A DNA stretch of 64,000 nucleotides from a virus (Duplodnaviria > Caudoviricetes). The translations under genes and the position numbers were made by a program. Location: the IMG/VR virus record IMGVR_UViG_3300021255_004427, positions 1-64,000 of that record; one strand, written 5' to 3'. Numbering within the stretch: position 1 is the first letter of the stretch; each line of letters starts with the position of its first letter. Of this stretch, positions 1-64,000 are shown piece after piece. The notes beneath the pieces were generated by a model that was not told where the DNA came from, did not search any database, and was given only the letters and a program-made list of their open reading frames with translations.

Positions 1-531
1 TGGCTTAGGGTTTTTGGTATGCCTCTCCGCAAATATATCTGTATATTTGACCCTGGAGTACCACATCTCGTACTGCAGAATTTTGCAAAAGTGTAAACCT
101 GTTTTGGGAAAAGTGTTATTTCCCTCTAGGGGATAAATAAATAAATTTCCCTGATTTTGGTCTTCTGTATCATAGTTGCAATACTATTGTACTTGTACAG
201 TATACCTAGTTTACACTCTTGAAAAATCGTGCGCTTCGCGCTGTTGGCTTTCCCCTATGTTTTTTTAGGGGAAATACTCCTGTATGGGTATGTCAGGCAT
301 AAATGAGCTGCGCTCATAAGGTCTAAGTGATCTTATATAACTTATAGGGGATAATATATACGCTATTTTAAGGAGACCTGAATGGTCCCGTAAAATTTTG
401 GCGCGCATATATGTTTGCCGGCTCGCTTACGCTCGCCGGCTTTTTTGTATCGTATATGGGCCTTTATTTGCACATTATGTATTTCCCGTATGGGGATACG
501 AGAAAATAATCTGCGGCCTTATACGTGCATT

Positions 532-2523
532 TTACGCGGCGAATTTTTTAACCATACCGTTCTTGTTGGCAATGATGTGTCTCCTCCTGCCGGGGAACTG
601 TATGTAGTCAAATCTCCAGTCTCCTTTTGACTTATGGTTGTAAGCTCTCTTATAAGTCTCTACTTTCAGTATCTTATGGATATGGCATACTATATAGTTA
701 TTTAACTTAATCTGAGCTTTAACTGTTAAGAAGATACATGGACGAATATCGCCGCGGACGGATACTGTCGGTTTGACTATGATATAGTCATCTTTGTATC
801 CTGGGATAACGGTAAGCATTATGCCGCAGCCATATTTTAAGATGTCTGCTACCAGTGAATAATTTGGCTTACCTGTTTTGATGGTATAGAAACCATGTTT
901 CTCTGCAGCCGCTTTCAGGGTTATGCAGCCAGTGATATCCGGTTCACTGTTATTTGCAGGCAGATTATTATCCGTGGCAGTCAAGGCCGGCGTAGTATTT
1001 GCGTCTTTGATGGCTGTAGTAATATTGCGCCCGAGCTGGTTGATCATCTTACTGATGAGGTTAGTATTCTGGGCAGACTGTTCTGCAGCTGCGCTGATTC
1101 TTGATACGAGCTCACCATTCTTATCTATGCGCTCAGTCATCATTTGTACGAGCTGAGCCATAAGCTGCGTATTTTGTGCAGCAATCTGTGAGTTTTGCAT
1201 AACCAGATGACCAAACTGCTTCATTGCCTCAGAGTTTTGTACAATGACCTGCTGTATATCTGCCGCAACCTGCGGGGACATATACGCTCCGGTTTTGCGA
1301 ATCTGTTTTAAGATTGCCTTGACCTGCTTCTTGAATTGCTTGGCGATTGGTTTGCGGGACTGCATTAAGACTTCATACAGACCATCTTCGGTGAGGAACC
1401 ATGACTCTTGCACTCCACCAGGGGTCGGAACAATCTTCCGAACCTTTTCTTCCTCCTCAACCGTATTCAACATTTTGTGTACGGAAGATCTGTCGTACTC
1501 AATCATCTCTGCCACGTCCTTGGCCAGGAACAATGGTTCTTCTGCTGTGCCATACACGGTAAAGTTTCTGCCAAGCACTTCCTGCTCGGTTACAATCTGT
1601 AATTCTGCGCTCATGGGTTTAGCGCTCTCTCCTTCTGCCTCTGCCTCTCCTTCAGTTTTCTCTTGTGGAGTGATATTCTTTTCGGGCGGCAGCTCGTCCA
1701 GCCATTCCATATCGTCATTGCTGCCAACCACCTCACAAGCGAACCAGTCGGGGAGCTTCTCTTGAACCTGTACTTTTGTATCCGGGATGACAATAGGTTT
1801 AGGAGACTCTCCTACCGTGGAGGAGTTCATGTCGTCAATCATCTTGTTGAGGCTTTCTCTGATATCCTTATCCATGCGCTCGCGATAAGTATCAGAGTTA
1901 ATAATCTTCTGAACAGCGTCCAGAGTCACAAGCCACTGCTTGCGTATCCTACTCTTGTTACCCAATACCTCTATGATATTGACTTTTATCTTTTCATCGG
2001 CGCCGAGGTTTTTGGCCAGTCTGCTGCCGTCATATCCTCCCCACGAACGTTTTACAAAATTTAACCATGCGCATAAATCTGTGGCTTTGACCAGCAAATT
2101 TTGCATACCTGCGTCGTAGAGATGATAATTCTGTCCGCCGATTTGAAAATCTGTCAAAAATTTGACTCTTTCGCCGTGGGCGGTAAAAATTTGCTCCGGT
2201 TCTGCAGCGGGTAAATTCTGTGCCGGAATTTTGTCTTTGGATTTGCCTTTGCTATTTTTACTCAACATCTTACACACCTCTGTCTTAATGTTGTCACGCT
2301 CTTTATCAAGAGACGCGTACGTCAGTATGGCCAGAAAACCTTTTTCTTCCATAAGGTAATGGCCTTCGGCTTTTTGGAATAATGCTCTTTCGTAAGGATC
2401 AAACTTACACAGGGCTTCAATAAACTCAAAGAGTTCTGCATGCTTGATTTTATACAGTCTCGCTATCTCTTTGCTGGAGATAAGCTTTTTGTCTGCTACG
2501 TGGACGATGTCTATACTATCCAT
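532..2523 (-). CDS. Rha-like/BRO-N antirepressor-type DNA-binding protein
   Basis: N-terminal ISSKEIA..HAEL is Rha-like. BRO-N signature FTVYGTAEEPLFLAKDVAEMIEY...FLTEDGLYEVLMQSRKPIAKQFK. RBS GAAAGGAAG favours ATG 2523 (ORF track starts at 2550). Ends FAA. Confidence 0.8.
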   Translation of the reverse strand: MDSIDIVHVADKKLISSKEIARLYKIKHAELFEFIEALCKFDPYERALFQKAEGHYLMEEKGFLAILTYASLDKERDNIKTEVCKMLSKNSKGKSKDKIPAQNLPAAEPEQIFTAHGERVKFLTDFQIGGQNYHLYDAGMQNLLVKATDLCAWLNFVKRSWGGYDGSRLAKNLGADEKIKVNIIEVLGNKSRIRKQWLVTLDAVQKIINSDTYRERMDKDIRESLNKMIDDMNSSTVGESPKPIVIPDTKVQVQEKLPDWFACEVVGSNDDMEWLDELPPEKNITPQEKTEGEAEAEGESAKPMSAELQIVTEQEVLGRNFTVYGTAEEPLFLAKDVAEMIEYDRSSVHKMLNTVEEEEKVRKIVPTPGGVQESWFLTEDGLYEVLMQSRKPIAKQFKKQVKAILKQIRKTGAYMSPQVAADIQQVIVQNSEAMKQFGHLVMQNSQIAAQNTQLMAQLVQMMTERIDKNGELVSRISAAAEQSAQNTNLISKMINQLGRNITTAIKDANTTPALTATDNNLPANNSEPDITGCITLKAAAEKHGFYTIKTGKPNYSLVADILKYGCGIMLTVIPGYKDDYIIVKPTVSVRGDIRPCIFLTVKAQIKLNNYIVCHIHKILKVETYKRAYNHKSKGDWRFDYIQFPGRRRHIIANKNGMVKKFAA

Positions 2524-3411
2524 GACATAATCTTCCTTTCTGACTGTCATTTACCTGACGCGGCTTGAGTTATGCGGGCTCGCTTACGCTCGCCCGCTAA
2601 ATTATACCGTTCTCTATATGTACATTCATTCATATATTTCTTTTTAGCCTAATAGCTCTTATATATATTCTTATTTCTTACCCACATATAATGAGTATGC
2701 GTGCTGCATATATAATAAAGGGGATTAGGAGATATGAAAGAATATGTGATAGGGAAAGAGAGAGATAACGTATACAGTCTACCTCTCTCTGTTGGTGGAT
2801 ATGAGATATACACATAAAGAACAGTACAATTTGCGCGCCGGAGGACGCGCGTGGTTATTTCCATGCGGAGAAGATGTAAGAACTCTTTGCGGGCGGAGAT
2901 ATAGAACTCGCCCTTTTAAGTAAAGAGGTAATCTTACAAAAAGATATCAGCTTTTTGTCTCTGATAGACTATATAGGTGATATCTTTCCGCATGAGTGTT
3001 TGCCGGGGCTCACTTCGTTCGCCCCTTAATAGGGGCATGACTTAATATATACATTCTTTTGTCTTTTCATGTATATATTTCGCTCTGCCCTTCGGGTAGG
3101 TCGTATACTATTTTTTACAATGTCTGTAAAAGTTAGTATACTTTTTAAAATATTTGTTTTCTTTTTTTATATGCTCGCTACGCTCGCATATATAAACAAG
3201 CTCTGTTCTTTTCGCTTGTTTGATTAGTTGTTTGGGGATTAAATATTGTTTGATGTGCTCGCTCGCTTCGCTCGCTCGCACTAACAAAATATGAGCTTTT
3301 GATTTTTCTTGTTCGCCTGTCAGGCAGTTTCTTATTTTGTCTGCGCTCACAAGGTCTGACCGAACAAGTATATCAATCTGCGCTCATAAGGTTAGGCTGA
3401 AGGCCTGGAGC

Positions 3412-3675
3412 CTATATATGGGGTGGTGCCTTAATATCTCCCGTGGTGCAGTTCTGCGGTCGGGCAATGATAAGTCCCAACCGGGATGTGTGCAGACACT
3501 TAACAGTCTGTTTAACCAAAAAGTGTCTTAGAGGTCTTTCTTCTTGTCTCTTTTGGGTGGGGAAGGGGCTGGCAACCATATCCGTTTTGGTATTTGTGAC
3601 ATAAGCTATTGTTCTAGGATGGGTTAGTGTTCTGGATAATCTGTATAGCTTTTCTAAATATGTCACAACAACCAT
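3412..3675 (-). CDS. hypothetical protein
   Basis: ORF with AAGGAGTG RBS, co-oriented with neighbours. Confidence 0.35.
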   Translation of the reverse strand: MVVVTYLEKLYRLSRTLTHPRTIAYVTNTKTDMVASPFPTQKRQEERPLRHFLVKQTVKCLHTSRLGLIIARPQNCTTGDIKAPPHI

Positions 3676-3721
3676 GGTGCTTATCTCACTCCTTTCATGA
3701 GTACGAATTTCTGCGGCAGGA

Positions 3722-3856
3722 TTACTTACGGGCGCGAAGTTTTCGTTGCTCCTCTTTGAGCCTTTGGATTTCGCGCTGGTCTTTCTCTATCTCTATTTCG
3801 ATAATCTGGTTCACTTCGGAACCTATCTCGAACAGAGCGTATAGCAGTGCAAGAAT
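3722..3856 (-). CDS. 44-aa protein (hydrophobic N-terminus, charged coiled coil), probable ATT start
   Basis: AAGGAGG 8 nt upstream of ATT; ILALLYALFEIGSEVNQIIEIEIEKDQREIQRLKEEQRKLRARK. Confidence 0.45.
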   Translation of the reverse strand: MLALLYALFEIGSEVNQIIEIEIEKDQREIQRLKEEQRKLRARK

Positions 3857-3941
3857 AACAGTATCCTCCTTCGGGTCATTTTAAGTATGCGTATTAAAAA
3901 AACAATCCGCCCGCGAAATTGCGGACGGACGTTTTTGTAAA

Positions 3942-4763
3942 TCAGGCACACGTTGTCCAGTCGGATTTAGTGCCGCCTTTGGAGCCAAAGAGCAGGCCGC
4001 CAATATCGGAGCCCAGACCTTTCACTTCATTCCAGGCGTCCCGAACGTCCTTATTGCGGGAAAGTTCACGAGCGGCGGCTCTGCCGTTGCGGATAGTCGT
4101 AGCAAGCGTTGCGGCGCCAACCGAAACAGCGGCAGTCGCAACAACCCTGCCTGTGGTCATACCAGCATTTACAACAGCTCCTGCCGTCGGTGCAAGGGCG
4201 CCATTCAGTGCGTAATCGGCAACGTCCGTTGCGAACGTGGTGACGGCTTTAGCAACTGCCTGCGTGCGGTCTGACCAGAGCTTGATGTTTGCCTTGCGCT
4301 GGATAAGCTGTAAATCCTCGGCGTTAACACCCGAGAGGATAACCGTCTTGCCACCATCGCTGGTTTCATAGCTGTCTTCATAGCCGAGGCTGTCCAGCAA
4401 GTCCAACAGGTTGTTGGCTTCCTGACGGCTCTCAAAGGTCTTGGAGAACCTCTCCTGCACTACCTCGCCGGTTTCACTGTCGATGGTTACCTGTGTTTCT
4501 TTCTGTTCACTCATTTTGATTTCCTCCTGTACATTTTTTGCAACTTCCTGTGCAAATTCATCAGCAATCTGGTCGACGCTTTTTACTTCTTTTGGCGCCG
4601 GCTCTGCTTCTTCCGCCTCTCTGGGCGGAGGTGTGACATCGATGGGTTCTTGCTTTTTCTCCTGTTTTTCTTCAGGCGTAAGCAATGTATCGATGGTATC
4701 ATTCAGGAAGCTGAGGATAGGGTCAGCCCCCTGAGTATTTTTTGTATCTTTTTGTGTTTCCAT
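3942..4763 (-). CDS. hypothetical protein (acidic N-terminus, Ala/Gly-rich hydrophobic C-terminal region)
   Basis: 273-aa ORF, GAGGAGG RBS. Confidence 0.75.
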   Translation of the reverse strand: METQKDTKNTQGADPILSFLNDTIDTLLTPEEKQEKKQEPIDVTPPPREAEEAEPAPKEVKSVDQIADEFAQEVAKNVQEEIKMSEQKETQVTIDSETGEVVQERFSKTFESRQEANNLLDLLDSLGYEDSYETSDGGKTVILSGVNAEDLQLIQRKANIKLWSDRTQAVAKAVTTFATDVADYALNGALAPTAGAVVNAGMTTGRVVATAAVSVGAATLATTIRNGRAAARELSRNKDVRDAWNEVKGLGSDIGGLLFGSKGGTKSDWTTCA

Positions 4764-4793
4764 TAAAATCCCTCCTCAAGGGGCAACCGACTA

Positions 4794-5084
4794 TCAAGCG
4801 GCAACCGGCATAACTGCGTCTTCGATAAGGTGGTAGTCATAGCTGACCTCCACTCTGTACAGCGAACGGAGCTTAAACCGGCTGTCTGCGCATGGAGTGC
4901 GGAGCAAATTGATTACGTCGCGGCTGATAAGGCCGTATTTATCCAGACAAGTCTGGGGGATTTTGGCGGAGATATTTACCCAGCCATTGGCGAGGTTCTT
5001 AGTGAGACTCCAGGTTACTTTGGAATTGGCACGGTTGGATTTCGGGAATACGATATGTTTCGGGCATACTTTGTTCATAATCAT
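4794..5084 (-). CDS. hypothetical protein
   Basis: 96-aa ORF, AAGGA RBS, ends VAA. Confidence 0.65.
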   Translation of the reverse strand: MIMNKVCPKHIVFPKSNRANSKVTWSLTKNLANGWVNISAKIPQTCLDKYGLISRDVINLLRTPCADSRFKLRSLYRVEVSYDYHLIEDAVMPVAA

Positions 5085-5165
5085 TTTGGTTTCCGTCCTT
5101 TCTTGACGATAAAAACAAACTGGGCCATCAACTGCTGACAGCCCAGTCTTTTTACATGTATTTGC

Positions 5166-6095
5166 TTATGCGGCGAAATCGATGGCTTCTTCAGCCGGAG
5201 CGTCGATGCCTGCACCTTCATTCACAATGGCTTCACTGCGGTCCGTGTTGTCCTTGATGATAATCGTCTTGTTGACGATGGACAACAGGTCACGGGCGGT
5301 TTCCTGCTCGGAGCCTTCTTTGATTTCACGGCCAACAACCAAAGAACCATTGGCTTTTACCAGTTTGTGCTTGCCATTGAGCTTGAAGCCGGAAGCAAGG
5401 CTGATGCGATAATTGCGTCCCTTAAAGGTCGTGGACGCAAAACCTTTACTGAAGGTCAGCTCCATGTTTTCCATATCCAGCGGCAGATTGCTGTACTTCA
5501 GCTCCCAGCCAAAGATGGCGTTGTGACCCATCACGCGGATGGACTTAAACTTTTCGAGCGCCGCCTTCAGGTCGAGGAATACGCCTTTCGCATAGGCAAT
5601 GTAGCTGTTGCCATACTTGCCGGCATTGGTCGGGCTGGAAATGTGCTCAACTTCTTTTGCCGTGAGCACTTCGTTGGAACCCTTGCCAATGCGGTTGAGC
5701 ATGCCGGAAATGCGGCGAGCCTCAAAGTCATTGACATAAAGAATTAGATGGTCTTTGCCATACTCTGCGGCCTTATGGAGAGCCTGACGTACACCGTTCA
5801 ACGTCGCAACGGGCGCGGTCATAACTTCACCCGTCTTCTTGTTTACGGCCTTGGCCACAACAGCGGGCTCAACGATTTCCTGGGCAATATCGCCGGCAAC
5901 CAGACCGACATAACCCCGGGAACTGACGACACTCATGATAACCGTGTTGTTCTTGAGTTCCTCCTCGCGTTTTGCGCGGGCTTTTTCCGTCAGCACATTG
6001 GTTGCCTCCATCTGCTTATCGAGGTTTGCCATCAATGCTTCGCGGCGGGATACCTTGTTTGCTTCTGCCTTAATCATTTCATTTACGTTTGCCAT
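5166..6095 (-). CDS. hypothetical protein
   Basis: AAGGAGTG RBS before ATG 6095; biased codon usage; ends FAA. Confidence 0.8.
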   Translation of the reverse strand: MANVNEMIKAEANKVSRREALMANLDKQMEATNVLTEKARAKREEELKNNTVIMSVVSSRGYVGLVAGDIAQEIVEPAVVAKAVNKKTGEVMTAPVATLNGVRQALHKAAEYGKDHLILYVNDFEARRISGMLNRIGKGSNEVLTAKEVEHISSPTNAGKYGNSYIAYAKGVFLDLKAALEKFKSIRVMGHNAIFGWELKYSNLPLDMENMELTFSKGFASTTFKGRNYRISLASGFKLNGKHKLVKANGSLVVGREIKEGSEQETARDLLSIVNKTIIIKDNTDRSEAIVNEGAGIDAPAEEAIDFAA

Positions 6096-6297
6096 AAATA
6101 AAACACTCCTTTTTCTTATCCCGCTTTTTATCAGCATTTCGCTTCAGCGGGCTACAAATGAACATTTCTGGACTACTGTCCGTTTTCTGGGGTTACGACG
6201 GTGAAAGGATAAAATCAGCTCAGCCCTGCTTACAGGAGACAGACGTAAGTTAGTTATATAATCTGTATGTATGCGGGCGGAAAAATCCTCTCAAAAT

Positions 6298-6325
6298 AAA
6301 CAAGACAATCGTCTGCGAAGCAGAC
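6298..6325 (-). promoter_or_regulatory. GNA-triloop hairpin element copy 1 (candidate phage-RNAP promoter for leftward genes)
   Basis: plus strand AAACAAGACAA-tc-GTCTGC-GAA-GCAGAC. Confidence 0.6.
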
Positions 6326-6465
6326 AAGAGTTCTGTTCTTGGAAAGGGGATTTTTACTTTGGGATTTAAGCCTTTCATAGTGCGCCGAAAAATGTAGGAG
6401 GCAATAAACATTCTTCGACGTACTATGAGGGGCTCAAAGCTCCTCTTTTTTGCCAAGGTGGGGGT

Positions 6466-6735
6466 TTATGCGGCGGCCTCTGCCTCTTTGTCCACAAGAT
6501 GCAGTAAGTCACCATAGGTGGTATGGGCGGTGAAGAAGATGGTCTCGCCGGCCTCACTCTTAAGGCGGGCGGCTGTTACGACGTTTCCTTCAAGGGTGTC
6601 CCTGCGGATAACGTCAAGTTCACTGCCGCCACTTACGATATGGAAGCTATCGCAAAGAGTGGTCAGTCTCTTGGCCGGCAAGAACCGGTAGTAGCTTTCA
6701 GGGAATACGCTTTCCAGGTCATTCTGAAATACCAT
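6466..6735 (-). CDS. hypothetical protein
   Basis: 89 aa, AAAGGA RBS, ends EAAA. Confidence 0.7.
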   Translation of the reverse strand: MVFQNDLESVFPESYYRFLPAKRLTTLCDSFHIVSGGSELDVIRRDTLEGNVVTAARLKSEAGETIFFTAHTTYGDLLHLVDKEAEAAA

Positions 6736-6821
6736 AGGTCATTTCCTTTCTTTGATAAAAAATAGGCCCCTGACGCATAGGGGAAGCCCATAGGGGGTTG
6801 GGGAGCGCCAGGAGCCCATAA

Positions 6822-6849
6822 AAACAAAGCAATATCGCCCGAAGGGCGA
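6822..6849 (-). promoter_or_regulatory. GNA-triloop hairpin element copy 2
   Basis: AAACAAAGCAA-ta-TCGCCC-GAA-GGGCGA. Confidence 0.55.
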
Positions 6850-6924
6850 AGTGGAATTTGGACGAAGACGGCACTATCCAGACAAGAGGATAATTACTTG
6901 CGGCGTCTCCAGCCAAAATATCGG

Positions 6925-7092
6925 TTATGCCGCTATTTTATACTCGGCATACTTTTCTTCCGCAAGGCGGTCATAGTCCCTGCGGGTCATCTTCCGCTTG
7001 GCGCGGTCACGAAGCATTCTTGCTTCGCGGCCTTCGCTGTAGATGCGGTTATGTTTACGGATTTTTTCTGTGTTTGCATTTGTATTAAACAT
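6925..7092 (-). CDS. small basic hypothetical protein
   Basis: GAAAGGCAGG RBS before ATG 7092; ends KIAA. Confidence 0.65.
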   Translation of the reverse strand: MFNTNANTEKIRKHNRIYSEGREARMLRDRAKRKMTRRDYDRLAEEKYAEYKIAA

Positions 7093-7111
7093 GATTAGCA
7101 ACCTGCCTTTC

Positions 7112-7285
7112 TTAACGAATGTTTCTTGCGACGGCGTAGAATACAACCGCGCCGGTTGCAATCACGTCTACTGCCTGTTCTGCTACGGCCTTGGCCTCAC
7201 CGACAAATTTCTGCCGGCGGGTCAAAACCTTCTCGTCACTTACTGCCTTGTCGTCTCCTAAATACCATTTGATAAATCTTTTCAT
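7112..7285 (-). CDS. 57-aa hypothetical protein (not in ORF track)
   Basis: MKRFIKWYLGDDKAVSDEKVLTRRQKFVGEAKAVAEQAVDVIATGAVVFYAVARNIR; AAGGGA RBS. Confidence 0.55.
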   Translation of the reverse strand: MKRFIKWYLGDDKAVSDEKVLTRRQKFVGEAKAVAEQAVDVIATGAVVFYAVARNIR

Positions 7286-7338
7286 ATACATTCAGTCCCT
7301 TCGTCTTCTAAAAAATCAACAGCAAGCGACGCAAGTTT

Positions 7339-7746
7339 TTACGCGGCTTCTTTGTCGATTACCGGCTCAGTAGTAAAACTGCCGTACGGTTTAATGTGTT
7401 CGTCCTTGACCGGAGTGCGGTACTTCTTGCATACTGTATCAAGTTCACCCTCCAGGATGTTTACCGTGCTCTTGCAGAGTTCGAACAGACTCTTGCCAAC
7501 GCCGATTACGTTCTTGATGAGACCGGCGTTGCGGCTGAAGATGCCCAGCACATCGCAGAAGAAATTGTCGTTGCTGGCAATGGTGACAATAGCCTCGCCA
7601 TCTACATGGTTCACGCTGAAGCGAATGGGGCCATCTACCTCATACTGGTCTTCACGGGCAAAGGTCTGGCCGAAGGATTCCATCAGCTTCTTTACGGCGA
7701 GCATTTCTTTAGCGTTAAAATACATTTTCATTTCCATGGTGTTCAT
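7339..7746 (-). CDS. hypothetical protein
   Basis: 135 aa, AAGGAG RBS, ends KEAA. Confidence 0.75.
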   Translation of the reverse strand: MNTMEMKMYFNAKEMLAVKKLMESFGQTFAREDQYEVDGPIRFSVNHVDGEAIVTIASNDNFFCDVLGIFSRNAGLIKNVIGVGKSLFELCKSTVNILEGELDTVCKKYRTPVKDEHIKPYGSFTTEPVIDKEAA

Positions 7747-7788
7747 TCTCCTTTTCCAAAACTACACAAATATTTTCGGGCAAAAAAA

Positions 7789-7938
7789 TTAAGCCGCTTT
7801 GCGGGCGGCTTTTTCTTCCAGCGTATTTGGTTTTTGTGCCTTACGAGCTACAAGCTCCAAGGCTTTTCTGATTGCCTCGGCTCTTTCAAACCGTGTTCTC
7901 TGGTCGCCCCATTCAATCGAGATGTACGTCTTTTTCAT
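7789..7938 (-). CDS. 49-aa basic hypothetical protein (not in ORF track)
   Basis: GAAAGGAG RBS; MKKTYISIEWGDQRTRFERAEAIRKALELVARKAQKPNTLEEKAARKAA. Confidence 0.6.
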   Translation of the reverse strand: MKKTYISIEWGDQRTRFERAEAIRKALELVARKAQKPNTLEEKAARKAA

Positions 7939-7983
7939 GATAAACGCTCCTTTCACAATGCGTCCAAAAAATCATCTCAAAAT

Positions 7984-8011
7984 AAACAAGACAATATCGC
8001 CCGGAGGGCGA
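7984..8011 (-). promoter_or_regulatory. GNA-triloop hairpin element copy 3
   Basis: AAACAAGACAA-ta-TCGCCC-GGA-GGGCGA. Confidence 0.6.
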
Positions 8012-8019
8012 AACGGCAG

Positions 8020-8175
8020 TCAGTGGGTATATCTCTTTCTGTTGTCGCGGGATTCTTTCTTGGGAAAGTAGGTTTCCTGAATACTTTCCCAAATGGCTGA
8101 CAGAATTACCCAGCCAATGAGAATGACAAAATACAAGATACCTGCAAGAAAGAGTAAAACTATCCAGACTTCCAT
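8020..8175 (-). CDS. 51-aa single-pass membrane protein (not in ORF track)
   Basis: AGGAGG RBS; MEVWIVLLFLAGILYFVILIGWVILSAIWESIQETYFPKKESRDNRKRYTH. Confidence 0.6.
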   Translation of the reverse strand: MEVWIVLLFLAGILYFVILIGWVILSAIWESIQETYFPKKESRDNRKRYTH

Positions 8176-8193
8176 TTTTCAATTCCTCCTAAA

Positions 8194-8589
8194 TCACGAT
8201 GCGCGGCGCATAATGGCCGGGCGGTGGATACGGTCAAAGATTGCATTGACAGCCATGCGGGCGGCCTGCTGAACACTGTCGCACCCTACAGCTTTGCCAT
8301 TAGCAAATACCGTGAATGGTTTGCCCTGCGGCTTATCTTCCTCATCGAAGTCCGACACAATCTTGCCGTCTTTCATCAGCCAACTATAAGCTGTTTCTCC
8401 GGTAAGTTTGTCCTTGTACTTCGTAGTGCAACCATGCCGCGATACTATCTCCCAGCGGTCAAAGGAGCCGGGAAGATAATGATGGATAACCAGCTCGTAG
8501 GCAAGCGTAGCAAACTTGCCGTAGGTTACGTCCCAAACAGGAATTATCATAACATTATTACGGACGATTTTCAATGCATACTTTTTCAT
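8194..8589 (-). CDS. hypothetical protein
   Basis: 131 aa, GGGAG RBS. Confidence 0.7.
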   Translation of the reverse strand: MKKYALKIVRNNVMIIPVWDVTYGKFATLAYELVIHHYLPGSFDRWEIVSRHGCTTKYKDKLTGETAYSWLMKDGKIVSDFDEEDKPQGKPFTVFANGKAVGCDSVQQAARMAVNAIFDRIHRPAIMRRAS

Positions 8590-8609
8590 GGCATATCTCC
8601 CTTTCTATT

Positions 8610-9041
8610 TTACGCTACACCATTTTTCTCTGAATAAATGGGCTCTCCACTCCAGGTTTTCCAAAGATATGGATATTCCTCGCGGATTCTGGACATAGGC
8701 AGACTGATATGCCGGAAGTCTTTTTGGCGAACTCCCTTGTAGGCATACCATACAGTATGGTTGATACCGAAGTATTCCAGTAGCCTGCTCACTTTTTCTG
8801 CCGTGCAAAGCGACATGTCTGCACTGGCATACTCACGGAGCCAGCCACTAAATTCCCTTGCCTCAAAGCTTATGGCAAGACTGCCTACTTTGGTTTCTGC
8901 AATATCGTTTCCTGCAAACATGGGCGCGCTGCATTCACTCAGCACCATATTACATACTTCCAAAGCAAGCTCAGTGGAGCAGGGCCCCGTCATCGAGCCA
9001 CGCTCTTCATTGAGTTTGTCTCTTAATTCCTCTTTTGTCAT
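8610..9041 (-). CDS. hypothetical protein
   Basis: 143 aa, AAGGAG RBS. Confidence 0.7.
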   Translation of the reverse strand: MTKEELRDKLNEERGSMTGPCSTELALEVCNMVLSECSAPMFAGNDIAETKVGSLAISFEAREFSGWLREYASADMSLCTAEKVSRLLEYFGINHTVWYAYKGVRQKDFRHISLPMSRIREEYPYLWKTWSGEPIYSEKNGVA

Positions 9042-9054
9042 TGCTTGCGCTCCT

Positions 9055-9462
9055 TTATTTTTTGCACTGGCCGAAGGCCTTTTTTACCAGTTCTTCTTTG
9101 GTCACACCTTCCTGATAAGGGAACACTCCCCTCCAACTGGCGGCGTAGTTTATACAGTTCGGCTCTTCCTCGCGCTCCATAGGATGCACATCTTTTGCCG
9201 TTGCAAACACATATGGTCTTGAAAGCGAACCATTTTCTGCTTCCCAGATAGACACGCAAATGTTTTGCGGCTGGAAGTTTTCGCTTTCTGCAACCTCATG
9301 CTCTATAATGCGTAAACATGGTTTGTTTGACAGCACGGCATTAAAAGCATTTGCTTTTGCCACGAACACTTCTGCGTCCTTGCGGGCGGCAAATACCTGT
9401 TCGATATTCACTTCAGGAGTTCCGTCATAGTATATTTCAGATTCCACAACATAGATAGTCAT
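9055..9462 (-). CDS. hypothetical phage protein
   Basis: 135 aa, AAAGGAAG RBS, MTIYVV N-terminus typical of small phage proteins. Confidence 0.7.
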   Translation of the reverse strand: MTIYVVESEIYYDGTPEVNIEQVFAARKDAEVFVAKANAFNAVLSNKPCLRIIEHEVAESENFQPQNICVSIWEAENGSLSRPYVFATAKDVHPMEREEEPNCINYAASWRGVFPYQEGVTKEELVKKAFGQCKK

Positions 9463-9845
9463 AGCTACTCTTCCTTTCTGTTATAGAGAAAAACAAACCT
9501 TCTCAAAAACATGATAAAAAAAAGAAAACACCGGGCAAACCACAAAATCAGCTTGCCCGGAGAAGAAAAATATCATGACTTTGAGAAGGCCCCAAACGGT
9601 ATGTTTGGGAACCTCCCCTTTTGTTTTTTTACTATAGGAGGGAGCAATCCCTTGCCTTAGGACTGCTCACACATGACACCAGGATTTTGCTGATATCATC
9701 TGTGAGAAGCCATAACGACCTCTCCTGGTTTTGCGCAAGTGTCGAGAATGCTGGAACATTCTTCCTGTGCACATAACCGTTCCATCTGTAAGTGTCGGAA
9801 GCATTCCAGTGCTTCTCCTACACGTCAGGAACAATCTCTCATGAA

Positions 9846-9873
9846 AAACAAGACAACCGTTCGCGGAGCGAAC
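9846..9873 (-). promoter_or_regulatory. GNA-triloop hairpin element copy 4
   Basis: AAACAAGACAA-cc-GTTCGC-GGA-GCGAAC. Confidence 0.6.
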
Positions 9874-9901
9874 AGCTGTCTTTACCTAAGAAACCTCGAT
9901 G

Positions 9902-10180
9902 TCAATCCAACTGGTATGCCGTGCCGTACCCATAGAAGACAATATCGAACATACCGTCAAACGGGCTGGGGTCAATACGATAACCTTCCCATGATTCCGT
10001 TATGTTATCCTGGAAAGACTCGGTCTTAAGGTCAAAACCGAAGTATCGTTTTGCGTTGCTGTCGTCGGAATCGATACAGGAGCTCCATTCATTGCCGCCA
10101 TCTTCCTCCTCGGCAATATATCTGATTTTATCAATGCCAATCTCTTTAATCTTCTTGTTAAGCTCTTTTACGTCAAACAT
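9902..10180 (-). CDS. small acidic hypothetical protein
   Basis: AGGAGG RBS before ATG 10180. Confidence 0.65.
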   Translation of the reverse strand: MFDVKELNKKIKEIGIDKIRYIAEEEDGGNEWSSCIDSDDSNAKRYFGFDLKTESFQDNITESWEGYRIDPSPFDGMFDIVFYGYGTAYQLD

Positions 10181-10220
10181 ATTAATTTCCTCCTGTAAAA
10201 ACAAAAAACATATTCAAAAT

Positions 10221-10251
10221 AAACAAGACAACCTATCGCCCGGAGGGCGAT
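10221..10251 (-). promoter_or_regulatory. GNA-triloop hairpin element copy 5
   Basis: AAACAAGACAA-cct-ATCGCCC-GGA-GGGCGAT (spacing +2). Confidence 0.55.
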
Positions 10252-10275
10252 GAGGCATGAGCTAATAGCTCGATG

Positions 10276-10755
10276 TTATGCGGCAATCTTCTCGATGGCA
10301 CAGTCCTTTACCGCACCAGCAATGATACGGCATTTGTTTGCAGGAGAAGATGCAAGATACTCGGCGAGGTCAAACTTGGTGACAACCTTGTACTTGCGCT
10401 TCGATGCCGTAGTAAATACAGCCCCGGCGCTCAGAACAGATTCACTATCCACCTGGGGTTTCATTCCCTCCTCGGCCGAAGGCCCCATTGCCATCTGGGG
10501 CACCTCGACGACATCTGCCTTTACCATGGCCATGGCGACCTGCTGGGGAGTAACGCCCTTAACATTTTGGGCGCGCATTTTCCTTCCGTCTACCCACTCT
10601 GCTTTTAACAGACCAAGTACGTTAGAAGTAATACACCCTCTTATAGCTAAGGGCACTACAAATGCCTCGGAATTAGCTGTGGCATTATGCAGCATTAATG
10701 CACATAATCCAAACAGAGCCTTTCTTTCATGTGCAGTCATTTTATTGAGTAACAT
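10276..10755 (-). CDS. hypothetical protein
   Basis: AAGGAG RBS before ATG 10755; ends KIAA. Confidence 0.7.
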   Translation of the reverse strand: MLLNKMTAHERKALFGLCALMLHNATANSEAFVVPLAIRGCITSNVLGLLKAEWVDGRKMRAQNVKGVTPQQVAMAMVKADVVEVPQMAMGPSAEEGMKPQVDSESVLSAGAVFTTASKRKYKVVTKFDLAEYLASSPANKCRIIAGAVKDCAIEKIAA

Positions 10756-10841
10756 ATTTATACACATCTCCTTTACAGGCAATAAAATAAGCCCCAGCCA
10801 TACAGACTGGAGCTTACATGTTATTTTTAGTTATTCATAAG

Positions 10842-10869
10842 AAACAAGACAATCGTCTGCGGAGCAGAC
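10842..10869 (-). promoter_or_regulatory. GNA-triloop hairpin element copy 6
   Basis: AAACAAGACAA-tc-GTCTGC-GGA-GCAGAC. Confidence 0.6.
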
Positions 10870-10903
10870 AACGGTAGTAACCACATCACAACGGACGCAT
10901 ATT

Positions 10904-11128
10904 TTACGCCGCGTAATCCATGACAATATTGCTATCTATTGTCTTTTTAGCTTCTTCAATAAGAGCCTTTACCCGCTTCAACACAGGAGACTTATACCAT
11001 ACTTCTCCACACTGTGGGCATACTGCTCCAGGAACATTCTTTATAGATATCAGATAACCATTATAATGCGCATAGTATACAGTGAGCTTATCACCATTTA
11101 TGCTGCCGCCGCAAGTTGCACAAGTCAT
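10904..11128 (-). CDS. YgiT/MqsA-type zinc-finger protein (putative antitoxin)
   Basis: CATCGG...IKNVPGAVCPQCGEVWY signature; directly downstream of DUF4258-like gene. Confidence 0.85.
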   Translation of the reverse strand: MTCATCGGSINGDKLTVYYAHYNGYLISIKNVPGAVCPQCGEVWYKSPVLKRVKALIEEAKKTIDSNIVMDYAA

Positions 11129-11129
11129 G

Positions 11130-11453
11130 TTATTTCCTCCTCGTCTTAAAGTCGTCTTCCCATTTGTCGCTACTGGGAATATATGCTGTTATAAGCGATA
11201 TTTCATCATTGTCACCATCTAACCCAACAACCACATGGATAGGGCGCCCATTCATATGTATATAAAACATCAGACATGATGGCAGTGGCGTACTCCATGG
11301 ACGTTCCTCTATAACTTCACCATACAATATGGTTTGTTCTACTTCGTCTATGGTTATATTTCTCTCGTCCAGTCGTTCACTGGCATGGCGAGAAATCCTT
11401 ACGCCATATTGAAGACACAGCTTTCTTATTTTTGATATATTCACAACTCTCAC
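11130..11453 (-). CDS. DUF4258-like protein (putative RelE-fold toxin)
   Basis: SRHASERLDERNIT...GEVIEE...PSCL...RPIHVV...ITAYIPS..W..DFKTRR. Confidence 0.85.
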   Translation of the reverse strand: MRVVNISKIRKLCLQYGVRISRHASERLDERNITIDEVEQTILYGEVIEERPWSTPLPSCLMFYIHMNGRPIHVVVGLDGDNDEISLITAYIPSSDKWEDDFKTRRK

Positions 11454-11461
11454 CTACTCTA

Positions 11462-11490
11462 ATTATAACAGAGAGAAGCAAAGTTCTCAA
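11462..11490 (-). promoter_or_regulatory. sigmaA-type promoter of the TA pair
   Basis: minus strand TTGAGA-17-TATAAT with TG extension. Confidence 0.65.
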
Positions 11491-11493
11491 GAT

Positions 11494-11521
11494 AAACAAG
11501 ACAATGGCCTGCGAAGCAGGC
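11494..11521 (-). promoter_or_regulatory. GNA-triloop hairpin element copy 7
   Basis: AAACAAGACAA-tg-GCCTGC-GAA-GCAGGC. Confidence 0.6.
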
Positions 11522-11850
11522 TCGGAGGAAGACATGGTGTAACCCCATACTCCCTCCTGACCGACTCGATGTGACAGCGAAAAGACGCTCCTTTCCGGCG
11601 GTCATCGCCGGATATCGAAGAAGACAAGTGTATCGAGCCCCTGCCGTATCTGGCGGCCAGGAGCCTGACCAGATGCCGCGCATGAAGCCCGAAGGGCGGC
11701 TTCGGCGAGCGAGCAATGTCTCGAACACACGCCATCTCTTTTTGCCCGAAGACAAGATGCAGACCACACCTTTGTTGGTGCGATACCGTTGCGGGCGGCG
11801 TGGGGCCGAGACGAGCGAAGCGAGCCGAAGGCCTTTCTATATCTTATCTC

Positions 11851-11879
11851 TTGACTTAATCAACTATATATGGTATAAT
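11851..11879 (+). promoter_or_regulatory. strong sigmaA-type promoter
   Basis: TTGACT-17-TATAAT with TG extension. Confidence 0.75.
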
Positions 11880-11911
11880 TAAATTACAATCAAGAGAAAG
11901 AAGGGGTAGTT

Positions 11912-12169
11912 ATGAAACTAACCGATGCGCAGCGCGGTGCAATCACTTCAGCAGTAGCCGACTACATCGAATACTACGTAAATGAAGATACAGATTCGTT
12001 GGACATTAAAGATAGCAAACTATCTTCGTTATCGTGGGGCCAGTTGTACAACGTCCTTTGCTTGATATATAATACTGGTTCTCCCGATCAGACTATCCAG
12101 AATAAGCTGGATAGTAAAGAGTGGGGCGCTCCAGAGGAAGTAATTCAATATATCGAGCTTACTTTATAA
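11912..12169 (+). CDS. 85-aa acidic protein, moron-like (opposite strand, own promoter)
   Basis: AAGGGG RBS, consensus promoter upstream. Confidence 0.7.
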   Translation: MKLTDAQRGAITSAVADYIEYYVNEDTDSLDIKDSKLSSLSWGQLYNVLCLIYNTGSPDQTIQNKLDSKEWGAPEEVIQYIELTL

Positions 12170-12706
12170 TTACCAGCCGCGGCTATTAACATCCCAAACA
12201 GACATCATAACACCCACCAACTCTTCGCGCTCTTCGAAAGCACGAATAATGGTGGCCTCGCTAAAGACACAGGATAATACGGAGTGCATCGCCTCCATAC
12301 CATTCTGTGTCTTTTTACTGTCTGCGTGACCTGGCGCAGCAGGATAGGTTCGTGCGGTTACATAACGCGAATCATTATCTGCAATATCCGAAGACGCATC
12401 CCGATCAAACTTTAAGTTTATCCGCACATATCTTGCAGAGTCATTTGTCATAATTTTAAAATCTGTTCCTTCAAACAAGTCTTCTCTCCAATCAATGTCT
12501 ACTTTCATAAACAACCCGGTTACTGAGCGAAAATACCCCAGCATCCATGCCATAACCACTTCCATATATTTCCCGGCAGGAAAGTCCGTGTTGCTTAGTC
12601 CTTCCAATCTGAAATCGGAAAACATCTTCTTGGACAAGCCGGCCTTAAAAGCCTTTCTTTTAAACACCATTAATTCTTTTGCGTTGTTAATATCTTTCTG
12701 AGTCAT
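12170..12706 (-). CDS. hypothetical protein, possible PD-(D/E)xK-like nuclease fold
   Basis: AGGAGG RBS; D..EGTDF...INLK pattern (weak). Confidence 0.6.
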   Translation of the reverse strand: MTQKDINNAKELMVFKRKAFKAGLSKKMFSDFRLEGLSNTDFPAGKYMEVVMAWMLGYFRSVTGLFMKVDIDWREDLFEGTDFKIMTNDSARYVRINLKFDRDASSDIADNDSRYVTARTYPAAPGHADSKKTQNGMEAMHSVLSCVFSEATIIRAFEEREELVGVMMSVWDVNSRGW

Positions 12707-12775
12707 GTCTCATTCCTCCTATACAAAAAACAAAAAAGACAGACTATTTTGTGCCGTCTGTCAGGGCAAAAAATT

Positions 12776-13063
12776 TTAGGCTATCTTTCCTTCCTGTTCC
12801 CACTGCAGCTTTCTGCGGTCCATATATGCTGAGCGCACGCCCGTTGCCGCTTTCTGCATAGGATGACCGAGCTGGAGATATCTTGTCTGATACTCTTGTC
12901 CGTCTTTGTAACTCTTAAAGCATACATTGGCAAACGTATCGAACCAGAAGCTGCAGGTTTTATTCCCGGCCTCGTCCTCAAAGTAACCTTCACGTTCACC
13001 TGTGAAGGTTACATATCTCTTTACCTGTTGATTTCCAATATGAATAATAGTTTCGAATCTCAT
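12776..13063 (-). CDS. hypothetical protein
   Basis: GGGAGG RBS before ATG 13063. Confidence 0.65.
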   Translation of the reverse strand: MRFETIIHIGNQQVKRYVTFTGEREGYFEDEAGNKTCSFWFDTFANVCFKSYKDGQEYQTRYLQLGHPMQKAATGVRSAYMDRRKLQWEQEGKIA

Positions 13064-13094
13064 GATGTTTTCCTCCCAAATAAAAAGCAAAAAC

Positions 13095-14366
13095 TTATGC
13101 AGCCATATCTTTCCAGTCGAGCTTTGCACACTCGCCATCCAGGATATGTACTCTGTTTTCCGCCCGCGTTACAGCCGTATAGAGCCAGCGGGCATTGGTC
13201 AACTGTTCGTTGCACAGCTTGGATGTGCCGGTGATATATACTTCCTCCCACTGACTGCCCTGACTCTTATGAGCTGTAATAGCATAGCCATAGGTGCAGA
13301 TAGTTACAGTTGGGGAAAGCATCGGGCGCCCACACAAATCCACAAAATCTCTTTTGTAGCCATCACGCCAATAGCGAAGGCCGGCGAGATTCTGTGGTGC
13401 AATGGAAGCGCCATTATAGCTAGGTACAAGAATCAAGTGATGCACCTCACCATCTTCTTCGTACCGATAAAACTCTGCCACGATAGGCAGTGCTTTCTCC
13501 CGATTGGGCACACGGATAAACAGCTTATCCTTACCCAGAAGCTCAATATTTTCAGGCACCTTCATGGTTTCTCCATTACGCAGAAAAGCGCCGTTGGATA
13601 TACCCATAATTGGTTCACCTGCCTGCAGAATCTTTCCGTCAAAGCCAAGTGCTTTGCGGACACCCTGGTTGAAGCGAATACGCGCCTCATTCTTCCAGGT
13701 AACCATGGTGATGTCTTTACCCGCTTTTAGCTTGGCGAGGTAATCATTCCACAGTACCGGCTTACTCTCAACCGATACGTCACCATTGGTAGAGGTCGGA
13801 GAGAATGCCGTCTTTTTCTGGCGCAAAGCTGTTGCCCAATCCAGGATAGCGCTGCCATCACCCTGACGCATTACCTGTGTCAACACAGACTTGTGTTCGT
13901 TATCAAACACGGTGCGACTATATTTACCAACGGGTGGGAGCTGGAACGGGTCTCCCATATAAAGGATCTTGCTTTCCTTCTTGGTGGCAAACTCCTCGAG
14001 ATCGTCCAATAGTTTGTCGGACAACATGGATGCCTCGTCGCAAATGATTAGCAGCCGCTTATCGTCGTCATCTTTAGTGGCGGCCTTCTTAATGAAGTTA
14101 CCGTAACGGTCAACGGTGTACAGGAGCTTATGTACGGTCATGGCTCCTTTGTTCCCCTTGCGGCGCAACACTTCTGCCGCTTTGTTTGTGGGCGCGATAA
14201 ATACCACACGATACTTATCCTTCTTGGCAATACCGGCAATCTCGCCAGCCAAAGTTGTCTTGCCTGTGCCGGCATAGCCCATAAGCGTCCATGCCAGCAC
14301 ATCGCCTTTAATAAGCTGAGCTTCAATATTCTCCAGAGCTTCTTTCTGCTGTTTATTCCATTCCAT
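13095..14366 (-). CDS. RecD/Dda-like SF1B DNA helicase
   Basis: GYAGTGKT, APTNKAA, DEASM, GDPFQLPPV, YAITAHKSQGS, YTAVTRA motifs. Confidence 0.92.
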   Translation of the reverse strand: MEWNKQQKEALENIEAQLIKGDVLAWTLMGYAGTGKTTLAGEIAGIAKKDKYRVVFIAPTNKAAEVLRRKGNKGAMTVHKLLYTVDRYGNFIKKAATKDDDDKRLLIICDEASMLSDKLLDDLEEFATKKESKILYMGDPFQLPPVGKYSRTVFDNEHKSVLTQVMRQGDGSAILDWATALRQKKTAFSPTSTNGDVSVESKPVLWNDYLAKLKAGKDITMVTWKNEARIRFNQGVRKALGFDGKILQAGEPIMGISNGAFLRNGETMKVPENIELLGKDKLFIRVPNREKALPIVAEFYRYEEDGEVHHLILVPSYNGASIAPQNLAGLRYWRDGYKRDFVDLCGRPMLSPTVTICTYGYAITAHKSQGSQWEEVYITGTSKLCNEQLTNARWLYTAVTRAENRVHILDGECAKLDWKDMAA

Positions 14367-14428
14367 TTTGTTTACCTCCTAAATAAAAGCCCCACCACGC
14401 CATTGTGATGGGGCAACAAATAATTAAC

Positions 14429-16297
14429 TTACTCTTCCGTATCTACAACTACAACAATGCCGTCATAGCTTTCAAGATGTTCGGCCACCGGCTTAACACC
14501 AGTAGCTTCTTTTACCATCTTGTCATAGCCCTTTTCGAGCTTTATACGGAGCTCATTGGTGAGCCATTCCGGTACATCGCTGGTATAAATGGTCATCAGC
14601 TTCTTGCTATTAAGCGTCATCTGCATATAGTCCGTGGTTACAACTTTCGTCGTAGCCTTAACTGTATGCGGGCGGAGCTGAATCTGCATACCAACGACGT
14701 CTTTTGTGGACACTTTAGCTGCGCGGGCAGCACAAGTATCGAGCATCGTGCCTTCGCCATCCATCTGGTCATCCTTGTCAAACAGGATGCAGAAAGACTT
14801 GAGCGTAAAGCCCTGGTCAGCACGCATGCCCATACCGCAAGTGTGAGAAGACAGGCGGGTAGCTGCATCAACGAGCATCGTACCCGTTACTTTCTCGCCT
14901 TCACGGATGGCAAATTCACCGTGAGTAGCATTGTAGAAGATTTTGTTAAATTTCTTAACATTCTCTTCCGTGGAAGCATCAAAGAACATCATCGTATCTT
15001 GACGCTTTTGAGAGGTAGAGTAGATATTACATCTATCTGCATCAAGCGTCATAATGATATCTTCGTCCTTAACCCACTCCTTCTCAATTCTTACAAGGTC
15101 GTGCTTCTGCATGCGATATGCAGGCTCATAACCATTCAGAAGGGCATAACAGTCCCGAAGCTCGATAAGAACGGATACACCATCACCATGAACAGGCACA
15201 TATTTTTCCTGTTCAATGTCGTACACGGAACTAATATTCTTGGTGATATAAATCTTGCCACCTTCCTTCAGGCTTTTGATTTTACCCAGAAGATAACGCA
15301 GGCTACGAGCGGCCTTCTCCTGAATTTTCTTGCCGGACGTTTCATCCGCACGAACAAGGTCAGAGAAGTCAACTGTAGCTACTTTATCCGTAGCAAGACG
15401 TTCACCAGAGAACTGATTACGGCCAATAGAATTGCCAAGTACGACACCTTTCTTGGCATACGGAGCCGTAAAGGCCGTTACAGGAGCAGCCGTGATGTCT
15501 ACCAGGCACTGGCAACCAACACCATTATTTGCCTGGATAAACTTAAGGCTCTGCATCTGTACAGTAGCCATGCCTTTATCCGCCTTCTTCATAAGTGTGT
15601 TGCGGACTTTGTTATCCAGCTTGTGGTTGCCATGTTTCAGAATAGAACCAAGCTGAGTACGGAGGCTCGGCTTTTCGGCAGCCTGCAGGACGACAGCACG
15701 ATAACTGCCCTTAACTACCTGTTGGGAGATACCTTTGCGGCCAAGGATTTCGTCCAGTTCGGACAAGTCTTTAATAGCCGTCTTATGAGCCGCAATCTTT
15801 GCAGCATATACTGCGCCGATGCCATTAAGTTTCATAAGCTCAGAGATAACACCGCAATTGATGTTGATTTCTTTCTGCTCAGAAACAACTTCTCCCTTAA
15901 TTACAATGCCGAGCTTTTTACGCTCGACAAGGCTCATAATGCGGTCGCGAGAGATACCGGCTGCAGCCATATCGAGAGGCGTACGGAATTTCTTCGCCTG
16001 TGCATCTTTCCAGTAGCGGCAGATGCGGTTAACCTCACGGTGCGTAAACACAGCGCAGAGAACCATTGGGCTCTGTTCGTTAATGTTAATTAACGGGTGA
16101 TTGGTACGGACATACCAATTGTGGCTAAGAACCTTCATGGATTCCCAGGAGATACCAATATTGGCAAGTGCTTTAAACGTAGTAGCACTTACACCACGTT
16201 CGCTGCAGAACGCAAAGATTTTCTCAGCATCCTTGCGGCAGATACCAGCGACCTCAAGTTCAGAAATGGATGCGAACAGTAAATTTTCTCTAGTCAT
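14429..16297 (-). CDS. ComEA-type HhH domain fused to the N-terminal half of a putative YonO/QDE-1-like RNA polymerase
   Basis: ININ...ELMKLNGIGAVYAAKI (HhH); MDGEGTML and QIQLRPHTVKA match the DGxG and QxR..K motifs of cellular-RdRP/YonO enzymes. Confidence 0.6.
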   Translation of the reverse strand: MTRENLLFASISELEVAGICRKDAEKIFAFCSERGVSATTFKALANIGISWESMKVLSHNWYVRTNHPLININEQSPMVLCAVFTHREVNRICRYWKDAQAKKFRTPLDMAAAGISRDRIMSLVERKKLGIVIKGEVVSEQKEININCGVISELMKLNGIGAVYAAKIAAHKTAIKDLSELDEILGRKGISQQVVKGSYRAVVLQAAEKPSLRTQLGSILKHGNHKLDNKVRNTLMKKADKGMATVQMQSLKFIQANNGVGCQCLVDITAAPVTAFTAPYAKKGVVLGNSIGRNQFSGERLATDKVATVDFSDLVRADETSGKKIQEKAARSLRYLLGKIKSLKEGGKIYITKNISSVYDIEQEKYVPVHGDGVSVLIELRDCYALLNGYEPAYRMQKHDLVRIEKEWVKDEDIIMTLDADRCNIYSTSQKRQDTMMFFDASTEENVKKFNKIFYNATHGEFAIREGEKVTGTMLVDAATRLSSHTCGMGMRADQGFTLKSFCILFDKDDQMDGEGTMLDTCAARAAKVSTKDVVGMQIQLRPHTVKATTKVVTTDYMQMTLNSKKLMTIYTSDVPEWLTNELRIKLEKGYDKMVKEATGVKPVAEHLESYDGIVVVVDTEE

Positions 16298-16390
16298 GAT
16301 AAAATCCTCCTCGGGCTCGACGGCCCTTTTTTCTAAAAAACAAAATATGACAGACTATTTATCAAGCGCCGTCTGTCAGGGCGCAAAAAA

Positions 16391-19300
16391 TCAGAAGAAA
16401 TCAATGTCGATACCGACAGCTTCAGTGCCATCAAAAGTAAGGGCAGTAGTTTCTTCTTTAGAATCTTCCGGCAGAGCATCATATTCTGCATTCTTCTGCT
16501 CAACTTCCGTCAGCACAACAACGGCACGATTGCAATTGCTGTCAGCATAAACAACGGAAACTGCACCGTTCAAACCTTCATAGAAAGAGCGAATAGCGGC
16601 ATCGTAGTTGTACTGATCATGATTCTTGCGAACAAATACATCTACATCCGTATCCACCGTAAGAGCCTGGCTATGAACAGCGGCTTCCTTGTTGTAGTGC
16701 TTACCATCCTTGCTGCCTTTCACATAGAGGCCGGCAAGAACTTCCGTGTTCTCTTTTATGCCAAGGCGGGTATACTTACCATCCTTAACATTTGCAAGAA
16801 GAATACGATGGCCAACCTTGGAAGATATAGCATCAACGATAGCTTTGTTAATGACAACCTGCTCATCGTTAATCATCCACTGTTCTTCTGCGGTTTCACC
16901 ATCCCATTCCGGATTCGGCATCCAAACAGATTTGAGATCAAGCTCAAATGCTACCTGGGTACGATCCACTTCGGGGATGCTGATAAAGTCCGTCATTGGG
17001 CGGACAATTGCCGGGGAGTCATCACGCATAGCAATCTGATACATGCCATCCAGAACATTTAAAGACACATAAAGGTCTTCAATTTTCTTCATTTTGGCTG
17101 TATAGACTTCGCCTTCTTTTACGATAATGTTCTGCCCCTCAGTCAGAGACTCCAGAGCTTCTACATTATTGTAACGAGCATTAATGAACTCCACGGCTTC
17201 ATTATTGTCACTCATCTGAATAGCAGCATAAGCCGTCTCCTCTTTGAGAAGCTTGCTCATATTGCTGCCTGCAGAAGTCGTGATGTCTTCGCCTCCTGCA
17301 AGATAACCAACGAGGTCGTCAGGAGAGACCTTGCTGTTATCACGAGCCACCATCCAACGAATGGTATTGGAGATAGCGTCGAAAGCATCGTCATACTTCT
17401 CGTGCAGAGCTTTGCGGATTGCATCACTCTTAGAGTTGCTGACGTCGCCATACTCATCGGCATTTGCGGCAAGCATTGCTTTGCGGTCTTCACGATAGAC
17501 TGCATTGATTGCGCCACCCATGCTGATTGCTACCTGCAGGCGGTTTTCAATACGCTGGTCTGCAATGTGCATGATAGCTACGTCGTAAGCATTTTCACGA
17601 CGAGCCTTGTACTCTGCAGAATTAACTGCTGCTTTGTAGCGGGCAATTAATTCATTGAGCTTTTCCATGGATTTTCCAATTGCATACCGGCGATAGTTGG
17701 CGAAGAAGTCGTTGAACACAACAACCTTACGATCGTCCTGTCCCTTTCCTTCTGCCGGCCAGAAGAGCTGAACCGGCTCTTCTGCCATTACACCACGGAA
17801 ACCTTCGCGGCTGATTTCATTGCCGTTCATGTCAAGAAGAATAACCTTTTCGTCCTTACGGAGCAGGTCATCTTCCTTGAGTTCGGCTTTAACATCAGCT
17901 TCCGGGTCTTTGCGGAATGTCTCCCAGTTGATAACGAAACGCGCACCAAACTTCAGCGGCGTAACCGTCATCGTTGCCTTGAGAATGGCTACAAAGTCCG
18001 TATAAACCTTATAGAACTTCTTTTCTGCATCGATGGTGCATTCCTGAGTGTGACGGATAAGAACATCGAAGTCTTTAATGATTTCGAGCAGCGTATTCCA
18101 CTGCTCTTCTACCGTGCCTTCAAAGCGAGTCATATGAACCGCTTTCTCAAATGCATGATAGGCATCAAGAGTTTCGCCGTTCTCATAAGTCTTTGGAGCC
18201 GTGCTTGCGGTTTCGCGGCCATAAGCATCTTCGCCCCAAGTAAGCGGGGTGTGATACTTGCCGTCGCCAGCGTCAGCTTCCGTACCTGCTTCCCATACCG
18301 TAGAGAAGCAGGAGATATAAAGTGCTTTTACCTCATCACTCCAATCGATAGCACAAAGCCCCTGAGTAAGGACACGGCCAGCGTTAGTCACTGGCCCTAC
18401 TTTTTCGTTATGATTTTGATTAATCATATGAAAGTTTGTGGAGTACATACCTCCATCGATCTCATAACGCTCTCCTTTTTCCTCCGGCTTTGTCGGCACA
18501 ATATCAACAGCCAGCGGTTTAAAACCGTAGTTGTTGAGGAACCAGGGGATATCCTTCTGACCTGCACGATGCAGGATCACAGAGGTCTTATCCCCATCAC
18601 GGTCAGAACCGGCCAGCACACTGCCGATAGCTGCCAGGTCAGCAGGCATCTCGATAATACCTTCCTTGATATTGGCATACTGTTCAGCAGCGCAGATGGC
18701 TTCCTCTTCCGTGAGATAGCCACGCTCAACGAGGTTCATCAGAGCATCGTTGATTTCCTCGTCGTCCATAAAATGGACAAGTATGGTTTCGCGGGTGCCA
18801 ACAGACGGATACTTCATGAGCGCACCGTAACGATCTTCTCTGGCGGCATTGATACCGTCAAAGAAGCGAGTAGCACGAGGATCGACAACATTCATGATGT
18901 TGCCATTGATACCCGTAACGCCAACTTTCAGTGCTTCTTCAACACCGAAACGGCTCTTAATGAGCTCATACACCGGGTCAATCGAAATCATGCTCGTGTG
19001 GCCGTCAAGATGATAACGGTCGAGCTGAACATGATTGGAGAGCGTGCGGGCGATGTCGTTCGCAGCTCCTTTGATGAGCTGCGGCCACACATTAAGCGCA
19101 CCGCTGTTCATGCCCATAAGCAAGGAAGAAGTATAACTAGCGTCAACTTCTTCAAAACCATGATAACCATCGCGGCAACGACCATCGAGGTCAGACACCT
19201 CGTTAATCGTATGGTCAATAGCGGTTTTGATGACTTCATCCAGGTCGCTAAGCACCTGTTCTGTATCGGCGCCATTTTTAATAGCGTCGTTTGCATTGCG

Positions 19301-19609
19301 GAAGAGCTTCATCCACATCTGTGCGGACGAATATACGTTCTTATCTTCATCCTCTGCATGAGGAATCATAAGAACATTCATCCCGGTTGGGGTGGTTACA
19401 TCAAAGATGTCCTTCCAGAAGTTACGGTCACCTACAATCTCCGGCAGTTCAATACCGTTGGCAATAGCCTTAAAGGCATTGCCCTTGACATTAGCTGCCG
19501 CGTTTACACGCAGAGCTTTCTCTGCGGCTTTTGCCTTTTCCCCGGCATTGATTTTAGCTACGATTTCTTCGTGGTTAATGTTTGCATTTGCGATAGTCTG
19601 AGTCTTCAT
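16391..19609 (-). CDS. catalytic (DxDGD) half of a putative YonO/QDE-1-like two-barrel RNA polymerase, 1072 aa
   Basis: ordered motifs SAQ, GHTSMISIDP, MKYP, LAGSDRDGDK, VGPVTN, QECTIDAEK; AAGGAGG RBS before ATG 19609. Confidence 0.7.
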   Translation of the reverse strand: MKTQTIANANINHEEIVAKINAGEKAKAAEKALRVNAAANVKGNAFKAIANGIELPEIVGDRNFWKDIFDVTTPTGMNVLMIPHAEDEDKNVYSSAQMWMKLFRNANDAIKNGADTEQVLSDLDEVIKTAIDHTINEVSDLDGRCRDGYHGFEEVDASYTSSLLMGMNSGALNVWPQLIKGAANDIARTLSNHVQLDRYHLDGHTSMISIDPVYELIKSRFGVEEALKVGVTGINGNIMNVVDPRATRFFDGINAAREDRYGALMKYPSVGTRETILVHFMDDEEINDALMNLVERGYLTEEEAICAAEQYANIKEGIIEMPADLAAIGSVLAGSDRDGDKTSVILHRAGQKDIPWFLNNYGFKPLAVDIVPTKPEEKGERYEIDGGMYSTNFHMINQNHNEKVGPVTNAGRVLTQGLCAIDWSDEVKALYISCFSTVWEAGTEADAGDGKYHTPLTWGEDAYGRETASTAPKTYENGETLDAYHAFEKAVHMTRFEGTVEEQWNTLLEIIKDFDVLIRHTQECTIDAEKKFYKVYTDFVAILKATMTVTPLKFGARFVINWETFRKDPEADVKAELKEDDLLRKDEKVILLDMNGNEISREGFRGVMAEEPVQLFWPAEGKGQDDRKVVVFNDFFANYRRYAIGKSMEKLNELIARYKAAVNSAEYKARRENAYDVAIMHIADQRIENRLQVAISMGGAINAVYREDRKAMLAANADEYGDVSNSKSDAIRKALHEKYDDAFDAISNTIRWMVARDNSKVSPDDLVGYLAGGEDITTSAGSNMSKLLKEETAYAAIQMSDNNEAVEFINARYNNVEALESLTEGQNIIVKEGEVYTAKMKKIEDLYVSLNVLDGMYQIAMRDDSPAIVRPMTDFISIPEVDRTQVAFELDLKSVWMPNPEWDGETAEEQWMINDEQVVINKAIVDAISSKVGHRILLANVKDGKYTRLGIKENTEVLAGLYVKGSKDGKHYNKEAAVHSQALTVDTDVDVFVRKNHDQYNYDAAIRSFYEGLNGAVSVVYADSNCNRAVVVLTEVEQKNAEYDALPEDSKEETTALTFDGTEAVGIDIDFF

Positions 19610-19700
19610 GATAATTTTCCTCCTTTTGGGGCTCGACGGCCCCTCTACAAAAAAACAAAAATTGCCCAGTTTAAGGTCGTATGGCAGGACCAAAACAAAA

Positions 19701-20231
19701 TTAAAACGGCAAATCTTCCCACTCGGTTAGCGAATTGAGGTCAAACACTTCTGCTTCCAGTGCTTCATCAATGCCTCTATGGGAAACATGTGAATCTTCT
19801 CCAATGCCGTAGCAGTTATAAGCAAACTGCTTAATCTTCTCTTTCGAGTAAGTTTCTAAGAGTTTAACCAACAATATCGTGGAGACAACATGCTCCTCCA
19901 CCAAGAGGTCGGCGCCGTCGACAAAATCAGCAGCGCCAATCTCCTCCTGCATACGACCAAACAGCTTTAGTGCTGCATCGCCTTCTGCACGTTCAGCTTC
20001 CTCCAGAAGCTCAACAAGATTATTGAACTCCAGAGTAATATCCTCGTCCGGCTCATCGCCAAACGGATTGGTAATATAAGCGCCTCCTTTCTTAACCACA
20101 ATGAACTTACCTTTTTCATAGGCTTCTCTACCACCAAACATCAAGGCCCCATTAGGAAGCACTTCATAATGAGCAATAGCTTCGCCCATAACGATTACAA
20201 CAGCAGCCTTAACAAGATTCAGTTTAAACAT
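19701..20231 (-). CDS. acidic hypothetical protein, probably co-regulated with the polymerase genes
   Basis: AAAGGAG RBS before ATG 20231; ends WEDLPF (SSB-like tail); shares the upstream hairpin with the next two genes. Confidence 0.7.
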   Translation of the reverse strand: MFKLNLVKAAVVIVMGEAIAHYEVLPNGALMFGGREAYEKGKFIVVKKGGAYITNPFGDEPDEDITLEFNNLVELLEEAERAEGDAALKLFGRMQEEIGAADFVDGADLLVEEHVVSTILLVKLLETYSKEKIKQFAYNCYGIGEDSHVSHRGIDEALEAEVFDLNSLTEWEDLPF

Positions 20232-20412
20232 GATAAATCTCTCCTTTCGGGCTCGACAGCCCAATACAAAAATAAAAAATAAAAATGGATAAAAAGAGTC
20301 CAGTATCCCAATAAGACACTGGACTCAAACAATAAATAATGGTACAATGAGATAAACAGGGGGGAGTCCGGTGCTCTCGCTCACCATCATCCTCCCCCTG
20401 GTCAGACTACCC

Positions 20413-20520
20413 TTACTTCATCAGCGCATCAACGATGAACTTCAGTAAGAAGTATCTGACCGCAACTTCAACTGCTGCCAACACGAGGCACAGCAACAGC
20501 ATCTGTATCAGTTTTCTCAT
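20413..20520 (-). CDS. 35-aa hydrophobic peptide, type I toxin-like
   Basis: AAGGAGGTG RBS; MRKLIQMLLLCLVLAAVEVAVRYFLLKFIVDALMK; flanking hairpins. Confidence 0.6.
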   Translation of the reverse strand: MRKLIQMLLLCLVLAAVEVAVRYFLLKFIVDALMK

Positions 20521-20625
20521 GGCATTCACCTCCTTTCAGGTAGTGCCAAACAATCTGTGCTGGCATGAGCACATTATGAAGCCCCCCGAATCAATTAAGG
20601 TTCAGGGGCTTTAAATATGCTTATG

Positions 20626-20778
20626 TCAATACTCATAGCGACCAAGCAGCAACCAATTATCGCTGCCAGGGCGGCTCACCTCCAATACGATTACATGATA
20701 GGCCGACAAATGGAGCTTGCGTACAAGCCAGCCATTTTTTCTGAAAACCATGGCTTTTTCAGTCAACAACTTCTCCAC
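20626..20778 (-). CDS. 50-aa hypothetical protein
   Basis: GAGGAGG RBS + GTG; MEKLLTEKAMVFRKNGWLVRKLHLSAYHVIVLEVSRPGSDNWLLLGRYEY. Confidence 0.5.
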   Translation of the reverse strand: MEKLLTEKAMVFRKNGWLVRKLHLSAYHVIVLEVSRPGSDNWLLLGRYEY

Positions 20779-21090
20779 GATGTTTCCTCCTCTTTCTCGT
20801 GTAAAATCCAGACCCTCCCTGGGCTAATATGCCAGGTTCAGGATCCTCACCAAAATACTAGGTACTCCCGGAAATTTTTCACAAAATCCGTTTCCCTATA
20901 GGAAATTTGACATTATCAACTATCTGCCAAAAAATCGCCGCCCTCCCCATAAGGTCACAAGCATTCCTCTCATGGACACCGACAAAATGATTGCCGGCCT
21001 GCATGTTTGCTTGCTTAATTATGCGTTCAGATGTATAATAAGGAGTAAGAATAAAAATGGTTATTTGTACAAAAAAAGGAGGCGTTTGAC

Positions 21091-21510
21091 ATGGGTGTTG
21101 ATTGGGGAGAATATTATGACACCGAAGACCCAAACGAAATGAGCGCCATGATTGACAAGGGCGGGATGACCACGCATATTGGCCGGAAAACTGAAAAGAA
21201 GACATATTCCACTGAAGAGGCTGCGGCAATTGGTTGTGTAGAAGCCATCGCAGAATTGGGCAAAAAGAATTCGAACACCAAGATAACTGAAAAGAATCGC
21301 CTTGCCTTTCACGCCTCCTTCCCTATAATGACAATGATTGACGCTGTGCGCGATATTGAGCATGAAATCTCATACGAGGAACGACAAGCTCTGGAAGACG
21401 AAATAATCGAAGCAATATATCAACACAATAAGCACATGGAAGATATTCTTAACAGATGCAAAGAAATAAAACGTAAGGCTAAAAAGCTGGATAGTAAACT
21501 TCCGTTTTAA
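21091..21510 (+). CDS. hypothetical protein
   Basis: AAGGAGG RBS; TTGCTT-17-TATAAT at 21011-21039; hairpin downstream. Confidence 0.75.
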   Translation: MGVDWGEYYDTEDPNEMSAMIDKGGMTTHIGRKTEKKTYSTEEAAAIGCVEAIAELGKKNSNTKITEKNRLAFHASFPIMTMIDAVRDIEHEISYEERQALEDEIIEAIYQHNKHMEDILNRCKEIKRKAKKLDSKLPF

Positions 21511-21829
21511 ATAAGCACAATATAAAAAGACAGACACTTCCAAGACTACCAATCAGAGACATCTTGAAACTGCCTGTCTTTTTATATATCGCACACGCTT
21601 TTGCCTGTCTATTAATTTTCAGAATATTTCATCTTTATTCTGTGCACTGCGGGCGGCAATGATAAATGATTAATCTTCAACAATCTGCCTGTCATAAACA
21701 ATATAAATCATACCAAAAGCAAAATAAAATAATATCAGAACCTCTGTTGTTTCCGCTACCCTATTGTGTAATATCGGCCATAGAGAAGGAAAATCAAATA
21801 CAACCACACAAAGGGGTAAAGTTACAGAA

Positions 21830-22543
21830 ATGAAAAACTCAACCACCAAACAGTTCGGCGACAAACAAGAATTCAGCTTAAAGGACGTTCGTGAGCGCGA
21901 CGATATGTACAACCGTTTCGACGCAAAACAGCGCACATATTTCCATGCAATCAAGGAACATGTGTTTACGTTCTGTGAGGCCACCACTGGTAGCGGCAAA
22001 ACCACAGTATCCATCGCGGCAGCATTAGATTTACTAGCAAACGGCGAAGCCGACCGAATTGTCTATGTACGCACTCCTGACGACCGAAGTCTTCGCCTTG
22101 GGTTTCAGCCGGGGACGCTCGAAGAAAAATGCGCAATCTATTGGGGGCCTCTTTGTGATGCACTATTAACACTTGGCATTACACCAGACATAGCAGTCCA
22201 AATGGTTAATCTTGGGCTTCTGGTAGAAACCACGGACATCTCTTTGCGGGGTGTTAATTTTAGTCGAGCCGTAGTTGTATTTGACGAAATCCAGAATGCG
22301 GATGTGGAAACCATGCGCACTGTATTTACCCGCTGTCACGAGAATTGTCATATTGTAGCCACCGGCGACCGTAAGCAGCACGACAATAAAAAGAGCGACG
22401 ACGAGTTCTATGAGTACTGTATGTTCCTCGCCGAATCCGCGATGGGTAACAAATGCGAACTCACCCACAATTATCGCGGTGCTTTTAGCCGGCTGGCCGA
22501 AAGTTATGTCGCTCGCAAAGACAGAATTAAACAGGCCGCGTAA
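21830..22543 (+). CDS. phoH: PhoH-family ATPase
   Basis: TGSGKT, LGFQPGTLEEK, LRG..F, DEIQN, TR, TGD..Q.D motifs. Confidence 0.9.
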   Translation: MKNSTTKQFGDKQEFSLKDVRERDDMYNRFDAKQRTYFHAIKEHVFTFCEATTGSGKTTVSIAAALDLLANGEADRIVYVRTPDDRSLRLGFQPGTLEEKCAIYWGPLCDALLTLGITPDIAVQMVNLGLLVETTDISLRGVNFSRAVVVFDEIQNADVETMRTVFTRCHENCHIVATGDRKQHDNKKSDDEFYEYCMFLAESAMGNKCELTHNYRGAFSRLAESYVARKDRIKQAA

Positions 22544-23262
22544 AAATCATCCCAACCCGCTCGCTATTTTTTCTAACAGACAGTCTTTCATTATACCCCT
22601 CTAAAACGCAAAATATGAGGGGTGTTTTATTTTTGACGGCACTTTACCAGTTGAACACCTTTTCGTCGCGCTACGTTAAATCTATGGGGCCTATAGAGAA
22701 GATTTCAGGTAAAGTTCTGAAGGCAGGTAAGCGGCGCGGGCCGGATCTAAAAATTTTAGAGCTTAAGGATCTTGTGCGTGTATCTTCCCTATAGAGAAGA
22801 ACAATAATAAAGTATTATGATTAACCTTCAATACAAGAACGTAAGAAGAACATTGTAGGTAGGTTATATATGGGACATATAGATACATACCACGAACAAT
22901 ATCTTACTGCAAATATGATAGCATCTGTTATATAGGGGTACATTGTATTTGCGGTAGGTAAGAAGGCGATAGTTCTATAGGGGACAATATGTAAGAAGTC
23001 ACCATTATAGACAGTTTTTGTAGGGGCACATTGTTGCGCATGAGGACGTAGAACATCTTTTGGCGGCACGGGGCCGGGCATAGAAGCTGCTGGCAGGGGA
23101 AGTTGAGGGGGCGGCGACCCCCTCAGTTGCTGCTCTAATAGCAGCGGCTTTAATAGCATTTAAGAAGTTCTCATTGACATGTACGAGCAGGTCAGAGTAA
23201 AATAGACAATACAAAAAGCCCCGCACCGGCAAAACCGTGCGAGGCTCAGGAGGAATTAAATA

Positions 23263-25257
23263 TTGAAAATCAGAGTAAAACAATTGGCGCATAAATTCGT
23301 ACAAGCTGGCGCCAAATCTCACCCCTTCACTCGCCACTATTACCGCGATAACAGCGATAAAAACATTTTGGCGAAGTACAGGGAAAAACACAATAACACG
23401 GAAATCTACGAAAATTTGTACACAATGACCGTGGAAGATGACGCCAGCAAAGATGCGAAATCCATCTGGCAGGCAAATAAAGAACAGGCCGTTCTTACCG
23501 GAGACTTTGTTGTTGACCTAGACCTGCACGGCGCCGGCGACAAACCGGAAGCCTACGATACTGTTCGCAATGATACCATTGGCGTTGTAAAACGTTTATG
23601 TCAACTACTTCACATCACTGAAAACCAGATGAAGATATACTGGAGTGGCGGCAAGGGATTCCACGTTGTAGTTCCATATGCAGGATTGCTATCAGCAAAG
23701 AATCTAAACAAAGGATATCGCAGACTGGCACAATGGCTTAATCGCTACTATAAGACGATTGATCTGACATTGTACGATGAACAGCGAGTCTGCCGCATTC
23801 CCAACTCTATCCACGGTAAGACAGGGATGTATTGCGTTCGTGTGTCTTGGGAACAGCTTCAGAGTATGGATCTGATACAAATGATGCAATGGGCCTTCAA
23901 CCCCCGTCCAGATGAAGACGTCTTCTTAAACGAAAGTCACGTAAGAAGGGTATTTGGTTCAAACCTAGAACGGCTCTCAGGCCTTATACTACGCGGGTTG
24001 AAGGGTAGTAGAAAAACTAAAAAGAGACAACCCCGTATACCAACCGTAGAGAAGAGAGAGGGGGTTTTCCAGACTATTTTCAGATTCAAACAACCAGGTG
24101 TGATTTCCGAGTCTGCTGTAAAAATGTCGATTCCCCAAGCAATCAAATATGTTAAGAGCTCTATTGACATGGAAGAACTTACTGGACTGCACGGACAATT
24201 TTGTGACATTTTTCACGAAGAGAAAACCCCCTCTTCACGATGGCTCCGACCTAACATTAAACATCGTGATTGGATTTACAAATGCAGTTCGTCGTCTGCA
24301 GAACTTGCAATCGATCCTATTGGTTTTACAATGTGTTGCTTACACTGTACACCTATGGAAGCCCTCGAACACCTCTGCTCTAAGGCAAACATAAAACTCG
24401 TACACAGTGAACCAGGTAAAGACATTCGGGAATTTATACGAGCAAATAAGTTAGCTTACAAAAACCTCAACAGGATAAAAGGAGCTCACAACTTAATTGG
24501 TAAGGTTCTCAAAGGTGCTTACGACGAATGCTGTGCTGACGTCCAATATATGGCTGAACACTATAATATGGACAAGCACGCAGACAATGTTTATGGTTCT
24601 GTTAGTTCCCGTTATTTATCCAAAAGACTGGGAAATAAAAACGGTCATTCATCTTCGTGTAAAAAGCTAATCTTACTAGCTAGTTTAGGCTTAGTAAAAC
24701 GTTTTACAGACGAAGACCTGCCCTTCTACAATACAATAAGAAGAATGCCTTTTTATAAAAAATGCATGAGAGAATATCATGGTTGCACAATTCAGTTTTA
24801 CAAATTAGCTGATCTCAGCAACAAGGAAGTGCGTAAAGTCATCCGTGACAGGATTAGAGCATGGGTAGATAAGGGGGCTCCTATTAAGAATATCAATCGT
24901 CAGGTTATCTCTGATGTATTCGGGGAAGAAATAGCTTCAGATGTCTATGCCAAGCACGATGCTTTAATGGCTAAGCGCGCAGCCGCAGCAGGTAAAGTTG
25001 CGGAGGAAACTGAGGTAATCGCTATCGATAATATTGAAGAACAATGGCGCTTAGAAGAGTTTGAATGGCTTAGAAAAGAAATGCGTGAAAATGCCAGACG
25101 ACCAATGTTTGATGATTGGGTATTTGTACCTGCTGCTGTAGCAGCGCCTCCCAAGACAAAAGCCGTCAAAGCTCCGAAATCGCGTACAGGCGCCGCGAAG
25201 CGCTCTGCCCCATATACTTATATGCCTCAGAGCTTACAAGGGTGTCAGGCAGCCTAA
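23263..25257 (+). CDS. AEP-family primase-polymerase / replication protein with CHC2-like Zn-finger region
   Basis: DFVVDLD, WSGGKGFH, D...YD..RVCRIPNS.H.KTG; CDIFHEEKTPS; AGGAGG RBS + TTG. Confidence 0.8.
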   Translation: MKIRVKQLAHKFVQAGAKSHPFTRHYYRDNSDKNILAKYREKHNNTEIYENLYTMTVEDDASKDAKSIWQANKEQAVLTGDFVVDLDLHGAGDKPEAYDTVRNDTIGVVKRLCQLLHITENQMKIYWSGGKGFHVVVPYAGLLSAKNLNKGYRRLAQWLNRYYKTIDLTLYDEQRVCRIPNSIHGKTGMYCVRVSWEQLQSMDLIQMMQWAFNPRPDEDVFLNESHVRRVFGSNLERLSGLILRGLKGSRKTKKRQPRIPTVEKREGVFQTIFRFKQPGVISESAVKMSIPQAIKYVKSSIDMEELTGLHGQFCDIFHEEKTPSSRWLRPNIKHRDWIYKCSSSSAELAIDPIGFTMCCLHCTPMEALEHLCSKANIKLVHSEPGKDIREFIRANKLAYKNLNRIKGAHNLIGKVLKGAYDECCADVQYMAEHYNMDKHADNVYGSVSSRYLSKRLGNKNGHSSSCKKLILLASLGLVKRFTDEDLPFYNTIRRMPFYKKCMREYHGCTIQFYKLADLSNKEVRKVIRDRIRAWVDKGAPIKNINRQVISDVFGEEIASDVYAKHDALMAKRAAAAGKVAEETEVIAIDNIEEQWRLEEFEWLRKEMRENARRPMFDDWVFVPAAVAAPPKTKAVKAPKSRTGAAKRSAPYTYMPQSLQGCQAA

Positions 25258-25437
25258 TAGAGGCCTTAGAATTTATTTTGCATGAACAGAATATGTAAGA
25301 AGTAAAAACGTATAAGAAGTTAACCTTATATATGTCTAGGCCTCTTCCCTATCCGTGGAATACTACAACCTAGCAACGGTAATACTTGCCTTGAAGCTAT
25401 GTAGTTCGGAGACAAAAAACAACGGAGGAATAAATAC

Positions 25438-25782
25438 ATGGATAATAATACTACAATTGCAGAGCAGGCGCAGGATCTTAGCGAAGTTGTTATCGTAAAA
25501 GAAGCCGGCATGGATGCGCCATATAAGCTTGAAGATGCCAGCATTGAATTTGACGTAGCAATTTCTGATGCGGGCGATCTGATTTTCAAGGGCGGCCAGC
25601 TTACTACCAGCTACTTCATTCAGAATACCGAGCTTGATCACCTTGAAACCTGGAGATACTTTATTGAGGGTGTAAAAATCAAGAACATGCATGTTTCTAC
25701 CAAGCTCGATAAGATTACTTACGATTTTAGCGCAAATGGCTTTGTAGACTATACAGTTAGTGCGGAGGAAGACAATGGCTGA
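25438..25782 (+). CDS. hypothetical protein, first gene of the late cluster
   Basis: GGAGG RBS. Confidence 0.75.
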   Translation: MDNNTTIAEQAQDLSEVVIVKEAGMDAPYKLEDASIEFDVAISDAGDLIFKGGQLTTSYFIQNTELDHLETWRYFIEGVKIKNMHVSTKLDKITYDFSANGFVDYTVSAEEDNG

Positions 25783-26506
25783 GGAAAAAGAAACAGATAT
25801 AAAAGCGCCCACAGCTGCAGAAGTTGAACTTGAGGAAAATCAGCGCAACTATGACAGGATGATGGCCCGGCTTAAAACAAATGTCTGGGGACATAGCCAG
25901 AAGGGGCTGCTCGCACTCAAGGCAAGTATGCAGCAGCTCTCACTTAAGACGGGAATGTATGCCCGTATCCCAATTTATTGTAAAGGCGAAGGCTGTCCCT
26001 ACAATGAATCCTGCCAGCTATATTTTGATGGGCTTGCACCGGTAAATGAGCCTTGCCCTCAGGAAGTTGCTTTGATTGGCCGCAAAGTCGCCCAGTATAC
26101 TGACGAATTCGATCTGGACAAAGATGATGCCTCCCCCACCGATAAAGCGCTTGTAGAAGAAATTATCCTTATGGAAGTTTCCATGGAAAGATGTAAGGCG
26201 CTTATGTCACAGGAGATAAACCCGATCCAGAACGTTGCAATCGGACTTAGTGAAGAAGGCGAGCCGATTTATCAGCCGCAGGTATCCAAAGTTGTGGAAG
26301 CCTATGAACGTTTTTCCAAAAAACGTAATGCGGACTACAATCTCTTAATGGCTACTCGCAAGGACAAGAAGAAAGACATTGAAGAAGAAAAGCAGGCTGA
26401 CATCTATTCGATTATTGAGGAAGCTCAGAATACTGAGGGGTTCTTTGATATGGATAAGCGGCCGGATGTTCAGGATGCTGAATTTACGGAAAGCGGGGAA
26501 AAATAA
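25775..26506 (+). CDS. Cys-rich protein, possible terminase small subunit
   Basis: C-x4-CPY-x3-C...CP.E cluster, helical C-terminus, upstream of terL; function is inference. Confidence 0.5.
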   Translation: MAEEKETDIKAPTAAEVELEENQRNYDRMMARLKTNVWGHSQKGLLALKASMQQLSLKTGMYARIPIYCKGEGCPYNESCQLYFDGLAPVNEPCPQEVALIGRKVAQYTDEFDLDKDDASPTDKALVEEIILMEVSMERCKALMSQEINPIQNVAIGLSEEGEPIYQPQVSKVVEAYERFSKKRNADYNLLMATRKDKKKDIEEEKQADIYSIIEEAQNTEGFFDMDKRPDVQDAEFTESGEK

Positions 26507-26826
26507 TGAGTGCCAGTACGGAAGCCATAAATAAAATTGGCACTGCTGCCAGTGGCGTTTTTAACTTCATGAAAGAGCCTTGGTCAAAAGGGATAGAATA
26601 TGCTACTGGCAAAGGGCCAAAAACATGGAAGGGTTTAGCCAAGGAAGCCTTTGGTGGTGCTGAAGGAGATTTAACTGCATTCAAGGTTGGCGACGAACGT
26701 TATAACGGTGCTAAGATTGCCGGCGCCTTAGGCGGGCTTGGTATTGGTTATCGTTTTGCCTCTGGCGGTGGTGCCTATAGAGATAAGAATGGCAACACAG
26801 ATATTGCGGGTATACCCTTTATTTAA
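26506..26826 (+). CDS. Gly-rich small protein, putative virion/ejection protein
   Basis: ORF coupled to previous gene; GxxxG hydrophobic segment. Confidence 0.65.
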   Translation: MSASTEAINKIGTAASGVFNFMKEPWSKGIEYATGKGPKTWKGLAKEAFGGAEGDLTAFKVGDERYNGAKIAGALGGLGIGYRFASGGGAYRDKNGNTDIAGIPFI

Positions 26827-26844
26827 AACTCGGAGGTTATGTGA

Positions 26845-27216
26845 ATGGGTATTACTGGCAGTATTTTTAAGAAAGCCCTGGGCGGCGTTAAAGCGTTTGA
26901 TAACGCCATGACCAAGGCGGCGGACAAGGTGTTGCAGGCTCCCGGAAAAATCATTAGATACGATGAGTCTGGATTTCCTATGGAACTCAATAAAAAAGGT
27001 AAGGCTGTTCTTATTGGGGCAACAGCTGTGGGTTCGGCAGCCAGTGCATACAATGAGAATGAGCGCAAGCACTTAGGAACTATCGATAGTAGAATAGTCT
27101 CCCCTACTCCAGATTATTCTGTTTACCGTAACGGCTCTACCCTGTCCGCTCCGGGCGGTGCAGACGGTTCCCTTGTATTTGCTTTGGATAAAACTAAGAA
27201 TGGGGGCTTCTTGTAA
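26845..27216 (+). CDS. putative virion/ejection protein
   Basis: GGAGGT RBS; Ala/Gly hydrophobic segment. Confidence 0.65.
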   Translation: MGITGSIFKKALGGVKAFDNAMTKAADKVLQAPGKIIRYDESGFPMELNKKGKAVLIGATAVGSAASAYNENERKHLGTIDSRIVSPTPDYSVYRNGSTLSAPGGADGSLVFALDKTKNGGFL

Positions 27217-27218
27217 TC

Positions 27219-27671
27219 ATGGGGATTCCATCTAAGATCGTAAACAAGATGTTTAAAAACAACAAAGGCGAATGGAGCAAAATGGCTATGGTCGGAACTG
27301 GCGCAAATTTGTTATTCGGCGCTTCAGAATATGCCGATAAACGTGCTGAGGGCGAAGGAGTAATCTCTGCTGGCCTTTCCGCGGCCGGAGATATTGCGCT
27401 GGGTCTTCTTACTCCTATGCCGTTATATATTGGCGCAATGATGGCCCCTGCACTTGCCGAAGGGGCCGTGGATGCATACCATGCTTTAGACCAGTACGGA
27501 CGCCAGTTAAAATCACAGAGGCGAAACCTGCCTTTTCAGAATGCTACCTTTGTAGATTCACAACAGACATATACGATGCGTCAGGCCGGCATGAACCTTG
27601 CACGGCAGGGACAAATGGCCGCGCAACAGACTTCAATGGGTAATGAGGCATCCGCCTTTGCTCGTTATTAA
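27219..27671 (+). CDS. putative virion/ejection membrane-associated protein
   Basis: hydrophobic helices, Gln-rich C-terminus. Confidence 0.65.
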   Translation: MGIPSKIVNKMFKNNKGEWSKMAMVGTGANLLFGASEYADKRAEGEGVISAGLSAAGDIALGLLTPMPLYIGAMMAPALAEGAVDAYHALDQYGRQLKSQRRNLPFQNATFVDSQQTYTMRQAGMNLARQGQMAAQQTSMGNEASAFARY

Positions 27672-27691
27672 AAACTCGGAGGTGAGACGAT

Positions 27692-28639
27692 TTGGCAAAA
27701 AATAAAGAAAAAGATCATTTTCTGACTCAGGCTTATACTGCATCTCAAGAAGTGGTTGGTAAAAGTACAGTAGAGAACCCAAGGAAGGCTCGCGAGAATT
27801 ATGCAGCTATTCGAGAAAAATTATTCTCGAACTTCAATCAGGCCGAAAAAGATGGCGCAGACATGGGGTTTCTCGAAGATTATATTGATGAATCCGTAGG
27901 CGGGGCGAGTAAAAAAGCCAGAGAAAGGTTTAATGTGTTTCGCGAAGAGATAGATGAGCGAATCAGGGATGTAGATGCCAAAAATGCACGACTAAGAAGC
28001 CGTTCAACGATGTTCGGTAAAATGGCTGATGTCAAAGATAATGCTCGGGTAATCGAAATAGCGAAGCAGCAATTTGGACAGAAAAAATGGGACAGGGTGA
28101 CACGGAATGCCGACGAAGCTAAGTTGTCCCTAAAAACCAGAATGGCCAATAGACTCGGTGGTATCCAAGCAACATTGATGGATAGGATACAGAGTATGCG
28201 TTCCGGTATAGAAACGCATACAAACTATGATGCCCACAGCGAACGTGTCTCAGCTATGAAAACAGCAGCGAATGAAAAAATCCATGCAGACATTGCGAGA
28301 GAACAGTTGCGGAGCAAGGCTGATAAGTATTCAGCTATTGCAGATGCGCGTGAAAAGGCTGTCAGAATGGCCGCTGAAGGAGATGCCAGGTCAACAATAA
28401 ATCTTCATAAGGGCGATCTTAGTATTACTAAACAGGCGTATAAAGATGGCAATATTACTTCGGCTCGCCAAAGCAATGTAGCTAAAGCTGGTGGTAAAGG
28501 CTTGGGCTGGAAAGGTAAGGCCGGTGCTGTAGCAGGTCTACTTGCTCTTGGCGGTATTATCGGTAATCAGTTCGCGGGCGGCCATAAATCTAATGCTGAG
28601 CTCTACAACCCCAACCCGCAGCCACAGTATTACAGCTAA
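27692..28639 (+). CDS. helical protein with C-terminal Gly-rich hydrophobic segment
   Basis: GGAGGTG RBS + TTG. Confidence 0.7.
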   Translation: MAKNKEKDHFLTQAYTASQEVVGKSTVENPRKARENYAAIREKLFSNFNQAEKDGADMGFLEDYIDESVGGASKKARERFNVFREEIDERIRDVDAKNARLRSRSTMFGKMADVKDNARVIEIAKQQFGQKKWDRVTRNADEAKLSLKTRMANRLGGIQATLMDRIQSMRSGIETHTNYDAHSERVSAMKTAANEKIHADIAREQLRSKADKYSAIADAREKAVRMAAEGDARSTINLHKGDLSITKQAYKDGNITSARQSNVAKAGGKGLGWKGKAGAVAGLLALGGIIGNQFAGGHKSNAELYNPNPQPQYYS

Positions 28640-28767
28640 GTAAGATGTTTCACGCGTTTGCCAATGTTGCACGCTCTGGAATCCGCATAATTATTAGCTT
28701 GATATATTTTATGTATTGCATTTTTCAAGTTTTTCATGGTAAAATAAAAGCCATGGAGGTGAGGATT

Positions 28768-29361
28768 GTGAACCAGCATCAACACTCACATGGCGGTGCC
28801 CGTCCCGGTGCAGGCAGGCCAAAAAAGAAAGCGCGTGACTTACAGAAAACACATAGCATCCGGGCTACAGATAAAGACTGGAAGGAAATTCAATTGGCGG
28901 CCAGAACCATCAAGACGTGTTCTTCTATAGACAGACGCCCACGCATTTTTATGCTCACTGACGATGAACAAGATAAGGTAAACCAATTCTTTCTAAATGG
29001 ACTTATCGAGGCTTGGCAAAATGCGCGTTGGGGTGAACCAGATACTACACCTCCACCCCAACCACCTCTACTACAGGAGCAAAAAGAAATAGAGATAACA
29101 AAGCCTCGCAATTTTAGCGAGGAAGAAGCAGTATCTATATTTCTTGAATACTATCGGACTAACCCTATTGAATCCGTGTCTCTCGTTCAAAGCAAACTTG
29201 AGCAAGAACAGCGAATTCGCGAAGCTAGAGAACGGCGGCAGCGGCAATCAGCAACAATGGATAAGTTCGATGAGAGGATGCAGAATGCTATGGACTCTAT
29301 CGATGATATAAATGAACGCATAGCAAAGATGTTACAATTTCCTGGAGCCGGTACGAAATAA
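28768..29361 (+). CDS. putative DNA-binding protein (HGGARPGAGRPKK basic motif, RHH-like)
   Basis: GGAGGTG RBS + GTG 28768; own TTGCAT-18-TAAAAT promoter at 28716-28745. Confidence 0.65.
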   Translation: MNQHQHSHGGARPGAGRPKKKARDLQKTHSIRATDKDWKEIQLAARTIKTCSSIDRRPRIFMLTDDEQDKVNQFFLNGLIEAWQNARWGEPDTTPPPQPPLLQEQKEIEITKPRNFSEEEAVSIFLEYYRTNPIESVSLVQSKLEQEQRIREARERRQRQSATMDKFDERMQNAMDSIDDINERIAKMLQFPGAGTK

Positions 29362-29482
29362 TATCGTATCGGCTCTTTTTATGTCTGACAATAGGGCAAA
29401 TAAATACACATTGCCGGTAATACGGGGAATGAGTTCCTTAATAGCCATTCCCCTTTTCGTAGTGCTATGGAGGAAAACTTCT

Positions 29483-29680
29483 TTGGATGAACGTAAGAAA
29501 ATCAAGCTGCAACAGGCGGCAGCGATTTTAAAAAATCCGGTACTCTGGGCTAAAGCTTGTGTAAAAACAGTAGATAATGCCACAAAACAAGTAGTACCTT
29601 GGGAAGCCAGATGGTATCAGAAAGAGATGCTTCTGGATAACTCTATAAAAAAAGTTGCTCGATGTGGGCGACGAACGGGT
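29483..29680 (+). CDS. terL: terminase large subunit, exon 1
   Basis: GGAGG + TTG start; WYQ Q-motif and ARCGRRTG, which joins exon 2 KT to give Walker A GRRTGKT. Confidence 0.88.
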
Positions 29681-29842
29681 GGCACTCTGCCCGTCCCCGA
29701 CAAATTGCTGGAATACCTGGCGGCACATCATAAAAAACGTCAGGGGAATCAGCAGCGAACCTTATATTGTATAAGGACGTTCAGAGACTAGACGCGGGGT
29801 CTGATTGTCTTGTAATCAGTTGAATAAAAAGGGGAATGCAGG

Positions 29843-30313
29843 ATGATTTTTGAAACTAAACGCAATGTAGTTAACAACGTATTTTCCGTAGAAATCTCTT
29901 TCGCCGGCTACGGCACGGATGAGATGGACGAAAAGCACGAACAGGCTCTCTTTAATGACCTGGGCAATCCGGTTATCAATCTGGGCGCAATCGTGTTCGA
30001 AGGCCGCTTTGATGTTGATGGGGACAAGCGTGTTGTTCCCGCAGAAGGCGAAAACGGCGACGTTGTTAAGTTTATCCAGAATGTAAAACGCTATGAACTT
30101 GCTCCGGGCTTTGTTGTAAGCTTCAGTGCCGATGCCGGCGATGTTGCAAAGTCTGAGCTTGGCGAAAAACTCAACACGGCTCGTCTCGTAGCTGAAGCAA
30201 AGGCTCTGCTCTTCCAGCAGAAGGTACACGAAGCTATCAAGGCTGTCGTTGAGGAGCTGAAAGCGCAGCGCACCCGTTTTGAAACGGAGACTGTTGCCAC
30301 TCTCACTGTCTAA
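29843..30313 (+). CDS. intron-borne hypothetical protein A (no homing endonuclease motif)
   Basis: 156 aa, own RBS, high-expression codon bias, LGNPVIN motif. Confidence 0.85.
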   Translation: MIFETKRNVVNNVFSVEISFAGYGTDEMDEKHEQALFNDLGNPVINLGAIVFEGRFDVDGDKRVVPAEGENGDVVKFIQNVKRYELAPGFVVSFSADAGDVAKSELGEKLNTARLVAEAKALLFQQKVHEAIKAVVEELKAQRTRFETETVATLTV

Positions 30314-30330
30314 TAGGGGGTGCTTGCGAT

Positions 30331-30693
30331 ATGAAGCTGAAATACGATTATGTCGTGAAGAAGCGGAAGATTACCATAGAGCTCGAGACTGTGGATTTCA
30401 CAAACAAGGAAATTCGTGCTCTCGAAATGCTCGGTGAACCGGTAATCAACTTTCAAAAAACATATCCGGGCGGATTTACCATTGCTTTGTCCAAGAAACT
30501 GCGCAGCGAGTTTAAGGCCCGCATTCGCATTGACGGGACAAATGATGTAGAGGCAGCCAACGAGGCTGGCCAGAAATTCCTCGCGGATATCAAGGAGCTT
30601 CTCGAGCTTGAAATGGAAAAACTGATGGATTCTTACGAAGATCAGGTTTTCCCGCCGATGCACGGCAAGCTCGACATTTCGGAATATAAATAA
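30331..30693 (+). CDS. intron-borne hypothetical protein B (probable paralog of A)
   Basis: 120 aa, GGGGGTG RBS, LGEPVIN motif. Confidence 0.85.
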   Translation: MKLKYDYVVKKRKITIELETVDFTNKEIRALEMLGEPVINFQKTYPGGFTIALSKKLRSEFKARIRIDGTNDVEAANEAGQKFLADIKELLELEMEKLMDSYEDQVFPPMHGKLDISEYK

Positions 30694-30757
30694 TCCGTAA
30701 ATATTAAATTCAAGACAATCGGAAAGGGATAGTCCTGGCCGGAGTTTTTCCGGCTTG

Positions 30758-32347
30758 AAGACCGAAACCATGTGCATAGATTCATTGCACAAGGCTTGTA
30801 CTAATCGCTCGTTTGTATGCCTGTACGCAGCACCGTATGAGGTTCAGATACGAGCGATTTTTAACCGTTTAAACGAACTTATTTCTCTTTCCCCTGCTCT
30901 GCAGGCTATGGTAGTTTCCAATACAAAAACACCATTTGAAATTAAGTTCAATAACGGTTCTGCAATACGTGGCCAGACCACAGGCGCATCGTCAGGCGGC
31001 GGCGCCGTAGGTTTTCGTGGTCAGCGTGCGGATGCCCTTTACCTCGACGAGAGCGATTATATGAGCAACGCCGACTTTGACTCAATCCTCGCCATCGCAG
31101 CCGAGCGTGAAGGGATCAAAGTTTTTCTCTCCTCCACTCCTACTGGCGCGCGCAAGCGTTTCTGGCAGGCGTGCACAGATCCAAGTATGCATTTTAAGGA
31201 ATTCCACTATCCATCTACATGTAACCCCCAGTGGGGTCCAAAGATGGAAGAAGAATTCCGCTCCCAGTTATCTGAGCAAGGTTATATCCATGAAGTTATG
31301 GCTGACTTTGGTTCTCAGGAAACTGGTGTATTTGATAAGGATAAAATCGACGCGGCAATGAAGTTTATGCGGTACGCATATTCCCCTCTCACCTACTCTC
31401 AAAAAATGAAAGTAGACGAAAATGGATGGAATGTGGAAATGTATATTCCTCCTGAGAATATGACGATAGGCGTATACAAACCAACTAAGCTGCGCACTTT
31501 TGGAATTGACTGGGATAAATATGGCGCTTCCTCCTCTATCATTATTCTTGATTACGTGCCTCGCTTCGGCCGATTCATGGTAGTGAGAAGAATCGAAGTT
31601 CCAAAAGCTGAATACAGCTTCGATAAGGCTGTAAACATGATTATTGAATTAAATAGGATTTATAATCCAGCATTTATTTATGCGGATAGAGGATCAGGCG
31701 AATACCAACTAGAGATGCTGCATAAATACGGGGATCAACATCCTGAGTCTGGCCTTAAATTAAAAGTTAAGGGATTCCAGTTCTCGCAAAAGATTCCGGT
31801 TATTGATCCCGTTACACATGTTACCGATCAAAAACCAATGAAGCCATTTATGGTGAACCAGTTGAGCATGTGTATTGAGCGCAATCAACTTATCATGTCT
31901 CCATTTGACGAGACGCTGCATAAGCAGTTGGTCGACTACGAAGTTGTTCGCGTCGGTGCTAACGGCAATCCGGTATACACAAGTGTAAACGAACACTTTG
32001 TGGATGCTCTGGGTTTAGCGTTCTTAGCATTCGCGCTTGAGATGCCAAATGTTGCTAAGACAATTGAAGATGTGGACTTTACAGCTCACATGGTTAACGG
32101 TGAGTCTCCGTTTGCCAAGAGAGACAATGCTCCGACAGGCAAGAACTGGCGGGGCGCATCTAACCCATGGAGCAATGCAAGTCTAATGAATGGCACTGTC
32201 TCCTATAAAGACGCTCAGGATAAGAGCGATGGGGATCAGCCAAAATTCTTCCGCGCACCACTTGCTGGTACGGCTGCCAGAAGAAAGAGTAATTGGGGAT
32301 CCAGAAGAAGCTCAGGTTTTGGCTTTTGTGGAAGATCAATGTTCTGA
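30758..32347 (+). CDS. terL: terminase large subunit, exon 2 (spliced product about 595 aa)
   Basis: KTETMC, RGQRADALYLDE Walker B, SSTPTG, nuclease GIDWD and HFVDAL. Confidence 0.92.
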   Translation, partial: KTETMCIDSLHKACTNRSFVCLYAAPYEVQIRAIFNRLNELISLSPALQAMVVSNTKTPFEIKFNNGSAIRGQTTGASSGGGAVGFRGQRADALYLDESDYMSNADFDSILAIAAEREGIKVFLSSTPTGARKRFWQACTDPSMHFKEFHYPSTCNPQWGPKMEEEFRSQLSEQGYIHEVMADFGSQETGVFDKDKIDAAMKFMRYAYSPLTYSQKMKVDENGWNVEMYIPPENMTIGVYKPTKLRTFGIDWDKYGASSSIIILDYVPRFGRFMVVRRIEVPKAEYSFDKAVNMIIELNRIYNPAFIYADRGSGEYQLEMLHKYGDQHPESGLKLKVKGFQFSQKIPVIDPVTHVTDQKPMKPFMVNQLSMCIERNQLIMSPFDETLHKQLVDYEVVRVGANGNPVYTSVNEHFVDALGLAFLAFALEMPNVAKTIEDVDFTAHMVNGESPFAKRDNAPTGKNWRGASNPWSNASLMNGTVSYKDAQDKSDGDQPKFFRAPLAGTAARRKSNWGSRRSSGFGFCGRSMF

Positions 32348-32417
32348 TAGATAGTCGGCGCCGGAAAAATGGACGCCGATTTTTACTAAGGTAGACATAT
32401 AGTAGAAGGAAATAGAA

Positions 32418-34409
32418 ATGGCAGAAGAAAGATACGATAGGCATGACATACTAGCCATACCAGACTTAACCCCCAAGCGGAGTTACGAGTCTGATGGTAT
32501 AGTTCAAGCACCAGGCCTGCAAACTCCCATACAAAAGCCTGTTCGCGAATTAAAAGTAATAGATGATTTGGACGAACTCACGTCGCTTGCAGATTTGCTG
32601 CCTCCAGAAATTGGAGATATCATTCGCGATATAAACAGGGTTCTGTCGGAAGATTCTCAAGGCAAATTAATCATCGCGATTGAACAGGGAGGCTTTCCTC
32701 CTCCAATTACGATTATTCCACCATCAACACCGCCAGAAGGAATAGGGCCTGTAAATTTTCCTCCGATTAGTGGCGGCCCAGGAAGCGAGACTTGGGGGCC
32801 AGGTACAGGATTACCAAGTAATGGCGGTGGCGAAATTGATGGCCCGGGAAGCGAGACTTGGGAGCCGGGTACAGGTTTGCCAGGTAGTATCGGTGGTGGA
32901 ACGGAAGGCCCTGAAGGAGAAATGGGTGGCCCAGGGACAAGCTCTCCTGGTAGTGGCGGCAGCACAAGTGGTGGTCCTGGTAGTGGGACAGAGCATCCAG
33001 GAACATGGCCTTCAGAACAGGAAGGCAGCGGGGGTGGCGGCCCTGGTAGTGAGACGAAAGGCCCCGGAATAGAAACGAAGGGGTACGGCACTTCCCATCC
33101 GACAGACGGTACATGGATAATTGGCGGGCAACACGAGCCGAATGATGGCGATTATGATGTCGACGATATTTTCTCTGCCCCGCCAACTTTTACCGTGGAA
33201 TTAGAGCCTACGGATTCATTAGTAGATCTTGCCCGAAAAGCATATCGAGATGACGACCTGGACATCAAGGCCGATTATGTCGCCAAGATGACGCAAAATA
33301 TTGCGCGCTTTTATCAGGTTATGTCCACCTTGGCAGTAGACGGAGGCATGCCTGACTATTCGTATCTTATGCGCGAATTTGACGGAACGGCAGTATCAAC
33401 GAGTGATGCAAATCAAAGACATCTTATCGATTACATCTGTAAAAATCAGATTATCTATGACCAGCGCCTTAGACAAATGAATTTAACACATACTGCGGAG
33501 AATACCCTTATTATGACCCGTGGCTTTTCTGCAGCTGAAGCCCAGCGTGAAAGATATTTTGGCGAGAAGTTCAAGGCCAATATGAACGACACTGCCTCTA
33601 CTCTTTCCAATGATATTTTGGAAAAAGAACGTCAAAACGCAAACAAAAAGTACAAAGAGGCAGCCTATAATATGTACAAATATCTTGATTCGGCGGCAAA
33701 ATATACGAATGCTTTGCTTAACATTCGCATCGACGAAGCGGCGGCAAAGGTGCAACTCTCAAATACCGGTAGCGATATTTATGCAATTACACCTCCGCCT
33801 CCCCCAACAGCAGATAATATTGATGATGGGTTCGAGACTACCCAGAAGCAAACTGAGATCGGCGAAAAATATGTTGAGGAAGCTCAGAAAGATTCTGTTA
33901 TGGGATATCAGGCTTCTGGTGGCGGTGCGTCGTATAGTGGTGGAGGCAACTACACAAGTAATACCAATATCCCTAGTGTAGGTATAGCGCCGGGCAAGGG
34001 TGTTGAAAATATTCCCAAGGGGCAATCTCCAGAGTGGGCTGTTAATATGTGTATTCGTTGCTCAAAAGGGTGTGGTATTCCCGCCGATTGGATTTACGCT
34101 CAATTTAGAAACGAATCCGGTAATTTTGAAAGGCCATGCGCACAACACAATTATGGCGGTATGTCAAGTACGAGTGGTGGTTGGATGACATTCAATACAC
34201 CTGATGATTTTGCCGATTACATGGCAAAGGTTCTGCCTCGATGGGTTGGCAGTGATGGAAAATCAACAACCCAGGCAAAGACAATGTTGGAATATGCTAT
34301 CGCGCTTCAAACCGATAGTTCTCCGTATTGCGCGGAACCGGCTGGCGTAGAACCCTACTACGCAGCAATGTTGAACTGCCTCGGAAATCAAGGTACAGTT
34401 TTAACCTAA
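32418..34409 (+). CDS. virion-associated protein with Gly/Pro repeats and C-terminal lysozyme/glucosaminidase-like domain
   Basis: GPGSETW repeats; GIPADWIYAQFRNESGNF...HNYGGM. Confidence 0.7.
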   Translation: MAEERYDRHDILAIPDLTPKRSYESDGIVQAPGLQTPIQKPVRELKVIDDLDELTSLADLLPPEIGDIIRDINRVLSEDSQGKLIIAIEQGGFPPPITIIPPSTPPEGIGPVNFPPISGGPGSETWGPGTGLPSNGGGEIDGPGSETWEPGTGLPGSIGGGTEGPEGEMGGPGTSSPGSGGSTSGGPGSGTEHPGTWPSEQEGSGGGGPGSETKGPGIETKGYGTSHPTDGTWIIGGQHEPNDGDYDVDDIFSAPPTFTVELEPTDSLVDLARKAYRDDDLDIKADYVAKMTQNIARFYQVMSTLAVDGGMPDYSYLMREFDGTAVSTSDANQRHLIDYICKNQIIYDQRLRQMNLTHTAENTLIMTRGFSAAEAQRERYFGEKFKANMNDTASTLSNDILEKERQNANKKYKEAAYNMYKYLDSAAKYTNALLNIRIDEAAAKVQLSNTGSDIYAITPPPPPTADNIDDGFETTQKQTEIGEKYVEEAQKDSVMGYQASGGGASYSGGGNYTSNTNIPSVGIAPGKGVENIPKGQSPEWAVNMCIRCSKGCGIPADWIYAQFRNESGNFERPCAQHNYGGMSSTSGGWMTFNTPDDFADYMAKVLPRWVGSDGKSTTQAKTMLEYAIALQTDSSPYCAEPAGVEPYYAAMLNCLGNQGTVLT

Positions 34410-34415
34410 ACAAAT

Positions 34416-34441
34416 AAAAAGACGCCCTTAGGCGTCTTTTT
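34416..34441. terminator. bidirectional intrinsic terminator
   Basis: AAAAAGACGCC-ctta-GGCGTCTTTTT between convergent genes. Confidence 0.8.
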
Positions 34442-34444
34442 CAT

Positions 34445-35566
34445 TTAATACTTAAAAATCTTCTTCATTATATCTTTTGTTTTCTGTGAAATATCAGGGT
34501 TGGCATTTACTGCGTTAAAGATAATACTTTTAACTGTATTAGCTTCGTTCTCTGATTCCGCGACAATTGGGAATGTAATAAACCCGTCCGGCAGCTTCTC
34601 ATCAATCTCAGCACGGCCAACAATTGTCTGCATGCTCGGGGTGGTATATATAAGTTCAATATCTTCAACAGTCTTTGCTTTACCAAGCGTCTTAATATCG
34701 GCGGCAGTCAACTTATTCTTATATAACCCCTTATCGTATATATAATGTTGCAACTCATTATCTAACAGAGAAATGGCACAGGCAAGCTGTATTGTGATCT
34801 TTACACCATCAACGCCATCAACATATGGCCATAGCTCCGGGATGAGATTTCTCAATTGATAGAGTCTTTTAAGAGAGCCGCCACTCACACCCATAACCTG
34901 ACCAATTTTATCCATGATTCTTACCCGATGTTCATTCCACTTGCGGTTAGGGCGCGTATCTTTTTCCAGGCGGTTCATATTGATAACAGCCTGGGCTTTA
35001 ACGGCGGTAGTATTTTCTCTACGAATTACATTATCAAAAATAATGATTTTGCGAGCCTCGACATCATCCAGCTCATCAAAGTCATAAACATAGCAGTTCA
35101 TGGCTTCAAACCTCTTGGCCATTTCCGGGTTATTGTTGTCGGGGCTTGTGAATATTTCGTGAAGTTCCTGAAAAGCGCGATGTCTCGTGTGCCCGCCCAG
35201 AATCATATACGAACCGTTCTCCTGCTTCCATACAAGCGCAGGCGAGAGCTGACCATAGGCAACAAGGTTCTTCATTAAGTCAGTAAGAATGGTTTTATCC
35301 TGATTGGGGAAGAAGTTCCATTCTTCCTTAGCCGGGATAAGTTTTGAAATAGGAACCATTTCTGTATGATACTGCGGATAGAGCTTTTCAATTTCATGCA
35401 GCTGCTGTTCGTTCCTGCCTCTATCTTCATTCGATATTGGAGCAACCGCCTCTTCGCCACTTGCAATCTTCATCCAGTCATAATTTGGCAGTGAGGACTC
35501 ATCATCGTAAGAACCAGCCTTTGCAAAAGCCCCCATCGATACCGTCTGTTTATGCTTCTTGCTCAT
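34445..35566 (-). CDS. parB: ParB-family partition protein
   Basis: GQLSPALVW...YMILGGHTRHRA, DN..RRE, HTH-like region; downstream of parA. Confidence 0.88.
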   Translation of the reverse strand: MSKKHKQTVSMGAFAKAGSYDDESSLPNYDWMKIASGEEAVAPISNEDRGRNEQQLHEIEKLYPQYHTEMVPISKLIPAKEEWNFFPNQDKTILTDLMKNLVAYGQLSPALVWKQENGSYMILGGHTRHRAFQELHEIFTSPDNNNPEMAKRFEAMNCYVYDFDELDDVEARKIIIFDNVIRRENTTAVKAQAVINMNRLEKDTRPNRKWNEHRVRIMDKIGQVMGVSGGSLKRLYQLRNLIPELWPYVDGVDGVKITIQLACAISLLDNELQHYIYDKGLYKNKLTAADIKTLGKAKTVEDIELIYTTPSMQTIVGRAEIDEKLPDGFITFPIVAESENEANTVKSIIFNAVNANPDISQKTKDIMKKIFKY

Positions 35567-36392
35567 AAAGCACCTCCGTGATTTCTTTGTAAAGCTTTTT
35601 AAAGTCTGAGGAAATCTTCTTGTTATGAAATTTTTCCGTTACTGCGCAATGATAATTAACGGATTTACGTGCATCTTCGCTTTCACGAATAGTCGTGTCG
35701 AAGAGCTTGCCCTCTGCTTTTCCGCCATTAAGCTTAGCAAGTTCTATAGGGATAATCTCTCTAGCTGAAGGAATATACTCTTTCGTCCCGCTCGTGTTGT
35801 GCTTTACTCGATTAAAGAAATATCCTAGTAATTTAATATTGGGATTTGCACGGCGCCGGCTCTTAATTATGTTCTGATACACCTGCGATAATCCAGCAAC
35901 ACTTCTCTCATCCGGATCCATGGGCACAAGAATATAATCACAGCTTTGCATTGGGAGCAATGTGTCTAGGCCAATGGACGGATGTGAATCCATAATAACG
36001 ATATCATACTCATTCATATCTTGAATAGCCGCGACAAGTTCCGTCCATGGATTTACACCTTCGTTAAGGCGAAACTCGCGAACCTTTCCCATAAAACCCT
36101 CACCTTCTATCAGTAGTGAGCCTGGTATCATATCGATATTCTTATACTGCGTCGGCATAATAAAGGTACGTGGCGAAACTTGAGCTCCATATATTCTTGA
36201 AATAATCCCGGCCATAATATCGTGCTGCGGATCGGCCTCAACCTTCATTGTTTGTGTAAGGTTCATCTGCGCATCTGCGTCTATTAGGAGTACCTTCTTT
36301 CCGTCATTGGAAAATAGGTAGGCCAACGCAGCGGTGGTAGTTGTTTTACCAACGCCACCCTTATGGTTTGCTATACACATGGTTTTTCCCAT
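35550..36392 (-). CDS. parA: ParA-family partition ATPase
   Basis: ANHKGGVGKTTT, LIDADAQMN, DSHP; GGAGG RBS before ATG 36392. Confidence 0.93.
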   Translation of the reverse strand: MGKTMCIANHKGGVGKTTTTAALAYLFSNDGKKVLLIDADAQMNLTQTMKVEADPQHDIMAGIISRIYGAQVSPRTFIMPTQYKNIDMIPGSLLIEGEGFMGKVREFRLNEGVNPWTELVAAIQDMNEYDIVIMDSHPSIGLDTLLPMQSCDYILVPMDPDERSVAGLSQVYQNIIKSRRRANPNIKLLGYFFNRVKHNTSGTKEYIPSAREIIPIELAKLNGGKAEGKLFDTTIRESEDARKSVNYHCAVTEKFHNKKISSDFKKLYKEITEVLYEQEA

Positions 36393-36525
36393 CAACAACA
36401 ACCTCCTCATAATAAAAATCTCCATAAATAGTCTATCATAAATACTCTTACTATTCCACTACTATCGTTAATATTATTCTATTTTGCCATTTAGCAGTCC
36501 TGCATATCGCTTAAAAACGACCTAG

Positions 36526-36560
36526 AAAATTTAGGGGACCGATTTGGTCCCCTAAATTTT
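36526..36560. promoter_or_regulatory. perfect 15-bp inverted repeat, candidate parS/operator
   Basis: AAAATTTAGGGGACC-gattt-GGTCCCCTAAATTTT upstream of parA. Confidence 0.55.
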
Positions 36561-36676
36561 TGTTTAGTGAATAACAAAAACCCTGTGGTAATATGCGCTT
36601 AGATTGTAGACCGGAAAGGACGGTGTGAGGTATTTTTCAAAAACTTAGACGCCAGATTGCTAACACATTCTTCTCT

Positions 36677-38764
36677 TTGTCTGAAAGAGTTGGCGGCGTA
36701 CAAAAGACTAAAACGGGTGTGATGGCAAAGAATAAGTTTGCTATTGCTTCTGCCGTTCTTGGCAGCTATATAGGATATTCCCGACGTGATGGCATATTTT
36801 TTAGATGTGAATATGACCTTGACGAAATAAAGGCTGCGGCCGAGACAGAGGGGTATTTAGCTACAGCCATCCAGAAATATAGTGAGCTTTTTATGAAAGC
36901 AGGGTATACCTTAAAAGGTACAAGTGATGCTCCGGCGGATTATCTTAGACAGCGTTTTAAGATGATGAGCTATATGGGTGAATTTGAGCCATTTCCTCTT
37001 TTAATGAGAGAAACTGCTTTTGACCTTGTTAAATTTAGTAATGCATTCTGGGTAAAGAACCGTGCAGATAAGATTCCTTTTGTTAAAGCAACAGGAATTG
37101 TGAGCTCAGAAAAATGTGTAGCGGGATATTCAAGATTAGACCCGGCACAAGTTCGCGCCCAGTTCGACAAAGACGGTAAGCTGTCGGCATACAAACAGGT
37201 AACGCCTACAGGCAGAGAAAAGGTTTTTAAAACCGAAGATGTGATTCATTTTGTTTTGAATCGCTCGGCCGAATCCGTGTGGGGAACACCACGATGGATT
37301 CCGGCATTGGAAGATATTCGTTTTCTTCGGACGATGGAAGGCAATGTTGCGACAATAGCTCATAGGTTCTCAGCGCCTATCGTCCACGCAAAGGTTGGTC
37401 TACCTCAGGAGGGTAAGGGTGGCACCAAGAAGGAAATTGATGACACCAGAAATCTTATCGAAAATACGCCCCCTGACGGCATGATTATCACTCCGGAAAG
37501 AGTTGCTTTCTCTATAGTTGGTGCCGAAGGAAATGCTCTGGACTTAAAAGATTATCTATCTTATTTTGAGAATCGTGTGTTTACCGACCTCAATACTTCC
37601 CAGACAATGATGGGACGTGGAGGCAGCAAACAAGATGCTGACTCTATGGAAGAGCAGGTTCATAACGCTGTTAAAGATAACCAAGCGGCGTTTGCTATTC
37701 AATTTAAGGATGCTGTAATAACTGAGCTCTTACTTGAAGGTGGCTTTAATCCCATCCTAAATGAAAGCGACGATGTTGATCTTGTATTTAATGAGATTAA
37801 TCTCGATACAAGGGTTAAGCTGGAAAACCACATCACAAATCTCTTCCATGCTAATGCAATTACTTATGAAGAAATGCGAGCTGGTATCGGTTATAAGATT
37901 GGCAACATTGATGAGGATAGAGATCACCTGTATTCAAACTTTATCGAACAGGCCAACCAGCTTGAGCAAATCGAAGTCAACCATCAGAACGCTATCGAAA
38001 TAGCAAAGCTAAGCGCACAGCTTACAAGCTCTACTGAACAAGATAGTGGCAAGGATGATGATAAATCGTCTTCCGCAAAAGCAACAAAGAAAAAGAAGAG
38101 CACCTATACAAAAAAGAATACTGGCAATGGCAAAGGTGTAAAAACTGGGAAAAAGACAGGGGCTGTAAAAGCCACCGATTCTCCTTCCAACCAATACGGC
38201 ACATACAGCGCCAAAATTAAAGAGTCTGCTATTATTAATGAGTTTTCTTCCAAACTTAATGATAGTGGCAGCAACGCTGGAGATATAAAAAACAGAATCA
38301 AGTCCTACGTAAATGACATGTCAGTAAAGGGTGCAAAAGAGGGGTATGTAAAGGCTAAGGATACATTGGATCCTGGCAATGAACACAAAAAACCGTTACT
38401 TGCCCCGCAAAATAGTGTCTTAATAAACTATTTTAACAAGAATATTGATGAGTTTTTTAGTGATATAAATAAAAAGCTTAGTAATACGGGGGACGAATGC
38501 GGTTTTAAACGGCTGTTCGAGTCACAAAAATACAGGCTCACTATGCTTACGGATTTTGTTTATAGGAAGTCTTATTGGTACTCTTACTTAAAAACATGTG
38601 AGAGCCACGGAGTAAATCGTGTCAAAGTACATTGCCGCGAAGAAAGCCGACATAAAGAAAAATATGACGGCAAAATTATTAATCCGAAAAACTTCAACAT
38701 AAATGATATTCCGGGATACAGCACGAATTGCAGCTGCTATTTAGAACCACTAGAAAATGAATAG
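36677..38764 (+). CDS. portal protein
   Basis: EDVIHF...SVWGTP..P portal motif, position before protease and capsid; open frame extends upstream to ATT 36632. Confidence 0.85.
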   Translation: MSERVGGVQKTKTGVMAKNKFAIASAVLGSYIGYSRRDGIFFRCEYDLDEIKAAAETEGYLATAIQKYSELFMKAGYTLKGTSDAPADYLRQRFKMMSYMGEFEPFPLLMRETAFDLVKFSNAFWVKNRADKIPFVKATGIVSSEKCVAGYSRLDPAQVRAQFDKDGKLSAYKQVTPTGREKVFKTEDVIHFVLNRSAESVWGTPRWIPALEDIRFLRTMEGNVATIAHRFSAPIVHAKVGLPQEGKGGTKKEIDDTRNLIENTPPDGMIITPERVAFSIVGAEGNALDLKDYLSYFENRVFTDLNTSQTMMGRGGSKQDADSMEEQVHNAVKDNQAAFAIQFKDAVITELLLEGGFNPILNESDDVDLVFNEINLDTRVKLENHITNLFHANAITYEEMRAGIGYKIGNIDEDRDHLYSNFIEQANQLEQIEVNHQNAIEIAKLSAQLTSSTEQDSGKDDDKSSSAKATKKKKSTYTKKNTGNGKGVKTGKKTGAVKATDSPSNQYGTYSAKIKESAIINEFSSKLNDSGSNAGDIKNRIKSYVNDMSVKGAKEGYVKAKDTLDPGNEHKKPLLAPQNSVLINYFNKNIDEFFSDINKKLSNTGDECGFKRLFESQKYRLTMLTDFVYRKSYWYSYLKTCESHGVNRVKVHCREESRHKEKYDGKIINPKNFNINDIPGYSTNCSCYLEPLENE

Positions 38765-38778
38765 GAAGGTTATCACAC

Positions 38779-40167
38779 ATGCCATTAGCTCTTAGAGAAG
38801 TTGAAGGGTATGATGTAACGAATCCTACCGCCCCTATCAGCTCGGAAAAACTCAAAGAATGGTTTGAGAAGTGCAAGAACTTTAAAGAGTCCGAGCATAC
38901 CGCAAAACCGGATGGTTTTTTCACGGCCTGTATTGAAGCCATTCACGGCGATACACCGACCAGAAATTACACGCGGTATATGACGAGCAGTTTCAAGAAG
39001 GCAATTCCAACATGGACCTCGCCTTATCCTGTCCCTAACATTATGTATCACAACGATTATAACGGTGAAGTTGTTGGGCGGATTATCGAGGCCAAACAGG
39101 GAGATTCAAAAAGACTCCCTGGAGCCCAGGCACTTATCCTCACATCTGCCATCCCGGAATGGAAAGACAAGGAAAAGGTTCAAAATGGGCTTTACAGTAC
39201 GGTTTCTATTGGTGTTTCCGCAACAGATGTCCGTTGCAGTATCTGCGGCGCTCAGCTAAGTGAAGGCGATTTTTGTGAACACCAGCGTGGGTATACTTAC
39301 AAAAACGAAGAAACCGGCAAGAAAGAAACCTGCTATTGGGACGTCTATGAATGGGAAGCAAAGGAAATTTCGTTTGTCATTGTACCGTCCGACAAATACG
39401 CAGGAATTGTATCCTACTCCTACAATTATGCATCAGATGATGAGTCTACAACGGAAACTGAAAAACCAAAAGGCACACCTCCGGCAAGAAAATGGAGGAT
39501 GTCCGGCTCAGAAGATAACGATGCTTCAAATACAAATAAAATGACTGAATCGCAGAATTCCGACAGTCTGTTACCACCACCAACAGCTAAGCAGGAATCA
39601 GAAGGAGAGAAAACATTGAACATTCAGGAAGCAGAACAGAAAATCGCTTCTCTTGAAACGGAAGCGAAAGCCCTGAAGGGGGATGCTGTTGTTCTTCAGG
39701 AAAAAGTTGACGCTTTGAACAAGGACAAAGTTTCCCTGCAGGAATCTATCGCAGAGATGAAAACTGCCGTTGAGGAAAAAGACCTCGCATTGAATCATGA
39801 AAAACAGTTGCGCGAAGCCGCTGAAAGCAAAGTTGAAGGCCTGGAAAAAGAAGTAAAGGCCAGCCTTGCTGAATCCCTGGCTACGCTGCGCGAAAAGGCT
39901 GGTAAGCCCGCAATCGAAAAGCTTGCAGACCGCTCGATTGATTCCCTGCGCGATGCAATTACTGATATCAAGGCTGAGCTGAAGGAAGCTGCCGACAAGG
40001 CTGCTAAAGAAGCAAAAACTGCCGAAGAAGCCAAGGCTGCTGAAGAAGCAAAAAAAGCCAAGGGCTCTGTCAAAGAAAATACGTTGAAGGAATCGGAAGA
40101 GACTCCGGGTGCAAACGTAGCTGAAGAAGCAAAGTCCCCCGCTGTTGCCGAAGACTTTGATCTTTAA
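38779..40167 (+). CDS. prohead protease / scaffold
   Basis: YHN..VGR, TVSIGV..CSICG..CEH, EISFVIVPSD; coiled-coil C-terminus. Confidence 0.85.
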   Translation: MPLALREVEGYDVTNPTAPISSEKLKEWFEKCKNFKESEHTAKPDGFFTACIEAIHGDTPTRNYTRYMTSSFKKAIPTWTSPYPVPNIMYHNDYNGEVVGRIIEAKQGDSKRLPGAQALILTSAIPEWKDKEKVQNGLYSTVSIGVSATDVRCSICGAQLSEGDFCEHQRGYTYKNEETGKKETCYWDVYEWEAKEISFVIVPSDKYAGIVSYSYNYASDDESTTETEKPKGTPPARKWRMSGSEDNDASNTNKMTESQNSDSLLPPPTAKQESEGEKTLNIQEAEQKIASLETEAKALKGDAVVLQEKVDALNKDKVSLQESIAEMKTAVEEKDLALNHEKQLREAAESKVEGLEKEVKASLAESLATLREKAGKPAIEKLADRSIDSLRDAITDIKAELKEAADKAAKEAKTAEEAKAAEEAKKAKGSVKENTLKESEETPGANVAEEAKSPAVAEDFDL

Positions 40168-40187
40168 TCAGGGAGGACATTTATAAA

Positions 40188-41834
40188 ATGGCTTTATATC
40201 CTACTTCTATGGAAACTCGTTATAAGCTGCAGCCGGGTGGCCGTGGCGAAGTATTTGTTGCTGATCAGCCGGGTTACCGCGATGGCGCTGCTCGTATCAA
40301 TCGTACGCAGAACAGCATGAGTGAAGCCCCGCACGAGGCACTCACTGGTAAATACATTCTGGATAAGCGTCTGCCGGCACAGTTTAAGTATGGCTTTGCT
40401 GTTGGCTACAACAATATGGTTATTACAAAAGGCCGTATCGTAGCAGCTGACCCGTACATGGATCGTCAGGACTGGACTACGGATCGTCAGTTCAATGTAT
40501 TGACTCTGGCAAATGGTGGCGCACTGGTTCGCCTGCGTAAAGAAGGCGACGTATATCCGACGAAGGATACGTTGATTTCTGAAGAATCTCGCGGTGGCAA
40601 AGTTGCTGGTATTGGTTTGAACTGGATCCCGGTTGAAGGCATGGAAGAAACCTGGGGCGAAGGCGTATATCGCGCTTGTAAAACTTCCGGCTCTGCACAG
40701 CTCGAAGCTGCTAGTATGGGCATTGATGTTGAACACACCGGCAAGGTTGTTGAAAATGCGGAAAAAGCTACCGACGGCACGGTTGTTGGCGGTAAAGTTA
40801 CGGATGATGTTCGTGCTGCTAACGTTCCTCTTGGTATGCTGGGCAAGAACCAGTACACCCAGTTCAACGACGACAGCATGGACGGCATGATTCCTGGCCC
40901 GATTCTCACGGATAAGATTGTTGAACTCCCGTACTTCCAGTTCAAGGACAAAGCAGAAAAGCAGCCTTGGGGCGCTATCTACGGTACGCTGAAAGTCGGC
41001 GATCTGGTTAAATCTGATGAAAACGGCCGTTTGGTTGTATCTCCGCTGTCTTATGATGTTGCTCTCGATACGATGACTGCCGCAGAAATCGAGCGTGAAC
41101 GCCAGCAGGTTGTTGGCCAGGTTATTTCCCTGTCCCATGATATGGTTCCCGAGGGTGGTTATGAACTCGCTCAGTGGGCTCTGGCTGACCGTCTGAAATA
41201 CGAAGGCTTGAATCCGGAAATCTACACGCAGACAAATCGTCCTGGCGAAGATGCAGTATCCGCATCCGTATTCCAGAGCACCGGTCGTTACCCCGGCTAT
41301 CCGTACGACAAAGCGTACAGCGAACACGACCTGCATATGTTGGGCATGGGTGGTAACCACTATGACAAGTTTATGCCGCTCGAATATCAGCTCGATAATG
41401 GTATCCCGGGCCTGACCGATGGTCACAACGCCGTTGTTCGTGATTTTGAAAACAATCACGCAGCCGTAATCTTTGCTCGTAAAGACAATACGCAGCCGTA
41501 TGTTCGTTCTGTAATCAAGGTTTGCCAGAATGGTAACTTTGAGGATGGTTCCTTGAAGGTACAGCTTGGCGATGGCGATTTCATTGATGTTAACAGCCAG
41601 ACTGTTAAAGGCGAGCCGCAGAAGCTCAACGATGCCTTCGCTGTTACGTACTACAACGCCGTTCAGGGGCTTGTATGCATCGAAGTTGTTGATGAAGCGA
41701 AAGCTGACGAGATGCTGAAGGACAAAGAACTCGTTGTTAACCTGAAATACAAGAAGCGCGGCCTGAATGGCGTTCCGACCTTTATGGATTGGGATGGCTG
41801 TGTAGGTAGTGCTAAGATTATGCTTCAGCGCTAA
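40188..41834 (+). CDS. head structural/decoration protein
   Basis: between protease and capsid; strong codon bias; LKVGDLVKSDENG motif. Confidence 0.7.
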   Translation: MALYPTSMETRYKLQPGGRGEVFVADQPGYRDGAARINRTQNSMSEAPHEALTGKYILDKRLPAQFKYGFAVGYNNMVITKGRIVAADPYMDRQDWTTDRQFNVLTLANGGALVRLRKEGDVYPTKDTLISEESRGGKVAGIGLNWIPVEGMEETWGEGVYRACKTSGSAQLEAASMGIDVEHTGKVVENAEKATDGTVVGGKVTDDVRAANVPLGMLGKNQYTQFNDDSMDGMIPGPILTDKIVELPYFQFKDKAEKQPWGAIYGTLKVGDLVKSDENGRLVVSPLSYDVALDTMTAAEIERERQQVVGQVISLSHDMVPEGGYELAQWALADRLKYEGLNPEIYTQTNRPGEDAVSASVFQSTGRYPGYPYDKAYSEHDLHMLGMGGNHYDKFMPLEYQLDNGIPGLTDGHNAVVRDFENNHAAVIFARKDNTQPYVRSVIKVCQNGNFEDGSLKVQLGDGDFIDVNSQTVKGEPQKLNDAFAVTYYNAVQGLVCIEVVDEAKADEMLKDKELVVNLKYKKRGLNGVPTFMDWDGCVGSAKIMLQR

Positions 41835-41857
41835 TAACACGGAGGTAAATAATAATA

Positions 41858-43102
41858 ATGATTTCTCTTAACGAACGCCTCACGAAGGCTGAAAATAGAA
41901 TTAAGGCTTTGAAAGAAAACGAAGCCGCAAAGAAAGCCGGCAAGCCGGCTGTTCACCAGATGAAGGGAGATGCTTCCCTGAAGGAAATGGAAGCATACAA
42001 AACCTTCCTGCAGCAGCTCAGTGGTAAGGATACGTCCAATAAAACCGCTCGTGTTACCCTGAACGAAATGCTGACATCCACGGATATCATTGACATGATT
42101 CCGAAGGTAATTTCCGGCGAAATGATCGAAGCTGCTGAACCGCAGCTTCTGGCCGCAAATCTCTTTACAAAGATCCAGGCTCCGGGCAATGGTGTTACAA
42201 TCGTTGTTCCTGTTGTTGGCGAAATCTATGTTCGTGAAGTTGCTGAAGGTGCACCGTTCGAAGAAACTGCTCCGGACAATGCTACGCTCGAAAACAGCCG
42301 CCTGACCATCGACATCAAGAAGTATGGTTCCAAGGTCTCCATCACGGAAGAGGCTATGAGTGACTATACCTGGGATGTTCATGCTCTGACGATTCGCCAG
42401 ATGGGCCGCGCATTTGCTCGCAACAAGGAAGAAAAGTGCTTTAAGGAATTCTCCAAGCACGGTCATGTTGTTTTCGATAACGCTATCCGCGATCAGCGTC
42501 CGGAAGCAGGCACGCATGGTCTGGATAAGAAGGGCAATGAAAACAATACCCTGTCTGTAGAAGACTTCCTGGAAATGATGCTTGCTGCAATCACCAATAA
42601 CCACACACCGACGGACTTCTTTGCTCATCCGTTGGTATGGACGATCTTTGCTGCCAACGGCATGGTTGGCGCTGGTATGAGCTTCGGCGCTCTTGGCGGT
42701 CAGAATGTAAACCCGAGCGGCGGTACGCAGGGCAGCCCGAACTTCTCTGGCTTGCAGAATAACATTGGCAACCAGCAGTTCATTCTTCGTCCGGAAGATG
42801 TACAGAACCGTCTGCCGATTCCCCTCACGGTTAACCTCACTCCGCAGGTTGCCTTCAATAAGGAACGCAAAGCATTCGATTGCTACATCGTTGACCGCAA
42901 CAATGTTGGTATCATTGCTCAGCGTCAGGAAATCACCATGGACAACTGGACGAATCCGGAACTCGATGTTCAGTTTATCAAGGCGAAAGAACGCTTTGGT
43001 GTTGGCATCCAGGATCATGGTCGTGGCATTATGGTTGCCCGCAACATTGCTGCCGAGAAATCCTATCCGGAAAGCCTCCCGGTTCGCGTTATTGCAGAAT
43101 AA
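41858..43102 (+). CDS. major capsid protein
   Basis: IPKVIS..MIEAAEP, EVAEG, KYG..VSITEE, HP, KERFGV; HK97-type layout. Confidence 0.88.
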   Translation: MISLNERLTKAENRIKALKENEAAKKAGKPAVHQMKGDASLKEMEAYKTFLQQLSGKDTSNKTARVTLNEMLTSTDIIDMIPKVISGEMIEAAEPQLLAANLFTKIQAPGNGVTIVVPVVGEIYVREVAEGAPFEETAPDNATLENSRLTIDIKKYGSKVSITEEAMSDYTWDVHALTIRQMGRAFARNKEEKCFKEFSKHGHVVFDNAIRDQRPEAGTHGLDKKGNENNTLSVEDFLEMMLAAITNNHTPTDFFAHPLVWTIFAANGMVGAGMSFGALGGQNVNPSGGTQGSPNFSGLQNNIGNQQFILRPEDVQNRLPIPLTVNLTPQVAFNKERKAFDCYIVDRNNVGIIAQRQEITMDNWTNPELDVQFIKAKERFGVGIQDHGRGIMVARNIAAEKSYPESLPVRVIAE

Positions 43103-43133
43103 TATCTGCTCTAATTTCCGGGTTAATTATATC

Positions 43134-43162
43134 AAGAGGCAGTCATTTGACTGCCTCTTTTT
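43134..43162 (+). terminator. intrinsic terminator after capsid gene
   Basis: AAGAGGCAGTCA-tt-TGACTGCCTCTTTTT. Confidence 0.8.
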
Positions 43163-43224
43163 AATTAAGGGAAATCCTTTGGTAATAGCGGCAAATGTAG
43201 AGACTAAAACAACCGGAGGATTTT

Positions 43225-43614
43225 ATGGGTAAAAAATATACCGAAACGGAAATTGAAAGAATACAGAACGAGCTATCCAATCAAGTAGAGAAAGAAAATG
43301 ACTTTTTAACTGAGATTGAACAGCTCTCAGAGTCAATTGCCCACCGTCTTGTACAGGGGCGTCACACGAGGGAACGTTTTTTAGACACAGACTTTATCTT
43401 CAATCTGAGATATGACGATGTGCGAAAGATTATCTATGTAATGAGAACTGATCCTGTAAAACTGGCAATTGGCATGGGGCACTACAGGCCCGCAATTTTC
43501 GCAGAAGAATACAACGAAAACCTGACCATGGATGAAAATGTTTACATTGCTGTTAAGGCAGCGTTATGCTCCAAGGCGGGAATTATAAATGTCGACGAAG
43601 CAGGTAACGACTAA
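43225..43614 (+). CDS. hypothetical protein
   Basis: GGAGG RBS. Confidence 0.75.
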   Translation: MGKKYTETEIERIQNELSNQVEKENDFLTEIEQLSESIAHRLVQGRHTRERFLDTDFIFNLRYDDVRKIIYVMRTDPVKLAIGMGHYRPAIFAEEYNENLTMDENVYIAVKAALCSKAGIINVDEAGND

Positions 43615-43632
43615 CGGAGGTTTTTATAAATT

Positions 43633-44253
43633 ATGGCAAATGTAATCGCTCGAGTAAAACTGGCTCCCGGCGAAACGGGTTTCTTTGACAGCTCGACAAA
43701 CACGTATCTTAACTGGAGTCATCCGGTAGCAGATATCGAACTGGGTTCCGACCTGAAATCTTTGCGGGCTGCAGTAAAGGCCAAAAAGATTACAGTTATC
43801 GAAGGGTCTCTTGGACAGAAGAAAACCTTTAAGCAGGTTTTGATGGAAGCGAAAAGTAAGCGCACCGGACAGCCCCTCGAGGAATTAATGGGAGACACGC
43901 CGTTGGCCTTTGAACCGACTGAAATTATTGGCAGCGATAATAAAACGGACGGCAAGGTTGCAGTGACAAAAACTACGCTTGATATTAAGCCGGACAAAGA
44001 ACTTGTTGAACAAGCGGTAACTGAAAGCAAGGTTGCCACCGAAACAGCAAAGAAGACTGTAAAGGCAGCAGATACAAAAGTTGAAGAGGATAAAAAGGTT
44101 GAAGAAGCCTCCGCAGCTGAACCGGTAGAAGATAAGGCGAAAGAGCCCGAGGAGAAGGCTGCACCTAAGAAGAAAACCACCAGCAAGAAAAAGTCAACCA
44201 AAAAGGTTGATGAAGAAGCTGCGGTTGAAGCTGAGGAAAAAGCAGACAAGTAA
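43633..44253 (+). CDS. hypothetical virion protein with Lys/Glu-rich tail
   Basis: GGAGGT RBS. Confidence 0.75.
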   Translation: MANVIARVKLAPGETGFFDSSTNTYLNWSHPVADIELGSDLKSLRAAVKAKKITVIEGSLGQKKTFKQVLMEAKSKRTGQPLEELMGDTPLAFEPTEIIGSDNKTDGKVAVTKTTLDIKPDKELVEQAVTESKVATETAKKTVKAADTKVEEDKKVEEASAAEPVEDKAKEPEEKAAPKKKTTSKKKSTKKVDEEAAVEAEEKADK

Positions 44254-44269
44254 AGGACAGGTGTAAATC

Positions 44270-45088
44270 TTGTATCAAAAGTTTACCGTGGAGTCGGTGC
44301 GCGTATTTGAGGCCGACCACCTAATAAAAATCGGTTTTACCTTTGATGTGGATGAAGACTCTGTTACTGAAACCTCGGTTTATCTAACACTGAAAAACGG
44401 GGATATAAACCCCATTACAATGTCTAAAGTAACCGTGGATGGCCCCACGGTTACTTTAGAATATGAGTCTCTACAGGTAAATACCGATTATGAAATTGTC
44501 GTCACTAAAGATGTCCGCTCTATTATGGAAGATGAGCTGGCTATTGAATTTAAGAAAAGGATACGTCTAAACTCTCGCGTAGATAGCGTAGTTAACATTA
44601 TCGCCCCTATTGATTATGAGGAATTGGAAAAGCCACATTTTTTGTTTTCTGAAGAAAAGGGCAAAAGCGGCAAGGCGTTTAATCGCTTCAGAATTCAAGT
44701 GGCGCCAGATTACGGTTTCTTAAACGTGATCTACGATACAGTTATTGAGTCGAGGAATGAAATAACTCTTTCGGGCCTCAAGGCGAATCCACAATATTTT
44801 GTCAGAATGCGTGTTGAAGCTAATGACGATGAATATGGCAATTGGACAAAAGGCAGAACCTTTACGTTAAAAGGCGAGCCAGAGCCAGATTACACAGTAC
44901 CAACAACAAACAAGCCCAAAAAGCCGGAAGATTGTGACGATGTTGTATTTGAAGATGACTTTGAGATTATTGGTTATCCGGAAAACGGTATAACGCCTGA
45001 TGGTAGTTTTATCATTGAGTTTGACGAGGACATTGATACGTCGTCCATCGATATTGCAAATATCGTCCTTACAAGAAAGCAGGTATGA
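44270..45088 (+). CDS. Ig/FN3-like virion protein
   Basis: F..DVDEDSVT, QYFVRMRVE...YGNW beta-sandwich patterns. Confidence 0.65.
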   Translation: MYQKFTVESVRVFEADHLIKIGFTFDVDEDSVTETSVYLTLKNGDINPITMSKVTVDGPTVTLEYESLQVNTDYEIVVTKDVRSIMEDELAIEFKKRIRLNSRVDSVVNIIAPIDYEELEKPHFLFSEEKGKSGKAFNRFRIQVAPDYGFLNVIYDTVIESRNEITLSGLKANPQYFVRMRVEANDDEYGNWTKGRTFTLKGEPEPDYTVPTTNKPKKPEDCDDVVFEDDFEIIGYPENGITPDGSFIIEFDEDIDTSSIDIANIVLTRKQV

Positions 45089-45089
45089 T

Positions 45090-45764
45090 ATGGAGCGAGT
45101 CAATTTTTCTTATCGAGTATTTGACAACTGTCTGGAAATTATCCCGGATGGCGGTATTAAAAATAATAGCATCTATAAGCTGACATTGAAAAACATTCGA
45201 TCCGCTGAAGGACATAAAGTGCTTGACAAACAGAGTCTTGAGATTACAACAGCCATGACACCAGCATATTGCAGCGTTGATGCTATCCGTACTCTCGTGG
45301 ATGTATTTGATATATCCGAATCGACGATCTTATTTCAAATTCGCCAAGCCAGTAAGGAAGCAGACTTTATCTGGCGCTCTGTTTATAACAAGCCAATAAC
45401 TCGCGATGCGGATGGCAACTATCCGTTTCCTGTCGAAAAATTTACAGAGGTGCGCGCAAGCCAACTCGCATTGACAAGAGCATACATTACTGGCACATCT
45501 GAAAGCGGACTTGAAGGAACACTGGGTAAGATCACTTTTAAGAACGGCGAAGAGCTCGGAAATATCCGAAAGTTGATAGATTCCCTAAAGGCCGAGGCTG
45601 ATAAATGGCAGGATGCTATCCGGGGGTATGTCTTTGACGGTAGAAATAAGCCCGCATTTGCATTGCGCGGCAATCATTCTCTTCGTGCTACGCCGGCCGC
45701 AGTTATTCTCAGGAATTATAATCGTGACGGCAATATGGGGCTGAAAGGAGGATTTGTCATCTAA
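45090..45764 (+). CDS. head-tail adaptor-like protein
   Basis: P.YCSV..IR, IRQASKEAD, LG.ITF; position in neck region. Confidence 0.6.
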   Translation: MERVNFSYRVFDNCLEIIPDGGIKNNSIYKLTLKNIRSAEGHKVLDKQSLEITTAMTPAYCSVDAIRTLVDVFDISESTILFQIRQASKEADFIWRSVYNKPITRDADGNYPFPVEKFTEVRASQLALTRAYITGTSESGLEGTLGKITFKNGEELGNIRKLIDSLKAEADKWQDAIRGYVFDGRNKPAFALRGNHSLRATPAAVILRNYNRDGNMGLKGGFVI

Positions 45765-46225
45765 TGTTAAATCCAAATTTCAATAAAAAGATTCGAGCCA
45801 TTATCCATAAACTGGAATATCCAATGTATGTCGTTATTCGTGACCAGTCCATGTATTGCCCATGTCGCGATGCAAATAATACGCCAGATCCAGACTGCCC
45901 AAAATGCTTGGGAACGGGAAACAAAATAAAAATCAAAAAGATAACCGGCGTTATGGAACCGGACGAAGTATCTCTGCGTCTTGAAGGACAGCAACAGGCA
46001 GCTCCATCAAACTATTATTATTTTGATGCAGAAAAGGTTCCAAAAGAAACGGTGCTTGCTGGCAATATTATTGTCCGCGAAGATGAAGCAGATATCTTGC
46101 AAGGGGCAAAGAAGTTCCGCTCAGACTCTAATAAGGTCATTTATTACTACGAAGAAGCCGTCCCTATGAAATCCAATCTGAAACTCTTTTTAAAGAATTT
46201 TTATAATCTGGTGAGAACAAAATGA
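45764..46225 (+). CDS. neck/head-closure protein with Zn ribbon
   Basis: CPC...CPKCLGTG. Confidence 0.6.
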   Translation: MLNPNFNKKIRAIIHKLEYPMYVVIRDQSMYCPCRDANNTPDPDCPKCLGTGNKIKIKKITGVMEPDEVSLRLEGQQQAAPSNYYYFDAEKVPKETVLAGNIIVREDEADILQGAKKFRSDSNKVIYYYEEAVPMKSNLKLFLKNFYNLVRTK

Positions 46226-47241
46226 TTACAAGTATAAAGGAAATTGACTTACACAAATCAGTTCTTCTCATTGGCATCGGTGCGACAAATAAGTACCTGC
46301 ATGACATTGTAAAACCGGAAAGGGTATCTGAAGCTCGGGAGGTTTTTGGTGACAGCGACCTTGTAGATTCATACGAACTTCTAGTAAGAGGCAATGAGGA
46401 TAAAGACATTTTCATTATGAATATCGAGGTTATGACTGATTATCTCGACATTGCACCGCTCGTATCCAGTTACGATTTCTCCTACGTAGTCCCTATAGAT
46501 GTCGGTATTGCAAATTTTTTCTATGACCCAAATAAAGATGGGAAAAAGATCTTTTATATTCAGTATCTAATGGAGTCGCTACCGGAAGAAAATAAAACGG
46601 TATTTTTGGTTACTGACACGCATGCTAGTTTATATCAGGACATTGACCAGTTTTTAGAAAGCATGAATTATCGTGAACGGGAGTTCAGAAGCAGCCTCCA
46701 GTTAAAGAAAACTAAAAGGCATATCACGTTTGTAGCGAACAATTTAAGTGGCATTGCGTATGGTAATGTAGAGTTGTGCCGCATGATTCTACTTACCGAT
46801 GTAAACGAATACCCCGCAGACAGTGACGAGCTTCATGCAATATTCAGTCTTGATTTTAACGACAATGTAAGTAGCATGGCTTACTTTAAGACTCATGCTG
46901 ACAAGACCACGTCAGTAGAAAACCTTCTTAACTTTGATGAGGAAGAAGAGCCGACAAAGATATTCTTTATCTATAGGATTTGTCTTTACATCGCGAAAGA
47001 ACTGGATTTCACCGATTATATCGGCTCCAAATATATCTCTTATAAAAAGCAGCGCATTGCTGCTATTGTCTCAGACTATTTACGTACACTGGTTGGATAT
47101 GTACTGATAAATTATCGAATAGACGAATGTTTTGCAAAGGAAGATCCAAGACATCCTGGAACAGTTGACATTATTTTGAGTTATTCTATCCAGCCAATCG
47201 GGTGTGCAGAACGTTTTATTACAAGAACATTGAGGATTTAA
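46222..47241 (+). CDS. sheath-related structural protein
   Basis: N-terminus (LLIG...EVFG) and C-terminus (DIILSY.IQP) resemble sheath termini. Confidence 0.5.
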   Translation: MITSIKEIDLHKSVLLIGIGATNKYLHDIVKPERVSEAREVFGDSDLVDSYELLVRGNEDKDIFIMNIEVMTDYLDIAPLVSSYDFSYVVPIDVGIANFFYDPNKDGKKIFYIQYLMESLPEENKTVFLVTDTHASLYQDIDQFLESMNYREREFRSSLQLKKTKRHITFVANNLSGIAYGNVELCRMILLTDVNEYPADSDELHAIFSLDFNDNVSSMAYFKTHADKTTSVENLLNFDEEEEPTKIFFIYRICLYIAKELDFTDYIGSKYISYKKQRIAAIVSDYLRTLVGYVLINYRIDECFAKEDPRHPGTVDIILSYSIQPIGCAERFITRTLRI

Positions 47242-47244
47242 AGC

Positions 47245-47922
47245 ATGATAGAAACATTCGATAGTAAGGTCCACAGTACAGATGCTTTTGAGCAAATGCT
47301 GCAGCGACGCGAAAACGGCCGTCGCCGAAATGAAGCACAAGAGCAACGAATCCTAAAAACAGACACTGATTATTCCAGAGCCGAAAAGGGCGCGTCAATG
47401 AACGACTTCTTTGAGTTAGTTAAGAAGATGGTTTTGCGAGGATTAAAGAAGTATAAGGTTGAGATTGTTCCTAATGACGGCCCCCGTAGAGTTCTTGATC
47501 CGGCTGAAAAAATCGACCACCCGATCATTTATTACAAAGTTGTCTCGCGGGTCCCTCGTGATAAAAACTATAAGCCGAGGTTCCGCGAAGATATTTATGA
47601 CAAAAATCCCGATGGAAGCGAACTTCGTCAGGGTGCAATATATGGACAATTTTTTGATTGTGAAATTCAGTTTGACATTATCGCCAGTGATTACAGCACC
47701 GCTGATACGGTAATGAATGCTTTTGAAGATGCAATGCAAAAGTATGCTGGTTTCTTTAAAAGAAACGGTGTAAGTGAAGTTTTATTCGCAAAACAGTTTA
47801 CTGATGAAAACCTTGATATCTACCGGCAAAGAATGTCAGTAAGGTCCTTGGTTTACGACGTAGCTATCGAGCGTATCCGGCTTGCTTATGACACAACAAT
47901 TATGGAAATCACTCAATCTTAA
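47245..47922 (+). CDS. tail completion/terminator-like protein
   Basis: KPRFRE, GQFFDC.IQFDI; directly before sheath. Confidence 0.55.
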   Translation: MIETFDSKVHSTDAFEQMLQRRENGRRRNEAQEQRILKTDTDYSRAEKGASMNDFFELVKKMVLRGLKKYKVEIVPNDGPRRVLDPAEKIDHPIIYYKVVSRVPRDKNYKPRFREDIYDKNPDGSELRQGAIYGQFFDCEIQFDIIASDYSTADTVMNAFEDAMQKYAGFFKRNGVSEVLFAKQFTDENLDIYRQRMSVRSLVYDVAIERIRLAYDTTIMEITQS

Positions 47923-47943
47923 TCTAATCATGGAGGTACTCTA

Positions 47944-50900
47944 ATGAGTGTACTTAACGAAGGGAATAATCTCCCTGGTACAATCATCGACATAGAGAGC
48001 GAAGTTAGCCGAGACTACGACCCGTCTCTCTGGGGAACCACAGAATCTGTGGTAGTGATTGGTACAGCATTTCAGGGCCCGGTAGGCGTTCCGACTCAGA
48101 TCTACAATGTGGATATGGCTCGTTACTTCTTCGGTGCAACGTACGACAGTGCAACTCATCGCTCTGCATCCCTGGTTGCTAACATCCAGGCTTGTTTTGA
48201 CCGTGGTTGCCGTACGATTTACGCAATGCGTGTTGGTGGTAAGGATATTTACAAGGATTTCCGTCTTTGTGAAGCTTCTGAAAAGTATCGTCTCCGTATT
48301 GCTGGTCAAACCCCGACCAATACAACGAAACAGAGCTATCTGCGTATCAACGTAGCCTCTGGTTTCGAACAGATTACGCTGTATAAGCCGGCAGCTAAGG
48401 CAACAATTGCTGAAAGAAAACAGGCTTATGTGGATGACATGAATTCCATTCTTGCCTTCCAGATCAATTTGAATGCTGATGTTGGCCTCACCCGTAACGA
48501 TAAACTCGTTGACCTGGTGCGTCATTTCAACAGCAATGAGCATAACAACGTGTTTGTTATGAGCATTATTGATGCTGATGGCAACGATGTAACGACTGCT
48601 CCCGAGGCACAGGAACTGCGTATTGGCTCCCTGTTCTCTGGCGTTTACTTTGTCGGTCGTGATAAGAATAGTGACGCCGCTCCGGCATATTCAGTTGTAA
48701 CGGCCCGCGCTATTATCAACGAGAATGACCCGAAGCCGTACAGCTCTTACGATGAAAAGTTCTATCGCGTGGTAGAATTCAACTCTGATGTATCGAGCGA
48801 ATATCCGATTACCGCACGTCGTTACGACGAACTGAAAAATCTCCTGCAGGGCGCATCCGTTGTTGCTGGCAATGATTACAAGTTCCTTGAAATGGCAGGC
48901 ATTGTTGACCGTGTTTGGCTCCAGGATGACGTCGACTATGAAGAAGCAGAACTGAGCAAGTTTGAGCTTTACAAGCGACTGGGTTCTGGCTTTGCAATTA
49001 CGGCTCAGGCTATTGAACGTAAGGGTAAGGATAGTAAGGGCCGCGAACGTCGTCCCCGCATTATCGAAACTCCTGCAGATGATGCAAACCATATTGTTGG
49101 TATCACCGACGGTATTTACTCTCTGCTCGAAAACACGGAAAGCCAGTGGCGCGTACTTGCTGCTGCTAACGCCGACGACAAAGCAGACGGCAAGCTGCCG
49201 AAAGCAGAAGCCTTCAAGATTGCTACGCCGAATCAGGTTAAGCTCTTTGGTAACCCTGTAAGCGGCAATGGTGCTCTTATTACGGCTACGCCGAAGGTTG
49301 CCGAAGATGACCTGACGGCACCGAAGGAATACGAATTCCACTTCATAAAGGTTGACGAGGAAGAAACCGAATACGACAACATTGAGGATGTATACACTGA
49401 CCATGTTGTAAAAATCGTTTCTCGCATTGACACTGGCGTAGCTGGTCTCAAGGCTATGTTGAAGGCAGATAAGTATCCCAACGGTACACTGTTCCTCGTT
49501 TTTGAACCGAGCAATTTGACGGAAGGTCATCTGTATCGGATTCTCGACGGCAAGGTAGCACTGCTTAACATCGCTCGTCTGGAAAACGAACTGTTCAGTG
49601 TAAATCGCGAACTTTATGTCGGTCAGATTGTAAATGGTGACCTCGTTTTTGTTCCGGCAGATGTTGTTGTTACGGCTGGAGCTCCCACAACATATCTCTC
49701 GAAAGAATATGTTCTGGTAGATAACGGCACGACTCTCTTTGTTGCTGCAGTAGATGAATCCACGGCTAATGCAGGCAAGGGCAAGCTTCGTCCGCTGGGT
49801 ACGCTCGAAAGCATGCTTGGCGATAATGATAACAAGACTCTGGTCTATGTCGAAGACTCTTATGCCCAGAAGAACCTTATCAACATTACGACGGGCGCGG
49901 CTGACTTCATTCCGCTCGAAGAATTCATGGAACTCCTGCAGGAAGATCCGTCCCTTAATAAGCTGTTCAACTTTGAACTGACTGAGGATGGGGCAGACCT
50001 GATGTCGGAATATCCTGAGGATATCGAAGCGAATTACGTTTCCTCTACTGGTGGAAACCTCTACTTCGAACAGGTTCTTGCTGATGGCACTGTAGCTCCT
50101 GGTGAGTACTACGGCCTTGCTGAAAATAAGGAAATTGGCTACGACTACAGCAAGTACATTCCGTTCCGTACGAACGATAACTTTGTACGTCAGCTCGCAC
50201 AGCACTGTGCAAAGACTTCTCTTGGCACGTCCATGACTCATGGCGTAATTGGTTACAGCCCGCTTCGCAACTATTCTCTTAAGTCTATTGCGGCTCGTGT
50301 TGAAGAACTGGTTAAGGTTAACTACTCCTTGTACGCCAAGAAGTGGAATGGCCGCGAGTTCCTGAATATCGACGGCAATCCGTACGAAATCGGCGGCAAT
50401 GTTACTGTAACTGCTTTCCAGTACCCCATAACCTCCTCCAAGGATGGCGTAACGACTACTGTGAACGGTGCCGCTGGCTATGCTGGTATGGTTTCCGTAC
50501 TGCCGGTTGATCAGAGCACGACGCTTCAGCCGACTGGCCTCAATGCTATTGACTTCTTCTACTCCAATACGCAGTTGAAGAGACTGATTAGTGCAGGTTA
50601 TGTCGCTGCTCGTATGTCCGAGACGAAGGGTATCTGCATTGCAGATGGTGTAACCATGGCCCCGGCTACTGAGTTTAGAAACCGCATCTCCATTGTCCGT
50701 ACAATGAATGCTTGCGGCGATTCTATTCGTCGGGCTGCTGAGCCGTACATCGGTAAGAAGAATAGTCTCCAGAACCGCAGCGCCCTTAAGACGGCTGTTG
50801 ACTCTGCACTCAATAGCTTGACAGAGACGCTGATTTGGGATTACAAGTTCGAGATTGTCAACCTGAGCTCCTACACGAGCGATGCTGAAATTGACATCAC

Positions 50901-50988
50901 TTACGAAATCTTCCCGATGAACGAAATCAGGAGCGTAACTAACAACATTACTATTTCCCACCAGTCCACTGGCGGAAATAAGTCCTAA
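47944..50988 (+). CDS. contractile tail sheath protein
   Basis: N-terminal LPG, VVIGTA..GP..P, C-terminal EPYIGK.N...P.NEIR. Confidence 0.88.
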   Translation: MSVLNEGNNLPGTIIDIESEVSRDYDPSLWGTTESVVVIGTAFQGPVGVPTQIYNVDMARYFFGATYDSATHRSASLVANIQACFDRGCRTIYAMRVGGKDIYKDFRLCEASEKYRLRIAGQTPTNTTKQSYLRINVASGFEQITLYKPAAKATIAERKQAYVDDMNSILAFQINLNADVGLTRNDKLVDLVRHFNSNEHNNVFVMSIIDADGNDVTTAPEAQELRIGSLFSGVYFVGRDKNSDAAPAYSVVTARAIINENDPKPYSSYDEKFYRVVEFNSDVSSEYPITARRYDELKNLLQGASVVAGNDYKFLEMAGIVDRVWLQDDVDYEEAELSKFELYKRLGSGFAITAQAIERKGKDSKGRERRPRIIETPADDANHIVGITDGIYSLLENTESQWRVLAAANADDKADGKLPKAEAFKIATPNQVKLFGNPVSGNGALITATPKVAEDDLTAPKEYEFHFIKVDEEETEYDNIEDVYTDHVVKIVSRIDTGVAGLKAMLKADKYPNGTLFLVFEPSNLTEGHLYRILDGKVALLNIARLENELFSVNRELYVGQIVNGDLVFVPADVVVTAGAPTTYLSKEYVLVDNGTTLFVAAVDESTANAGKGKLRPLGTLESMLGDNDNKTLVYVEDSYAQKNLINITTGAADFIPLEEFMELLQEDPSLNKLFNFELTEDGADLMSEYPEDIEANYVSSTGGNLYFEQVLADGTVAPGEYYGLAENKEIGYDYSKYIPFRTNDNFVRQLAQHCAKTSLGTSMTHGVIGYSPLRNYSLKSIAARVEELVKVNYSLYAKKWNGREFLNIDGNPYEIGGNVTVTAFQYPITSSKDGVTTTVNGAAGYAGMVSVLPVDQSTTLQPTGLNAIDFFYSNTQLKRLISAGYVAARMSETKGICIADGVTMAPATEFRNRISIVRTMNACGDSIRRAAEPYIGKKNSLQNRSALKTAVDSALNSLTETLIWDYKFEIVNLSSYTSDAEIDITYEIFPMNEIRSVTNNITISHQSTGGNKS

Positions 50989-51061
50989 TGCTGTTAGAAG
51001 TAAAAGGTTATAAGGCGGGCTTTCCCGCCCGCCTTAATTTTATATAGTGAGGTAAATGTAA

Positions 51062-51180
51062 ATGGCAAATGCAAATAGCTCCACTTACACGAACACCTAC
51101 ACCACTTTTTCGGGCTGCGATATCGTATGCTCCTTCGGTTCTCAGATTATTGGCGAACTGCAAGGTATTAGTTATTCGGT
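51062..51180 (+). CDS. tail tube protein, exon 1
   Basis: GAGGT RBS; MANANSSTYTNTYTTFSGCDIVCSFGSQIIGELQGISYSV. Confidence 0.85.
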
Positions 51181-51440
51181 GAAGAGTTGCCGATATTAGT
51201 CGATTTACAGATAAGGCTAATAAAGCAGTGGGGAAAAATCCTGGAAGGCTAAGTCAAAAGATAAGCTAATCAGAGGTGAAGGCGAAAGCCAGCCGCAACG
51301 CATAGGTTTTGAAATAATAAACCCACGAGGCCCCACCTGTCTCTGTATTAAGTCGTAAGACAAGATAGAAAAGATATGCTGAACATCATAGGAAACTATG
51401 AGAACTGGAGGATAAAAAGCCTTCAGGATAACAAAAATTG
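51181..51440 (+). ncRNA. group I intron (260 nt, ORF-less) in the tail tube gene
   Basis: P1 UCGGU/GCCGA with U.G; P10 GAGUU/AACUC; P7 A(C)GCAUA/UAUGCU; ends in G; removal gives SYSV-TREKAPVYTMG in frame. Confidence 0.88.
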
Positions 51441-52017
51441 AACTCGTGAAAAGGCTCCGGTGTACACGATGGGTTCTGCAAATCCTCGTTCTTTCTCTCG
51501 CGGAAAGAGGGGTATCGCAGGTACTCTCGTGTTCGTGGTTTTCGATCATGACGCTCTGCTTAAAGGCTTGGCTGAACATGTCGAAAACAACAAAGTGTTC
51601 CATCGTATCGGTAAGGATATTAACTGGAAGCCGATGACGATTGATCAGTGGGATAATGAGATGAAGAACATCGCCGCCCAAGGTGACAAAGGCACCACCA
51701 GTCAATCTGCCGGTACTCGAACCCAGGCAATATCTCAGCAGGCAGAACCGATTATCGCGGACGAAATACCCCCATTCGATATCACCATTTCCATGGCAAA
51801 CGAATACGGGAAAGCAGCGGTCATGGTGCTGTATGGCGTAGAAATTCTGAATCAGGGCAGCCAGTTCTCTATGGATAATATCCAGAGCCAGATGGCTTGC
51901 ACGTTCGTTGCTGCTCGTCTGAAATGCCTTGAGGCTGTCGACATGGCTACTGGTAAGACCATTCCTAACGGCAACTCTACTATCAACATGGATGAGTACA
52001 CGACAACCCAGAATTAA
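51441..52017 (+). CDS. tail tube protein, exon 2 (spliced product 231 aa)
   Basis: TREKAPVYTMGSANPRSFSRGKRGIAGTLVF...PPFDITI..ANEYG; follows sheath. Confidence 0.85.
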
Positions 52018-52033
52018 ATAACCAATAATGGTA

Positions 52034-52076
52034 ATATCGGGGTAGCACTCAAAACGGGTGCTACCCCGATATTTTT
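52034..52076 (+). terminator. intrinsic terminator
   Basis: ATATCGGGGTAGCAC...GTGCTACCCCGATATTTTTT. Confidence 0.8.
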
Positions 52077-52099
52077 TGAGTGTTTGAAGGTGATTTTGT

Positions 52100-54169
52100 T
52101 TGACAAAAAACGAAAAAGAGCTTTGGAATGATTACCAAACTGCATTAACAAACAGTATGGTTGCATCAAGAAAAGCGCAAGCGGAGTTTACTAAAAAGAA
52201 TCCCGGCAAACAAGCCACGGCTGCTGACCTTATCAATTATGGTTATGACGCTGACGCAGTTAATAATCAACTTAAACAAAAACGACAGGGCCTTATTGAT
52301 AAAGGGTTTGTCATAAAAGATGGCAAATGGCACGCGCCCGACGGGACAAATGTTTCCAATAAAGGGAAATTTCAGCCGCAGGAGTTATTCAGCGATCCCC
52401 CCGCAAGAGCGGATGGCAGGGGAGATGTGTCGGACGATGCACAAACATCCAAATATTCGCAGGCGCGAGAAAAAGTCCTGCAAGATATCCAAGTCGCAAT
52501 CGATGAGTATTTTGCTGAATCTGAAAAAACAAAGGTTATTCCGCAAATACAGAAAGCAATAAAAGACTTGAGTAGTGGAAAAGACAATAGCGTAAAAACG
52601 GCTATTGGCGACTATTCTCTTAATGAATCCGAAGCAGCATCGTTGCAGCAGGAAATGGACTCTCAGTTTGAATACAAGGTAACGGCTGCATGGGAAAAGA
52701 GTTACAATAAAAAACCTCGCGAAGCCGTAGCTGATCCAGAAAAACATGTGAGCGATGACGAAGCTTACGATATACGAAAAAAGTATGCTCAGAATATAAA
52801 AGCTGCAGAACAGCATGTTACAAACACGGTAGAGGCGGCGCTGAAGCAATTTGAAAAAAATAAACAACTCCCCACAGAAAGCGTTTTTGATAATTATGTA
52901 AAAAATTACATAGGTCAGACCGTTCATAAAAGCGAGTTCTTTCCTGTAGATATGCCGGAAAAGGAAAGAGCCTGTATTAGTAATTATATTTACCAGGATA
53001 TTAGGGGAGACTTACTAAATAAATACCGAGAGCTTGCTAAAGGTGAAAGTCAGGTTACAGGCAAAACTCCTGGCGAGATAATCGCAGGCAGTACTGGCAA
53101 GACTAATGAGGCAACAAAACCCAAGGTTACAAGCCGGACAGTCTCAGGCTTTGCAAAAACAAATATATCATTTTCAGGCTGCGATATGGTTATCACTGCT
53201 GAAATGGTGACAACAAAAGGTACTCCTGTATCGGTAATGGTAGGCGAAGCTCAGACTATTTCCTATTCCATCTATCGCAAGCTCAGCCCAATACTAAATA
53301 TTGGTAATATCAATGCCAAGGATTATGTGGGCGGCCCCAGAACAATTGCCGGCAGCTTAGTTATGACTGTATTTAACCAGCATTGGGGGACGCAACTTAT
53401 CGACCAGTTCTCAAAAATCGAAGGCTATGCATCATCCCGAAAAGTCTTGATGGATGAACTAGCGCCAATGAACATAACTATTAGTATGGCAAATGAATAT
53501 GGTATTTGCTCCAGACTTGCAATTTACAGCGTTCGTATATTCTCTGAAGGGCAAGTCATGTCCATTAACGACATATTCACGGAGAACACCTTCCAGTATG
53601 TTGCCTTAAATATTGACTATCTTGCGGATGTAAATACAAAAGAAGACTTAGAGCCTTTGTATCGCGATGCAATTATTGCGCACGAAAAGATGGTTGAGGA
53701 AGCGTCAAAGACAGGCATCAGTAAAAGTGGCAATAGCGGTAATACGCCACCAAATCAGGGTGGGGGCGATAGTGTATCGAAGGATGGCAAGATAGAGTTT
53801 GACCCCAATAAGGATACGTCAAAACAAAAAGAAGATACAAAATCGCAACCATTATCGCAGCCACAGACATCAAGTGGCGGTTTTACCGGTCTTAATGGAG
53901 AGCAAATTCCTTACGTGTCTTGTGGTGATAACAAGGCTGGCGCTCTTAATAAAGCGGCGTCATTAAGAAAGGAATATGCAGAAGCAGTTATTGGTGACTT
54001 GAACAAAATTGACGATTTAAAGAAAAACCCGGATTCGCCCGCCAACGAAAAGGTAATGAAAGAGCTTGCCCGAATAACGAGATGGTATAGAGAGGCAGTG
54101 TTGGAAATAACAAAACATTATGAACAGGTCGATCCTATGGATATTCGTACCGACAGAACAGGGGTGTGA
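52100..54169 (+). CDS. protein with an internal tail-tube-like domain
   Basis: SFSGCD...QTISYS...GPRTIAGSLV...DELAP.NITI.MANEYG. Confidence 0.75.
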   Translation: MTKNEKELWNDYQTALTNSMVASRKAQAEFTKKNPGKQATAADLINYGYDADAVNNQLKQKRQGLIDKGFVIKDGKWHAPDGTNVSNKGKFQPQELFSDPPARADGRGDVSDDAQTSKYSQAREKVLQDIQVAIDEYFAESEKTKVIPQIQKAIKDLSSGKDNSVKTAIGDYSLNESEAASLQQEMDSQFEYKVTAAWEKSYNKKPREAVADPEKHVSDDEAYDIRKKYAQNIKAAEQHVTNTVEAALKQFEKNKQLPTESVFDNYVKNYIGQTVHKSEFFPVDMPEKERACISNYIYQDIRGDLLNKYRELAKGESQVTGKTPGEIIAGSTGKTNEATKPKVTSRTVSGFAKTNISFSGCDMVITAEMVTTKGTPVSVMVGEAQTISYSIYRKLSPILNIGNINAKDYVGGPRTIAGSLVMTVFNQHWGTQLIDQFSKIEGYASSRKVLMDELAPMNITISMANEYGICSRLAIYSVRIFSEGQVMSINDIFTENTFQYVALNIDYLADVNTKEDLEPLYRDAIIAHEKMVEEASKTGISKSGNSGNTPPNQGGGDSVSKDGKIEFDPNKDTSKQKEDTKSQPLSQPQTSSGGFTGLNGEQIPYVSCGDNKAGALNKAASLRKEYAEAVIGDLNKIDDLKKNPDSPANEKVMKELARITRWYREAVLEITKHYEQVDPMDIRTDRTGV

Positions 54170-54175
54170 TATTTT

Positions 54176-55975
54176 TTGTTTGCTAGAAACACAATAATGC
54201 CGGTAGAGATTCATGGCGATACTCTAAAAGCCATGTTCTTCGGAGGGTATTATAATCACTCCACGGTAATAATTCAGGGGGTTCCAAGCGGAGATATTCT
54301 CAATAAAATTGAAAATGCAGAGACGATAGTTGAAGAAGATGATTTGCTTGGTTATCCCTGTATGGAAATAAAAGGGCTGTCGCAAGGGAGCTACATTGTT
54401 TACACAACAACGGTTGATGGTTCAGAGCGTTCGGAGGCATACCACTTTACTGTAACCGGTGATAGCAAAGCGCAAATTCTTCAGCAGGCGGCAGAGTCTG
54501 CAGGGGTATGGCAAAGCAACTACGTAAAATCCACAGTTGCAGATATGTCTGAGCGCACAGACGTAATAAAATGGTTAAATCAACGAATCAAAGAAGCTAA
54601 AAATACGGACGATAAAATCAGCGCATCTATGGTTCTTTATATGTACGTCAGTCTTATTAATAAACGCGCGCAAAAATGTTGCTTTACACCCGAACCGTTT
54701 ACCCTGGAAGCGTTAAGTGGTAACTTTCGTCTTGATGGAGAAGCCGTACGTGTAATTCGACACAATCTTCAAAATGGAAAATGCGAGACTTTTATCCCTT
54801 CTATATTGCAGGATTTGTGTCATATGCAAGAAGAAGATGGCGGGATCTATCTGTATGTTGAGGTGGGTGAAAGTGGTCTGCCGATAAACTATGCATTGTC
54901 ATACAAGCCAGAAGCGAAAACGATGGCGTTGATAAAGGAAGAGATGATCCAAAGAGGGCAAAAGCTGCAGCGGGCGCTTGAAAGAACCATTGATTATCCT
55001 ATATCCTATCTTGAATTTTCAGAAGAAGAGCTGCAGTGGGTTTCCATAATCGACAAGCTCCGTGACGGGATTCCTTTATTTAGGGCGCCGAACATCCAGT
55101 ATGAGCATGGGGTGATTACCGTAATGCCTCACGAAGAGGACATTGCTCTCCTAGATTTTGTCAGCGGCAACTTGTATCTTGCTATTAATGAGCTCGAATA
55201 TTGTCTCGGAAGTAATCGGCGCCGAGTAAAAATGCAACCCAAGGAGTTTCATATTTATAACGACAGCTTTGGTATTGGGACAGAACCGTATCTGTATTGG
55301 ATTGAAAATAAAGATGGGCAGGTGCTTTCCGATATAAGAGTACTAAACCTATCTGTAGATTCTGAAATGGGTGGGATTGTGTATGATACGGATGATGCGA
55401 ATTACATTAATGAACGACTTCGAAAATTAGAACTGTATCATTACAAAAAACATCTTATTCCTATAGTTCAAAACAATACCACAACACAGGCTAACTTTGA
55501 AAAGATAGCTGATGCCTTTTCTGTATGCGAATCGGATGGAGAGACGCAGCCGGCAGGAGTGGCGGACAATATTCTTGACCGCAATATTCTGCGCAGTAAT
55601 ATTCTCACGTTTGCCGAACTCAGCATGGCTGTAATGCGGGACAGGATTACCTATAGCCGTTACGGCACAAATATTGTCAAGGCCCCGTTCTATTATCGCA
55701 GCAAATTAAATACAATCGTCCTCCCCATGGGGCAGGATATATTATACAAAATTGTACGATATGATTTTAAAAATGGTCGGCAAGTTGATTATATCCCAGC
55801 GCTGAAACAAAGCACAAGAGAATACAGATTTAACAATACCGAGTGGGCATTTGTAACCGCGTTAGACACAAACGATATGAGAACATCTGGTTATATTATG
55901 TTGGACTTTAGTAAGCGAGGAGTGTCTGCCAACGTATATACGTATATGGCAACAAATGTGGAGGTGAGCTATTAA
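54176..55975 (+). CDS. hypothetical tail/baseplate-region protein
   Basis: 599-aa ORF coupled to neighbours. Confidence 0.65.
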   Translation: MFARNTIMPVEIHGDTLKAMFFGGYYNHSTVIIQGVPSGDILNKIENAETIVEEDDLLGYPCMEIKGLSQGSYIVYTTTVDGSERSEAYHFTVTGDSKAQILQQAAESAGVWQSNYVKSTVADMSERTDVIKWLNQRIKEAKNTDDKISASMVLYMYVSLINKRAQKCCFTPEPFTLEALSGNFRLDGEAVRVIRHNLQNGKCETFIPSILQDLCHMQEEDGGIYLYVEVGESGLPINYALSYKPEAKTMALIKEEMIQRGQKLQRALERTIDYPISYLEFSEEELQWVSIIDKLRDGIPLFRAPNIQYEHGVITVMPHEEDIALLDFVSGNLYLAINELEYCLGSNRRRVKMQPKEFHIYNDSFGIGTEPYLYWIENKDGQVLSDIRVLNLSVDSEMGGIVYDTDDANYINERLRKLELYHYKKHLIPIVQNNTTTQANFEKIADAFSVCESDGETQPAGVADNILDRNILRSNILTFAELSMAVMRDRITYSRYGTNIVKAPFYYRSKLNTIVLPMGQDILYKIVRYDFKNGRQVDYIPALKQSTREYRFNNTEWAFVTALDTNDMRTSGYIMLDFSKRGVSANVYTYMATNVEVSY

Positions 55976-56583
55976 TGGCAAGCATCATCAGCACATTTCA
56001 GAAAGCTACTGACGCCGTGTATCCATCAGAAGTTATCAATAGAACCAATATCTATAACTCCATGGGGGGCGATCTAGGTTTTCGAAATGCCTTTACCGTC
56101 CACGACTTAAATGGGCGAAGATATTACTCGTCAATCGATGCAGCGATTCTCTTTAATGGCCAGATGGTAGATGAAATCGTGCAGATTCAGTGGACTATTG
56201 AAGAGCAGACAATGCCTCTGTTCGGATATAACAGTTATGTATGGGACGAAATCGCCAAAGGATCAAGAATTATTCGCGGGGCATTTGCAATAAACTTTGT
56301 TGTTCCGGACTACTTAAATATGATCCTAGAGAAGTCAATTAAGGACGGCAGCTTCAAAAACACAGGAAAACAGACTGAGCCTAATAAACATTCTGCAATG
56401 TATTCTAATTCCTTTTCCATTGGCATTGGGTATGGAAGCAAAGATGATATTGTTGGGGAAACCCCGTGTATCATTTTGGAAAATGCAGTCATCCAGTCTT
56501 GCGGACAAGCGCTGGATACACAGGGGGCAAACCTCGTAGAGATGTACCAGTTTATCGCTAGGGACAGGAGTTATTCAAGATAA
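55975..56583 (+). CDS. tail-tube-like protein
   Basis: YYSSID..., PLFGYNS..., GSRIIRGAFAINF, YQFIARD. Confidence 0.7.
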   Translation: MASIISTFQKATDAVYPSEVINRTNIYNSMGGDLGFRNAFTVHDLNGRRYYSSIDAAILFNGQMVDEIVQIQWTIEEQTMPLFGYNSYVWDEIAKGSRIIRGAFAINFVVPDYLNMILEKSIKDGSFKNTGKQTEPNKHSAMYSNSFSIGIGYGSKDDIVGETPCIILENAVIQSCGQALDTQGANLVEMYQFIARDRSYSR

Positions 56584-56657
56584 ATGTAATAACCTTTTTC
56601 TCTTTAGTAATGTGTGCCACGTAGAGCAAACAAATTAGAGAGAAAGAGGTTATTATT

Positions 56658-57806
56658 TTGCGCAAACTCGCATCTATTCAGGTTATTAAAAAAATAGAGC
56701 CAATCGAAGGTGCTGATCGCATCGAAAAAGCAACAGTTCTTGGTTGGCATGTTGTAGTTCAAAAAGGACTTTATAAGGAAGGCGACCGCGTTGTCTATTT
56801 GGAGATCGACTCTGTTCTTCCGAAAGAACTTGCTGAACGGGCCGGATTTTCAGATAAGTATTTGAAGACACGTCGCTTTAAAGGTGTTTACTCCCAGGGC
56901 ATGTGCGTCCCACTTACCGAACTTTATCATACAAAATTTCCGTATGGCAGTGGCAGTGCAACAAACATTGTAGAGAGAGCTAAAGATGGGCGATGGGACG
57001 ACATGAATGTAACCGAGTATCTCGGCATCACAAAGCACGAGGCTGATCAGCGCAATGACGATCAATGGTGGAAGAGACATCGTGCAGAAGCAAAGCCGCC
57101 CAAAAAATGGTACACAAGATTCCGTATTGGCCGTTGGTTCTGGAAAAAGTTCCTTTACAAACCCACATCTGGCCCGTTCCCATCTGACCTCGTGCCCAAA
57201 ACGGACGAGACTCGTGTTCAGATTCTTGGCGATGTTTTGGAAAAATATAAAGGGGTTCGTTGCCAGTATACGGAAAAGCTGGATGGTTCCTCTATCACGT
57301 TTTGGAAGGACAAAAAAGATAAACTGCATGTTTGCAGTCGAAACCGCGAACTTTTCGACAAGGCCGACTTTATGTACGCAACAATCGCAGAAAAGTATGC
57401 AGATAAATTCGGCTATGGTTTTGTATATCAGGGGGAAATTCTTGGCCCGAATATCCAGGGAAACAAGTATGGCGTAAAAGATTACGAGGTATATATTTAT
57501 CAGGCATACTGCCCGGAGACAAAAGTTTATCTTGCGCCGGAAGAACTAAGCGCACATCTTCAAACTGCAGGTCTTCCGCAGGTTCCTATCCTTGGAGAGT
57601 TTGACCTTATTGACGATATTGACGCTCTCGTTGATATGTCTATCGGAATGAGCGTCCTGGCAAGCCGAGGAAAAGATACGCAGCGCGAAGGTATCGTTAT
57701 CCGCCCCTTGGAGAATATCGACGGATTGTGCGATGGACGCTTTGTTGGTGGCCGTCTCTCTTTCAAGGCAATCAATCCTAAGTTTCTAGTAAAATACAAT
57801 TTGTAA
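56658..57806 (+). CDS. RNA ligase, DRB0094 family
   Basis: MRKLAS..I..IEPIEGADRIE, PKTDE.R.Q, TEKLDGSS, CSRN, QGE..GP.IQGN.Y, REGIV, SFKAIN. Confidence 0.92.
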   Translation: MRKLASIQVIKKIEPIEGADRIEKATVLGWHVVVQKGLYKEGDRVVYLEIDSVLPKELAERAGFSDKYLKTRRFKGVYSQGMCVPLTELYHTKFPYGSGSATNIVERAKDGRWDDMNVTEYLGITKHEADQRNDDQWWKRHRAEAKPPKKWYTRFRIGRWFWKKFLYKPTSGPFPSDLVPKTDETRVQILGDVLEKYKGVRCQYTEKLDGSSITFWKDKKDKLHVCSRNRELFDKADFMYATIAEKYADKFGYGFVYQGEILGPNIQGNKYGVKDYEVYIYQAYCPETKVYLAPEELSAHLQTAGLPQVPILGEFDLIDDIDALVDMSIGMSVLASRGKDTQREGIVIRPLENIDGLCDGRFVGGRLSFKAINPKFLVKYNL

Positions 57807-57820
57807 GGGGAAGAAAATAA

Positions 57821-58636
57821 ATGGCACTCAAATTAAATTATATGGAAGAACAGAAGACCGAGCCGGTTGTTATTAATTATCCAACCCCGGTATATACGCT
57901 GAATAAAAAGAAAGAACTCCAGACTGCATTTGAAATCTCCAAGCTGCTTGATAAATTTTTACAACGATTAAGAGATGCGGCAAAATCCCTCATCAAGAAA
58001 ATACATGTATCCGAGATTGACCGATGGAAGGCAAGAGTTCCAGGGATTGATTGGGACGCAAAGCCAACTCCAATTACATCAGATTTGAATGTTGACAATA
58101 CTCCTCTGCCGCTTTTCAATGAAAAACATTGCACATCAGAATACACAAAAACTTACACAACATTTAGCGGAAAGGATACTATCGTGTCCTTTAATGGTAA
58201 AATTATGGGAGATCTCCAATCTTTTGAATACGAAGTGGATGGCGAAATGAAAGGTGAAGTCAAGCTGACCTGCTCCCAATTCGAAAAACATTGCCTACAG
58301 GCAGATGATACATTAGCCGTTGTAACGATGGTTAACGAGTATGGCAGGGGGGCGTTTCAGGTATTCAGACTGAATAAGTTGAAGAAATACTACACTTGGG
58401 CTTCCATGGATGCTATTCTTTCAAATGAACAGGCAATCTACGACTGCGAGCTCCTGATTCCGCAATCCCCAATACCGGACACTGTAAGACTCATGCCTGA
58501 GGAAACGTTTAATGACATGGTAAAGAAGGTGTACGCCGGGTGCGCCCAAAAGAACTATCTGCCAGATACACAGAAGATTGCCGGGCACATCGCTAACCGC
58601 ATGTACTTTTACTATCTGTATAAAAACTTCTGCTAA
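57821..58636 (+). CDS. divergent tail-tube paralog
   Basis: YTKTYTTFSGKD.IVSF....GDLQS..Y, VNEYG. Confidence 0.65.
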   Translation: MALKLNYMEEQKTEPVVINYPTPVYTLNKKKELQTAFEISKLLDKFLQRLRDAAKSLIKKIHVSEIDRWKARVPGIDWDAKPTPITSDLNVDNTPLPLFNEKHCTSEYTKTYTTFSGKDTIVSFNGKIMGDLQSFEYEVDGEMKGEVKLTCSQFEKHCLQADDTLAVVTMVNEYGRGAFQVFRLNKLKKYYTWASMDAILSNEQAIYDCELLIPQSPIPDTVRLMPEETFNDMVKKVYAGCAQKNYLPDTQKIAGHIANRMYFYYLYKNFC

Positions 58637-59033
58637 TTGACACTCCCCATACGTAAACGCAGGGGATTCTTAATTCAACGACCGTGGCGAGTTGGCCTAA
58701 GCCAATTCGTCTTACACAATCTCCAAAAGCGTAGATTCCCGTGTGTCCCACGGTATTTGTGTATGTGAATGCTTGTTATCTTTACAGCGGTGAGGTCTTT
58801 AAATCACCGCAGGTTGATACACGCAACCTCAACCTGCTAAGAACTGGTTGCCCGTAGGCCTTGGTTTTCGATTCGTCCAGTTTCTATTGTGGCAGGGCTT
58901 CTCCTTTCTTTCGTATTCTTTAGGTTAAATCTATTATACTACAAAAGTTAGCAGTTGTCTGCCTTCAATTGCTTACGCAAATTCGGCAGACCCGCCTTAT
59001 ATCCCAATAGCTAAGCTAGGGGTTTTACGGCGG
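58637..59033 (-). mobile_element. non-autonomous IS200/IS605-family element (no tnpA/tnpB) with an omegaRNA-like right end
   Basis: minus strand: left-end hairpin CCGCCGTAAAACCCCTAGCTTAGCTATTGGGATATAAGGCG; right end TACCGTGGGACACACGGGAAT...AAGAATCCCCTGCGTTTACGTATGGGGAGTGTCAA. Confidence 0.75.
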
Positions 59034-59091
59034 ATTAAAATAATAAAGACACCGAGTTTTATGCTCGGTGTCTTTATTATTTTAATCCGCC
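59029..59091. terminator. 28-bp perfect inverted repeat at the end of rep (bidirectional terminator)
   Basis: GGCGGATTAAAATAATAAAGACACCGAG / CTCGGTGTCTTTATTATTTTAATCCGCC. Confidence 0.7.
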
Positions 59092-60372
59092 AGGTAAATC
59101 GCCATGCTTTTCCTGCCACTCTCTAAGAAAGTCATTATTTTCAGGTGTCTGTATTGTAGAATCATCCACATGGTTGCGAATAGACTCTGATATTTTAAGC
59201 GGCTCAAAGATAAGATCGTAATTAGAAGCCGCATCTATGACGTCATCTCTGTATTGTGGGGCGCGAAGCACAATCCTGGTTGCCAGCGTTTTGAACGGCT
59301 CATCAGATAGATTGCTTTTAAGCATTGTTCTAAGGTATCCGCCTGAATTGATAGAATCTGGCGGGGTTCCTTTTTCTTGAAGTTTGCCTAAATTAATGCA
59401 GGTCTCGAGAATGGCGCGCCAGACTTTAGCCGGCTGTGACTGATATTTTGCTATCGATGTTTTACCAAACCCCAAGGACTCCATCTTCGAAGATAGGTAG
59501 TCCCAAGAAGGAACACCGTATTCATCAAAAATAGCATAAACATGATGAGCTGGCAGCAGGGGTGTCGGCGCCGCATTTAATGCAACGACAAAGATGAATT
59601 CGGTAAGTCGCTGGCCGGGGACATTTGTTGTAATCTCATCCTCGTTCAAAATACGGAACTGAGATTTTGGTGAGGAGTTGATGTCCTCAATGGCTTTTTG
59701 TATGACATTGCGCTTATAGTCATTAGGGCTGGCCAGCTTGAATTTTCCTGTCTTGGGATTAACAGGGGTAGGGACACGCAAACGAAGCTCTTTATAAGAT
59801 ACTGTTATCCTGTACGGATACGGAGATTCGTTAATCTTTTCCTCCGCAACCCTTGCAGAGAGCCATTCATAAAATGGATAGGTGTAAGCGCTGGAGCTTT
59901 GTTCGTGAAATTCATAATCCATTTGAAAAGCAGGGTTACACAACACATTCTCTATATAAAAATCCTGATACTCTTTATTTATTGTAATGCGGACAAGTCC
60001 TTTACTCTGATTTTGTTTAACCGAAGAAAGTATCCAGTACGTAGCTTTTTTAAATCCCTGATTTCTTTCAGTGTTATGTTTGAAATGAACTGTAACATTG
60101 AGGGGGACTTTTGTCAGGTCGTCAAAGACCTTTTCGAAAGATTGGTAAAGAGAGTGCCAGCTTTTCACATTCTTGGCTACAGCCAGTTTGCGGAAATCTA
60201 TATCAAAGGTAATGGGGACGGTTATATCTCCGCCATTTTCTACATAGTCTTGGATGCCTTTACGAATAGCAACAATGAAGTCAGACTCATGTTTTGTTGT
60301 GGCGCGATTCGGGCTGCCTGCTGCAAGTTCTAGGCTAGAGAAAAGTGAAGTCTGTTCAAAATGCTTTTCCAA
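59077..60372 (-). CDS. Rep_3-family plasmid replication initiator
   Basis: S.YT..FYEWL, VSYKELR, YKRNVIQKAIEDIN winged-helix motifs; adjacent iterons; GGAGG favours TTG 60372 (ORF track 60387). Confidence 0.8.
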   Translation of the reverse strand: MEKHFEQTSLFSSLELAAGSPNRATTKHESDFIVAIRKGIQDYVENGGDITVPITFDIDFRKLAVAKNVKSWHSLYQSFEKVFDDLTKVPLNVTVHFKHNTERNQGFKKATYWILSSVKQNQSKGLVRITINKEYQDFYIENVLCNPAFQMDYEFHEQSSSAYTYPFYEWLSARVAEEKINESPYPYRITVSYKELRLRVPTPVNPKTGKFKLASPNDYKRNVIQKAIEDINSSPKSQFRILNEDEITTNVPGQRLTEFIFVVALNAAPTPLLPAHHVYAIFDEYGVPSWDYLSSKMESLGFGKTSIAKYQSQPAKVWRAILETCINLGKLQEKGTPPDSINSGGYLRTMLKSNLSDEPFKTLATRIVLRAPQYRDDVIDAASNYDLIFEPLKISESIRNHVDDSTIQTPENNDFLREWQEKHGDLPGGLK

Positions 60373-60540
60373 AGATAACGCCTCCAATCAATAACTTCAT
60401 TTACAAAAAACATATTAGCACGGGCAAATAATAAAATCAAGAATAATTTTCGGAGGTTTTATAAAGATAATAATAAAAGAAATAAGAAAAACATATAAGG
60501 CATGGTAATTTGCGCTGAACCCGCATAGAATAAGGGGAAA

Positions 60541-60880
60541 CCCCCGAGTTTTTTATAAACCTCCGAGTTATAAATAGACTACCTCCGAGGAAAAAATCAG
60601 CAACCTCCGAGTTTTATATAACGACCTGCGAGTTTTTCATAAACCACCTGCGAGTTTTTCATAAAAATATACACAACCCTGTGGATAACTGTGTTGATAA
60701 CTCACATAGAGTTGTGGATAAGTGTGCCGGATTGCCCATGCGTATAGGGGATGTGGCAATTTTAATGTAAAACTCGGAGGCTGAAGGAAAACGTTATAAA
60801 TAACTCGGAGGCCGGATTATGTTATGTAAAACTCGGAAGTCGTTTTTTGTGTAACGCATTTTATGTAAAACTCGGAAGTT
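60541..60880. repeat. iteron-type replication origin with DnaA boxes
   Basis: about 6 CCT(C/G)CGAG(TTTT) copies, then DnaA boxes TGTGGATAA 60680, TGTTGATAA 60692 and TGTGGATAA 60713, then 4 inverted AACTCGGA(G/A)G copies. Confidence 0.85.
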
Positions 60881-60955
60881 GGTGTTGGATTATCTTGTTA
60901 ACAACAGTAATGTACGAACTAGCAAATAAGAACATATAGTTTTGTGGAGGAAATA

Positions 60956-61405
60956 ATGAGTAAGGAAAAAGATACCAATATTGACGAGCAGGCTGAAATT
61001 GCAGCTCTTGAAGCAGAAGCGCTGAAGGAAGAGCAGCCGTCAGAATCTGAGCAGGTAGCAGATGAATTGCCGGTGATCCCTGGTACAACAGTAACGGCAG
61101 CTGAACTTGATAAATTTAAACAGGAGTACAAAAAAGTGTTCCTGACGGATTATATGGGTAAGCGTTATCTGTGGCATCGTCTCAACCGTAAGAAGTTTGG
61201 CGAAATTTGCGATGCCACAGAAGATATTAAGGATGATGACGAGCTCCTGTCCGCCCGCGAAAAAGAATTCGTAAAAGCATGCGTTCTGTATCCTGGCGCA
61301 GAAGAGGTTGCAGAAGACGTTGAGGACGAGATGATTTCTTCCCGTATCTCCAGAGAAATCCTTTTCAAATCCGGTTTCTATCAGCCGACCACGGTAGAGC
61401 TGTAA
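60956..61405 (+). CDS. putative tail assembly chaperone
   Basis: K..YK.VF...Y.W..L.R..F, CVLYP, I...SGF. Confidence 0.65.
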   Translation: MSKEKDTNIDEQAEIAALEAEALKEEQPSESEQVADELPVIPGTTVTAAELDKFKQEYKKVFLTDYMGKRYLWHRLNRKKFGEICDATEDIKDDDELLSAREKEFVKACVLYPGAEEVAEDVEDEMISSRISREILFKSGFYQPTTVEL

Positions 61406-61421
61406 TCGCGAGGTGATTCCC

Positions 61422-62396
61422 ATGAAGATGAAAACGGGTGGGATGGCAAAACAACAGCCTCACGAGGTAGACCTGAAGGAACTGTACGAACAGTATTTGG
61501 ATAAATACGGTCAGGTCTTCATGCATGATTTTGGCGAGAATGGCGTTTTCATATTCAAAAGTCTTGGACGAAAAGATTTTCGGGAATTACGCGATTCAGA
61601 CGCTATTAATGATTATGCCAAGGAAGAGATTATCTGCGAGCAGTGCGTTCTTTATCCTAAAGGGTTTGACTTTGAGAATTGCGATGAAGCTGGTCTTCCC
61701 ACGCAGCTTGCCAATTTAATTTTAGAAAAATCCCTGTTGAAGAGCAGCGACCAGCTTGCGAAAGCTATTCACTATTTTCGCGACAGATTATGGGATACGA
61801 CAGATGAACAGCTGACGTGTATAATTCACGAGGCGTTTCCGGAATACACAATCGAAGAGATTGCGAACTGGGATGTCATGAAAACCGCGGAATATATGAC
61901 AAAAGCCGAATATATCCTGCATAAGCTTCGCGGCATCCCATTGACAGATACGCAGGGCAATGAAGTAGAGTACGTTCCGCCCAGTGTACGTCAAGAGGTG
62001 CAGCAGCCACCACAGAATAACATGCCTACCCAGACAATGGAAGAACGCTTTGCGAAAGTTGATAATGTGCCTGCACCAAAAATGGATCGCAACGAAGTGC
62101 TTAGACCCAAAAAGCAGCCACAACAACCAGCCCCGGTCCAAAGCGGTAAGGATAAGCAAGCGAGACTTGCACAGCTCAGGCATTTGCAGCAGGTGGCTCC
62201 TATCGACCCGAACACAGGAATGGCTATCGACTGGGCAAATGATTCTGTTATGCAAAAAGGTTTTGATGCTTTGCGCAACCAGAGTTTTGATGATAGGCCG
62301 ATCGCGGAAATCCCAATCGATGATTCGGAAGAAGGCATGAATGCAATTCCTGAAGCACTTAGAAGTAGATTCAAAGTTATCAAGCAAGAGGACTAA
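61422..62396 (+). CDS. putative tail assembly chaperone 2 (paralog with extension)
   Basis: YG.VF...FIFKSL.R, CVLYP, I.EAFP.Y..EEI..W. Confidence 0.6.
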   Translation: MKMKTGGMAKQQPHEVDLKELYEQYLDKYGQVFMHDFGENGVFIFKSLGRKDFRELRDSDAINDYAKEEIICEQCVLYPKGFDFENCDEAGLPTQLANLILEKSLLKSSDQLAKAIHYFRDRLWDTTDEQLTCIIHEAFPEYTIEEIANWDVMKTAEYMTKAEYILHKLRGIPLTDTQGNEVEYVPPSVRQEVQQPPQNNMPTQTMEERFAKVDNVPAPKMDRNEVLRPKKQPQQPAPVQSGKDKQARLAQLRHLQQVAPIDPNTGMAIDWANDSVMQKGFDALRNQSFDDRPIAEIPIDDSEEGMNAIPEALRSRFKVIKQED

Positions 62397-62399
62397 CGA

Positions 62400-64000
62400 A
62401 TGGCTGAAGACAAGCTTTATGAAGAAGCAAATGAAGACCTCAGTGATACACTCATAGATTTTGGCACAGATATAGCCGCCGCAGGTGTAGCGGCGGTTTC
62501 TTTTTATCGTGCTGGCGGAGTGAGAGCACTGTCAAAAAAACTCTCGGATTATAGCCACTCCGGATTAAAAAGAGCTGTTGATGATTTTCGAGCGCTTGAC
62601 TACGATCATATTAATTATCGGACGCTAAAAAAATCATACGAACAGATTCGTAATGGGATGAGAAATTTTAAAGCTCAACCTCATGACAATCGCATTCGCT
62701 GGGAGGCAAGGCCAGGCACGCCCATAGAGCTGATCATGGAAGCTGCAAAGCTTCGAGAGTCATCACCTGTAATACAGGAAAATGCCAGATGGCAAAGAGA
62801 AGTTGTAAGGCGCATACAGAAAACCGCATACAAGAATCTGAGCGCTGCGCTGGGCGCTGCAAAGATAAAAAACAGGGACACGATAAAATTAGCGCAGGCT
62901 CAAATGGCAAAGCTCGTTGCCCATGTGGCCAGCGAAGCAAGAAAAGGACATGTAGATTTTGATACAGCAAGGCTTCAGAAAAACTTTAAGGTAACTGGCG
63001 CGGGCGGAGATTTTTATCAAAAAGTTATTGACACTGCAAAATCGCAGGCTGAAAAATTCTCCCTTAATGCAGCAAAACATAAAGGGAGAACTATTGAAAA
63101 CCAGATAGCCGACAGGCTTGAAGCAGTAGAAACGCTTGAACGGGCAGCCGGAGGCAGATACTCTGGAAATACCCTTCGCGATAAAGCATTTGGCGATGGG
63201 CTGGTAACAATCCGCGACACACTCAGTCATGCAGATAGGTTCAATGACACTGACGGCACCTTATTTATAGGTAGTGACCATTCCGTAAAAGAAAGGTCTT
63301 TTCTAAAGGCGTTACAAGAACTCCATGAAAGAGTAAAAGCTAAAAACGATAAAGAAATGCTTGAACGCTTTGAAAATATCGTTATAGACCCGCATCTACG
63401 TAAAACCACTGATGGGGAAATATATTCTCTTGACCCGCTGTATAAAGCAAGATACAAGGTTCTCAAAAGTCTGGCTTACACTATGCCGGGGAAAATTCTG
63501 AAGCTTGCAGATATGATGATGTCTGAGACTACGCCGGCGTTTTATCAGTTCAAAAAGGGTACGCTTAATCCGGTGCTCGCGGCTTTTGAAGAAGGCAACA
63601 CGACCAAGCGCATCATGAGTGACTACTTCTACATGACCGGAAAAGTATTCCGGTATGATGAAGAAAGCAACAAGTTGCTGGATGAATCCGTAAAAGAATT
63701 AGATGGAGGCACACTCTTTTCCACTAGATTTGCAGGCATGGCAAACCTGTATAAAGACATCAATGGCCTTAATGCTCAGCGCGTAAGACAAGACGGGTCA
63801 ATAAGCAAGATTCTTGATCTTAATGCTGCACCGGGAATGAATCCGTGGGATTATCTGGCTGGATATTTTAGCGGAGAACGGGATAAAAAATATCTACCCA
63901 ACGTCATTAAAGATATCAAGAGTGGGAATCTTTTTTCAACATCTGACGATATTGATGATGTGTATGAAAGATTGTCCAGCTTAAACATCTTTTTAAATAA
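62400..64000 (+). CDS. large protein truncated by the window end, probably tape measure
   Basis: frame from ATG 62400 (MAEDKLYEEANEDL...) appears open to the window end; follows chaperones. Confidence 0.55.
   Translation, partial: MAEDKLYEEANEDLSDTLIDFGTDIAAAGVAAVSFYRAGGVRALSKKLSDYSHSGLKRAVDDFRALDYDHINYRTLKKSYEQIRNGMRNFKAQPHDNRIRWEARPGTPIELIMEAAKLRESSPVIQENARWQREVVRRIQKTAYKNLSAALGAAKIKNRDTIKLAQAQMAKLVAHVASEARKGHVDFDTARLQKNFKVTGAGGDFYQKVIDTAKSQAEKFSLNAAKHKGRTIENQIADRLEAVETLERAAGGRYSGNTLRDKAFGDGLVTIRDTLSHADRFNDTDGTLFIGSDHSVKERSFLKALQELHERVKAKNDKEMLERFENIVIDPHLRKTTDGEIYSLDPLYKARYKVLKSLAYTMPGKILKLADMMMSETTPAFYQFKKGTLNPVLAAFEEGNTTKRIMSDYFYMTGKVFRYDEESNKLLDESVKELDGGTLFSTRFAGMANLYKDINGLNAQRVRQDGSISKILDLNAAPGMNPWDYLAGYFSGERDKKYLPNVIKDIKSGNLFSTSDDIDDVYERLSSLNIFLN

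Follow-up and report, generated by a model that had tools for sequence, protein, structure and literature searches.

An uncultured gut jumbo phage (record of 224,101 bp) carries a repeated element in which a hairpin and a 20-base box stand at a set distance from one another, before each of eight groups of small genes. The copies share one strand, their stems covary around an invariant loop, and the elements co-occur with a family of two-barrel RNA polymerases. We tentatively propose, at somewhat less than even chances, that these elements are composite transcription-start cassettes for a phage RNA polymerase, most likely a split two-barrel enzyme, with the hairpin serving as an upstream promoter part at the DNA level.

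An exact-match search of the window, i.e., the 64-kb stretch of DNA analysed here (positions 1 to 64,000 of the record), recovered AAACAAGACAA at 6298, 7984, 9846, 10221, 10842 and 11494, all on the plus strand, and a search of the whole record added an exact copy at 219574 (plus strand), beyond the window. By simple arithmetic, chance would produce about 0.03 exact 11-mer matches in 64 kb, counting both strands. The preliminary description listed the motif at seven window sites; six are exact, but the copy at 6822 reads AAACAAAGCAA, with two mismatches to AAACAAGACAA, and the orthologue of this site in the relative G001 has the canonical motif. A weight-matrix scan of the whole genome yielded no copies beyond the eight. 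Because the genes run leftward, the plus strand is the template strand. As the same description held, every element is intergenic, lying between leftward open reading frames (ORFs), and each copy precedes a unit of one to four small leftward genes; the only ORFs that overlap elements (6250-6456 and 11487-11735) are both doubtful. The polymerase genes themselves lack the box.

Table. Coordinates of the split polymerase genes, the seven elements of the window and the canonical terminator-like hairpins
Feature	Position	Strand	Description
P0001, beta-prime-like half	16391..19609	-	1072 aa; AGSDxDGD
P0002, beta-like half	14429..16297	-	622 aa, HhH domain; matches N-terminal part of single-chain homologues
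Element 1	6289..6325	-	mRNA strand: hairpin GTCTGC-TTC-GCAGAC, 2 nt, box TTGTCTTGTTTATTTTGAGA; template loop C-GAA-G; heads gene 5166-6137
Element 2	6813..6849	-	Degenerate box TTGCTTTGTTT; hairpin TCGCCC/GGGCGA, template loop GAA; heads gene 6466-6735
Terminator-like hairpin	6767-6783		Canonical; between element 2 and gene 6466-6735
Element 3	7975..8011	-	Hairpin TCGCCC/GGGCGA, template loop GGA; heads 49-aa gene starting at 7938
Terminator-like hairpin	7791-7811		Canonical; same class as 9531-9560
Element 4	9837..9873	-	Hairpin GTTCGC/GCGAAC, loop GGA; heads 46-aa ORF and ~130 nt untranslated up to terminator 9531-9560
Terminator-like hairpin	9531..9560	-	Canonical, intrinsic type with T run; class distinct from elements
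Element 5	10212..10251	-	7-bp hairpin ATCGCCC/GGGCGAT, loop GGA, 4-nt spacer; heads gene 9902-10182
Element 6	10833..10869	-	Hairpin GTCTGC/GCAGAC, loop GGA; heads gene 10276-10782
Terminator-like hairpin	10787-10817		Canonical; between element 6 and gene 10276-10782
Element 7	11485..11521	-	First of array; hairpin GCCTGC/GCAGGC, loop GAA; heads DUF4258 / MqsA-like gene pair

The architecture of the hairpin agrees with what had been described from the letters alone. A perfectly paired stem of 6-7 bp, with a 3-nt loop closed as C-G(A/G)A-G, comes after every motif copy, and the loop starts 9 nt past the motif in six of the seven window copies, the exception being 10221 with 11 nt. Measured from the loop centre to the box, the distance is usually 10 nt, a few copies having 9 or 12 nt; the element at 219574 combines a 7-bp stem with a 1-nt spacer, so that the loop-to-box distance is kept despite the change in stem length. 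Genome-wide, plus-strand C-GRA-G hairpins with a stem of at least 6 bp comprise only the eight elements and one tandem hairpin at 219606, and no such hairpin with a loop of GAA or GGA exists on the minus strand of the whole genome. Compensatory changes preserve the stem, in line with the covariation claimed earlier: among 20 distinct copies from three related genomes, pairing is 100% at the six core pairs, and at five of the six both sides change. The covariation scores 0.82 vs 0.23 in shuffles (0 of 500 shuffles reach 0.82), and sliding the partner columns lowers pairing to 30-47%. The stems found are GTCTGC, TCGCCC, TCGCGC, GTTCGC, GCCTGC, GCACCCC and GCCCGC; the G001 orthologue of element 3, for instance, has the compensated stem TCGCGC/GCGCGA with a GAA loop. 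No copy deviates in the closing C-G pair, in the G/C pair adjoining it or at the first and third loop positions, and only A or G occupies the middle one; the GC-only heptamer S-C-G-R-A-G-S is invariant in the 20 distinct copies, and G-U or G-T pairs occupy none of the 120 cells of the six core pairs.

The hairpin would also be stable as RNA, at -9.7 to -22.8 kcal/mol (about -10), with a U-rich tract beginning 2 nt later; in element 4, the RNA stem can be extended to 15 pairs, taking in the start of the box. The spacer between hairpin and UUGUCUUGUUU is 2-4 nt, and a permissive terminator scan flagged all seven window elements as terminator-like. Such a GC-rich stem with a U-rich tract after it, flagged by the scan, could denote plain intrinsic terminators of the leftward genes, but we give this explanation hardly any credence: the 11-nt tail is exactly conserved, including its G and C positions, which is unexpected for a terminator, and is homologous to hairpin-less boxes in relatives. 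Moreover, strong canonical terminators exist separately, downstream of four elements, and leave no space before the next gene for a further promoter; the elements are thus a class apart, whose transcripts have to pass these terminators by read-through. RNA contigs likewise count against plain terminators. Three of them bridge hairpins (X3 and X18 over element 1, X17 over element 3), and two from run X20 have an end at 6300 (element 1) and 7986 (element 3), which is the same position within the box, and extend downstream. These shared ends, which come from a single run and from contigs, which cannot show strand or true ends, weakly hint at 5' ends inside the box; they lie 17-18 nt from the loop centre vs 11-15 nt in N4-type promoters (PMC9163698).

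The same contig ends could equally be processing ends, as they would be if the elements acted in RNA as protein-binding or processing signals, in the manner of nut or RNase sites, with the 5' ends in the box arising by cleavage. The strand-specific layout of hairpin and box and the terminators that follow four elements are compatible with such a function. We nevertheless consider it very unlikely, given that eight copies, one per transcription unit, are unlike nut sites, that an Rfam search of the elements gave no family match, and that relatives keep the box without the hairpin. Nor are UUC and UCC triloops known to play a special role in RNA.

The preliminary description also placed a split two-barrel polymerase 3-8 kb from the elements, and this assignment was borne out, the genes lying 2.9-8.1 kb away. 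P0001 gave structural matches to RDR2 (Z 18.0), QDE-1 (Z 13.4) and gp66 (Z 8.1), with 345-441 residues aligned, and its AGSDxDGD motif is invariant in 18 homologues. Furthermore, a fused homologue, P0005, spans both proteins in the order P0002, P0001. Together the two make up a two-barrel RNA polymerase of the QDE-1/RDR2/crAss gp66 kind, with P0001 as its catalytic, double-psi beta-barrel half. The T7-type polymerase profile PF00940 had no match in the genome, nor did it match the control genomes.

When motif and polymerase genes were compared across related genomes, as had been suggested, the full element, motif plus hairpin, occurred only alongside the split polymerase, within the clade that encodes it. 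The genomes with the element are related phages, and its co-occurrence with the polymerase is not independent of ancestry. Distant phages encode the same polymerase as one chain (26-38% identity), and at six distant loci from five such lineages we found 4-10 copies each of the locus's own strand-specific box, lying only downstream of the polymerase gene and before small genes. The common layout consists of a 7-nt specific block, G/C-TT, a T-rich run and TGAG, the spacing to TGAG being 15 nt in four of five lineages (13 nt in L186, 11 nt in L180). In the box of the present clade, the first 7 nt are clade-specific; G-TT, the T-rich run and TGAG are common to the distant arrays of the same polymerase family. 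This shared layout supports the view that the box is a phage-polymerase promoter. The arrays begin, in every lineage, only after the polymerase gene (fused or split) and never before it, a position that fits a cascade with that polymerase made first. No uniform hairpin was found at the distant boxes of fused-polymerase relatives, which makes the hairpin specific to this clade and implies that the polymerase family in general needs no hairpin. Some distant boxes are preceded by assorted hairpins, and the upstream folding energy is below background in four of five loci.

These assorted hairpins and low folding energies would also fit in if the box were a phage-polymerase promoter and the hairpin an RNA terminator or insulator, the whole unit being a recombination joint that shuffles small genes, similarly to the promoter-early stem-loop (PeSL) cassettes of T4-type phages, which join an early promoter to a transcription-terminating stem-loop (PMC2839356). 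The element region is indeed hyperplastic, with gene indels and replacements bounded by cassettes: G000 and G001 differ by replaced or missing genes at 6329-6812, 8019-8233, 9734-10213 and 10762-11488, homology picks up again at or near elements, the element 4 cassette is missing from G001, and the G001 element at 183578 resembles a hybrid between elements 4 and 5. That the hairpin and the UUGUCUUGUUU after it pass the permissive terminator scan is consistent with this possibility too. We hold it to be possible but rather doubtful because a terminator leaves unexplained the invariant G-R-A loop with its purine-only middle base, the GC-only heptamer, the fixed stem length and the fixed loop-to-box distance. 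In addition, the core stem is free of G-U pairs whereas PeSL stems contain G-T pairs (PMC2839356), contigs of three runs bridge elements 1 and 3, the canonical terminators after four elements are much stronger, and no leftward protein gene ends near element 7, the closest such end lying ~650 nt upstream.

If the elements are promoters, their reader might still be another enzyme, either one packaged in the virion, such as the 3102-aa protein encoded at 69148-78456, or the host RNA polymerase with a phage factor. Small-gene arrays of this type typically hold early genes, and it is an injected polymerase that transcribes the early genes of N4, phiKZ and P23-45 (PMC4496689, PMC10770324); the eight sites of the weight-matrix scan amount to a small regulon. 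Three giant proteins are encoded in a row, of which the 3102-aa one carries NGDKDGD, and a virion polymerase could likewise be conserved among these related phages. However, the giant proteins gave no virion-polymerase family match in PHROGs or Pfam, and the 3102-aa protein, the only one compared with PDB chains and the phage collection (the latter with residues 1400-2800), had no match in Pfam, PHROGs, PDB sequences or the collection. As for the host enzyme, element 7 overlaps a sigma-70-type promoter close to consensus (TTGAGA-17-TATAAT with TG), with which it shares TTGAGA as the -35, but in the seven other boxes no -10 hexamer is suitably spaced. With the arrays starting only downstream of the fused or split polymerase gene in every lineage, a different reader appears unlikely.

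Under the explanation that we favour, the core of each cassette would be the ~20-nt box TTGTCTTGTTTATTTTGAGA on the mRNA strand, with transcription probably starting inside it, near TTGTCTT-G, and in this clade the 6-7 bp hairpin would have been added at a fixed distance as an integral upstream part of the promoter. Negative supercoiling would cause the inverted repeat to extrude, whereupon a d(S-C-G-R-A-G-S) mini-hairpin of very high stability would arise on the template strand, marking and opening the site for a sigma-less polymerase of a family preferring single-stranded templates. The most likely reader would be the split two-barrel enzyme, whose genes lie a short way upstream in this leftward arm. 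The earlier proposal of structure-defined promoters stands in part: the N4-like loop chemistry on the template strand, the co-occurrence with the polymerase and the distant box arrays speak for it, whereas the stable RNA form and the hairpin-less boxes of relatives speak against it. That the split polymerase, of the QDE-1/YonO kind, directly recognises the extruded template-strand d(C-GRA-G) mini-hairpin together with the start box is conceivable, if on the doubtful side. Such recognition would mean that the N4-style, structure-specific use of promoters was re-invented independently by an unrelated polymerase fold, and would show how sigma-less, single-strand-preferring polymerases gain entry to a duplex genome; promoters of this unusual type of RNA polymerase are almost unknown.

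Several known systems resemble the cassettes in part. The PeSL cassettes of the T4-type phages RB49 and phi1 (PMC2839356) are likewise repeated units of promoter and stem-loop before small ORFan genes, in a hyperplastic region where the units delimit gene gains, losses and replacements. However, PeSL promoters are of the host sigma-70 type, whereas seven of the eight boxes here are not sigma-70-like, and PeSL stem-loops vary in position, length and sequence and include G-T pairs, unlike the uniform hairpin with invariant loop described here. The N4 early promoters P1-P3 are template-strand hairpins read by the virion RNA polymerase gp50 (PMC4496689). They share with our elements an inverted repeat with a 5-7 bp stem and a 3-nt loop (6-7 bp and 3 nt in all copies here), a GC-rich heptamer centred on a C-G-closed G-R-A loop with the purines on the template strand (PMC4496689), a conserved linear sequence between hairpin and start (in our elements, the putative start), and a few copies heading early-type genes. 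The N4 reader, however, is a T7-like virion polymerase, whereas none was found here and the identified phage polymerase is two-barrel; the box sequence is unrelated to that of N4, and the start hinted at here is 17-18 nt from the loop centre vs 11 in N4. In N4-type promoters, supercoiling drives the extrusion and SSB stabilises it. Early and middle promoters of the Pseudomonas phage LUZ7 start transcription at a G that lies ~15 bp downstream of a GC-rich hairpin (stem no shorter than 6 bp, loop of 3-4 nt; PMC9163698). This hairpin-to-start geometry is close to the one hinted at here, but LUZ7 is an N4-like podovirus and the readers are T7-type polymerases, namely the virion enzyme and RNAPII with Drc (PMC9163698). 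On the polymerase side, the AR9 non-virion enzyme, as it is cited in PMC10770324, is a two-barrel phage polymerase that reads its promoter on the template strand, although it is described there as multisubunit, with a linear uracil-containing motif and no hairpin. Promoter motifs are also known for the virion and non-virion two-barrel polymerases of Thermus phage P23-45 (PMC10770324); these motifs are linear (AT-rich or GC-rich), with hairpins unmentioned in PMC10770324, and the polymerases are single-chain rather than split. Nevertheless, in P23-45 too, short motifs that recur ahead of pre-early and early genes are tied to two-barrel phage polymerases, and across relatives the motif goes along with the polymerase, as does the strand-specific repeated box described here.

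The record that holds the window, an IMG/VR virus of 224,101 bp classed as linear with an estimated completeness of 95%, is represented in sequencing runs from animal gut, feces and sheep metagenomes. Up to approximately 21.5 kb its genes point leftward, toward position 1, and past this boundary they point rightward. Searches of the phage collection (tblastn with P0001, the 1072-aa polymerase protein, and blastn with positions 6000-12000) identified no cultured phage resembling the region or its polymerase, and an Rfam search of positions 1-24000 at E-values up to 1 produced just two chance microRNA-like matches.

The preliminary description had placed seven motif-plus-hairpin elements in the leftward arm, with the loop starting 9 nt after the motif in six of the seven. 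All seven sites were found, with this offset in six of them, as described, and 11 nt in the copy at 10221. In each element, a gap of 1-4 nt separates the motif (hereafter the box) from the hairpin that follows it, which has a perfect stem of 6-7 bp and a C-G(A/G)A-G loop. Apart from an extra tandem hairpin at 219606, no other hairpins of this type with a stem of 6 bp or more were detected genome-wide, the other strand has none, and a weight-matrix scan of the genome yielded zero additional element copies. The further exact copy close to the other end of the record has a 7-bp stem and a spacer of 1 nt, which indicates that the loop position is conserved and the spacer length is not; if the record is circularly permuted, this site extends the same leftward arm.

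Coordinates of the elements and associated features (genome positions unless a distant locus is named)
Feature	Position (strand)	Description
Elements 1, 3, 4, 5, 6, 7	6298, 7984, 9846, 10221, 10842, 11494 (+)	exact AAACAAGACAA
Element 2	6822	AAACAAAGCAA; motif canonical in a relative's orthologue
Distal element	219574 (+)	exact AAACAAGACAA
Canonical terminators	10787-10817, 9531-9560, 7791-7811, 6767-6783	downstream of four elements
Inter-element genes replaced or missing, G000 vs G001	6329-6812, 8019-8233, 9734-10213, 10762-11488
Region after element 4	9531-9845 (-)	basic 46-aa ORF (ATG near 9797), about 130 nt untranslated, strong terminator
RNA contig ends	6357-6445	ends at 6357 and 6362, in contigs from two studies, immediately downstream of a possible -10 hexamer TTAAAT
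Terminator-like hairpin	6427-6445 (+)	within the leftward arm
DUF4258 and MqsA-like genes	10904-11453 (-)	in this order
GC-rich block	11522-11860	about 330 nt, immediately upstream of element 7
85-aa gene	11851-12169 (+)	rightward within the leftward arm, convergent with gene 12170-12706
Large polymerase gene	16391-19609 (-)	1072 aa, contains AGSDRDGDK
Second repeat	20249-20262, 19628-19643, 16313-16326 (-)	precedes the three polymerase-operon genes
Terminator-like hairpin	about 20290-20325	strong
RNA contig starts	20366-20644	contigs from two RNA runs (one study) both start at 20366
Giant ORFs	62400-87291 (62400-64000 in the window)	2230, 3102 and 2922 aa, side by side
L183 box		CAACTATCTCTTTTTTGTGAGGG, 10 copies
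L188 and L181 box		AAACTAATnGTTTTnTTTGAGG, 9 and 7 copies
L187 box		CAACTAACCGTTT...TGAG, 6 copies
L186 box		GACTAGCGCTTCTATGAGG, 7 copies
L180 box		TTTAACTGTTTTCTTTGAGG, 4 copies
L180 hairpin cluster	13750-13960	GC-rich, short C-TYC-G hairpins ahead of the first box copy
L183 transposase	16474-17706	IS110 family, between the fused polymerase gene and the box array

The elements are genuine structures, strand-specific and under selection, that are fused to a box. They are retained in two related records, whose large polymerase protein is 93% (G002) and about 80% (G001) identical to that of the present record. An alignment of 20 distinct element copies showed pairing at all six core positions in 20 of the 20; five of these pairs vary on both sides, and the core stem contains zero G-U or G-T pairs. 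The closing C-G pair is constant in all aligned copies, and so are G at position 1 and A at position 3 of the loop, the middle base being A or G only. The covariation score is 0.82, compared to 0.23 for shuffled alignments (0 of 500 shuffles as high), and the pairing collapses when partner columns are slid. At orthologous sites, the stem TCGCCC/GGGCGA of the present record (G000) corresponds to the compensated TCGCGC/GCGCGA of G001, and the loop switches from GGA to GAA.

Comparison of G000 with G001 showed that genes between the elements have been replaced or are missing and that homology picks up again at or near the elements; one G001 element consists of the flank of element 4 and the hairpin of element 5. 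This gene replacement and loss bounded by elements matches what has been described for the promoter-early stem-loop (PeSL) cassettes of T4-type phages (PMC2839356). It bears on the main rival explanation, which we consider rather unlikely, namely that the box is still a promoter and the hairpin functions as an RNA insulator and a recombination joint. A permissive terminator scan of the mRNA strand flagged all seven window hairpins as terminator-like, and folding of the RNA form gave energies near -10 kcal/mol (-22.8 for the extendable stem at 9846). Four elements are followed downstream by canonical terminators that are much stronger, and the interval up to the next gene leaves no room for another promoter; therefore, the elements form a separate class, and transcripts starting at them must read through these terminators.

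The RNA data consist of assembled metatranscriptome contigs, from which strand and true ends are unreadable, so that contig ends and bridges are weak hints on element function. Two contigs of run X20 have ends at 6300 and 7986, the identical box position (TTGTCTTG/TTT) in two elements, and both run from the box toward the downstream genes. Because a k=31 assembly would not break on the 21 identical bases that the two elements share, a coverage edge is likelier than an assembly break. Contigs of three other runs (X3, X17 and X18) span elements 1 and 3, which argues that the hairpins are not tight terminators. The polymerase genes have no RNA contig cover, and such gaps carry no meaning in contig data. 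The contigs starting at 20366 cover a small ORF and a leader upstream of the polymerase operon.

Several other features of the arm were noticed. Between G000 and G001, the GC-rich block is roughly 93-95% identical (estimated from the alignment) and the neighbouring blocks are 73-84% identical; blastn over 11489-11877 gave 89.4%. An overlapping ORF is disrupted by indels, the block folded as RNA has z = -3.8 with C-TTC-G mini-hairpins inside, and a possible TTGATT-17-TATATA promoter lies directly upstream; it could encode a structured non-coding RNA or serve as a DNA element. The 85-aa gene has a near-consensus sigma-70-type promoter (TTGACT-17-TATAAT with TG). The DUF4258 protein and the MqsA-like antitoxin-type protein look like a toxin–antitoxin pair; their own host-type promoter overlaps element 7, and the entire cassette is missing from G001.

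The surroundings of distant fused homologues of the polymerase (26-38% identity) were examined at six phage loci, L180, L181, L183, L186, L187 and L188. At each locus, the polymerase gene heads a small-gene arm bearing a repeated, strand-specific intergenic box, and no box copies were found upstream of the polymerase gene at any of them. When TGAG is used as the anchor, the window's box aligns gap-free with those of L183, L187 and L188. All share one layout, in which a 7-nt phage-specific block (ACTAAnn in the relatives vs TTGTCTT in the window) is followed by G/C-TT and a T-rich stretch, and TGAG comes 15 nt after the start of the box; such a pattern would be expected of promoters that co-evolve, as a family, with their polymerase. 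The box is very probably a phage-polymerase promoter. No uniform hairpin was detected at the boxes of the relatives, with assorted stem-loops before some copies and nothing before others. The IMG/VR pattern scan yielded at least 114 stretches, nearly all of them lone chance matches without a hairpin, and real elements at only three loci, the full element being found in the split-polymerase clade alone. The L180 hairpin cluster is similar to one at 219.55-219.62 kb in the window's phage; homology of the GC-rich blocks before the first box in the two phages was unconvincing on alignment.

The split two-barrel polymerase proposed in the preliminary description is supported by both alignment and structure. 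The 1072-aa protein has 38 homologues among 1.8 billion representative proteins, nearly all of them longer (1200-2160 aa) and matching it with their C-terminal end. In the fused homologue P0005 (1473 aa), residues 59-535 match the 622-aa protein (E = 1e-51) and residues 547-1464 match the 1072-aa protein (E = 4e-118), an order that, at the level of sequence, marks the two proteins as the halves of a single enzyme, split and with the gene order reversed. A structural model of the 1072-aa protein built from 18 homologues (pLDDT 73) matched maize RDR2 (Z 18.0, 441 residues), QDE-1 (Z 13.4), the crAss-like phage polymerase gp66 (Z 8.1) and beta-prime subunits (Z about 5); Foldseek by itself gave E = 0.026 to QDE-1, and the Z scores needed a second look with VIA-align. 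The second repeat, present before genes in these three copies alone in the genome, consists of a T-rich run (TTGTTTTTTTGTAGAGG, similar to the downstream half of the box), a hairpin GGGC-yGTCGA-GCCC, a Shine-Dalgarno sequence and ATCATG.

As a virion-polymerase candidate, the 3102-aa protein, which carries NGDKDGD, had no match in Pfam, PHROGs, PDB sequences or a phage tblastn search, and only close homologues. Its AlphaFold model (pLDDT 38) is unusable, and an Atlas feature search pointed only weakly to an RdRP cluster (score 0.84). PF00940 had no match in the genome; control genomes were likewise unmatched, so this carries little weight. Of the adjacent giant ORFs, the 2230-aa one has an HNH motif and the 2922-aa one matches a PHROG labelled endolysin.

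Tentatively, and with somewhat less than even confidence, we propose that the hairpin is an integral part of the promoter at the DNA level and that the split two-barrel polymerase reads this promoter. The elements represent a compact, synthesisable candidate promoter, with a box common to the polymerase family and an N4-like hairpin in one clade; the two subunits of the enzyme are expressible in size, so in vitro testing is possible without culturing the host.

How single-chain or split two-barrel RNA polymerases recognise their promoters is for the most part unknown. No promoter has been defined for YonO (PMC5467207), and for the crAss-like gp66, which transcribes and prefers single-stranded DNA, no early-promoter motif was found (bioRxiv 10.1101/2020.03.07.982082); the only case with defined motifs is P23-45, where they are linear (PMC10770324). 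In our literature search, none of the published hairpin promoters belonged to a two-barrel phage polymerase. In the early promoters of N4, positions -17 to +1 are conserved, a GC-rich heptamer is centred at -11, and the loop consists of -10G, -11G and -12A, among which a sheared G:A pair forms; the hairpin works on the template strand, with gyrase driving extrusion and SSB stabilising it (PMC4496689); in LUZ7, the distance from such promoter hairpins to the G start downstream is 13-15 bp (PMC9163698). The elements of the window share the hairpin chemistry of N4 (PMC4496689) and, if the hairpin is read as DNA, would be an example of two unrelated polymerase folds converging on structure-specific recognition of promoters.

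Follow-up and report, generated by a model that had tools for sequence, protein, structure and literature searches.

The window analysed here is a 64-kb stretch of DNA that forms the start of a 224-kb jumbo-phage record in IMG/VR, and near-identical DNA is present in animal gut and faecal metagenomes. The region around the gene for the terminase large subunit (terL) is part of a late structural and packaging block, with homologues of Bacillus phage 0305phi8-36 gp112-gp115 upstream, two of which, gp113 and gp114, have virion-protein annotations, and with portal, protease and major capsid genes downstream. Among cultured phages, Moorella phage MTATph1 has the nearest TerL (45% identity), and the Bacillus jumbo phages WH1 and 0305phi8-36 come next. 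In all three of these outgroups gp115/gp116-like genes are followed directly by terL. By sequence, the window genes at 25760-28639 match gp112, gp113 (C-terminus) and gp115 of 0305phi8-36, as well as MTATph1 CDS0247, 0248 and 0252; in one relative (L050; related loci are cited by such numbers) the gp115-like part forms the C-terminal end of a protein of 1097 aa. Between a 315-aa gene whose product ends in ELYN and terL lies a 238-aa ORF of no known family (28645-29361). Its position is empty in L004 and L012 and holds unrelated ORFs in L059 (196 aa) and L070 (177 aa), and thus looks like a variable slot. A strong terminator-like hairpin (29344-29376; 13 pairs, then TTTTT) sits directly 3' of this ORF and ~100 nt 5' of the likely terL start, so that terL exon 1 either has its own promoter or needs read-through.

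In the window terL is divided into two exons by a group I intron that holds two genes, orfA and orfB (Table 1). The intron boundaries given in the initial annotation, 29681-30757, proved exact: exon 1 ends in ..CGA ACG GGT, with its last T at 29680, and exon 2 opens with the codon AAG at 30758, the intron splitting the Walker A motif between its Gly and Lys codons. Joined, the exons read VARCGRRTG-KTETMCID, identical to the uninterrupted TerL of L004 and L012 and in agreement with the join RCGRRTG-KTETMC proposed in that annotation. The predicted spliced product carries CGRRTGKTE, a Walker A motif of the form GxxxxGK[ST], and exon 2 by itself matches PHROG 2 (terminase large subunit, E 6.8e-24) and Pfam Terminase_6N. 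The TTG at 29483 is preceded by GGAGG (29469-29473) at a distance of 9 nt, and the resulting exon 1 agrees in length and sequence with intact TerL N-termini (66 aa to the junction in L004, 68 aa in L012); in-frame ATGs farther upstream, for example at 29381, are possible alternative starts. The exon 1 frame continues for 37 codons into the intron core, up to a stop at 29789-29791, and translation of exon 1 could thus disturb folding of the intron. All 15 carriers have GGT as the codon immediately 5' of the intron; non-carriers have GGA, GGC, GGG or GGT there. In public sequencing runs no splice joints were found, and the only RNA match was a single 258-nt metatranscriptome contig on orfB.

Table 1 Features of the interrupted terL locus (positions in the window)
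Feature	Position	Strand	Remarks
terL exon 1	29483..29680	+	66 codons if the start is TTG 29483; ends ..VARCGRRTG
Group I intron	29681..30757	+	1077 nt; ends in G; cargo in 0.9-kb P8 loop
P1	29675..29694	+	exon ACGGGT (29675-29680) / internal guide GCCCGT (29689-29694); U.G at 5' splice site
Catalytic core, 5' part	29695..29799	+	RF00028 alignment; P3, P4, P5, P6, R element
P3	29695-29699 with 29795-29799	+	
P4	29706-29711 with 29749-29754	+	
R element/P7 5' strand	29786-29790	+	GACTA
P8 5' arm	29800..29812	+	TCTGATTGTCTTG; pairs with 30711-30723
orfA	29843..30313	+	156 aa; acidic alpha/beta, long C-terminal helix; paralogue of orfB
orfB	30331..30693	+	120 aa; founding member of family; constant component of cassette
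P8 3' arm	30711..30723	+	CAAGACAATCGGA; pairs with 29800-29812
P7 3' strand, S element	30730-30734	+	TAGTC
P9 hairpin	30737-30743 with 30749-30755	+	
Terminal G	30757	+	
terL exon 2	30758..32347	+	529 codons and stop; starts KTETMC..; first codons AAG ACC GAA

The complete group I core reported initially (P1 with its U.G pair, the P, Q, R and S elements, P9 and the terminal G) was borne out: P3, P4, P5, P6 and the R element by alignment to the Rfam model RF00028, several helices by covariation, and P1, P7, P8, P9 and the terminal G by inspection of the sequence. The model matches 29695-29799 (model positions 49-158) with 30.6 bits (E 1.4e-5), which is under the gathering threshold of 50 bits because the cargo in P8 interrupts the model; the 5' halves of the intron in relatives reach 38-43 bits (L030 38, L013 43). 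RNAalifold run on 13 intron 5' halves recovered P1, P4, P5 and P6, with double-sided changes in 10 of 21 pairs. The exon and guide strands of P1 co-vary (ACGGGU/GCCCGU in the window, ACAGGU/GCCUGU in L070 and AUAGGU/GCCUAU in L040; also in L033 and L094), as does P7 in L030 (GACUG/CAGUC, against GACUA/UAGUC in the window). The P8 arms, described from the start as lying ~0.9 kb apart around the two ORFs, differ in sequence in almost every lineage, and their duplex is significant against shuffled sequences in 10 of the 11 lineages (z -2.6 to -6.1). In the window's clade the intron is without P2 and without P7.1/P7.2. The insertion occupies the same site, at the same phosphodiester bond, in 12 distinct lineages, down to ~50% TerL identity, and ends in G in all 11 lineages examined. 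An intein is not what the window insert resembles, as the exon 1 frame stops within it and separate ORFs lie inside. Taken together, the low score lowers the formal Rfam call and leaves the structural case, and on these alignments we regard the group I intron as real. The length of the P9 loop varies among samples at 30746, where TTA or TTTA is inserted in two public runs, consistent with an unconstrained loop.

Other introns occur nearby and in relatives, in which terL has up to four. Further terL introns were found in L003, L007, L014, L026, L030, L032, L033 and L041, after exon 2 residues ~92-100, 254 and 315. Three additional RF00028 matches of 33-46 bits are present in L033 (L033:5783-7162), and one extra terL intron of L041 holds a LAGLIDADG gene. 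Some contigs of one public DNA run diverge from the window at 31024 and 31145, which points to a co-occurring variant whose exon 2 contains an insertion, like that of L003. The window also has a second group I intron at 51171-51402, which matches RF00028 over the full model length (22.1 bits, E 1.9e-4).

The two ORFs within the intron are both present as claimed, each with a Shine-Dalgarno sequence of its own and with a shared LG(N/E)PVIN motif (LGNPVIN at residues 40-46 of orfA, LGEPVIN at residues 34-40 of orfB), and each falls in a conserved family. A search with an orfB profile against 1.84 billion proteins gave ~79 clusters at 50% identity, nearly all of ~118-125 aa. The profiles of orfA and orfB align with each other in hhalign (E 1.3e-3, 104 columns), the orfB profile matches orfA (E 4e-4), and the predicted models (pLDDT 84 and 86) have a common strand-strand-helix-strands-long-helix order. 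In a distant relative, L043, a single protein is matched by both profiles. orfA and orfB are thus distant paralogues, that is, duplicates, of a new family. Only M1, E27, G35, P37 and F67 are conserved in at least 90% of 67 orfB relatives, a pattern that looks structural rather than catalytic.

We then considered what these proteins might be. Searches of Pfam, PHROGs, NCBIfam and PADLOC gave no family for orfA or orfB, the homing-endonuclease families LAGLIDADG, GIY-YIG, HNH, His-Cys box, PD-(D/E)xK and EDxHD included, in keeping with the earlier observation that the cargo lacks GIY-YIG, HNH and LAGLIDADG motifs, and a Pfam search of the 67 orfB relatives gave no homing-endonuclease match. The structure search that had been proposed as a check returned no significant fold match (Foldseek E at least 0.04, VIA Z at most 5.2); no nuclease is among the Foldseek and VIA matches listed for the two models, an absence that does not exclude a nuclease fold. 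An Atlas fold search returned only the orfA/orfB family itself, the ESM Atlas feature search gave no usable match, a profile search of PDB sequences gave nothing significant, and a phage collection searched with both proteins gave no match. Neither BLASTP of orfA and orfB against the genes upstream of terL in 0305phi8-36, MTATph1 and WH1 nor profile comparison with those of 0305phi8-36 and MTATph1 revealed similarity; by BLASTP, those genes correspond to window genes farther upstream. The papers searched contain no description of the gene pair or of the cargo intron, and in metagenomic records of the phage group examined here terL, orfA and orfB are mis-called or unnamed. The LG(E/N)P motif was also considered as a LAGLIDADG motif, and this was rejected: the order of secondary structure differs, the residue after the G is variable in orfA, and no LAGLIDADG structure is among the fold matches. 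Nor did a check for a terminase small subunit (TerS) find a Pfam or PHROG TerS family or a fold match, a place upstream of terL being the one feature that fits. The prediction of an orfA-orfB complex (score 0.00) speaks neither for nor against an association.

Codon usage adds a further angle. The capsid-like codon bias noted in the initial annotation holds only in part. Compared with the major capsid gene, log RSCU correlates at 0.73 for orfA and 0.53 for orfB; RNA polymerase genes have the same bias, however, and it is thus a core-gene bias rather than one specific to the capsid. Overall, codon usage of the pair is nearer to that of capsid and other core genes than to that of the neighbouring genes, and its GC3 (0.51 for orfA, 0.57 for orfB) is above that of the flanking genes. 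From the models, orfA and orfB would be small alpha/beta proteins of non-enzymatic appearance, and a nuclease role is disfavoured. Our best guess, held with low confidence, is that they may be accessory late proteins that bind something at the packaging or head-assembly stage, a suggestion drawn only from their position, from codon usage and from a conservation pattern that does not look catalytic.

We sought to place this arrangement among related phages. A TerL-based scan of IMG/VR, combined with contigs encoding orfA/orfB relatives, provided 57 classifiable distinct loci. Seventeen have exon 1, the intron 5' half, orfA and orfB (A-B), the intron 3' half and exon 2, in that order (State I), and one further State I locus (L094, with a 656-nt intron) has orfB only. 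The cassette is free-standing directly upstream of an intact terL (State II) at eight loci, and two others of this kind have orfB only. In another 17, terL is intact and the cassette is not nearby (State 0), and the remaining 12 have an intein in the terL P-loop. The nested intron-cargo arrangement is conserved in at least 11 lineages. The intron is always accompanied by orfB and usually by orfA too: a cargo-less copy at the terL site was seen in none of 15 distinct site versions and in none of the 57 loci. The cargo is intact in each carrier, with no degenerate copies of the cassette seen. Searches of the whole records of five State 0 or intein genomes found neither orfA nor orfB, and these genomes include two with estimated completeness of 100% and 96%; as a positive control, the same search found one copy in five of five carrier genomes. 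The initial annotation had proposed locating the ORFs in intron-less relatives, and there they lie directly upstream of an intact terL, or the genome lacks them. Each of the 12 inteins keeps its frame open, begins with Cys and ends in HN; together they occupy two positions, RR-TG and GK-T, one codon to either side of the intron site. An intein is also present in the TerL P-loop of Bacillus phage vB_BceM_WH1 (L036; gp116, 974 aa). L039 has a free-standing A-B cassette and an intein together.

The four forms of the terL 5' end are interleaved in the TerL tree. There, L059 (State II) is sister to L070 (State I), L040 (State I) groups with L058 and L104 (State II) and L064 (State 0), and L012 (State II) falls among L013, L072 and L105 (State I). 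A tree of concatenated A+B tracks the TerL clades and not the form, and so do the exon 1 sequences, on which ground we rejected the idea that free-standing carriers had acquired exon 1 from a foreign source. Two readings fit this interleaving: repeated conversions within clades, or a lasting polymorphism of populations that recombine, in which gene conversion keeps A-B alike. By these comparisons, the four forms replace each other among close relatives, with cassette and intron behaving as one evolutionary unit.

L059 is informative as to how a free-standing cassette may arise. Upstream of its orfA are a decayed R element, a P7.1 hairpin and a P8 5' arm, and downstream of orfB are a P8 3' arm and the hairpin GCAGAAATGAC, which State I introns of the larger clade around L059 also have in their 3' halves. 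P1-P6 and the S element are gone. Its ribosome-binding site and exon 1, homologous to those of its sister L070, are fused to exon 2, and terL is intact; the P-loop site, AGAACAGGT-AAAAC, is the same as the joined exons of the intron-bearing L070 (on the exon 1 side). These vestiges, found by eye and alignment only (an Rfam scan of five free-standing loci gave no matches), surround the cassette and show that the intron decayed there, while the cargo stayed and terL was re-joined. Inverted repeats of 20-33 bp bracket the State II cassettes of L004, L058 and L104 (z -5.7 to -8.8); their sequences are unrelated, and the L059 cassette is also flanked by an inverted repeat. This suggests that a P8-like stem may be useful by itself, for example in RNA processing or stability.

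Our combined findings favour, with a probability of roughly 0.7, a persisting group I intron in the TerL P-loop whose P8 loop holds a two-gene accessory cassette of orfA and orfB. In this reading the intron would persist at the terL site by both vertical and lateral inheritance. A late transcript would span exon 1, intron and exon 2, and ribosomes, loaded on either the precursor or the excised intron, would start orfA and orfB at their Shine-Dalgarno sites. The P8 arms would pair across the cassette, closing the P3-P8 domain, P1 (ACGGGU/GCCCGU, with its U.G pair) would present the 5' splice site, and guanosine-initiated splicing would finish at G30757, restoring ..GRRTG-KTE.. for production of TerL. 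The initial annotation went further and suggested that essential cargo locks the intron in place. In that form the idea is not supported: the cassette is missing from the two near-complete genomes and L059 has lost the intron and kept the cargo, and so the cargo is neither universally essential nor a lock on the intron. The single point that fits a lock is the lack of any cargo-less intron among the 15 distinct versions. On the distribution of forms, the cargo is best described as an accessory cassette that travels with the intron and can outlive it.

A tentative alternative, which we think possible and clearly less probable than an accessory cassette, is that orfB and its family, together with the duplicate orfA, form an unrecognised class of intron-associated protein, acting either as a homing or drive factor or as a splicing cofactor. 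If true, this would explain both why the intron is never found without cargo and why a P8-like stem outlasts the ribozyme. The two roles can be weighed separately. In the first, orfA and orfB, or orfB alone, would be a new homing or drive module, an endonuclease or its recruiter, directed against intron-less terL P-loops, and would in this way spread both the intron and itself. Such a role would suit a cassette that either occupies an intron at the site or stands free no more than ~300 bp away, that is patchy among close relatives and missing from complete sister genomes, and whose target codons are the same few that inteins hit. We nonetheless find it unlikely, given the lack of a nuclease family or fold match, the single charged residue conserved across the orfB family, the acidic character of orfA, the lack of degenerate copies, a codon usage like that of well-expressed core genes and an A+B tree congruent with that of terL. 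Moreover, because the site in the free-standing carrier L059 is identical to the joined exons of L070, L059 would cut itself.

In the second role, orfA and orfB would be splicing cofactors, either maturase-like or RNA chaperones, needed by an intron whose P8 helix must close over 0.9 kb. This intron has never been observed without orfB, as such a role would predict, and RNA-binding folds of the beta-alpha-beta-beta-beta-alpha type are among the weak fold neighbours, namely HPF/RaiA (Z 4.2-4.5, rmsd 2.2-2.3 over ~60 residues) and dsRBD, all with scores in the noise range. However, in ten free-standing loci an intact cassette lies next to a Walker A site that has no intron, the Z scores are no higher than background and orfA is acidic overall, which makes a cofactor role less probable still than a homing module. 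Finally, terL might be a gene in pieces, its 5' fragment and 529-aa fragment being separate polypeptides and the intron-like sequence a relic, as the lack of spliced reads in public runs (with their one RNA contig, on orfB) and a possible TTG start for exon 2 at 30755 would allow, but a split inside the GxxxxGKT loop, compensatory changes that maintain the core, P1 and P8 over deep divergence, the invariant GGT of the 15 intron carriers and the intact terL of L059, where the core has decayed, make this very improbable.

The usual description of a phage group I intron is that of a ribozyme accompanied by a homing endonuclease. The introns of T4 td, nrdB and nrdD (sunY) carry I-TevI, I-TevII and I-TevIII. 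They resemble the window element in being IA-type phage group I introns in an essential gene, with an ORF that has its own ribosome-binding site and is looped from a peripheral helix. In contrast to them, the cargo here consists of two paralogous genes of no detectable known endonuclease family, is conserved and intact in all carriers, and is also found free-standing beside the same gene. In the collaborative homing of F-CphI and psbA, a free-standing endonuclease is paired with an ORF-less intron, and Aeromonas phage Aeh1 has genes-in-pieces associated with mobE. The so-called fractured genes are a related phenomenon (PMC2677866). In all of these a small gene lies beside or inside an interrupted target and is patchy among relatives; unlike orfA and orfB, that gene is a demonstrated or recognisable nuclease.

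Fungal mitochondria have another non-endonuclease gene in a group I intron loop, rps3, which lies in the mL2449 intron of rnl and is inherited with it (PMC5626475, PMC5529405). It encodes an essential ribosomal protein of known function in an organelle, whereas orfA and orfB are viral and dispensable at the level of the clade. In large phages terL is a frequent host of introns, as here, and group I introns have been described in terL of Twort-like/Kayvirus, rV5-like and Jug phages (PMC5618024, PMC12880540). Those introns are ORF-less or have HNH, LAGLIDADG or similar genes, and none has been described with the orfA-orfB pair. Inteins of the TerL P-loop, such as that of WH1 gp116, have invaded the same codons (RR^TG^K^T) in sister phages; their splicing takes place in the protein, and their reading frame is open and continuous with that of terL, whereas the window element is out of frame, has stops and has an RNA core. 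Introns in terL, and the P-loop as a hot spot for inteins, were thus known already (PMC12880540, PMC5618024). What appears to be new is the orfA/orfB gene family, its strict tie to one intron, and the series of intron-borne, free-standing and absent forms.

These phages thus have an intron that has retained a different kind of cargo across deep divergence, at TerL P-loop codons for which one intron and two inteins compete. Their sister phages form a natural series, with no element, with intron and cargo, and with cargo alone beside vestiges of the intron. This offers a concrete system in which to ask whether introns act as vehicles for accessory genes, what holds such cargo in place, and how an intron goes without losing its cargo.
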